From assembly GCF_001306055.1 (NCBI RefSeq), contig NZ_LGHJ01000010.1, positions 60,001 through 92,000 on the forward strand: a DNA stretch of 32,000 nucleotides, in the 5' to 3' direction. The notes under the pieces were generated by a model. The model was not told the origin of the DNA, did no database searches, and saw nothing but the letters and a program-made list of their open reading frames with translations. The stretch comes from Bellilinea caldifistulae. GTDB lineage: Bacteria > Chloroflexota > Anaerolineae > Anaerolineales > Anaerolineaceae. The first letter of the stretch is position 1. Every line of letters starts with the position of its first letter. Both the position numbers and the translations under genes were made by a program. Shown one piece after another: positions 1 to 32,000 of this stretch.

Positions 1-175
1 CGGACTGATCAATAAACCCCACCGGGCGGTTATCTTCACTCAAAGCGGCTGCCAGTATACTGACTCCCATGATAACCGCCATAAAAAGCGGGATGGAAAT
101 CAAACCGAGGATAAACCTTTTCCGCTTGACGTGCCGCAAGTACTCGTGGCTGAACACAATCCAGAATTTGTTCAT
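1..175 (-). CDS. ABC-2 type transporter permease, N-terminal fragment (gene runs off the window start)
   Basis: My own reverse-complement translation from ATG at 175 gives MNKFWIVFSHEYLRHVKRKRFILGLISIPLFMAVIMGVSILAAALSEDNRPVGFIDQS, open to position 1. The start overlaps the stop of the upstream ATPase gene (ATGA, 172-175). A basic N-terminus followed by a hydrophobic helix fits NatB/YhaP-like permeases. It is absent from the ORF track because it is open-ended. Confidence 0.6.
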   Translation of the reverse strand, partial: MNKFWIVFSHEYLRHVKRKRFILGLISIPLFMAVIMGVSILAAALSEDNRPVGFIDQS

Positions 176-1077
176 GAGACCTCTCCGCGGGATGTAACCA
201 CCTGAATGAAGATTTCATCCAGTGTAGGCAAAGCCACCTCAAATCGTTCGAGGGGGATACCCTGTTCCACCAGATTTTTCAGGATCGCCTGAGGGGTCGT
301 TTGATCCGCCAGATGCAGGATGTAACCGGAGTTATCGCGATCAATCCGGCTAACGCCGGGAATCTGGGCTGGTAATTCGTTCAAAGGATGAACAATAACT
401 TCCTGACCGGAGTACTGGCGGCGAATGTCGCTCAGTTTTCCATACAGCATCACCTTCCCGTGGTTAATCAACACCAATCGGTCGCACAATTCCTCGACCT
501 GATGCATCTGATGCGTACACATCACAATCGTTTTACCTTTATCCCGTTCTTCGCGGAGCAAGTCCTTGACCATTTGGGTGTTGACCGGGTCAAGTGCGCT
601 GAAGGGCTCATCAATAATGACCAATTGAGGATCATGGACGAGGGTGATAATCAATTGGGCTTTTTGCTGCATCCCTTTGCTCAGCTCTTTGACCTTCTTT
701 TTGCGGTGATCATACAGGTCAAAGCGTTTCATCATTTGTTCGACGCGTGCAGCAGCCTCAGCCGGTTTTAACCCCTTCAAACGGGCCAGATAATTCAGGC
801 AAACTTCCAAAGTGATGTCCTGATACAATCCTCGTTCTTCGGGTAAGTAACCGATCTGGTTTTTCTTTTCATCGGTCATCTTCCCACCGAGGATTTCAAC
901 CTCGCCACTATCCGGTTTGAAAATATCCAGAATAATGCGAATGCTGGTAGTCTTACCAGCGCCGTTTGGACCCAGCAGACCAAAAATTTCACCGGGTTCG
1001 ACTTCAAAAGAAACCCGATCAACTGCCTGTTGATTTCCAAAGCGTTTGCTGATTTGATTTACTTTGATTGAAGACAT
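172..1077 (-). CDS. ABC transporter ATP-binding protein (ABC-2/NatA-like exporter ATPase)
   Basis: 301 aa. Walker A GPNGAGKTT, signature LSKGMQQK, Walker B LVIIDEPFSALD, H-loop CTHQM. An AAGGCGGA SD-like sequence lies upstream of ATG 1077. Confidence 0.9.
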   Translation of the reverse strand: MSSIKVNQISKRFGNQQAVDRVSFEVEPGEIFGLLGPNGAGKTTSIRIILDIFKPDSGEVEILGGKMTDEKKNQIGYLPEERGLYQDITLEVCLNYLARLKGLKPAEAAARVEQMMKRFDLYDHRKKKVKELSKGMQQKAQLIITLVHDPQLVIIDEPFSALDPVNTQMVKDLLREERDKGKTIVMCTHQMHQVEELCDRLVLINHGKVMLYGKLSDIRRQYSGQEVIVHPLNELPAQIPGVSRIDRDNSGYILHLADQTTPQAILKNLVEQGIPLERFEVALPTLDEIFIQVVTSRGEVS

Positions 1078-1178
1078 AAGATTTCCGCCTTATTGGAATT
1101 CGTGCACAATTTATTTACGTAAAAAATTGAAGCGCAGTTGCGCCAAAACAAGGTGAAGCGGAATAAATTATAACAAAT

Positions 1179-1220
1179 CAAAAAAGGCAAACCACCTGTG
1201 AGCGGTGTTTTGCCTTTTTT
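1179..1220 (-). terminator. Rho-independent, apparently bidirectional terminator between the two ABC systems
   Basis: Stem aaggcaaaccacc (1184-1196) / ggtgttttgcctt (1204-1216) with one mismatch and a 7-nt loop. It is flanked by an A-run (1179-1183) and a T-run (1217-1220), so a U-tract follows the hairpin on both strands. Confidence 0.6.
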
Positions 1221-1244
1221 AAACCGAGCTCCACCGAGTGGATT

Positions 1245-2522
1245 TTATTCCTTTTCGTACGGGATGCCGTCGGCAGCCGGCACATGACCCTTGCCGATGA
1301 CGCCAGCCAGCACAATCATTGTGGCAATGTAGGGCAGCATCAAAAGAAATTGAGAGGGGATGGTGATGCCAAGAATGGCCATGCGGGAAGCAAGCCCATC
1401 GGCGAAGCCGAACAGCAGGCCGGCAGCAAATCCGCCTGTGGGAATCCAGTTGCCAAAGATCATGGCTGCCAGACCGATAAAGCCGCGGCCGGCGGTCATT
1501 ACCTCATCAAAGCGGCCGGCGGAACCCAGCGTAAAGTAAGCACCGGCGAAGCCAGCCATCATGCCGCCCAAAATAACGGAGGTGTAACGGGTTTTGAAGA
1601 CATCAATACCGAGTGTATCTGCGGCTTTGGGATGTTCACCAACTGCCCGAACCCGTAATCCCCAACGGGTTTGAAAGAGGGCAATTTGCAAAATGATGAT
1701 AAAGATGAACATGGCAAAGACGAACAGATTGTTGACGAAAAAGATTTCGCCGATGACGGGAATATCTGCCAGCAGCGGAATGGCAATTGCCCCGAATGTG
1801 GGGGGATTGTTCAAGGCCGGATAAACCTGCATAAATTTTGCCGAGATGTAGGAGGTTAAACCGGTGGCAAATATGTTGATGACCGTACCTGAGATAATCT
1901 GGTTGGTTTTGTACTTAATCGAGAAAACACCATGTACCCATGCCAGTAAAGCGCCGGTGAGTACGGCGCAAAGCAAGCCGACCCACGCATTTTGAGTAAG
2001 GCTGCCGACCAGCGCCGAAACCATTGCACCGCTCAACATCATCCCTTCAATGGCGATGTTGACCACCCCAGAGCGCTCACAAAGGATACCGGAGAGAGCT
2101 CCGAGGGTGATCGGTACGGCTTTACTCAAAGTAGTGTTAAACAACCCGACCAGATTGAGGGATTTACCAGCGGTGGCCCAAACGAGAAAACCGAAGACAA
2201 ATATGGCAACGACCACCGCCAAAACCGCGTTGGTGTATTTCTTGAACCCGCGCGATAACTGGATGCCACCGAATACGGCACAGACAATCGCTAAAACATA
2301 CAGCGTGTTGAGGGTGGGCAGCTCCCACGGATCCAGCTGGGTCTTTGCCTGAAAGGTGCTCAAACCAAAACTGGAGATGGCGCCGCCATCCACTGAGCGG
2401 GCGAAAAAGAACCAGATGGCAAGGGCGAGTAAAAGGAAGAAAGCTCCCATGACCCGCTGGCGGACGGGAGATTCGCGTACAAACGTTTTATGGAACATTT
2501 GACTGTTGGTGGTAGATGCCAT
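1245..2522 (-). CDS. ABC importer permease, BMP/nucleoside (YufQ/NupQ/RnsD-like) family
   Basis: 425 aa polytopic membrane protein with a glycine-rich BPD_transp_2-type core (ERSGVVNIAIEGMML...). A GGAGG SD lies upstream of ATG 2522. It is the last gene of an ATPase-permease-permease operon. Confidence 0.85.
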   Translation of the reverse strand: MASTTNSQMFHKTFVRESPVRQRVMGAFFLLLALAIWFFFARSVDGGAISSFGLSTFQAKTQLDPWELPTLNTLYVLAIVCAVFGGIQLSRGFKKYTNAVLAVVVAIFVFGFLVWATAGKSLNLVGLFNTTLSKAVPITLGALSGILCERSGVVNIAIEGMMLSGAMVSALVGSLTQNAWVGLLCAVLTGALLAWVHGVFSIKYKTNQIISGTVINIFATGLTSYISAKFMQVYPALNNPPTFGAIAIPLLADIPVIGEIFFVNNLFVFAMFIFIIILQIALFQTRWGLRVRAVGEHPKAADTLGIDVFKTRYTSVILGGMMAGFAGAYFTLGSAGRFDEVMTAGRGFIGLAAMIFGNWIPTGGFAAGLLFGFADGLASRMAILGITIPSQFLLMLPYIATMIVLAGVIGKGHVPAADGIPYEKE

Positions 2523-2528
2523 GATTGT

Positions 2529-3818
2529 TTAACCTCCCCACCCACGAATAGTTACACCTGCTTCTTCAACGGTTGGCTTGCGCAGGCGGTAGATGGTACG
2601 AATAATCGCCGGAGCCGCAATAAAAGCCAAAATGACGGCTTGCAGGATGGAAATGATGTCATTGGGAATACCGGCGGTCAACTGCATCCGTGTTGCCCCG
2701 CTGCGTAAGGTGCCAAACAAGAGCGAAGCAAGTACCACTCCAAGCGGATGATTGTTACCCAGCAGAGCCAGGGCAATACTGTCAAAGCCGTAACCGGATG
2801 AGAATGCCATTGCCAGATTGCGGTTGACGCCCAGTACTTCATTGGCGCCTGCCAGGCCGGCCAGTGCACCCGAAAGACTCATCGCCAGAACAATGTTTTT
2901 GGTCACATTCATCCCGGCGTATTTAGCAGCGTTAGGGTTGGTTCCCACTGTGCGCAGTTCGAAGCCCCAGGTTGTTTTGAACAGATACCAGTACACCAGA
3001 TAGGCAATTCCCAAGGCAATGAAGAATCCGAGATGAAAACGGATCGGGTCGGGGAAGAAGCGCGGCAGCCATGCGCTGGGCAAAATTTCGGGGCTGACCG
3101 GGTTGAAAGAACCGGGGCGTTTCATCGGTCCCGTCAGCAAAAAGTCGCTCAAGCGGAAGGCGATGTAATTCATCATGATGGTGTTAATCACCTCATGCCC
3201 GCCGGTTTTGGCTTTCAGCCAGCCGGGAATGAACCCCCACATCGCCCCGCCGGCCGCCCCGGCTAACAGTGCCAGCGGAACATGAATGATGCCCGGCAAG
3301 CCGGTGACCGAGTAGCCAACGAAGGTTGCGGTTATCGCACCAATGAAAATTTGGCCCTCGGCGCCTATGTTGAAAACGCCAGCACGGAATCCCAGCGCGA
3401 CAGCCAGTCCGGCAAATATGTAAGGGGTTGATGTCACCAGACTTTCCAAAATCGGGTTGAAAGCGCGGCGGATTTGCAGAGAATCGCCGGATTGGAGGGC
3501 GGCAATCATGCGGGCAGGATCGCCAAAAGCCCCGGTAAATAAACCGGAATAGGCTTTTGAAACCGCATCCCAGGCGGCTGCCAGACCCGCGCCGAAGGAT
3601 TGTCCAAAGGCGGCATAGACCTGTTCAGTCGTGAGGATGATAAAAATACCGCCAATAATCAAACCGGTGATCACCGCCAGGAGGGGGATCAAAAGGGTTT
3701 GACTGGCAACGCCTTTTTTCTTATCGTCCTTTTTGGGCGGCTTAAATTGATTATTTAATTCTTCGAGAAAAATTTGTCCAACGCCGGGTTTTTTGGGTTC
3801 TTCGGAATTGCTGGTCAA
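2529..3818 (-). CDS. ABC importer permease, BMP/nucleoside (YufP/NupP/RnsC-like) family
   Basis: 429 aa polytopic membrane protein (FRAGVFNIGAEGQIFIGA...). Its start overlaps the ATPase stop (3815-3818). Confidence 0.85.
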   Translation of the reverse strand: MTSNSEEPKKPGVGQIFLEELNNQFKPPKKDDKKKGVASQTLLIPLLAVITGLIIGGIFIILTTEQVYAAFGQSFGAGLAAAWDAVSKAYSGLFTGAFGDPARMIAALQSGDSLQIRRAFNPILESLVTSTPYIFAGLAVALGFRAGVFNIGAEGQIFIGAITATFVGYSVTGLPGIIHVPLALLAGAAGGAMWGFIPGWLKAKTGGHEVINTIMMNYIAFRLSDFLLTGPMKRPGSFNPVSPEILPSAWLPRFFPDPIRFHLGFFIALGIAYLVYWYLFKTTWGFELRTVGTNPNAAKYAGMNVTKNIVLAMSLSGALAGLAGANEVLGVNRNLAMAFSSGYGFDSIALALLGNNHPLGVVLASLLFGTLRSGATRMQLTAGIPNDIISILQAVILAFIAAPAIIRTIYRLRKPTVEEAGVTIRGWGG

Positions 3819-5389
3819 TTCGCACCCCCGATCGTTTCAGATTGTGTGGTCTGTTTGTGAATTTGCAGACGGGCTTCTTCCAGCGGTACGCCCGCCATCA
3901 GAAGACCAATCAATTCTTTGGTGGCTTCCTCAGCCGAGACCGTGGCTGTAATTTTGCCCCGATACATTACCGCAATCCGATCGGATAATTGCATGATCTC
4001 ATCCAGTTCCGTGGAAACCAGCAGCACGGCTACCCCTTCGTCGCGCCGTTTCAGGATTTGAGAGTGGATATATTCAATTGAACCGACATCCAGCCCGCGT
4101 GTGGGCTGGGCAGCCACCAGCAGGTGGATAGGACGGGAAAGTTCGCGAGCAACGATCACTTTTTGCTGATTTCCCCCGGAAAGAGAACCAGCCGCCGTGA
4201 AAATGGATGGCGTGCGGATGTCGTATTCCTGCACCAGGCGGGTTGCGTTCTGCATCACGTATTCCCATTGAATAATCGCACCTTTGGCAAACGGAGGCTG
4301 GTAGTACGTGCACAACATCAGGTTTTCCATGACGGGGAAGGGCAACACCAGACCATCCCGCTGGCGATCTTCTGGAATGTGAGCCGTGCCGGCTTCGGTA
4401 AATTTGCGTGGAACAGCGTGGGTAACCTCTTTCCCGATCAGAAACACCTTACCGTCTTCTACATCCCGCATGCCGGTGACGGCTTCCACCAGTTCGGTTT
4501 GCCCGTTGCCCTGTACCCCGGCAATACCCAGAATTTCCCCTTCGCGGACTTCAAACGATACCCCATCCACAGCAACTTGATGGGTTTCATCGGTTACGAT
4601 CAGGTTCTCCACTTTGAGGATAGTTTCTTTGGGCCTGGCAGGTTCCTTTTCCAGCTCCAGCTTCACTTCTCGCCCAACCATCATGGAGGCCAGTTTGCTC
4701 TGGTCTGCTTCGGAGGGCAGCACCGAACCAATGACCTTTCCGCGGCGGATGACGGTGATGATATCGGCCACTTCCAGCACTTCTCGCAACTTGTGGGTGA
4801 TAAAGATGATGGATTTGCCCTGGGCCGTCAGGGAGCGCATGATCTCGAACAATTCATCTGCTTCCTGGGGGGTCAGCACCGCGGTGGGTTCATCGAAAAT
4901 GAGGATATTGGCATTGCGGTAAAGCAATTTGATGATTTCGACACGCTGCTGGACGCCAACCGGCAGGTCCTTGATGTAACTATCTGGGTTGACTTCCAGG
5001 CCATATTGGATTGAGATTTCGCGAATGCGTTTAGCAGCGGTTTCCCGGTCAAGAAAGCCCCCGGGTTTGAGGCTTTCTTCCCCCAGCATTACGTTTTCGG
5101 TGACGGTAAAAACGGGAATGAGCATGAAGTGCTGGTGAACCATGCCGATGCCGCGGGCAATCGCATCTGAGGGCGAACGAACCTGGAACGGTTCGCCGTT
5201 GACAAAGATTTCCCCCTCATCGGGTTTGTAAAGCCCGTAAAGAATATTCATCAGGGTGGTTTTGCCGGCGCCGTTTTCCCCCAAAAGTGCATGAATTGTC
5301 CCCTGTTCGAGCGTGAGGTCAATATGATCGTTGGCCAGTACACCGGGGAAGCGTTTGGTAATCCCGCGAAGTTCCAGTACAGGTGTCAT
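3815..5389 (-). CDS. ABC importer ATP-binding protein with tandem ATPase domains (YufO/NupO/RnsB-like)
   Basis: Two nucleotide-binding domains. The first has GENGAGKTT, LPVGVQQRVEI and ILIFDEPTAVL. The second has GVQGNGQTE, LSGGNQQK and a degenerate Walker B. I trimmed the start to ATG 5389 (MTPVLELRGITKRF) with GGAG 6 nt upstream; the longer track ORF (to 5560) would run through the tRNA gene. Confidence 0.9.
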   Translation of the reverse strand: MTPVLELRGITKRFPGVLANDHIDLTLEQGTIHALLGENGAGKTTLMNILYGLYKPDEGEIFVNGEPFQVRSPSDAIARGIGMVHQHFMLIPVFTVTENVMLGEESLKPGGFLDRETAAKRIREISIQYGLEVNPDSYIKDLPVGVQQRVEIIKLLYRNANILIFDEPTAVLTPQEADELFEIMRSLTAQGKSIIFITHKLREVLEVADIITVIRRGKVIGSVLPSEADQSKLASMMVGREVKLELEKEPARPKETILKVENLIVTDETHQVAVDGVSFEVREGEILGIAGVQGNGQTELVEAVTGMRDVEDGKVFLIGKEVTHAVPRKFTEAGTAHIPEDRQRDGLVLPFPVMENLMLCTYYQPPFAKGAIIQWEYVMQNATRLVQEYDIRTPSIFTAAGSLSGGNQQKVIVARELSRPIHLLVAAQPTRGLDVGSIEYIHSQILKRRDEGVAVLLVSTELDEIMQLSDRIAVMYRGKITATVSAEEATKELIGLLMAGVPLEEARLQIHKQTTQSETIGGAN

Positions 5390-5445
5390 ATTTTTCTCCA
5401 GGGATTTCAAGAAAAGTCCCAGGTGGGAGAGGTGTGAGATAAGGT

Positions 5446-5454
5446 ATTTTACCA
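5446..5454 (-). promoter_or_regulatory. Possible extended -10 promoter (TGGTAAAAT) for the importer operon
   Basis: The reverse complement of 5446-5454 reads TGGTAAAAT (TGn + TAAAAT), about 55 nt upstream of ATG 5389. No convincing -35 was seen. Confidence 0.3.
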
Positions 5455-5507
5455 TGAAGGAGGAGGAAAGAATTCCTGAAAGGGTATGATTTTTGGCAAA
5501 AAATTTG

Positions 5508-5536
5508 TTGACGTACCCGCAAGGGCGTGATAAAAT
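5508..5536 (+). promoter_or_regulatory. Sigma70-like promoter of tRNA-Lys
   Basis: TTGACG (5508-5513), a 17-nt spacer, then TAAAAT (5531-5536). The mature tRNA 5' end is at 5546, so the predicted TSS lies only a few nt upstream of it. Confidence 0.55.
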
Positions 5537-5545
5537 GTTGAGCGC

Positions 5546-5617
5546 GGGCGTGTAGCTCAATGGTAGAGCAGTGGCCTTTTAAGCCATTGGTTCAGGGTTC
5601 GAGCCCCTGCACGCTCA
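5546..5617 (+). tRNA. tRNA-Lys (anticodon UUU)
   Basis: Hand-folded cloverleaf:
- acceptor GGGCGTG/CACGCTC (one G-U pair);
- D arm GCTC-AATGGTA-GAGC;
- anticodon arm GTGGC-CTTTTAA-GCCAT (anticodon TTT);
- variable loop TGGTT;
- T arm CAGGG-TTCGAGC-CCCTG;
- discriminator A.
CCA is not encoded. Confidence 0.9.
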
Positions 5618-5732
5618 CTTTTTCTTGGAATGAGATTACCTGTAAGAGGGTGATGTTTGGCTACCTTTCCGGTAATCTCTTACCGGCACTTAGTCTTCTA
5701 TCTTCTGGTCGGATGCTCAGCAAGCCGAACAG

Positions 5733-5764
5733 CCCCCCTGCTTACCTGCCGCAGGGGGGTTTTG
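5733..5764 (+). terminator. Rho-independent terminator
   Basis: A perfect 9-bp GC-rich stem cccccctgc (5733-5741) / gcagggggg (5751-5759) with a 9-nt loop, followed by TTTTG. A U-tract follows only on the + strand. Confidence 0.7.
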
Positions 5765-5997
5765 TTACCCTTTGGATGCTGCACCAACTAGCCGTATATC
5801 AATTTTGTTAGACGTAGAACGGTCAAAAACTGCCCAGAAAAGCCTCTTTTTGGGTTGGTAAGTGATCCAAATGGCGCCGCGGATTGTTTTTTGGCCCTGA
5901 AAAAGAGGTCTTCTAACCTGGGGTGGGGTTGTTTTTTTTTACAGAAGAAGTGAGAGTATGCGGTGTGAGGCTTTTTCGAATGGAGGTTTGTTTACTC

Positions 5998-6390
5998 TCA
6001 ACGACGAGTGAGCGCCGCAAAATCCAATCTAATCAGCTGACTGATTTGCTGATTGACCTGTCGGATCAGAGCGATGTAAGTTTCACGACTATATTCGTAA
6101 TCTTGAATTAAGGGATGTTCGGCAACCTGTAGTTGTAATTGACGGAGATGTCCGAGAGTTTCCTCTGTTGGTTGATTGTTTCGCTGTTGAGTTTTGAGTG
6201 TTTGTTGAAGACGAGCCAGTTGATTCAATAAATCCAGGGCAGTCGAATCGTTCATCAAGGCTTGCTCTGCGTTGCGAAACCGAATAAATGCTTCGGAATG
6301 GGTTAGGTGATCAATCAGGTTTTGAAGAGCCTCTGAAAGGAAATTGACATTTGTTTGAGGCGTGTCATTTTGCAAAATCGGATTATCCAC
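5998..6390 (-). CDS. YlbF/YmcA-family protein, paralogue 2
   Basis: Helical Q/E/L-rich protein of about 130 aa with the family-typical layout (...SEAFIRFRNAEQALMNDSTALDLLNQLARLQQTLK...HPLIQDYEYSRETYIALIRQVNQQISQLIRLDF). I place the start at GTG 6390, with GGAGG (6400-6396) 5 nt upstream and a GTGGATAA overlap with the stop of the preceding gene. The track start at ATG 6450 would overlap the upstream gene by 68 nt. Confidence 0.6.
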   Translation of the reverse strand: MDNPILQNDTPQTNVNFLSEALQNLIDHLTHSEAFIRFRNAEQALMNDSTALDLLNQLARLQQTLKTQQRNNQPTEETLGHLRQLQLQVAEHPLIQDYEYSRETYIALIRQVNQQISQLIRLDFAALTRR

Positions 6391-6781
6391 AGCATCCTCC
6401 TGTCCGGCAAATAGCAGCAAAATCCAATCCCAGTGCTTCAGAAAGGGCATCTCCCTGTTCCTGAGCCAAAGTCACCAATTCGTTCTGGGCAGCCAGATAC
6501 ACTTTGACAGTTGCTTGCTCATACAGAGCCTGATTAAGCCGCTTCACCTCGGCTTGATCTTCCTCACTAATTGGAGCGGAAAGACGCTGATTATGCATTT
6601 GTTCCTGCTTTTGGCGCAGTTGATTAAGAATTCCCTGAGCCAAATCATCCTCAAGAAAAGCGTTATAGGCTTTTACAAAATTCTGGTATTGGGGTGTGTT
6701 GGTGAAGGCTTCTGCATACTGCCGGGCCGATTCAAGCACCACTGAGGCGGGTGCCAATTCCAATTCGTTATAGAATTCCAT
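6383..6781 (-). CDS. YlbF/YmcA-family protein, paralogue 1, with a Cys-rich C-terminal tail
   Basis: 132 aa. ...TPQYQNFVKAYNAFLEDDLAQGILNQLRQKQEQMHNQRLSAPISEEDQAEVKRLNQALYEQATVKVYLAAQNELVTLAQEQGDALSEALGLDF matches the YlbF/YheA helical pattern. It ends in AAICRTGGCCG. Confidence 0.7.
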   Translation of the reverse strand: MEFYNELELAPASVVLESARQYAEAFTNTPQYQNFVKAYNAFLEDDLAQGILNQLRQKQEQMHNQRLSAPISEEDQAEVKRLNQALYEQATVKVYLAAQNELVTLAQEQGDALSEALGLDFAAICRTGGCCG

Positions 6782-6883
6782 GAGTTTGTATCTCCATTTT
6801 CTAAAATCAGGATGGCTCGATCAACAATCGGGCTTTTTTTCCATTTGAGGTGATTTGACGACCGGACTGATCCTCTCGATAAA

Positions 6884-7897
6884 TTAGCTGCGAATCATGG
6901 CGCGGATGATGAGATCTACTGCCTCCTCCTCATCCAAACCGCGCGCCATCAAAGTCTCCAACTCGCGGCGGTTTACTGTGCCAATGGCTGCTTCGTGGGT
7001 CACCTGTGCCTGGGCGTTGGAAACCTTGACAATCGGGTTATTGGCTGCCAAAGCCTGATCCCGAACAATCTCGGTACAATCCATGTGTCCACGTGCTCGC
7101 GGCGCATTACCCTCTGTAATCGTAGTTACCTCGCTGATGGCTTTGTCTTTCACGGCGATTCGCGTTTTCGTCATACTGTGGGCATTTTCACCATTCAAGT
7201 GAATGGTCTCCTCCACCCGGATATGGTCATCTCCACTACCAAATACTTTGGTCACCAGTTCGGCCAGGGCGTCCTTTTGAGCCTCAATGTGGTAATTCAT
7301 CATCAATGTACCCACTCGCCCGCGCGTGATCGCAAAGTTGCTGGTGAACTGCCCGCCTTCCTCAATAGTCACTTCGGAATAGGGATAAACTTCAACTCCG
7401 CCCTCCAGGCCGTGGTAATGTTCTTCTTTATAACTCATGCTGGAATTCCGTCCGATGTGAATGCGAGCATTCATACGATGTTCAACCCGGACTGCGTTTG
7501 GGAAGGAACAATGAGCTAAAAATTGTACCTGAGCGCCATTTCCGATCTGGTAGTCGGCTTCAATGCGTTGGATACCTTCCATAGGTAACACCCCAAAACA
7601 TAAATGCACGGGGTGCTTCACCAAAGTGCCATCATCCACCACGACCGATACACGAACCCCATGTTCTAAAGGCTGAGAATACAGGTGAACACCGGGAATA
7701 TCATGGGAAACCAGTACCTGATCTCCGCTAACTGCTAATGTGGCCACCTCCGGCATCTGGAAGGAAGCCGGATCGCCTCCCGCTTGCTGGTAAGCTTCCA
7801 TCAGTGATTGCAATTCACCGGCCCAAGCGGGTGAGGTCTGTTCAAAAGCATGTGATTTGATTGGATTGCCCATGAGACCGTTTCTCCGTTCAGTCAC
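6884..7897 (-). CDS. Short SufB/SufD-family Fe-S scaffold protein (SmsB-like)
   Basis: 337 aa. The beta-helix-type repeat region is followed by the C-terminal family motif VTHEAAIGTVNRRELETLMARGLDEEEAVDLIIRAMI. The start is GTG 7897, overlapping the sufC-like stop (GTGA); the alternative is ATG 7873. It is much shorter than classical SufB or SufD. Confidence 0.85.
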   Translation of the reverse strand: MTERRNGLMGNPIKSHAFEQTSPAWAGELQSLMEAYQQAGGDPASFQMPEVATLAVSGDQVLVSHDIPGVHLYSQPLEHGVRVSVVVDDGTLVKHPVHLCFGVLPMEGIQRIEADYQIGNGAQVQFLAHCSFPNAVRVEHRMNARIHIGRNSSMSYKEEHYHGLEGGVEVYPYSEVTIEEGGQFTSNFAITRGRVGTLMMNYHIEAQKDALAELVTKVFGSGDDHIRVEETIHLNGENAHSMTKTRIAVKDKAISEVTTITEGNAPRARGHMDCTEIVRDQALAANNPIVKVSNAQAQVTHEAAIGTVNRRELETLMARGLDEEEAVDLIIRAMIRS

Positions 7898-8646
7898 GAA
7901 TTATTCAACGAAATTTGCCACGGCTGTGATCCCAGAATATTTAAATGTGGCTCACAGCGGTTTTGATAGTACTGGCTGGTTTCGCGGGGACTGCCGCTGA
8001 AAATAATGCTGCCAAAACACATCAGCGAAGCGCTATCGGCCATCTCAACCAGCTCTGGGCGGTGGGTAATCAGCAAAACGGCGCTGTTATGCTTTGCCAT
8101 TTCGCAGATCAACCGGGCAATATCGGTAATGGAGAGGGCATCTATCCCGGAATCTGGTTCATCTAAAATTGCCAGCCGCGGCTGCATTGCATAAATAGCA
8201 GCCAGTTCCACTCGTTTTCTCTCTCCACCAGAAAGGGTTTGGTCGGCAGCACGGTAGGCATACTTCTTTGGTGACAGCGAAACGGCTTCCAGGGCAGCGA
8301 TAACTTTTTCGCGCTTGGATTCGCTTGCGCCTAATTCGATGTATTTGCCAATCGGCAATCCTTCAAAGCGGACAGGTTCCTGCCATGCGAGAGAAATACC
8401 CATTCTGGCGCGTTCGGTGATTCGGGTATGGGTAATATCCTTGCCGTCCAGTAAAATACGCCCACTCTCGGAAGTATAACCTTCACATCCCATCAGGGTG
8501 TAGGCCAGCGACGATTTGCCCGATCCATTGACTCCCAACAGAACATGGATTTGTCCTTCTGATAGGGACAGGTTGATGTGGTTCAAAATGGGGCGATTGT
8601 CTTTTTTCAAGCAAACATCTTCAACAACAAAGAATGGTTGGGTCAT
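7894..8646 (-). CDS. sufC: SufC-type Fe-S assembly ATPase (SmsC-like)
   Basis: Walker A GVNGSGKSS, signature LSGGERKR, Walker B LAILDEPDSGID, H-loop LLITH. I trimmed the start to ATG 8646 (MTQPFFVVEDV), with GGTGAGGA upstream. Confidence 0.9.
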   Translation of the reverse strand: MTQPFFVVEDVCLKKDNRPILNHINLSLSEGQIHVLLGVNGSGKSSLAYTLMGCEGYTSESGRILLDGKDITHTRITERARMGISLAWQEPVRFEGLPIGKYIELGASESKREKVIAALEAVSLSPKKYAYRAADQTLSGGERKRVELAAIYAMQPRLAILDEPDSGIDALSITDIARLICEMAKHNSAVLLITHRPELVEMADSASLMCFGSIIFSGSPRETSQYYQNRCEPHLNILGSQPWQISLNNS

Positions 8647-8757
8647 TGAATTCCTCACCAACAAATGTTTGAAGCGCCTGTGGCATAGAGAATGGAGCAT
8701 ATAGGGGCGTGGATTTGCCCGCGGGGGGTAGGCTGAGCCACCAGTAAGCGCGATTTA

Positions 8758-8777
8758 ATATTCAATAATTTGAATAT
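8758..8777. promoter_or_regulatory. Palindromic operator candidate 1 (ATATTCAA-N4-TTGAATAT)
   Basis: Perfect 8-bp inverted arms ATATTCAA (8758-8765) and TTGAATAT (8770-8777) with spacer TAAT. It lies 112 bp upstream of the sufC-like start, in the divergent intergenic region. Confidence 0.5.
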
Positions 8778-8851
8778 CATAATACGCCAAATATTCGAAA
8801 AACAAAAGTGATAATCATCACTATTCATCATGACAAGAAAAGGATAAAATA

Positions 8852-8871
8852 ATATTCAAATAATTGAATAT
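8852..8871. promoter_or_regulatory. Palindromic operator candidate 2 (ATATTCAA-N4-TTGAATAT)
   Basis: The same 8-bp arms occur at 8852-8859 and 8864-8871 with spacer ATAA. The centre lies 94 bp from the centre of palindrome 1. A TAAAAT -10-like hexamer (8845-8850) sits just upstream on the + strand. Confidence 0.5.
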
Positions 8872-8997
8872 CTTAAACGAGTAATCCGATGTGTAAAAAG
8901 TGCCGCTCGCACTGTGGAAGTGCCTACCAGTGTCCAAAAAAGCCTCCTTAGACCGAACCAGCGCCTGTTGTGATTCAGGGTCTGGTCAAAAATATCA

Positions 8998-9201
8998 ATG
9001 ATTCAGGCGTTAATCAGCCAGCCGGGTAAGCGGGCAGTTTGTGATCGCTGTGGGGAGGAGATCATGAATGAACGCGAAGTATTTCTGGGCAATTTAACCC
9101 TTTGCCGAGCCTGTGCCGGTGAATCTTATTATGAAGTAGAACATGAAGAAGAAAGTTTCCCGCTCTTCAATCCTGTTTGGTTAAGCCAACCCATGGGTTG
9201 A
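8998..9201 (+). CDS. Small zinc-ribbon protein (CxxC...CxxC)
   Basis: 67 aa. CDRCGEEIMNEREVFLGNLTLCRAC forms a classical four-Cys ribbon resembling the C-terminal ribbon of FmdE-type proteins, followed by an acidic tail. There is no clear SD, so coding status is uncertain. Confidence 0.45.
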   Translation: MIQALISQPGKRAVCDRCGEEIMNEREVFLGNLTLCRACAGESYYEVEHEEESFPLFNPVWLSQPMG

Positions 9202-9336
9202 CAAACCCCTATATCCTTTTTGCCAGTGCGATGCTTTTTGTAATTTGGTTGATGGCTGGTTGAGATAGATATCACTTGCGCAGGTGATGTGAGAGAACGG
9301 CTAAGGTAAGCAAAGCCTGTCCGAAGGCAATGCTGC

Positions 9337-10758
9337 TTACCGCTTCTTTTTCAAAAAGAACACCGCCACCACTGTGCCCGTGGAGGCCAGCCCAACAAAG
9401 AGAAACAGGAGAGCAGGAGTGCCCTGCGTTGTTTCACTTACGGGTGGGGTAGCCGTCGCAGATACGATGGTTGCTGTGGGTGTGGGTGTCGCTGGGGGAA
9501 GTGTGGGGGTGTTGGTCGGCGGAAGGGTGGGGCTGGGTGTGATTGTTGGAGGCATGGGCGGGGTTACTTGTAAAAGGATTTGATCTCCCGGGTGGATAAT
9601 CGAATTGCCGGTGAGGCCATTCCACGCCATCAGGTCGTTGAGGCTGACCTCATACAGTTTGGCGATCCACACCAGCGTTTCCCCACTCTGGACGATGTGA
9701 TAATAACGGCCATCACCGGCTGGTGTGAGCTTCTCTATCGGGGTGAGCGGGCGGGGTGTGGGGCTGGGGGTGATGTTACCGGGGTAGATGATCAGTTTCT
9801 GCCCGATTTGGAGAGGCCAGTCAGCCTGAATGCCGTTTAATTTCAAAATCGTATCAACGGTTACGCCGTAGGCACTGGCAATCGTGATGAGGGTGTTATA
9901 GGGTTCTACCACATGAATAATTTTTCCGTCCGCGTCAGGGGTGGCGACCTTGACCATCCCCACTGGCGTAGGCGTGGCATAACCTTCCGTGTTGCTGGAG
10001 GGGATAAATAATTTCTGGCCAACTTGAAGAGGTTTTAAACGAGAAATATTGTTCCAAACTTCCAAATCCCGGATGGTCACCTGATAAGCAACAGCAATTG
10101 CCCAAAGCGATTGTCCGGTTTGAACAACATGAAAAACTTTGCCTTCTTCATCGGGAGTAGCCACCTTAACCGGCACGATAATTTGCGGGACGATGGGGTT
10201 GGGGTTACTACTGCCGGGTTGCGGTGTAAAGTTGGCTGGAGGACTATAATCACCGCAGGCTTTGCCCGAAATATACGCGGCTTGGAGTACATAGTAAGTC
10301 ATTCCATTGGCGGCTTTGGCAACACCGGCTCCCACATGACAGTAAGCCGGGTTTACTGCCGGGATCATGTGATCCGGATCGGCCCAGACTAACATGATCT
10401 GGTCAATGCTAAAGCTGGTGCCAACGGCAAAATTTTCGGTTGCCCACACCTTGGCTCCGCCCCCATAACCAGCCGCCTGCAGACGACCGGATACATTCCC
10501 AATGTGCCAGGACATTTGATTGGCCGCCATGATTTCAGCGGTGGACTGGGCTACTGCGTTGATAATCGGGTCTTCGACGAGGGGGGGAAGACCGTTTGAA
10601 ACTCGCAGAGTATTCATCGCGAGGATAAGGTCGTATGCGGTTACTTCGCCATCGTGCAGATTTTCTGACAAGCTAGCAGCCTGAACAGGCATAAATGGCA
10701 GCAACCCTGCCAGAAAAATGGTCAGCAGAAAGATCACCGTGAGCTTGTGGGATGGCAT
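9337..10758 (-). CDS. Secreted, membrane-anchored CAP/SCP-domain protein with three LysM domains
   Basis: Domain order: signal peptide (..PVQA-AS), a CAP/YkwD-like domain (about 140 aa), three LysM repeats (HVVQTGQSLWAIAVAYQV..., HVVEPYNTLITIASAYGV..., HIVQSGETLVWIAKLYEV...), a Pro/Thr-rich linker, then a C-terminal TM helix + KKKR. Confidence 0.85.
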   Translation of the reverse strand: MPSHKLTVIFLLTIFLAGLLPFMPVQAASLSENLHDGEVTAYDLILAMNTLRVSNGLPPLVEDPIINAVAQSTAEIMAANQMSWHIGNVSGRLQAAGYGGGAKVWATENFAVGTSFSIDQIMLVWADPDHMIPAVNPAYCHVGAGVAKAANGMTYYVLQAAYISGKACGDYSPPANFTPQPGSSNPNPIVPQIIVPVKVATPDEEGKVFHVVQTGQSLWAIAVAYQVTIRDLEVWNNISRLKPLQVGQKLFIPSSNTEGYATPTPVGMVKVATPDADGKIIHVVEPYNTLITIASAYGVTVDTILKLNGIQADWPLQIGQKLIIYPGNITPSPTPRPLTPIEKLTPAGDGRYYHIVQSGETLVWIAKLYEVSLNDLMAWNGLTGNSIIHPGDQILLQVTPPMPPTITPSPTLPPTNTPTLPPATPTPTATIVSATATPPVSETTQGTPALLFLFVGLASTGTVVAVFFLKKKR

Positions 10759-10870
10759 AGGGTAATTATAAAGGGAAAATTACGGATTTGAGGGGGATGA
10801 AAATTCGGCTGATATTTTGGAGAAAAAGACTGCATTCAGAAAAGTAGAACCTGTTCGGTGTAAAAATATT

Positions 10871-11527
10871 TCATTCGAGATTGACTTCTAAAATTCCTGC
10901 CTGTCCACCCAAAGCAATCACCAAATTTTGATCCACATAGGCACTGTGACCATGATTGTAATCACTGACCAAACTACTGACGAGTATTGGCAAGTTTAGA
11001 GAACGGGATGCCGCTTGTACCTCCTCCATAACATGTACAATGTTTTGGGGCGTAAAGTGGAAAATGAAAAGAAGAAAATCCAGTTTTGGGATTGGAATAT
11101 TCGAAATATTCGCTAAATCGAAACAGATCAACACCGAAAAACGTTTTCCTCCCAGTGAAAAGACCTTATACTCTACGCCGGGAAGAATCCCCGCTTTTTG
11201 TTCCGTTTCATCAGGGAAAAGCTTGCAGTAGTGATCTGATGTTGGGATTAATTCACAACAATTGCGTAAGCCATCAGCGAACATCACCAGTGAATTGATC
11301 ATGAGAAATTTTCCTGCCGGAATTTTGAACTCTGCTTTTTCTCTCGCGCACTTTTCTGCCCATACAAAGGGGTCAGGGGAGTTTGCAAGCGTCAAAGATC
11401 CGGTCAATCTGTATTCCGGAAGGACGAGCAAATCGCCCTCTGCCTGATTGATCAGGGCTTGAATGTGTTTGGCGTTGTTGATAATGTCACCACGTTCGAT
11501 ATGCGGTTGGAGCAATGAAATTTTCAT
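10871..11527 (-). CDS. Carbon-nitrogen hydrolase (nitrilase superfamily) protein, short form
   Basis: Candidate Glu-Lys-Cys triad: LPEY, CKLFP and VLICFD. I trimmed the start to ATG 11527 (MKISLLQP). The gene is AT-rich. Confidence 0.7.
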   Translation of the reverse strand: MKISLLQPHIERGDIINNAKHIQALINQAEGDLLVLPEYRLTGSLTLANSPDPFVWAEKCAREKAEFKIPAGKFLMINSLVMFADGLRNCCELIPTSDHYCKLFPDETEQKAGILPGVEYKVFSLGGKRFSVLICFDLANISNIPIPKLDFLLFIFHFTPQNIVHVMEEVQAASRSLNLPILVSSLVSDYNHGHSAYVDQNLVIALGGQAGILEVNLE

Positions 11528-11605
11528 TATGATTCTCGCAAAATGTATATAGAGCACCAGAATATTTGAAAATGGGTTATCAGGATGGGAAAGGGTAATA
11601 TCGAG

Positions 11606-12439
11606 TCATAATTCTGTATTTTCAAATTTTATAATCGCGAGCAGGATAAAAATGGGGATCCAAATAAAAGTTGTTGTTAATGGGATGATCCCCATTTCAG
11701 GTGGCAGAGATAATCCAGATGCAGACAGAGAAGCCGTTTTTGGCAGTATCCAAGGCGTGACATAGAACAATGGTTTAAACAATCCGCCCAGCAGATTGCC
11801 GCCTAAAATTGAGGCCAGCCCGATTCCCAAAACCGGGCCGCGAGTGTTAAAAATGGTTCCAAGCATCAAGGTAAGCGCAAGGTAAAACAGGGTGTGAACT
11901 GTCATGATACCGGCCGCGAGGAGAAAAGGTCGGGCTGGAAAGAGTTCCCCTAAACGAATGGATAACATACTGTAGGCAATGATGATCGGTCCGCCTAACA
12001 TGAGGCTAAGGATGGCCAGGGTGTTGCCAACAAATTTGGCTAATACATAAGCGCGAGCAACAACCGGTTTGGATAGCAACCATTCTGCCGTGCCGCTTTG
12101 TTTTTCACCAATGATTGAATCCTGGAGTAAGATGATCGCTCCGATTCCCAAAGCGATCATTCCAAACTCAAAGAAAACACTTAAACCCATCTGAATGACA
12201 TAAGCGGTCAGGCTGCCAGCTTGAGAAATTTCAGCTTCGCTGGCCAAATTTGCTATGGCTGGAACAAACAGCATGTTTGCCATCAAACCGCATAAAAGGA
12301 TCGGCCACAAAATGGCATTAATCCACCAGCGACGGGTGCCCCACCAGGCGCGGCTCTCCTTATGAAGCAAATTGGTAAAACCTCGCAGAACGCTCCATTC
12401 TTTGACATGATTCAGTTGGATACTATCGGCCATTTCCAT
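11606..12439 (-). CDS. ABC-2 type exporter permease
   Basis: 277 aa with about six hydrophobic helices. Its start overlaps the upstream ATPase gene by 17 nt. Confidence 0.75.
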   Translation of the reverse strand: MEMADSIQLNHVKEWSVLRGFTNLLHKESRAWWGTRRWWINAILWPILLCGLMANMLFVPAIANLASEAEISQAGSLTAYVIQMGLSVFFEFGMIALGIGAIILLQDSIIGEKQSGTAEWLLSKPVVARAYVLAKFVGNTLAILSLMLGGPIIIAYSMLSIRLGELFPARPFLLAAGIMTVHTLFYLALTLMLGTIFNTRGPVLGIGLASILGGNLLGGLFKPLFYVTPWILPKTASLSASGLSLPPEMGIIPLTTTFIWIPIFILLAIIKFENTEL

Positions 12440-13388
12440 CTCCTTTGATAACTTCCATGAACACTTCCTCCAGCTCGTATTTTTTTCGATTGAATTCCGT
12501 AACAGTAATCATTTCATCAGCGAGTACATAACGTAAGAGGTTTGTTTCGGCCTCGACTTCGTCATTTACGCTTATTTGCCACAGGCTTGAGCCGTTGTGC
12601 TGCGATACGGAGGTATGCGTTACCCATGGCAGATTGGCTAACTTTTCTCCCAATCCTTCCGGTTCACCCTTGATGGTCATACAGTAGATAATACTCCCCT
12701 GGCCATTGAGGATCAATTCAATGGGTCCACTGGCTACCACCTTCCCATGGTTCAAAATGGCTACCGAATCGCTGACTCGCTGGACATCATCCAGAATATG
12801 GGTGGAGTAGAAAATGGATGTATGCTTACGCAGGCGCTGCATGATTTCAAGCACTTCCTGGCGCCCAAGTGGATCCAGGGCTGAGGCGGGTTCGTCCAAA
12901 ATAAGCAGGTCGGGGTAATTGACCTGTGCCAACGCAATGCCAAGACGCTGCTTCTCTCCACCTGAAAAGGTACGGATGGGGCGTTCTGCTTTATCGGTCA
13001 AGCCCACCAGCTCGAGCATTTCATCACATCGCATCCGAATTTTTGATTTTGGTCCTGTGTAGAAAAACGCGGCAGTAAATTCAAGGTTTTCCCGGGCGCT
13101 CATATACTCAATAAAACGTGGCTGCTGAGGCAGGTAGCCAATCCGCTCGCGGATGGCTACACTTTCCTGAACAATATCCCGCCCAAAAATGCTTCCGCTC
13201 CCACCGGTTGGACGGATCAACCCTAGCAGGATTTTCATGGTTGTGGTTTTTCCTGCGCCATTGGGGCCGAGAAAACCAAAAATGGAGTTTTGTTTTACAC
13301 TTAGATCAACGCCCTGTAAGACCTTTACATTACCGAAAGACTTTTCCAAACCTTTTGTTTCAATGACCAAGGTATCATTAAAGCTCAT
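12423..13388 (-). CDS. ABC transporter ATP-binding protein (ABC-2 exporter ATPase with C-terminal accessory domain)
   Basis: Walker A GPNGAGKTT, signature FSGGEKQR, Walker B LLILDEPASALD, H-loop STHIL, plus a C-terminal extension of about 90 aa. Confidence 0.9.
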   Translation of the reverse strand: MSFNDTLVIETKGLEKSFGNVKVLQGVDLSVKQNSIFGFLGPNGAGKTTTMKILLGLIRPTGGSGSIFGRDIVQESVAIRERIGYLPQQPRFIEYMSARENLEFTAAFFYTGPKSKIRMRCDEMLELVGLTDKAERPIRTFSGGEKQRLGIALAQVNYPDLLILDEPASALDPLGRQEVLEIMQRLRKHTSIFYSTHILDDVQRVSDSVAILNHGKVVASGPIELILNGQGSIIYCMTIKGEPEGLGEKLANLPWVTHTSVSQHNGSSLWQISVNDEVEAETNLLRYVLADEMITVTEFNRKKYELEEVFMEVIKGDGNGR

Positions 13389-13712
13389 GTTCGTCTCCTC
13401 ATTATTCCCTGATCATAAGGATAAAGGAGACTTTCGTGATTGACATCAGTACGATGGGTAAGATGCTACTTAGTCAAATGTACAGGTGACGATTATCATG
13501 AAGGCTCAAGGTCTTTGATATTGGAGCCCATGAAAAGTGGATTATTGATGGAGAGACATAAAGAAACTTATATCAATCCTCAGGCACGATCAACGAGAGG
13601 AATTTTGGTTTCTCAAAAACAAGAAAATTGTAAAAAAATTTCAATCAATTATCACTCGCTAAATCACCCGTTGGTAACCTGTACAGGGGCTTTATTTTCC
13701 ACTCTTGCATAT

Positions 13713-13718
13713 TATAAT
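13713..13718 (+). promoter_or_regulatory. Consensus -10 hexamer (TATAAT) upstream of the cytochrome c gene
   Basis: TATAAT lies at 13713-13718, 41 nt before ATG 13759. The only -35 is weak (TTTATT region, about 13691-13696). Confidence 0.3.
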
Positions 13719-13758
13719 AAGGATTGTGAAGAGGTTCACTACACCAAAGGAGGATTAT

Positions 13759-14181
13759 ATGAAAAAAGTTTTTCCAATGATTCTGATCGTATTTGTGCTG
13801 AGTGCACTCGTTCTGGCAGCCTGCGGCGGAGGTGGCGGACAATCCACTTCTGAGAAGCCTGCTGTGCCGGCTGAATATGCCGGTAAGACCAACCCACTCG
13901 GCAGCGATGCTGCTGCGGCCGGAAAGACCATTTATGAAGAACGCTGTGCATCCTGCCACGGCCCCAGCGGTGCGGGAGATGGCCCGGCAGCGGCCGGTTT
14001 AGACCCCAAACCGGCTCACCTCAATGAGGTGGTGGGCACGGCCGGAGATGATTATCTCTTCTGGCGGATTGCTGAAGGTGGCTCAATGGCGCCGTTCAAC
14101 TCTTCCATGCCAGCTCAGAAGGGCATCCTCACCGACGAGCAAATCTGGCAGGTGGTTACCTACATCAAAACCTTCAAATAA
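13759..14181 (+). CDS. Class I c-type cytochrome, lipoprotein-anchored
   Basis: I trimmed the start to ATG 13759, with AAAGGAGGA upstream. It has a signal peptide with lipobox LAAC-GGGGG, a single heme motif CASCHG and a distal Met region (EGGSMAPF). 140 aa. Confidence 0.85.
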   Translation: MKKVFPMILIVFVLSALVLAACGGGGGQSTSEKPAVPAEYAGKTNPLGSDAAAAGKTIYEERCASCHGPSGAGDGPAAAGLDPKPAHLNEVVGTAGDDYLFWRIAEGGSMAPFNSSMPAQKGILTDEQIWQVVTYIKTFK

Positions 14182-14201
14182 ACCATCCTTTCTAATCACG
14201 A

Positions 14202-14238
14202 GAGATGGGCAATTCCAAAAATTGCCCATCTCTTTTTT
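14202..14238 (+). terminator. Rho-independent terminator after the cytochrome c gene
   Basis: A perfect 13-bp stem gagatgggcaatt (14202-14214) / aattgcccatctc (14220-14232) with a 5-nt loop, followed by TTTTTT. Confidence 0.8.
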
Positions 14239-14324
14239 GTTAACCAACCCTCTTAAGAGGTGCAGATTATCCAATAAAGTTATACGAAATATGATACATT
14301 GGTATTTTCGGGGTAAAATTTGTT

Positions 14325-16136
14325 TTGATGAATAAGCGTCTCAAATCAGTGGACCGCGCTGTTGTAATCATTCTCCTGGCTGGTTTCATCGGTATGCTGG
14401 GGTTGGAATTAATACTCAAAAATCAGCCGGCGGACTGGGGTTTTTGGATACCGGCAGTGCTGCTTGCGGCAGCAATTTCCTGGCTTTTGGCGGATTGGTG
14501 GATGGGGCGGAAACAGAAGGAGATGCTGGAATCACGCTTGCAGGATACCCGTCAAGTGGGTAGCGCTTTAGAACGCCGCCTGCACGGCATGCTGCGGTTA
14601 AATCAAGTGTGGTTAGAGGCGCAAACCGAGAAGGAATTGATTGAACGTTCCCTCTCTATCATCAGCGAAATGACCGGCGCAGTTGGGGTTTCCTTCATGC
14701 CGTTTGACGAATGGGGACAACCGCTGAATGCCCTGACGCACGGGGCTTACCCTGCGCCGGTGTTGAAGGCCTGGGCAGAACACTTAAGCGAGCCGCGTGT
14801 GCGTAACCGTTGCCGCGTCTGCCAGAAGTTAGAGACAACTGTCGGCGAATCCTGTCCGCTGCTGGAAGCGCCTTTCGATCAATCGGTACGGATTTACTGC
14901 CTGCCTTTGCAACGGGAAACTCAAACCCTGGCTATGTTAAATATCTACCTGCCACCCAGCCAGCGATTAGACAGCGAGATGCATGAATTTCTCACGACTT
15001 TGCTGCGCGAGATGCTTTCGGCATTGGAAGTCATTCGCTTGAAAACGCAGGAGCAGGCCGCCTTACGCCAGCTTCACTTTCCTCAGGTCACGCATTCCTC
15101 CATTGAAAACTACGCTCAAAACTTACTGGATCGTCTATGTGCGGTTTTGGGTTTTAGCGCAGCCCGTCTGGAAGTCAAACCATCCCTGCCGCATTTTCGG
15201 GGAATGCAACTGATGACGGGTAAAGATGCGTGGATACAATCCCAAGCGGCAGACGATTGGATGCGAGAAATGCTGAATACCGTTCGAGCGGCAGACTGTG
15301 TCCTTCGAGACGTTTCTGTCGCTGATGAGAGAGTTGTAGTGGCTCTGCCTTGCTGTCTGCCGGGGGACGTGGTGATTGGGGTGGCGCTGTTCATCAGCCG
15401 CTCGGCTCAACCCGTCTCGGACGAAACGCGTGAATTACTGAGGATCATTGCTACGCAACTGGCAATGCTGGTTGAAAGCGAACGGCTTCAGCAGGAGCGG
15501 GAATATCGGGTTGTGTTACAGGAACGCATTCGGCTGGCGCGAGAGATTCATGATAGTCTGGCCCAAACACTGGCTTACCTTAAATTGACCGTGGCTCAAA
15601 TGCAAACGCAACTGGCACATGGAGAGTTACAGCGCCTTGAACAGATGATCCATCAGTCCCATCAGGCTCTGGCAGATGCTTATCTGGAAACCCGTCAGGT
15701 CATAGACAGTTTGAGATTGAGTCCGGGTGAAGATATGATTCTCTGGCTGGAACCACTTTCCCGCGAATTTGAAAAAAATAGTGGTATGCGGGTCGAACGT
15801 CTCTTCCAGGCCGGACTGCCGAAAATTGAGCCTGAGGTTCAGGCGCAGTTATTAAGAATTGTGCAAGAAGCCCTCAGTAATGTGCGTAAGCATTCGCAGG
15901 CAAGTCAGGTTCGCATTGAAGTGCGTAACTGGAAAGGCGTGCTGATATTGGAAATCAGCGATAATGGGGTGGGATTCAGCGCCGAGGATGTACCCGAATT
16001 CTCGCGGCATGGTTTGCGCGGCATGCGCGAAAGGGCTGAATTAATCGGCGCAGACTTTCAGGTAATCAGTAAACCTCAGGCAGGGACGACCATCCGAGTT
16101 CACTTACCCTTAAAGCAAGAGGAAGCCCCGGTATGA
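14325..16136 (+). CDS. Sensor histidine kinase, NarL-partner type (2 TM, GAF-like regions, HisKA_3, HATPase_c)
   Basis: Two N-terminal TM helices are joined by a loop of only about 6 residues. The cytoplasmic region is long (about 300 aa) and GAF-like. H-box REIHDSLAQTLAYL, N-box EALSNVRKH, G-boxes DNGVGF and GLRGMRERAELIGA. Confidence 0.9.
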   Translation: MMNKRLKSVDRAVVIILLAGFIGMLGLELILKNQPADWGFWIPAVLLAAAISWLLADWWMGRKQKEMLESRLQDTRQVGSALERRLHGMLRLNQVWLEAQTEKELIERSLSIISEMTGAVGVSFMPFDEWGQPLNALTHGAYPAPVLKAWAEHLSEPRVRNRCRVCQKLETTVGESCPLLEAPFDQSVRIYCLPLQRETQTLAMLNIYLPPSQRLDSEMHEFLTTLLREMLSALEVIRLKTQEQAALRQLHFPQVTHSSIENYAQNLLDRLCAVLGFSAARLEVKPSLPHFRGMQLMTGKDAWIQSQAADDWMREMLNTVRAADCVLRDVSVADERVVVALPCCLPGDVVIGVALFISRSAQPVSDETRELLRIIATQLAMLVESERLQQEREYRVVLQERIRLAREIHDSLAQTLAYLKLTVAQMQTQLAHGELQRLEQMIHQSHQALADAYLETRQVIDSLRLSPGEDMILWLEPLSREFEKNSGMRVERLFQAGLPKIEPEVQAQLLRIVQEALSNVRKHSQASQVRIEVRNWKGVLILEISDNGVGFSAEDVPEFSRHGLRGMRERAELIGADFQVISKPQAGTTIRVHLPLKQEEAPV

Positions 16137-16789
16137 CTGTTTTTCCCGTACGATTGGTTGTCGTAGATGATCATGCGCTCTTTCGACGCGGGCTGATCGG
16201 CCTGATTAATGATTTGCCCGGTTTTCAGGTAGTCGGCGAAGCCGGCAACGGACGAGAAGCGTTGCAAGTCATTCAGCAGGAAAAACCGGATGTGGTCCTG
16301 CTGGATGTGAATATGCCGGAGATGGACGGCATTCAGACGGTGGATCAAATTCGCCGGATGAATCTGCCGGTGCGCGTATTGATGCTGACCATCTCGGAAG
16401 AGCAAGACGATTTACTTTCGGCTATCCGCTTGGGGGCGGATGGATATCTGCTCAAAAATATTGAGCCGGAGGATTTGCGTAAAGCCATTTTGCGGGTTGC
16501 CGAAGGGGATGGGGCGCTTTCCCCGGAAGTTACCGGGATTGTCCTGCGCGCGTTAGCGCAGCAGGGGGAAATCAAATCTCAACCGTTGTTGAGCGACCGC
16601 GAACTGGAAGTTCTGGATTGTCTGGCTGCCGGTCAAACCACCAGTCAAATTGCGGCTCATTTATTTATCTCAGAAAACACGGTTAAAACTCATGTGCGCC
16701 ACATTCTCGAAAAATTAGAAGCCTCCAACCGCACCGAAGCCGTCAGTAAGGGATTGCAATTGGGGTTAATTCATAAAAAAGACGGATGA
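16133..16789 (+). CDS. Response regulator, NarL/FixJ family (REC + LuxR-type HTH)
   Basis: VVVDDH, DVVLLDVNMPEMDG, VLMLT and GADGYLLK are present. The HTH is LSDRELEVLDCLAAGQTTSQIAAHLFISENTVKTHVRHILEKL. The junction with the kinase gene is an ATGA overlap. Confidence 0.92.
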   Translation: MTVFPVRLVVVDDHALFRRGLIGLINDLPGFQVVGEAGNGREALQVIQQEKPDVVLLDVNMPEMDGIQTVDQIRRMNLPVRVLMLTISEEQDDLLSAIRLGADGYLLKNIEPEDLRKAILRVAEGDGALSPEVTGIVLRALAQQGEIKSQPLLSDRELEVLDCLAAGQTTSQIAAHLFISENTVKTHVRHILEKLEASNRTEAVSKGLQLGLIHKKDG

Positions 16790-16840
16790 GCGGGTGAGCT
16801 GAAAATCACCCTAACAGAAAATTGATTTTAACCTGTAAAA

Positions 16841-16875
16841 AATTGTCCGAGTGTAGAAAATCGGACAATTTTTGT
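16841..16875 (+). terminator. Rho-independent terminator after the two-component operon
   Basis: A perfect 10-bp stem aattgtccga (16841-16850) / tcggacaatt (16861-16870) with a 10-nt loop, then TTTGTG. Confidence 0.7.
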
Positions 16876-16923
16876 GTAAATTATACGTGGGTATTTTTGG
16901 GAGTTGAATTTTCGGGAATTTAT

Positions 16924-18342
16924 ATGAATCCGGAAACGAATGCGCCTTATCAGCGAGTCTTAATTGCTTCAGCCAATCCACTCTTCGGACAGGGATTGGA
17001 AAAAATGATTCAGCGCCAGTGGAAAAATCCACAACTGGAAATCCGGCGGGTGGCTTCCAACGAAGCCGTCCTCAGTGAGATGCAAAACTGGTTGCCGGAT
17101 CTGATCATTCTGGACTATGACGACAAAGCCATTTCCCGCGCTGAATTTTTACAGGAATTTGTAGCCGGCGATCAACCCATGCAGGTTATGCTGGTGTCTT
17201 TGAAATCCAGCGGGGCGGTGGTGGTATATGACCGGCGCACCCTGACGCCTGCCCAGGCCGAAGATTGGTTGAATTTACCAAAGTTTTCGCAAACCACCAG
17301 CGAGTATCCCCCCAAACAGAGGAGATCATCTATGAAGCATTTTGTGATTGTTGGTGTTCTCATCGCTGCCTTTACTGCCTTGATTTACTTTCTTTTGAGC
17401 AATATCCCCTTGTTGCCGATTGCGGCCAGTGCGCAGGCGCAGCCTATTGACCAGTTGTTCAACCTGCACTTCTTCATGATCTCGTTGTTGTTCTCTTTGA
17501 TTGTCGTCTTTCTCGGTTACAGTCTGGTTGTTTTCCGCCATAAACCGGGAGAAGAAGAGGATGGTGCCTATATCAAGGGCAACAATCCACTTGAGATCAT
17601 CTGGACGGTCATACCGTTGGGAATCGTAATTTATTTTGCCTATTTGGGTTCGGTCTCACTGGCTGAAACACGCCGGGCTGATCCGCAAGCTCTTGAAATT
17701 AAAGTAGTGGCCGGGCAGTGGTTCTGGCGGTTTGAGTATCCTGATTACGGGATTGTCTCCAACACAATGGTAATGCCGGTTAACAAGCAGGCTCTGTTGA
17801 AACTGACCTCGCTGGATGTCATTCATTCTTTCTGGGTGCCGGAATTTCGGGTCAAGCAGGACACCTTGCCGGGAGAAAATCTGGTGCGTGAATTACGGTT
17901 AACCCCCACGGAGTTGGGAGAATTCAAGGTGCGTTGTGCCGAAATGTGCGGTACCTCCCACGCTTATATGGAGTCGCCGGTCAGGGTGGTTACGCAAGCC
18001 GAATTTGATCAGTGGGTGCAGGATCAACTGGCTGCCATCGGCACCGACCCGGTGGCACGTGGCGAGGTTTGGGCGCGGAATAATGGTTGCCTTTCCTGTC
18101 ATTCTGTGGACGGCTCCCCGAATGTCGGCCCAACCTGGAAAGGCCTGTACGGGCTTACCCACGAACTCACGGATGGCTCGGTAGTCACCGTGGATGATGA
18201 ATACTTGCTGACGGCGATCGTCAACCCGAATGCTCAGGTGCCGAAGGGTTTTGCACCGGGAGTGATGCCGCAGATCTACAAGGACACCATTCCGGAGCAG
18301 CAAATCCTGGAGATCATCGAATACATCAAGTCGCTCAAATAA
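16924..18342 (+). CDS. coxB: Cytochrome c oxidase subunit II (caa3 type, CuA + C-terminal heme c domain) with an in-frame N-terminal receiver-like domain
   Basis: CuA site HSFWVPEF...CAEMCGTSHAYM; heme c motif CLSCHS; three hydrophobic segments. The frame is open from ATG 16924, the first ATG after the terminator. Residues 1-136 resemble a NarL-type REC domain. The alternative internal start is ATG 17332 (MKHFVIVG), with GAGGAG 7 nt upstream. Confidence 0.8.
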   Translation: MNPETNAPYQRVLIASANPLFGQGLEKMIQRQWKNPQLEIRRVASNEAVLSEMQNWLPDLIILDYDDKAISRAEFLQEFVAGDQPMQVMLVSLKSSGAVVVYDRRTLTPAQAEDWLNLPKFSQTTSEYPPKQRRSSMKHFVIVGVLIAAFTALIYFLLSNIPLLPIAASAQAQPIDQLFNLHFFMISLLFSLIVVFLGYSLVVFRHKPGEEEDGAYIKGNNPLEIIWTVIPLGIVIYFAYLGSVSLAETRRADPQALEIKVVAGQWFWRFEYPDYGIVSNTMVMPVNKQALLKLTSLDVIHSFWVPEFRVKQDTLPGENLVRELRLTPTELGEFKVRCAEMCGTSHAYMESPVRVVTQAEFDQWVQDQLAAIGTDPVARGEVWARNNGCLSCHSVDGSPNVGPTWKGLYGLTHELTDGSVVTVDDEYLLTAIVNPNAQVPKGFAPGVMPQIYKDTIPEQQILEIIEYIKSLK

Positions 18343-18363
18343 TCAATGAGGAGAGGCAGACTT

Positions 18364-20211
18364 ATGAAAGGTATTTTTTCTTACGGAATTGTGAGGGGGC
18401 TGATTGGTCAGATCGTGGGCTGGGCAGCCGGCATTGGTCTGGTCACCGGAATCCGTGCCCTGATGGGGCTTGCCTACAAGGCTGAGCCGGCCTGGGTAGT
18501 GGGGGCGGCCTTCGGGGTCATTGGATTCTTGATCGGGATTGGGGCATTCCGAGACTGGTTTGCCTGGGCAAAGGGCGAAGAGACCCCTGATCCGGAGGAA
18601 ATTCAGGAAGAGCCGGGAGTTAAACGCTACTTTGGGTTCAGTCTGGATCACAAAGTCATTGGTGTTCAATATGCATTTCTTTCCCTCTTTCTGCTGGTGG
18701 TTGGAGGCTCATTTGCGCTCATCTTCCGTGTCGAGCTGGTGCAGACCGGCATGCAATGGGTTTCACTGAATTTCTTTAATACCCTGATCGGAATGCACGG
18801 CATGACGCTGATCGTTTCGATCCTGATGGGCATTTCGGCGATGTCAAACTACGCCGTGCCGCTTTTGATCGGTGCCAGAGACATGGCCTTCCCGCGCCTG
18901 AACGCTTTTTCTTTCTGGCTGGCGGTGCCGGCTTCGCTGGTGTTGGTGTCGGCAATTTTCACCGGCGGTTTTGATACGGGCTGGACCGGTTACCCGCCGC
19001 TCAGCCTTCGCGCCCCAATGGGAATGCAGATGTTCTTTGTGGCCGTGTTCTTCGCAGGATGGTCCTCCATTTTAGGGGCGTTGAATCTGATTGTGACCAT
19101 TTTGCGGATGCGTGCGCCCGGTATGAATATGTTCCGTATGCCGATTTTTGCATGGGCGACTTTGGCAACCTCCATCATCGCTTTAACGGCCACTCAATTG
19201 ATCGGTACTTCCTTCCAAATGGTCAGTTTTGAGCGTTTGTTCGGGATGGGATTTTTCGATGCTACCAAAGGCGGCAATCCCATTCTGTTCCAGCACCTGT
19301 TCTGGTTTTATTCTCATCCTGCAGTCTATATTTTCGTCCTGCCCGGTTTGGGAATCATCAGCGAATTGCTGCCGGTATTCGTGCGTAAACCCCTGTTTGG
19401 CTATAAATGGGTCGCCATGTCCTCGCTTGGGATTGCACTGGTGGGTTTTCTGGTGTGGGCGCACCACATGTTTACTTCCGGTATGGAGGAATATCTGCGC
19501 GTCCCGTTCATGTACTCAACCCTTCTGGTAGCTGTCCCCACCGGCATCAAGTTCTTCTCGTGGGTGGCGACCATGTGGATGGGACGCATTCGTTTTCAAG
19601 TCCCCATGCTTTTCCTTATCGGTGCGATCATCGTGTTCTTAATAGGCGGTTTGAGCGGTCCCCCGCTTGGAACCGTTTCGACCAATCTCCACATGCACGA
19701 CAGTTACTTTGTGGTCGGTCACTTCCACGCGACCATGTTTGGCGGTTTCATCTTTCCCTTGTTTGCTGCCGTCTATTACTGGTATCCCAAAGTGACTGGA
19801 CGGAAGATGAATGACCTGCTGGGAAAAATTCATTTCTATCTACTTACTCCGGGGTTCCTGATCATGTCCTTTGGGCAGATGCAGGTTGGACTGTTGGGAA
19901 TGCGCCGCCGTATTGCGGATTATGACCCGGCTCAGGGTTTTGAGACAGCTCATCTCATTATTACTATCGCGGGTTTCATGGTAGCCCTATCGGTGTTGAT
20001 TTTCCTGATCAACATGTTTGTCAGCGCCAAACGCGGTGAGGTGGTCACGGAGAATGTCTGGCAGTCTCGTTCACCGGAATGGACCGTGCTGCCCACGCCG
20101 GCACCGATGCACAATTATCCGCAGCCGATCCGGGTGGTGGGTGATCCGTATGATTACGGCTTGAAAGGTGCCCGCTATGTTGAAGTCTTGCCTCAGCAGG
20201 CGGGTGATTGA
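18364..20211 (+). CDS. ctaD: Cytochrome c oxidase subunit I (heme-copper oxidase, type A2)
   Basis: DHKVIGVQY, WAHHMF and VVGHFHATMFGG are present, along with the helix VI motif FYSHPAVY (Tyr-Ser in place of the type A1 Glu). The start is set at ATG 18364, with GAGGAGAGG upstream. The N-terminus carries a hydrophobic extension of about 70 aa. Confidence 0.92.
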   Translation: MKGIFSYGIVRGLIGQIVGWAAGIGLVTGIRALMGLAYKAEPAWVVGAAFGVIGFLIGIGAFRDWFAWAKGEETPDPEEIQEEPGVKRYFGFSLDHKVIGVQYAFLSLFLLVVGGSFALIFRVELVQTGMQWVSLNFFNTLIGMHGMTLIVSILMGISAMSNYAVPLLIGARDMAFPRLNAFSFWLAVPASLVLVSAIFTGGFDTGWTGYPPLSLRAPMGMQMFFVAVFFAGWSSILGALNLIVTILRMRAPGMNMFRMPIFAWATLATSIIALTATQLIGTSFQMVSFERLFGMGFFDATKGGNPILFQHLFWFYSHPAVYIFVLPGLGIISELLPVFVRKPLFGYKWVAMSSLGIALVGFLVWAHHMFTSGMEEYLRVPFMYSTLLVAVPTGIKFFSWVATMWMGRIRFQVPMLFLIGAIIVFLIGGLSGPPLGTVSTNLHMHDSYFVVGHFHATMFGGFIFPLFAAVYYWYPKVTGRKMNDLLGKIHFYLLTPGFLIMSFGQMQVGLLGMRRRIADYDPAQGFETAHLIITIAGFMVALSVLIFLINMFVSAKRGEVVTENVWQSRSPEWTVLPTPAPMHNYPQPIRVVGDPYDYGLKGARYVEVLPQQAGD

Positions 20212-20222
20212 GGAGGAGAATG

Positions 20223-20426
20223 ATGCAATCCACAAAAATTGATGAACTCAAACGCGGTGTACTGGTCTTTTTGGGATTGGCGGTTCTGACGGTAGTGGAA
20301 TACTACCTTGGTACCCATGAAGCCGCTCCAATTTTCCTTTGGGTTGTAGCGCTTTTAAAAGCCGGACTGGTGCTGGTTTACTTCATGCACATTGGGCGGG
20401 TTTTTCGCTCGGAAGGAGAACACTAA
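20223..20426 (+). CDS. Small two-TM cytochrome c oxidase subunit IV-like protein
   Basis: 67-68 aa with two hydrophobic helices (VLVFLGLAVLTVVEYYLG, IFLWVVALLKAGLVLVYFMH), as in prokaryotic subunit IV. AGGAGGAG (20211-20218) lies upstream; ATG 20220 is an alternative start. It sits between the subunit I and subunit III genes. Confidence 0.7.
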   Translation: MQSTKIDELKRGVLVFLGLAVLTVVEYYLGTHEAAPIFLWVVALLKAGLVLVYFMHIGRVFRSEGEH

Positions 20427-20996
20427 ATGACCGCGCCTGAAGCAGCCCTGACGACTTACCGACAAAAGCTAGCCAACAATCGGCTGGGTCTCTGGTTGTT
20501 TATCCTGTCCGACTCCTTTGTGTTTGCGGCGTTGCTGGTAACCCGCTTTTATCTGCTGGGTGACAAACGCCCGCATCTGGAGCAGGAATTGGGCTTGATT
20601 GTCACCTCTGTACTCCTGATCAGTTCGTTTTTTGCCAACCGGGCAGAAGTACAAATTTCCAAAGGCAACCGCAAAGGCTTTCTGACCAGCATCCTGATCA
20701 CCATGCTTTTGGGAATCGCCTTTCTGGTCGGTGTGGTCGGGTTTGAGTGGCGGCTGGCGCCGTTTGGCCCGGCCGATGGCGTGGAAGGCGCTGTCTTCTT
20801 CATGATGACCGGCATGCACGCCTTCCATGTACTGACGGGTGTCATCTTCTTGTTGATCGTCTTTCGCAATGGCTTGAAGGGACATTACAGCCCCGAAAAA
20901 CACTGGGCGGTTGAAGCCGCTGCTAACTACTGGCACTTTGTGGACGTGGTTTGGATTTTCTTCTACCCGGCCCTGTACCTGATTGGTTCACTTTGA
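20427..20996 (+). CDS. ctaE: Cytochrome c oxidase subunit III
   Basis: 189 aa with 5 TM segments. The C-terminal motif is YWHFVDVVWIFFYPALYL. GAAGGAGAA lies upstream. Confidence 0.88.
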   Translation: MTAPEAALTTYRQKLANNRLGLWLFILSDSFVFAALLVTRFYLLGDKRPHLEQELGLIVTSVLLISSFFANRAEVQISKGNRKGFLTSILITMLLGIAFLVGVVGFEWRLAPFGPADGVEGAVFFMMTGMHAFHVLTGVIFLLIVFRNGLKGHYSPEKHWAVEAAANYWHFVDVVWIFFYPALYLIGSL

Positions 20997-21015
20997 AAGA
21001 AAAGGAGCAGGAATA

Positions 21016-21615
21016 ATGCAGCGGACAATCTGGCTGATTGGGATGGCTGTTCTGGCTGGTTTAATCGCCGTGTGGCTGCTGGCCTTTGCTCAGCCGTATT
21101 CCTATCATGGGTCGTTGATTGAACCGCCGATGGCTGCCCCGCCGATTGAACTTACCCGTGCCGATGGATCACTCTACCGATTGAGTGATCAACGCGGAAA
21201 AGTTACGCTGCTTTTTTTTGGCTACACTACCTGCCCCGATTTTTGTCCGGCCACAATGGCCGAAATAAAGCGGGTCAAAGCCGATTTGTCCGCCTATGCG
21301 GATCGTTTGGATGTGGTCTTTATCACGGTGGATCCTCAGCGGGATAATCCGCAGCGGATTCAATCCTATGCGGCCGGTTTTGATCCGCAATTCATCGGTC
21401 TCTCCGGCAGTGAAGAGGAACTTTCGCCGATCTGGAAGGCTTATGGGGTCTACCGCAAGATTCAAGAGGGTCAAACGGCTTTGGGTTATCTGGTAGATCA
21501 TTCAACCCGTGTCTATTTGATTGACCCGGCTGGTAATCTGCGTCTGACTTTTGCCTATGGAACATCCCCAGAGGATATCGCCGCAGATATTCGTCAGGTG
21601 CTAAAGGAGAAGTAG
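21016..21615 (+). CDS. SCO1/SenC copper chaperone (thioredoxin fold)
   Basis: N-terminal TM anchor, CPDFCP (CxxxC) and a downstream His (VDHSTRVYLI). I trimmed the start to ATG 21016, with AAAGGAG upstream. Confidence 0.88.
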   Translation: MQRTIWLIGMAVLAGLIAVWLLAFAQPYSYHGSLIEPPMAAPPIELTRADGSLYRLSDQRGKVTLLFFGYTTCPDFCPATMAEIKRVKADLSAYADRLDVVFITVDPQRDNPQRIQSYAAGFDPQFIGLSGSEEELSPIWKAYGVYRKIQEGQTALGYLVDHSTRVYLIDPAGNLRLTFAYGTSPEDIAADIRQVLKEK

Positions 21616-21616
21616 G

Positions 21617-22138
21617 ATGTCCCCGGCGGTTCAGGCAGCTTTGCGGCGTTTGTGGTGGAGTTTGCTGATCAGTTCGATTTTTGCCTTCGTGGTCAGTGAA
21701 GTTTCCTATCAACTGGTCAAAGATCGCAGTGAGCGTCCGCCGCAAACGGTTGAAATTCTCATCCCGGCCGGCACTGCGGCAAAGATCGCCAATGGTGATG
21801 AAGGCCCCACCCTCCCGGAGATGCGGTTTGTGGAGGGTGACACTCTGCTTGTCCGCAATCTGGATGAGGTTTCTCATCAGTTGGGGCCGTTATGGGTATT
21901 GCCGGGTTCTTCCAGCCGGCTGACGCTTGACCGTCCCAGTCAGTACACCATGGAATGCAGTTTCCAGCAGTCCCGTTCATTAGGGATTGATGTGCTGCCC
22001 CGTGCCAAAACCTCCGATAGAATTTTTGGAATCATCTCGGTTGGGTTCCCGACCTGGATTTTACTCTGGCTTTATTGGCTGGTGGCAAAACCGCTGTCGG
22101 GCAGTGAAAATGAAAAGATGTTGAGCGAGGCTGGCTAA
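21617..22138 (+). CDS. Uncharacterised membrane protein (N- and C-terminal TM helices flanking a beta-rich domain of about 110 aa)
   Basis: 173 aa. AAGGAGAAG SD; it starts 1 nt after the SCO1 stop and ends 6 nt before the SURF1 start. I recognised no family by eye. Confidence 0.7.
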   Translation: MSPAVQAALRRLWWSLLISSIFAFVVSEVSYQLVKDRSERPPQTVEILIPAGTAAKIANGDEGPTLPEMRFVEGDTLLVRNLDEVSHQLGPLWVLPGSSSRLTLDRPSQYTMECSFQQSRSLGIDVLPRAKTSDRIFGIISVGFPTWILLWLYWLVAKPLSGSENEKMLSEAG

Positions 22139-22144
22139 ATTTTG

Positions 22145-22957
22145 ATGACCGCCAAGTTGTTAACTCCGCGCTGGATTTTAACCACCTTGCTGGTGATGAT
22201 GGCCGTGGCAGTCATGATTCGGCTGGGGTTCTGGCAATTGGATCGGTTGGAGTGGCGGCGGGATCTCAATCAGCGCATTTTGAGCCAGCTGAATGCCCCA
22301 CCCCTGGATTTGAACAAGGACGTACCGGTGACGGAGTTGTTCGAAATGGAATATCGGATGATCCAGGTCAGCGGTATTTACGATTATGAACACGAATTTC
22401 TCTGGCGCAATCAGGTCTGGGAGAATCAACCGGGGTATCATCTGTTCACCCCCTTGCGTATCGAGGGGAGCGATTGGGTCATTTATGTCAACCGGGGTTG
22501 GATCCCGCTGGGAGCAGCAGATGCCGAAAGCCGGCTGCAATACCGCCGGGATGGAACGGTCACACTGAGCGGGATGCTCCGCCGGCCGATTCCCAAGCCG
22601 GCGATCGGCGGTGTGGCAGACCCGCTGCCTGCTTCGAATCAACCCGTCCCGGACGCCTGGAATTGGATTGATCTGGAGCGCTGGCGTACCGAAACCGGTC
22701 TCAATTTGCTGCCGATGTGGGTTCAGGAGGCTCCCCAGGGGACGCCCTCACGACTGCCGTACCCCTCCTTGCCGGAAATTGAAATCACCGAAGGGCCGCA
22801 CTTCGGGTATGCCCTGCAATGGTTTTCCTTTGCGGCGATTCTGGCGCTTGGCTATCCCTTCTTTGTGCGTAAACAATTGGAACTCAAAACTGAAACTAAC
22901 CGTAGAAAATCCGATGAAGATACCTTGCATACCGGGGAGGAAATTTATGAGCATTGA
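22145..22957 (+). CDS. SURF1/Shy1 family cytochrome oxidase biogenesis protein
   Basis: N-terminal TM with LGFWQLDRLEWRRDL, the central YHLFTPL...VNRGWIP motif, and a C-terminal TM (YALQWFSFAAILAL). Confidence 0.85.
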   Translation: MTAKLLTPRWILTTLLVMMAVAVMIRLGFWQLDRLEWRRDLNQRILSQLNAPPLDLNKDVPVTELFEMEYRMIQVSGIYDYEHEFLWRNQVWENQPGYHLFTPLRIEGSDWVIYVNRGWIPLGAADAESRLQYRRDGTVTLSGMLRRPIPKPAIGGVADPLPASNQPVPDAWNWIDLERWRTETGLNLLPMWVQEAPQGTPSRLPYPSLPEIEITEGPHFGYALQWFSFAAILALGYPFFVRKQLELKTETNRRKSDEDTLHTGEEIYEH

Positions 22958-24737
22958 ACAACGACCGCGTTACTGGCTGCTGGCGGTGGCTATTCTCACC
23001 TTTCTCTCGCTGATGATTGGGTATGGGATGCGTTTCAACCCGGACGGACAGGGATGCCCGGATTTTCCGACCTGTTTCGGTCAATGGACGATTCCGGCCG
23101 AATCAGCGGCTCGTCTGGAAATTGCCCATCGTTTAATCGCAGCAATCAGCGGATTGATCACCCTGTCTTTGACCGGCTGGATGTGGCTAAAACGGCAGGG
23201 TGGAGGGTTGAAATTTAGCCTGACCATCACTTCGGTCTTGTTTCTTGTTCAGGCCGGTCTGGGAGCCGGATTGGCAGGAGGCGTGGGGGCGGTCTGGCTT
23301 TCCACGGCCCATTTAGCGGCGGCGCTCTCCAGCATGGCTTTGCTCAGCGGGGCTGTGACGCAGTCATTTCTTTCAGGCCCCTTCCCGCAACAAAATTCGC
23401 CATTTTTTCGCTCATCTTTAAGGCGTTTTTCAACGGCAACCCTGCTTTTGGTGTTCGGATTAATGATTTCCGGTGTGCTGGTTGCCCGGCTGGACGCGGG
23501 GAGTGCCTGTGCCGGTTTTCCATTGTGCAACGGCGAGCTGCCTTCAACCACCTTGGGTTGGCTGGCCATGGGTCACCGCTTGTTGACTTTACTGGCCGGG
23601 CTGGCTGTGATGGGGACATTCTTCCGGGTGAACCGTTCCTACTTCGACCAGCCATTGGTGTTAAGTTCCGCTAGCGCGCTGATGGTGCTGTTTGTCGGTC
23701 AGGCATTTATTGGCGCCATGAAAGTCCAGCAAAACTTTCCGCCGGATCTGGTGGTGGTTCATGCAGCAATCACGGCTGCTGTGTGGGTTGCGGCAGTGAT
23801 TTTGTTTGTTGCCGCTCTCCGTTTGGGTAAAAGTGAGGCGGATGAGCGTCTGGCGGCTCTCACCATGCGAGTGGGTGGAAAACAGCGTCTGAAAGCCTAT
23901 CTCATGCTGAATAAACCCATCATCGTCGCGCTGCTTTTGGTGACTACCTACGCGGGCATGGTTGTTGGCGGTAAGTCCATTCCATCGGTGGAGTTGACTC
24001 TCTGGACGTTGCTGGGGGGAGCTCTGGCGGCAGGCGGATCCAGCGCCATCAACCAGTACATTGACCGCCAGATTGATGGGGCAATGCAGCGAACGGCTAA
24101 ACGCCCGATCCCGTCCGGCGTTTTAACCCCCGCCGAAGGGCTGGCTTACGGGTTAAGTGCCTGTCTGGCTGCGTTTTTTATTCTGGCAGGAACGGTCAAT
24201 CTGTTGGCAGCGCTGCTTTCGGTTGCCGGAATGATTTATTATGTTTTGATTTACAGCATCTGGCTCAAACACTTAACAGTGCAGAACATTGTGATCGGCG
24301 GGGGTGCAGGGGCGATACCCCCGCTGGTTGGGTGGGCAGCCGCAACCGGCAGTTTGAATATTCCCTCACTGTTCCTGTTTGCGCTCGTGTTCATGTGGAC
24401 ACCTCCTCACTTTTGGGCGTTGGCGCTGGTGCGAGCCAAAGACTATGCCCGTGCCGGTGTACCGATGCTGCCAGTGGTGCGCGGCGAGAAAGAGACCCGT
24501 AATCAGATATTTATTTACACCCTCGAACTGGTTGCCCTTACTTTGCTTATGCCGGTTTTCAAAGTGGGAGGAAGTATCTTCTTAATTTCGGCAGTGGTTT
24601 TGGGTTTGTGGTTGATTCATACCGCCTGGAATGTGTTGCGTAAGCCGGGCAATAAAGTGGCCTGGCGCATGTATCGTTATTCCTCCATGTATCTGGCGTT
24701 CATCTTTCTGGCATTGGTGGTGGATGTGCTGCTATAA
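22947..24737 (+). CDS. ctaAB: Fused heme A synthase (CtaA/COX15) and protoheme IX farnesyltransferase (CtaB/CyoE)
   Basis: I trimmed the start to ATG 22947 (MSIEQRP), with GGGGAGG upstream and an 11-nt overlap with SURF1. The N-terminal half has the Cys pairs CPDFPTC and CAGFPLC. The C-terminal half has LNKPIIVALLL... and NQYIDRQIDGAMQRTAKRP (UbiA-type prenyltransferase motif). 596 aa. Confidence 0.88.
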   Translation: MSIEQRPRYWLLAVAILTFLSLMIGYGMRFNPDGQGCPDFPTCFGQWTIPAESAARLEIAHRLIAAISGLITLSLTGWMWLKRQGGGLKFSLTITSVLFLVQAGLGAGLAGGVGAVWLSTAHLAAALSSMALLSGAVTQSFLSGPFPQQNSPFFRSSLRRFSTATLLLVFGLMISGVLVARLDAGSACAGFPLCNGELPSTTLGWLAMGHRLLTLLAGLAVMGTFFRVNRSYFDQPLVLSSASALMVLFVGQAFIGAMKVQQNFPPDLVVVHAAITAAVWVAAVILFVAALRLGKSEADERLAALTMRVGGKQRLKAYLMLNKPIIVALLLVTTYAGMVVGGKSIPSVELTLWTLLGGALAAGGSSAINQYIDRQIDGAMQRTAKRPIPSGVLTPAEGLAYGLSACLAAFFILAGTVNLLAALLSVAGMIYYVLIYSIWLKHLTVQNIVIGGGAGAIPPLVGWAAATGSLNIPSLFLFALVFMWTPPHFWALALVRAKDYARAGVPMLPVVRGEKETRNQIFIYTLELVALTLLMPVFKVGGSIFLISAVVLGLWLIHTAWNVLRKPGNKVAWRMYRYSSMYLAFIFLALVVDVLL

Positions 24738-24749
24738 TTTTCCAACATT

Positions 24750-24959
24750 ATGGACCATAAAAACACAAAGCCAAAAATTCAGTTGTGGCTGACCGGATGG
24801 CTTGCCATAATTCTTCTTGGGGTTGATTTTTATAATTGGGGAAAAGTTCCACGCCTGATTTTGGGAATGCCGGATTGGGTCTGGTTTGAGGTTGGATTAA
24901 TCCTCCTGACCAGTTTGATATTTGGTTTTCTCAGTCGGCATCAATGGGAGGATAAATGA
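24750..24959 (+). CDS. Small two-TM protein, DUF3311-like symporter companion
   Basis: 69 aa with two hydrophobic helices. It overlaps the symporter start (ATGA). This arrangement is typical upstream of SSS-family transporters. Confidence 0.6.
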   Translation: MDHKNTKPKIQLWLTGWLAIILLGVDFYNWGKVPRLILGMPDWVWFEVGLILLTSLIFGFLSRHQWEDK

Positions 24960-26380
24960 CCGTCAAGGTGATTATTCTCTTCTCTTATCTAATTGGGTTA
25001 ATTGCCCTTTCAGTTTTAGCAAGGCGCAAAATTCCTCAAACGCCGGAGGGATACTTCCTTGCTAACCGTTCTTTAGGTTTGGTGGTCTTGTTTTTCAGTG
25101 TGGTTGCCACTAATTTCTCGGCATTCTTTTTTCTCGGTTTTGCCGGAGCAGCGTGGAAAACCGGCTTTGGGCAGTATGGGATTATGGGTGTAGGTACGGC
25201 GCTGGTTCCCTTGGCGTTTTTTGTGATTGGATGGCCGGTTTGGAAACTCGGGAGACAAAAAGGTTATCTCACCGCGCCCGAATTGATTGGCGGTGAGTTT
25301 AAGAGCCGCTTTCTGCGCGGGTTGGTGATGATTGTAATGGTGATTTTCACTCTTCCATACCTGCTTACTCAGGCTGTCGGCGCGGGTATCCTGCTTTCCT
25401 CTTTATTCAACATGGATTTGTTAAGAATGGGCGGAGCGGTCACCATTATGGCCGTCGGTATAACCGTTGTATTCGGGGGCATGAAAGCATCGGCCTGGAC
25501 AGATGTTCTGCAGGGTTTTTTGATGATCCTGGCAATGGTACTGGCAGTGATCTTTGTGAGTATGGGGTTGGGAGGTTGGCAAAGTGCCGGCGAAGCAGCC
25601 TTTCGGGCTTCGCCGGAACATTTTTCCCGGCCTGGACCGGAAAATTTTTTTCAGGTGACGACCTGGTTTTCTTACTTGCTCCTGTGGACATTTGTCAATC
25701 CGTTGTTTCCTCAGGTGTTTTCGCGTTTTTACACGGCAAAAACACCCGATTCTCTCAAGAAAGTTACCTGGTTGTATCCTTTACTGGTCAGTTTTCTGTT
25801 TCTGGCACCAGTTACCATAGGCGTGTGGGCACGCGGAACATCGCTGACCATATCCAACCCGGATATGATCTTGCCGGCGATGGTTTTGAATTATGCACCG
25901 GATTGGGTGTATGTATTTGTAATGGTGGGGGCGATGGCGGCTCTAATGTCCACTGCCGATTCGCAGTTGCTGGCCTTGGCAACCATGTTCTCGCATGATT
26001 TGGGGATTGCTCGAAATTCAATTCAGGCAGGACGGTGGTTAGCGCTTGGTTTATGTGTTTTGATTGCGCTTTTTTTGTTGAGCGGCTTGAACCCGCAAAT
26101 TCCAATTTTCACCTTGTTAACCCAAACCACTTTTGCGGGTTTGATCGCCCTTACCCCTGCCACACTAGCAGCCTTGTACTTTCCTCAAATCCATAAAATA
26201 GCGCCCATTCTCTCAATTTTGGCGGGAGAGGTTGTGGTAATTCTTCTGCGAACGAAATCTATACCCACCTATGGTTTTGTAGATGGAATCATTGTACTGG
26301 GTACGGCTTCGCTGACTTTGTTATCGGTGCACCTTATTGAAAAAGCTTTCCAAAAGACAGACCTGCTCAGGGCTCGCTAG
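24956..26380 (+). CDS. Sodium:solute symporter (SSS) family transporter
   Basis: 474 aa with about 12-13 TM segments. N-terminal motif YFLANRSLG; central GGMKASAWTDVLQG. Confidence 0.88.
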   Translation: MTVKVIILFSYLIGLIALSVLARRKIPQTPEGYFLANRSLGLVVLFFSVVATNFSAFFFLGFAGAAWKTGFGQYGIMGVGTALVPLAFFVIGWPVWKLGRQKGYLTAPELIGGEFKSRFLRGLVMIVMVIFTLPYLLTQAVGAGILLSSLFNMDLLRMGGAVTIMAVGITVVFGGMKASAWTDVLQGFLMILAMVLAVIFVSMGLGGWQSAGEAAFRASPEHFSRPGPENFFQVTTWFSYLLLWTFVNPLFPQVFSRFYTAKTPDSLKKVTWLYPLLVSFLFLAPVTIGVWARGTSLTISNPDMILPAMVLNYAPDWVYVFVMVGAMAALMSTADSQLLALATMFSHDLGIARNSIQAGRWLALGLCVLIALFLLSGLNPQIPIFTLLTQTTFAGLIALTPATLAALYFPQIHKIAPILSILAGEVVVILLRTKSIPTYGFVDGIIVLGTASLTLLSVHLIEKAFQKTDLLRAR

Positions 26381-28052
26381 CCGTCAACAAGAGTGAGCTG
26401 ATTATGGAAGGCGCATTCGGAAGTTTATCGGTGTAACGGTAGAATTCCAGCGCTTCCGGGTTATCGGTTTGGCTGCGGAATTTTTCTGCCCAACGATAAC
26501 CAAAGGATTGATAGAGTAACTCGATTTCCACTTTGAAGGGGGCGGTGAAACCCGCGGTTGTCACGCGGTACTGAACGGAATCTCCCCCGCCAATAAAATC
26601 TTCGTCGCTGGCGGCTTCGCCATACACAGCAATATCCGGGCTGACCTGAGTTTTGTCAAAACCGCGCGGCAGTAAGCGGTTATCTTTCAAATAGTGTTGA
26701 GCCCGCAGCAGGGTAGTGGTGACTTTTCCATCCGGGTCACCGATGATGGGTTCGTAAATCTGCACCTGATCCACTTGGGTAATGGTCTGATAATGCGGTT
26801 CAAAAAGGTGCTCGTCGAGGTCATTTTCATTGCCCACAATCGAGCCATCAGCCCGCCAACCGCCCGACTCAAACACGGTCTTTCCGTTAGCATCTTTTAC
26901 CGTCAGGTGCAGCCAGGCCCGGCGTGAAGGGAAACTGGTGGGAAACTTGTGGCCGGTTAAAACTTCAACCTGAACCTCGACGATCAACTCGTCGCCCTCT
27001 TGACGGGCGTTTCCGCTCAGACGGGCAGTATTTTGCTGTAGCTGCTGCAGGGTGAACAGGCGAGCCTGTCCCAACTGCTCCGGTGTGGCTGAGGTGTTCA
27101 AAGCATCCGGATTGGCGGCCAGTAATTCAAGCATGTAGCGGTTTCCGCCGATGAAGGTGTGCTGCATCAGCGGGCTGCGTTTGGGACTGCCGGTGTTGGC
27201 TATGGCTGCTTCACCTTCGGCAGCCGGCATGTGACACGTTTGACACGAAGCGGTGTTGGAAAATTCAGAAGCCAGCCATTCGAGATGGGGCGTTTGTTCC
27301 GGGAACAGGTCCGTGCTGAGTTTGCCCTGGTTGGTGAAATAGGGTGTGTAAAGATTGTGGCAAACGGCGCACAATTCGGATTGGGTGACATGTTCGGATT
27401 GAACCGGCTGGTATCCGGTAGCGTTGCGCATGACGGCCGCCATGTTTTCATCCACCGCAAAACGTCCGTATGCCGGTCGTTGACCGGGCAGCGGCTCTGT
27501 CTCAAACCGATAGCCACCGCTGTAACTTTCCATTGTCCCAAAATTCTCCCCCTTGATCTGGTGACAGAGGGTGCAGGAAACACCATCCAGCGCCAGCGGG
27601 TAAAGCGGGTGAGCGGGATTGAAGTATCCCGTATCGGGAAGGAAGGCAGGTGATTCGCCCTTGAGAATGGCGGTCTGAAAGGCCATTGGTAGATGGCAGA
27701 CCGCACACTTTTCCTGAATTGCCTCGCCATATTCCGGTTTCTGGAGCACCTCAGACCGCACCGAAGCCCGGTAATACGGATCACGGGAAGCGTTGGCCAT
27801 GATGGAAGCGCGCCAGGCGGTTTCAATGGAAACATCCTTTCCAGCATTGTCCTTCAAAGCCGTGTGACAAAACCCGCATTCGCCAGAAGCCGAGAAAAAA
27901 TCCCCGCGCAGACGGGGAAGTTGACCGGTCTCCACCCCAACAACCGGAACGGTAGGTGCAGGTCTGGATGGTGTAGAATCTGTGCAACCTGCCAGCAGTC
28001 CGAGCGCGAGCAGAGCGGCAAAAACCAGCAATCGTGTAGAATTGGCTCTCAT
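26367..28052 (-). CDS. Pentaheme c-type cytochrome lipoprotein with a heme-free C-terminal region
   Basis: Signal peptide with lipobox LLAGC. Five CxxCH motifs (CGFCH, CAVCH, CTLCH, CAVCH, CQTCH) all fall within residues 59-274. Residues about 280-561 have no heme motif. GGGGAGGA SD upstream. Confidence 0.85.
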   Translation of the reverse strand: MRANSTRLLVFAALLALGLLAGCTDSTPSRPAPTVPVVGVETGQLPRLRGDFFSASGECGFCHTALKDNAGKDVSIETAWRASIMANASRDPYYRASVRSEVLQKPEYGEAIQEKCAVCHLPMAFQTAILKGESPAFLPDTGYFNPAHPLYPLALDGVSCTLCHQIKGENFGTMESYSGGYRFETEPLPGQRPAYGRFAVDENMAAVMRNATGYQPVQSEHVTQSELCAVCHNLYTPYFTNQGKLSTDLFPEQTPHLEWLASEFSNTASCQTCHMPAAEGEAAIANTGSPKRSPLMQHTFIGGNRYMLELLAANPDALNTSATPEQLGQARLFTLQQLQQNTARLSGNARQEGDELIVEVQVEVLTGHKFPTSFPSRRAWLHLTVKDANGKTVFESGGWRADGSIVGNENDLDEHLFEPHYQTITQVDQVQIYEPIIGDPDGKVTTTLLRAQHYLKDNRLLPRGFDKTQVSPDIAVYGEAASDEDFIGGGDSVQYRVTTAGFTAPFKVEIELLYQSFGYRWAEKFRSQTDNPEALEFYRYTDKLPNAPSIISSLLLTASEP

Positions 28053-28119
28053 CTATCCTCCCCAAAGGTGGACTTTCTCAGACCTCTTACCCGCCTCCCC
28101 CCGGAGTCGTGGAAAGAGA

Positions 28120-28464
28120 TTATTGCAGGCGAAGTAAAATTTTACCCTGACTCCAAAGTTCTTCCAGGCGGTAATAATCACGTTGTTCAGGCGAGAACAG
28201 GTGAACGATCACATCCCCTAAATCCACCAGCACCCAACCGCCCTGTGCATAGCCTTCTTTTTTGCCGATCATTTGAAATTCTTTTTTGGCGTTTTCCAGC
28301 ACGGCATCGGCCAGGCTTTCAATCATTCGCTCACTGCTGCCTGAGCAAAGGATAAAATAATCGGTAAATGTGGCAATGTCCTGGATATCCATCAACAGGA
28401 TGTTCTCACCCTTTTTATCCTCAAGGGTGTTGATAATACTGCGGGCAAGTTCAATTGGTTTCAG
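28120..28464 (-). CDS. rsfS: Ribosome silencing factor RsfS (iojap family)
   Basis: DYFILCSGSSERMIESLADAV...GWVLVDLGDVIVHLF. The conserved N-terminal helix and strand (LKPIELARSIINTLEDKKGENILLMDI) are encoded upstream of the first canonical start. I therefore extended the CDS to CTG 28464, with GGAGAGG 6 nt upstream and an in-frame TGA immediately before it. Confidence 0.8.
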   Translation of the reverse strand: MKPIELARSIINTLEDKKGENILLMDIQDIATFTDYFILCSGSSERMIESLADAVLENAKKEFQMIGKKEGYAQGGWVLVDLGDVIVHLFSPEQRDYYRLEELWSQGKILLRLQ

Positions 28465-28496
28465 ATTTCACCTCTCCAGTTAATTTTGTGTTTATT

Positions 28497-29075
28497 TTAT
28501 CCATTCAATGGAAAGTGTGCCAGTGGCGTATAAATGGCACCTTCGGGTTTGAGATCGCTGCGGAATAAGACCAGCTGATTAATCATCATAGTCCCCAGCG
28601 TACCAACCGATTTTTGGGCAATGGTTTGCCCTAAGAGGGTCAATTCAGTGGGGGAGGCTTCCCGCTTGACACGCCCCAGAGTCAGGTGTGGTGAAAACTC
28701 GCGCTCTTCGCGGGGGTAGCCTATCTGTTCAGCCGCATCCTCCAGTGCCTTCTGCAAACGGAACAACCCCGGTGGGGATTTTAACCCCACCCAAACTACC
28801 CGTGGGCGTTTGAGGTTGGGAAAAGCCCCAATTCCCTGCACCTGTACTTCCAGCGGAGCGGTAGTGGCTGCTATTTTGCGGATTTCATCCGCGATTTGGC
28901 TGAGTTCTTGCGGAGATGATTCGCCCAGAAATTTCAGGGTGAGGTGAATGGCATGGGGGTTTACCCACTTTACGCTGCGCACACCGCTTTCTTGCAGGTT
29001 GATCAGGATGATTTCCAGTTCTTTCTGGATGTGGGGGGGTAACTCGACGGCAATAAAAGCACGGATTAACATCAT
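28497..29075 (-). CDS. thpR: RNA 2',3'-cyclic phosphodiesterase (2H phosphoesterase, ThpR/LigT)
   Basis: Two HxTx motifs, HLTLKFLG and HLTLGR. 192 aa. Confidence 0.85.
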   Translation of the reverse strand: MMLIRAFIAVELPPHIQKELEIILINLQESGVRSVKWVNPHAIHLTLKFLGESSPQELSQIADEIRKIAATTAPLEVQVQGIGAFPNLKRPRVVWVGLKSPPGLFRLQKALEDAAEQIGYPREEREFSPHLTLGRVKREASPTELTLLGQTIAQKSVGTLGTMMINQLVLFRSDLKPEGAIYTPLAHFPLNG

Positions 29076-29172
29076 TCACCGGTCAGTATACCGAGAGGGT
29101 TTAAGCATGTCAAGTTGAATTAGCCAGAAATAAGGTAAAATGGGGGCAGGTTGATTGCCGGGAGGTTCACAT

Positions 29173-29721
29173 TTGAAAAAGTTTTTTCGAGATTATCTGA
29201 TTCTTGCTCTGGTTTCGGGGACTATTATCGCCCTGGACCAGTGGACCAAGTCAATCATCCGCCAGAATCTGGCTTTGGGCGAATCGTGGATGCCGTTGGA
29301 ATGGCTGGCGCCGTATGCTCGCATCGTTCACTGGTACAACCGTGGGGTGGCGTTTGGCTTGTTTCAAAACGGCGGTGAGTGGTTTGCAATTCTGGCGATT
29401 GTCATTGCCCTGGGAATCATCTATTATTACCCCCGTGTCCCGGCGGAGGATTGGACGCTGCGCGCAGCCATGGGACTGCAATTGGGCGGGGCAGTGGGTA
29501 ATCTGATTGATCGGTTGACGGTGGGGCATGTGACCGACTTTATCTCGGTGGGTACTTTTCCGGTCTTCAATATTGCCGATTCGAGCATTACAATTGGAGT
29601 TTTGGTCTTGATCTTGGGTGTGTGGCTGCAGGAACGCCGCGAAAAACGAACCAGAGGGCAGCAAAGTACTGCCGAAGATCATCCCGGCGAACAGGTGAAT
29701 TTTAGCAAAGCCAATGAGTGA
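29173..29721 (+). CDS. lspA: Lipoprotein signal peptidase (signal peptidase II)
   Basis: NRGVAFG and FNIADSSITIG carry the catalytic Asp motifs; four TM segments. The start is set at TTG 29173, with GGGAGG 6 nt upstream; the alternative is TTG 29155. Confidence 0.88.
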   Translation: MKKFFRDYLILALVSGTIIALDQWTKSIIRQNLALGESWMPLEWLAPYARIVHWYNRGVAFGLFQNGGEWFAILAIVIALGIIYYYPRVPAEDWTLRAAMGLQLGGAVGNLIDRLTVGHVTDFISVGTFPVFNIADSSITIGVLVLILGVWLQERREKRTRGQQSTAEDHPGEQVNFSKANE

Positions 29722-30637
29722 ACAGATTGTTCGCTTTGTATTTGATGGGGAGAGCAACGAGCGCCTTGACAAAGTCCTGGTAGCACGATTTCCCGAACAT
29801 TCCCGCTCACGGTTGCAGGGGTTGATTCGGGATGGTTTTGTACAGGTCAATCAAAAGGTGGTCAGCAAAACCGGTTTCACGGTCGAAAGCGGTATGACGA
29901 TTGAGGTGCATTTACCGGCTGTCCAACCGATTGAGGTGGAAGCCGAGGCGATCCCTTTGAAGGTGATTTTCGATCATCCCGACGTGATTGTGATTGATAA
30001 ACCGGCCGGGCTGGTAGTTCACCCGGCTGCCGGACATGAAAGCGGCACGCTGGTTAATGCGGTGATGGGATTGGTGCCCGACCTCCAGGGGATTGGAGGA
30101 GAACTTCGCCCGGGGATCGTTCATCGTTTGGATAAAGATACTTCGGGTTTGATCTTGATTGCCAAGAACGAACGCGCTCACCGGTTTTTGCAGGATCAAT
30201 TCCGTCTACGGCAGGTTAAAAAGGTTTATCTGGCGCTGGTGGACGGTAAACCGCCTACACCCAATGGCCGAATTGAAGCGTCCATTGGGCGCGATCCGGC
30301 GCATCGAAAAAAAATGGCAATCGTGCCGGACGTCAAAGGGCGGGAATCTGTCACGGAATACTTCACTCGCGAATCGTTTTCCGAGCATACGCTTATCGAA
30401 GCCCATCCTTTGACCGGCAGAACTCATCAAATCCGTTTGCATCTGGCGTTCATCGGCTGTCCCATTGCTGGTGATACGGTCTATGGCAGACGGAAGGTCA
30501 GCCTGCCGTTGAATCGCCATTTTTTACATGCGGCGCAGCTGACCATCCGGCTTCCCGGTGAAAAACAGCCGCGCACATTTGAATCCCCTCTGCCTCCCGA
30601 ACTGGAACAAATTCTGCAGCAATTGCGTAAATCTTGA
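29714..30637 (+). CDS. rluD: RluA/RluD-family 23S rRNA pseudouridine synthase
   Basis: N-terminal S4 domain (RLDKVLVARFPEHSRSRLQGLIRDGFVQVN) and catalytic motif HRLDKDTSGLILIAK. It overlaps the lspA stop, which is the classical lspA-rluD pairing. Confidence 0.9.
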   Translation: MSEQIVRFVFDGESNERLDKVLVARFPEHSRSRLQGLIRDGFVQVNQKVVSKTGFTVESGMTIEVHLPAVQPIEVEAEAIPLKVIFDHPDVIVIDKPAGLVVHPAAGHESGTLVNAVMGLVPDLQGIGGELRPGIVHRLDKDTSGLILIAKNERAHRFLQDQFRLRQVKKVYLALVDGKPPTPNGRIEASIGRDPAHRKKMAIVPDVKGRESVTEYFTRESFSEHTLIEAHPLTGRTHQIRLHLAFIGCPIAGDTVYGRRKVSLPLNRHFLHAAQLTIRLPGEKQPRTFESPLPPELEQILQQLRKS

Positions 30638-30659
30638 AATTTGTAAAAAGGTGAACCGC

Positions 30660-31700
30660 ATGGAAAAAATCATTGATTTGCGCTCCGACACTGTCACTCA
30701 CCCAACCCCGGCAATGCGCGAGGCAATGGCACGCGCGGAAGTGGGCGACGATGTGTATGGTGAAGATCCGACGGTCAACCGGCTGGAAGAAATGGCAGCC
30801 GAACGAATGGGCAAGGAAACCGGCTTGTTTGTTGCTTCGGGTACGATGGGAAATTTGATTGCAGTACTGGTACACTGTCAGCGCGGTGAAGAAGCCATTA
30901 TGGGGCATTTGGGACATACCTTCCTTTTTGAGGCAGGTGGGGTTTCGGCATTGGGGGGAGTTTTTGTGAATACCCTGCCTAACCAACCGGATGGCAGCAT
31001 TGCCCTGAGCGATCTGGAAAACGCCATCCGTGGTGCCGATATTCATCAACCGATCAGCCGGTTAATCATTCTGGAGAACACCCATAATCGTTGCGGGGGG
31101 ACGGTGCTGGATGGGGAATATACCCGTCGGGTGGGGGAATTAGCCCACCGCCATGGGTTGAAACTCCACCTGGACGGGGCACGCATTTTCAATGCAGCGG
31201 CGGCTCTGCATGTGCCGCCCAGCGAGTTGAGCGATGCGGCCGACTCAGTCACCTTTTGCCTGAGCAAAGGGCTTTGCGCCCCGGTTGGGTCGGTATTGTG
31301 CGGTTCGAGGGACTTTATTGCCAGAGCGCGCCGGGTTCGGAAGATGCTGGGCGGCGGCATGAGACAAGCGGGTGTGCTGGCGGCTGCCGGCATTGTAGCG
31401 CTCGAACAGATGACCGCGCGCTTGGAGGAGGATCACCGCCGAGCGCGCCGACTGGCCGAAGGATTGTTCCAAATACCGGGCTTACAGCCCGCTTTTGGGA
31501 TGCCCCAAACCAACATGGTGTTTGTTTCCCTGCGGGAGGAGATTGCCAAAACCGCAAAAGAGGTTGCTGAAGAACTATCCCAACGGGGAATCCGGGTTGG
31601 AGTGACTGCTTCCAAAACTTTTCGGCTGGTTTTACACTACTGGATCAGCGATGAGGATGTTGAAGAGACCATTGCAGCGTTTCGGGCAGTGTTGAGTTAA
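30660..31700 (+). CDS. ltaE: Low-specificity L-threonine aldolase (PLP-dependent)
   Basis: I trimmed the start to ATG 30660 (MEKIIDLRSDTVTHPTPAMREAM). It also has GDDVYGEDPTVNRLE and the PLP-lysine region FCLSKGLCAPVGS. Confidence 0.88.
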   Translation: MEKIIDLRSDTVTHPTPAMREAMARAEVGDDVYGEDPTVNRLEEMAAERMGKETGLFVASGTMGNLIAVLVHCQRGEEAIMGHLGHTFLFEAGGVSALGGVFVNTLPNQPDGSIALSDLENAIRGADIHQPISRLIILENTHNRCGGTVLDGEYTRRVGELAHRHGLKLHLDGARIFNAAAALHVPPSELSDAADSVTFCLSKGLCAPVGSVLCGSRDFIARARRVRKMLGGGMRQAGVLAAAGIVALEQMTARLEEDHRRARRLAEGLFQIPGLQPAFGMPQTNMVFVSLREEIAKTAKEVAEELSQRGIRVGVTASKTFRLVLHYWISDEDVEETIAAFRAVLS

Positions 31701-32000
31701 TTTTTTGAAACTAAAGAATCGTTGACCGTTGTGTGGGCTTGAATCTGATTGCGGCCCCGTTCTTTCGCAACATAAAGACGCTGATCGGCAATGTCAATCA
31801 ATTTTTCCAGCACGGTAGTATCCCTGGGAAGGCAGGCAATTCCCTGACTGATGGTGGGAGCCGGGATAACTTTCTTGTCCCGGTCTAAAATGATAATTTT
31901 TTGACAGGCGGCACGGATGCGTTCTGCCACCAGATAAGCCTGTTCGGGTTGGGTGTCTGGTAAAGCAATGATAAACTCTTCACCGCCCCAGCGCCCCACC
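31697..32000 (-). CDS. GGDEF diguanylate cyclase domain protein, C-terminal fragment (gene continues past window end)
   Basis: GGEEF active-site motif (RWGGEEFIIALP) followed by DIADQRLYVAKERGRNQ. The frame is open to the window edge. Confidence 0.8.
   Translation of the reverse strand, partial: VGRWGGEEFIIALPDTQPEQAYLVAERIRAACQKIIILDRDKKVIPAPTISQGIACLPRDTTVLEKLIDIADQRLYVAKERGRNQIQAHTTVNDSLVSKN

Follow-up and report, generated by a model that had tools for sequence, protein, structure and literature searches.

A receiver-derived domain encoded in frame with cytochrome c oxidase subunit II in Bellilinea caldifistulae and other Anaerolineae

The locus described in this article belongs to Bellilinea caldifistulae and lies within a window of 32,000 nucleotides, the whole stretch of DNA that was analysed (contig NZ_LGHJ01000010.1, positions 60,001 to 92,000 of the forward strand); all coordinates below are those of the window. 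A frame of 472 codons opens at the ATG at 16924-16926 and reaches its first stop at 18340-18342, and the GenBank label of its 472-aa product is "cytochrome c oxidase subunit II" only. Genes for a sensor kinase and a response regulator precede this frame and further oxidase genes follow it. The features, including those identified in the intergenic region and within the frame, are the following:

14325..16136, plus strand: membrane sensor histidine kinase with two N-terminal transmembrane (TM) segments, GAF domains, HisKA_3 and HATPase_c (Pfam)
16133..16789, plus strand: NarL/LuxR-type response regulator, canonical receiver and GerE helix-turn-helix; overlaps the kinase stop
16792..16811, no strand assigned: palindrome GGGTGAGCTGAAAATCACCC (consensus GGGTGAT-N6-ATCACCC), candidate operator of the NarL-type regulator
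16826..16835, plus strand: half-site-like element TTTTAACCTG (in the family AATTAACCC / AAATCCCCC), at fixed spacing from the palindrome
16838..16873, plus strand: 13-bp hairpin followed by a T-run, overlapping the predicted -35 element and spacer
16877..16882, plus strand: -10-like hexamer TAAATT, from cross-species conservation
16924..17280, plus strand: pseudo-receiver (REC-like) domain, aa 1-119, from profile, fold, selection and a conserved start ATG
17281..17331, plus strand: linker, aa 120-136, disordered by prediction; length and sequence vary, and the frame is always kept
17319..17324, plus strand: internal Shine-Dalgarno (SD) sequence GAGGAG within linker codons (Q-R-R), 7 nt before ATG 17332
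17332..18342, plus strand: CoxB proper, 336 aa from the internal ATG (TIGR02866, Pfam, hydropathy)
17341-17397, plus strand: TM0, signal-anchor-like, aa 140-158, the first hydrophobic segment (hydropathy)
17425-17436, plus strand: signal-peptidase-like site ASA-Q, aa 168-171
17479-17535, plus strand: TM1
17590-17646, plus strand: TM2
17824-17970, plus strand: CuA site, H-x36-CxExCGxxHxxM, aa 301-349
18088-18102, plus strand: CLSCH, aa 389-393, in the cytochrome c domain
18346..24737, plus strand: remainder of the operon, namely coxA, COX4_pro, COX3, SCO1, a 173-aa ORF, SURF1 and a fused CtaA-CtaB (ORFs, Pfam)

In most of 80 related loci the REC-like gene is preceded by that of the kinase, whose closest solved relatives are the kinase cores of VraS, DesK and DevS/DosT. 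The regulator scores 107 bits against Response_reg and 75.7 bits against GerE in Pfam, and its residues D12, D13, D58, T86 and K108 are invariant in 19 orthologues. Its gene lies 134 nt upstream of the REC-like gene in Bellilinea; among related loci this gap measures 125-540 nt and contains hairpins and T-runs, and the kinase and regulator genes overlap. The order of the operon genes is the same in related loci, and the product of the 173-aa ORF is conserved, its family not being recognised. Gene spacing, together with the conserved promoter elements described below, makes it likely that the REC-like gene belongs to the regulated oxidase operon and not to that of the kinase. A 122-aa ORF that follows the regulator in one related locus (L003) was considered as a second copy of the domain and found to be unrelated.

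Residues 137-472 of the Bellilinea protein constitute a caa3-type subunit II with two TM helices, the CuA ligands and a C-terminal heme c motif. The protein scores 162.4 bits against the TIGR02866 CoxB model, above the curated cut-off of 147.7; COX2_TM, COX2 and Cytochrom_C are found by Pfam in this part; and the CuA ligands (H301...C338-x-E-x-C342...H346..M349) and the heme c motif C389LSCH are all present. Hydropathy delimits three hydrophobic segments, with a charge bias of +5/-1 before TM0. On this basis the pseudo-receiver is predicted to be cytoplasmic and tethered by the signal-anchor-like helix of CoxB, with CuA and heme c outside. Cleavage by signal peptidase after ASA is possible and is inferred from sequence alone: the -1 Ala and +1 Ser are conserved, and the -3 residue in relatives is frequently Q, D or E.

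The first cistron encodes a domain of some 105 residues with a truncated receiver fold, descended from NarL-type receivers. The relationship is distant, with an identity of about 16-20% to NarL/DesR/VraR-type receivers, and the match of the Bellilinea sequence to Pfam PF00072 (Response_reg; E = 0.0015, 19.1 bits) falls below the gathering score of 30.2 bits. Most relatives are without a precomputed PF00072 match, and one fused relative (P0151) is just above the threshold at 30.9 bits. A profile built from 62 family members retrieves canonical receiver domains from a library of 1.8 billion proteins with E = 8.5e-9, and the family matches NarL of M. tuberculosis (3eul) with E = 1e-3. When the pseudo-receiver was compared with the family of the adjacent regulator by hhalign, the match spanned beta1-beta4 (E = 2.4e-6, probability 89%). 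The AlphaFold model of the domain (pLDDT 82, pTM 0.76) was searched against the PDB with Foldseek, and the best matches were nearly all receivers, 3eul, DesR and VraR among them, with TM of about 0.5 over some 82-90 columns at about 2 A; the best E was about 2e-3 and none reached 0.001 or less. The resemblance to receivers thus exceeds chance, and homology is detectable by profile and fold.

An explanation by artefact would hold that the frame is a sequencing or assembly error or a chance opening, and that the receiver resemblance is noise. The subthreshold Pfam score of the Bellilinea sequence speaks for it. Against it stand the profile, profile-profile and fold matches, all of which indicate receivers, strong purifying selection, and the same architecture in 46 other species genomes and many independent assemblies, including a cluster at >=90% identity of 56 proteins from independent assemblies in which the fusion is present. 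This explanation can be set aside almost entirely. The possibility that the upstream part is untranslated and holds DNA or RNA signals only was likewise ruled out, substitutions in the domain being overwhelmingly synonymous (35 synonymous and 5 non-synonymous between Bellilinea and locus L005).

According to the predicted structure, on which this description rests entirely, the folded core (aa 11-116) runs b1-a1-b2-a2-b3-a3-b4-b5'-a and alpha4 is missing; after b4 there is a strand at 98-103 and then a single helix at 109-116, so the (beta/alpha)5 fold is incomplete. Linker residues 120-132 have pLDDT <50 in the model. The alpha1 motif PLF..GL is shared with NarL-type receivers. Both acidic residues of the Mg-binding pair are replaced, by S16 in 81/81 sequences and by A17 in 78/81. 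The phospho-acceptor Asp, D64, is kept in 80/81 and corresponds in alignments to D58 of the adjacent regulator and to the 3eul acceptor, and the invariant beta4 Ser, S92, is the equivalent of T86 of the regulator. No conserved Lys is present; an invariant R104 follows the last strand of the model, beyond beta4, where the receiver alignments end and with them the basis for equating positions with the beta5 Lys. The residues invariant in the 81 sequences are S16, L20, G24, L25, P58, L60, D66, D67, F75, S92, L93, Y102, R104 and W115, and the strictly conserved D64, D66, D67, S92, D103 and R104 lie grouped around what was the active site. No conserved Cys is found in the family.

These features make it likely, by inference, that the domain has lost the capacity for phosphorylation, a point that needs biochemistry. 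A rival reading considers it a real phospho-acceptor, in which D64 would be phosphorylated by the adjacent kinase with D66 and D67 replacing the acidic pair, and which would act as a phosphate sink or as a post-translational switch of oxidase activity or assembly. The near-universal D64, the complete conservation of D66, D67, S92 and R104 (81/81) and the concentration of conservation on the active-site face favor this reading. However, both Mg-binding acidic residues are replaced, alpha4 is missing from the model, the canonical beta5 Lys has no recognisable counterpart, and Osp, a protein with the same pattern of losses, works unphosphorylated (PMC9430884). The phospho-acceptor reading is regarded as improbable.

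The family is small and confined to Anaerolineae. Among 81 loci, 47 are in-frame fusions to CoxB, 30 are stand-alone genes and 3 are fusions to SURF1. The stand-alone copies, which are without a membrane anchor, mostly lie just upstream of coxB and otherwise before SCO1-SURF1-CtaAB or SURF1. About half of the sampled relatives of Bellilinea carry the fusion, most Anaerolineaceae have no stop between pseudo-receiver and CoxB, and cultured species with the fused form include Bellilinea caldifistulae, Thermanaerothrix daxensis GNS-1, Anaerolinea thermolimosa IMO-1 and Longilinea arvoryzae KOME-1. An exhaustive library search returned fused entries of 472, 488, 399 and 532 aa. The idea that the fusion is unique to the Bellilinea window, suggested by mostly short protein matches, was ruled out by the frames in 80 genomes. 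Outside the oxidase context, support for a link to two-component systems is provided by distant relatives: those of loci L085 and L088 follow a kinase-regulator pair, the former on a short contig with no identifiable oxidase gene, and that of L087 heads an operon for a ferredoxin and an aldehyde oxidoreductase.

Purifying selection acts on the domain as strongly as on CoxB, with dN/dS of 0.03-0.13 for the pseudo-receiver, 0.02-0.06 for CoxB and 0.3-1.5 for the linker. The start ATG lies 12-16 codons (mostly 13-14) before the ASANPLF motif in 72/81 ORFs. The linker varies widely in length across fusions, from 12 to 60 aa by a scripted estimate, and the frame is always kept. Fused and separate states have interchanged several times, about 7 on a rough tree; in locus L019 the domain became stand-alone through a 1-nt indel and a TAG in the linker, a form present in five contigs.

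The original prediction, made without database searches, had described a degenerate receiver encoded in frame with, and N-terminal to, subunit II, and this held: the acidic pair is gone, no conserved Lys is left, and the Asp and Ser are kept. The outcomes named beforehand as refuting it, namely no significant receiver relationship and orthologues with a broken frame or without amino-acid conservation, did not occur. All its positions held, including ATG 16924, GAGGAG, ATG 17332 and ASA-Q. The replacement it gave for the acidic pair (DD to AS) required a correction of register, the pair aligning with S16-A17 and not with A15-S16. The cytoplasmic location it proposed is supported by prediction, and cleavage at ASA-Q and protein-level coupling of two-component signaling to the oxidase remain inferences. 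The 30 free-standing genes and the 3 SURF1 fusions go beyond what it had proposed.

Upstream of the frame, the palindrome is the sole match to its consensus in the 32-kb window (0.16 expected by chance). It occurs 91-160 nt upstream of the REC-like ATG in 69/79 loci, compared with 9 matches in 731 kb of flanks, and it stays with the REC-like gene where kinase and regulator are distant or absent. That it is bound by the adjacent NarL-type regulator is probable, as an inference without binding data. An ungapped consensus anchored on the palindrome yielded the half-site-like element. In 64/69 loci the palindrome is followed at a distance of 65-68 nt by a TAnnnT hexamer, which in 42 of them is TAAATT, and the palindrome and the -35-like and -10-like elements keep a fixed spacing to the REC-like ATG in 64-69/79 loci, even where insertions part the gene from the regulator. 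Conservation, which is the only basis for this prediction, puts the start of transcription near 16889-16891, some 35 nt ahead of ATG 16924. The hairpin, which had been taken for a terminator, is real (direct folding gives -15.7 kcal/mol, z = -4.75, 13 pairs and a 10-nt loop, and compensatory changes are seen in loci L009-L011), and it overlaps the predicted -35 element and spacer of the operon's own conserved promoter. A generic scan for sigma-70 promoters and terminators over 16600-17500 found none, the 10-nt hairpin loop exceeding the limit of the scan, and an Rfam search of 16700-17000 gave no match; neither palindrome nor hairpin corresponds to a known RNA family.

At the internal start (17319-17334), SD and ATG show conservation of the nucleotides themselves. 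Of the 47 CoxB fusions, 46 have an SD-like site positioned 11-16 nt ahead of the internal ATG; the script had missed the site in three of the 47, of which L036 and L077 carry one and L035 is truly without. Median pairing to the anti-SD is -8.4 kcal/mol at the internal site vs -5.8 kcal/mol at the REC-like start. Arg codons at the internal SD are AGG/AGA in 86% of cases, vs 6% elsewhere. The reading of AGGAG as a mere demand for positive charge before the TM helix is ruled out by this bias, and also by the SURF1 fusions of loci L052 and L055, which have no internal start and no SD and use CGN Arg codons. Given this nucleotide-level conservation of SD and ATG within the linker, it is probable that one mRNA is translated into REC-CoxB as well as plain CoxB. 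The earlier suggestion of a CoxB without the receiver-like domain is thereby strongly reinforced. The production of both proteins remains inferred: the full-length fusion product has not been observed, and its upstream SD is weaker than the internal one, both points counting against the feedback model set out below.

A further rival holds that the fusion has no function: the domain would work only as a separate protein, the stop would have been lost neutrally, and the fused product would be cleaved at the signal-peptidase-like site or be a minor, tolerated by-product, so that the covalent link would be dispensable. The repeated interchange of fused and separate states, the single-nucleotide indel that suffices to split domain and CoxB, the retained internal ribosome-binding site and the nearly neutral linker are consistent with this. 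On the other hand, the frame is held over 47 species and many linker indels, which is not expected for neutral read-through, the domain was fused independently to a second N-in membrane protein, SURF1, without an internal start, and the internal start was lost in L035. A fusion without function is considered unlikely.

The reading that we prefer, by inference and with moderate confidence, resembles the action of FixT or Osp: the pseudo-receiver would work without phosphorylation, tethered to the membrane, and would report oxidase production back to the kinase. In this model the conserved promoter with its palindromic operator, probably bound by the NarL-type regulator, would drive the pseudo-receiver as the first product. 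Acting unphosphorylated, the pseudo-receiver would serve as a mimic of the regulator and dock on the membrane-bound HisKA_3 kinase or on the receiver of the regulator, and kinase output would thereby be adjusted to how much oxidase subunit or assembly factor has already been produced. Being fused to CoxB or SURF1 would tether the pseudo-receiver to the membrane and couple it stoichiometrically. Kinase binding and inhibition are inferred without data, and no experiment or interaction prediction ties the domain to kinase or regulator. Further points against the model are that the fusions are only to oxidase proteins and never to a kinase or regulator, that the conserved residues around the former active site leave room for retained phosphorylation or metal binding, and that the promoter, the transcription start and the pairing of palindrome and regulator are predictions.

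By Rosetta-stone reasoning, the restriction of fusions to oxidase proteins favors a direct role at the oxidase. In one possible alternative the domain is a biogenesis module or subunit at the oxidase itself with no signaling role. It might, for example, escort the CoxB N-terminus or keep it in place, or coordinate the SURF1/CtaA-dependent insertion of heme a or the delivery of copper. This alternative is supported by the partners of the fusions (CoxB in 47 loci, SURF1 in 3), by the stand-alone copies that directly precede coxB, SCO1-SURF1-CtaAB or SURF1, and by L035, L052 and L055, obligate fusions without an internal start. Against it are the NarL-type descent with retention of the alpha1 motif, which is the kinase-docking surface of receivers, the nearly constant adjacency to a kinase-regulator pair, the relatives without oxidase context (L085 and L087), and the stand-alone forms lacking a membrane anchor. 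A bolder reading, held to be unlikely, takes the pseudo-receiver for a genuine cytoplasmic part of the functioning caa3 oxidase or of its SURF1 assembly complex, through which the sensor kinase would read the assembly or occupancy of the enzyme or control it after translation; if true, this would be a direct protein-level wire from a two-component system to a respiratory complex and not a diffusible inhibitor.

The feedback model, if correct, implies that translation of the enzyme also yields, as part of it, a modulator of the kinase that governs the enzyme's synthesis, and that the internal start sets the ratio of tagged to untagged subunit. Independently of mechanism, the in-frame joining of a receiver-derived domain to subunit II, present in dozens of species, represents a new heme-copper oxidase architecture, and the SURF1 assembly factor was fused independently to the same domain. 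The family is without a Pfam or NCBIfam model of its own and is hidden within proteins labeled cytochrome c oxidase subunit II, a label that JGI applies even to stand-alone proteins of 120 aa. Heme-copper oxidase subunits are not known to carry signaling domains, and the in-frame link of a signaling module to oxidase subunit II is undescribed in the literature searched: searches on receiver or pseudo-receiver domains with cytochrome oxidase, CoxB or Anaerolineae, and on Bellilinea, cytochrome c oxidase and aerobic respiration, returned nothing relevant. The cultured Anaerolineae in question were described as strict anaerobes, although complete operons for aerobic oxidases persist in their genomes; that such operons come with an elaborate control circuit of their own speaks for their being in use.

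Among known systems, the closest in the proposed action are FixT and Osp. Each consists of a single receiver-like domain, each is encoded by a gene under induction by the pathway that its product inhibits, and each directly inhibits kinase autophosphorylation (PMC7078487, PMC9430884). Osp of Rhodobacter sphaeroides, like the pseudo-receiver, has a receiver fold in which the acceptor Asp is kept and the two Mg-binding acidic residues are absent; it also lacks the Lys and works unphosphorylated, and its expression is governed by the pathway on which it acts by inhibiting the kinase CckA (PMC9430884). Unlike the pseudo-receiver, Osp is soluble, unfused and of full (beta/alpha)5 fold, and belongs to the CckA-ChpT-CtrA phosphorelay of alphaproteobacteria; kinase binding and inhibition are experimental for Osp and only inferred for the pseudo-receiver, and the relationship considered between them extends no further than the shared receiver fold. 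FixT of Caulobacter crescentus and Sinorhizobium meliloti is a pathway-induced single-domain receiver protein that exerts negative feedback on a sensor kinase (PMC7078487). That kinase, the oxygen sensor FixL, also governs expression of a high-affinity terminal oxidase (FixLJ regulon). Caulobacter FixT carries a four-Cys Fe-S cluster and is subject to Lon degradation, whereas the present family, without conserved Cys, is truncated (no alpha4) and fused to CoxB or SURF1 in many species.

In sequence and fold the best matches remain the NarL/DesR/VraR receivers, including that of the adjacent regulator, from which the pseudo-receiver differs by Ser-Ala in place of the acidic pair, the lack of alpha4 in the model and of a recognisable canonical beta5-Lys, and the absence of a DNA-binding domain. 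The enzyme part resembles caa3 subunit II of other bacteria (IIc of Thermus thermophilus, CtaC of Bacillus), with two TM helices, a CuA cupredoxin domain, a C-terminal CxxCH cytochrome c and also an N-terminal signal-like hydrophobic segment; to our knowledge no characterised subunit II has an N-terminal cytoplasmic receiver-like domain. Long and short isoforms arising by in-frame internal initiation occur in CheA (CheA-L/CheA-S) and IF2 (alpha/beta). The pseudo-receiver-CoxB gene resembles these in combining one ORF with a conserved internal SD and ATG, from which two products are inferred; in contrast to CheA and IF2, its short form is the ancestral, complete enzyme subunit, and its long form adds an unrelated domain.

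What is read directly from the sequences is that a conserved, selected pseudo-receiver forms the first cistron of an oxidase/assembly operon behind a conserved control region, and that it has been fused repeatedly to oxidase-system membrane proteins of N-in orientation, with a conserved internal start. Its role is inferred: the domain would work unphosphorylated, either as a regulator mimic that targets the kinase or by partnering the receiver of the regulator, and its action would close a feedback loop to which fusion would add membrane tethering and stoichiometric coupling. The architecture itself, a receiver-like (REC-like) domain in frame with CoxB, is held with high confidence. The feedback mechanism is put forward tentatively, being somewhat more apt to fail than to hold, and the statement that combines both is favored by a narrow margin.

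In Bellilinea caldifistulae, the source of the window, 16924-18342 encodes a 472-aa protein that matches the database entry GAP10100.1/WP_061914597.1 identically, an entry annotated as "cytochrome c oxidase subunit II" only. The coordinates of the original prediction all held: the frame is open from ATG 16924 up to the stop codon at 18340-18342, an internal Shine-Dalgarno (SD) sequence, GAGGAG, lies at 17319-17324, 7 nt upstream of ATG 17332, and the first hydrophobic segment (TM0) and, as sequence, a signal-peptidase-like site (ASA followed by Q, aa 168-171) are where they had been placed. Residues 137-472 constitute a complete caa3-type subunit II (TIGR02866, 162 bits versus a cut-off of 147.7), with Pfam matches to COX2_TM, COX2 and Cytochrom_C.

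Features of subunit II in the 472-aa product
aa 140-158, 186-204 and 223-241: hydrophobic segments after the linker (TM0 is the first)
aa 301-349: CuA ligands
aa 389-393: CLSCH heme c motif

The window protein alone scores 19.1 bits (E = 0.0015) on Response_reg, below the Pfam threshold, and neither Pfam nor NCBIfam holds a model dedicated to the REC-like family. This family is well delimited (229 relatives in the first protein search, the closest with 62% identity) and scarce (279 cluster representatives at E <= 0.001 among 1.8 billion in the library search). A family profile built from 62 members matched canonical receiver domains of hybrid kinases (E = 8.5e-9 for the library protein P0219, itself a 182-bit Response_reg match) as well as NarL of M. 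tuberculosis (3eul, E = 1e-3), and hhalign aligned beta1-beta4 of the family to the adjacent NarL-type regulator's family (probability 89%, E = 2.4e-6). In the AlphaFold model (pLDDT 82, pTM 0.76) the order of elements is b1-a1-b2-a2-b3-a3-b4, after which come a strand at 98-103 and only one helix, at 109-116, and residues 120-132 are disordered. Receivers (Spo0F, NarL, DesR, VraR and others) account for almost all of the 50 top PDB fold matches; no match reached E <= 0.001 (best about 2e-3, TM about 0.5), and the matches are good over 82-90 columns only, at about 2 Å. Because of this element order and the limited extent of the fold matches, the domain is predicted to be a truncated receiver without alpha4.

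Catalytic-site residues were counted using alignments to receivers and 81 family sequences. The three blocks previously aligned with NarL receivers held, the acidic pair requiring a one-residue shift. The Mg-binding acidic pair is replaced by S16 (81/81) and A17 (78/81), the acceptor Asp position corresponds to D64 (80/81) and the beta4 Thr/Ser position to S92 (81/81), and no conserved Lys was found across the 81 sequences. R104, downstream of the last modelled strand, is invariant, as are N18, L20, G24, L25, D66, D67, Y102 and D103, which map to the beginning of alpha1 and to the face of the former active site. Among receiver features, the domain shows homology, the beta4 Ser and the acceptor Asp; of those expected of a phosphorylatable receiver, it misses the acidic pair, the complete fold and the Pfam threshold, and pseudo-receiver of NarL ancestry is the best name. 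A rival reading, in which the domain retains phospho-acceptor function, is supported by the conservation of D64, D66, D67, S92 and R104; it is considered unlikely and cannot be excluded.

When one genome per GTDB species was scanned by pattern, a relative turned up in 173 genomes; the 80 loci kept all bore the label Anaerolineae or a broader one, Chloroflexota/Chloroflexia, and the genera named were Bellilinea, Anaerolinea, Thermanaerothrix, Longilinea and Levilinea. Fused and separate genes were told apart by following each frame from its conserved start until a stop was reached.

State of the REC-like gene in 81 loci
CoxB fusions: 47/81 loci, 456-544 aa
Stand-alone genes: 30/81 loci, 118-167 aa
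Fusions to the SURF1 N-terminus: 3/81 loci
Frameshifted: 1/81 loci

Isolates with the CoxB fusion include Thermanaerothrix daxensis GNS-1, T. solaris, Anaerolinea thermolimosa IMO-1 and Longilinea arvoryzae KOME-1, and P0124, a library example of the SURF1 fusion, carries Pfam SURF1 at aa 160-371. Gene callers do list fused proteins (472, 488, 399 and 532 aa), and 72 of the 81 ORFs, fused or not, have an ATG 12-16 codons (mostly 13-14) upstream of an ASANPLF motif. In comparisons with seven relatives (identity 85-94% and about 70%), dN/dS was 0.03-0.13 for the domain, 0.02-0.06 for CoxB and 0.3-1.5 for the linker, whose length is very variable (12-60 aa by a scripted estimate) and whose frame is never lost. 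The fused or separate state has switched several times (about 7 changes on a rough neighbor-joining tree); in the stand-alone locus L019, compared with its fused relative L025, a 1-nt indel creates a TAG in the linker, and this stand-alone form is present on five contigs. It is possible that the covalent link is functionless, a reading that bears on the fusion only and overlaps with the feedback, biogenesis and phospho-acceptor readings.

In the SURF1 fusions (L046, L052 and L055, about 4990-6190), CtaA/CtaB lie downstream and the kinase, regulator and palindrome upstream. Many stand-alone pseudo-receivers of 110-150 aa are labelled 'cytochrome c oxidase subunit 2' by JGI, a misleading name that was probably carried over from fused proteins.

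No stop lies between 16924 and 18340, so translation of the domain must in each case yield the fusion. An AGGAG-like site is found 11-16 nt upstream of the internal CoxB ATG in 46 of the 47 fusions (a script flagged 44; L036 and L077 also carry one). Anti-SD pairing there has a median of -8.4 kcal/mol, versus -5.8 at the domain start, and is similar to the -7.6 found before free-standing coxB genes. The internal AGGAG is selected as nucleotides, not amino acids: AGG/AGA make up 86% of the Arg codons in the six positions ahead of the internal Met, versus 6% elsewhere in the same ORFs. That plain CoxB is also made from the fusion ORF is an inference, and a strong one. The locus L035 has TTA in place of the internal ATG and no SD; since both are missing, it would be an obligate fusion, with CoxB available in no other form. 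This locus comes from one Anaerolinea MAG (about 5370-5380), and a real obligate fusion and an assembly error are both possible. Neither internal start nor SD occurs in the SURF1 fusions L052 and L055.

Given the three hydrophobic segments and the charge bias before the first (five positive, one negative), the domain is predicted to be cytoplasmic, with TM0 running from inside to outside and the CuA and heme c domains outside. SURF1 also starts with an N-in helix, and the domain is therefore predicted to be a membrane-tethered cytoplasmic module in both kinds of fusion. Cleavage of TM0 after ASA, as originally suggested, is neither confirmed nor excluded: in relatives Ala -1 and Ser +1 are conserved and -3 is often Q, D or E.

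Genes are usually arranged as cytochrome c, kinase (2 TM, GAF, HisKA_3), NarL-type regulator and REC-like gene, followed by coxB-coxA-COX4-COX3-SCO1-(173-aa ORF)-SURF1-CtaA/CtaB; there are also genomes where what follows the REC-like gene is SCO1-SURF1-CtaAB or only SURF1. The kinase gene overlaps the regulator gene, and the gap from regulator to REC-like gene is 125-540 nt, with hairpins and T-runs. At one locus (L003) an IS110-family transposase (3952-4935, minus strand) lies within this gap, and the REC-like gene and its upstream region are still joined to coxB despite it.

Other features of the cluster
21617-22138, plus strand: 173-aa ORF between SCO1 and SURF1, without Pfam/NCBIfam match
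22611-24737, plus strand: fused heme A synthase (COX15-CtaA) and heme O synthase (UbiA/CtaB), about 600-700 aa

The 173-aa ORF is conserved at the same position in almost all related cox clusters and probably encodes an assembly factor or accessory protein of the oxidase that is so far uncharacterised. The CtaA-CtaB fusion is also found in related loci. The first GAF region of the kinase (about aa 160-180) contains a Cys cluster (RCRVCQK...ESC) that may be a metal or redox-sensing site.

Control region upstream of the REC-like gene
16792-16811: palindrome GGGTGAT-N6-ATCACCC
16838-16873: hairpin of the original prediction, overlapping the predicted -35 and spacer
16877-16882: -10-like hexamer

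The palindrome, matched once in the window, precedes the REC-like ATG by 91-160 nt in 69 of 79 loci, with 9 other matches in 731 kb of flanking sequence. This distance is unchanged where the two-component genes are distant or absent (L014, L027, L048, L049, L056, L069 and L074). The palindrome has covarying stem extensions, often a T-run, and is followed at fixed spacing by a half-site-like TTAACC(C/T), a -35-like element and a -10-like TAnnnT hexamer, the latter 65-68 nt downstream in 64 of the 69 loci (TAAATT in 42 of those). From the position of this hexamer a transcription start is predicted, by conservation, near 16889-16891, about 35 nt upstream of ATG 16924. The hairpin, previously read as a terminator, probably ends the regulator gene's transcript. 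Conservation also makes the palindrome a candidate operator of the NarL-type regulator, which remains a possibility, and in many loci it may double as the regulator-gene terminator. A generic promoter scan found no promoter in the control region, and Rfam gave no match for it.

The main rival to the feedback reading, a direct role of the domain in oxidase biogenesis, is possible, and in its favor each fusion partner is an oxidase protein. Distant relatives hint at a role linked to regulation, possibly beyond the oxidase alone, because two of them (L088 and L085) sit after a kinase-regulator pair and a third (L087) heads a ferredoxin and aldehyde:ferredoxin oxidoreductase operon.

Distant pseudo-receivers
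L087, 273-683: TAACCCG inverted repeats upstream (16-90)
L085, 2087-2458: Glu replaces the acceptor Asp

These two share the truncated design.

No paper on this domain was found in the literature searched. Pseudo-receivers and in-frame internal initiation are known kinds; that they combine with a subunit of a respiratory oxidase, and independently with SURF1, is apparently new. For the feedback reading there are two precedents, by analogy. FixT, a receiver-like protein of one domain, blocks autophosphorylation of a kinase whose own pathway switches it on (PMC7078487). Osp is the precedent for unphosphorylated feedback by a REC-like domain: this receiver-like protein lacks the acidic pair and the Lys, keeps the Asp and blocks CckA without being phosphorylated, and CtrA activates its gene (PMC9430884).
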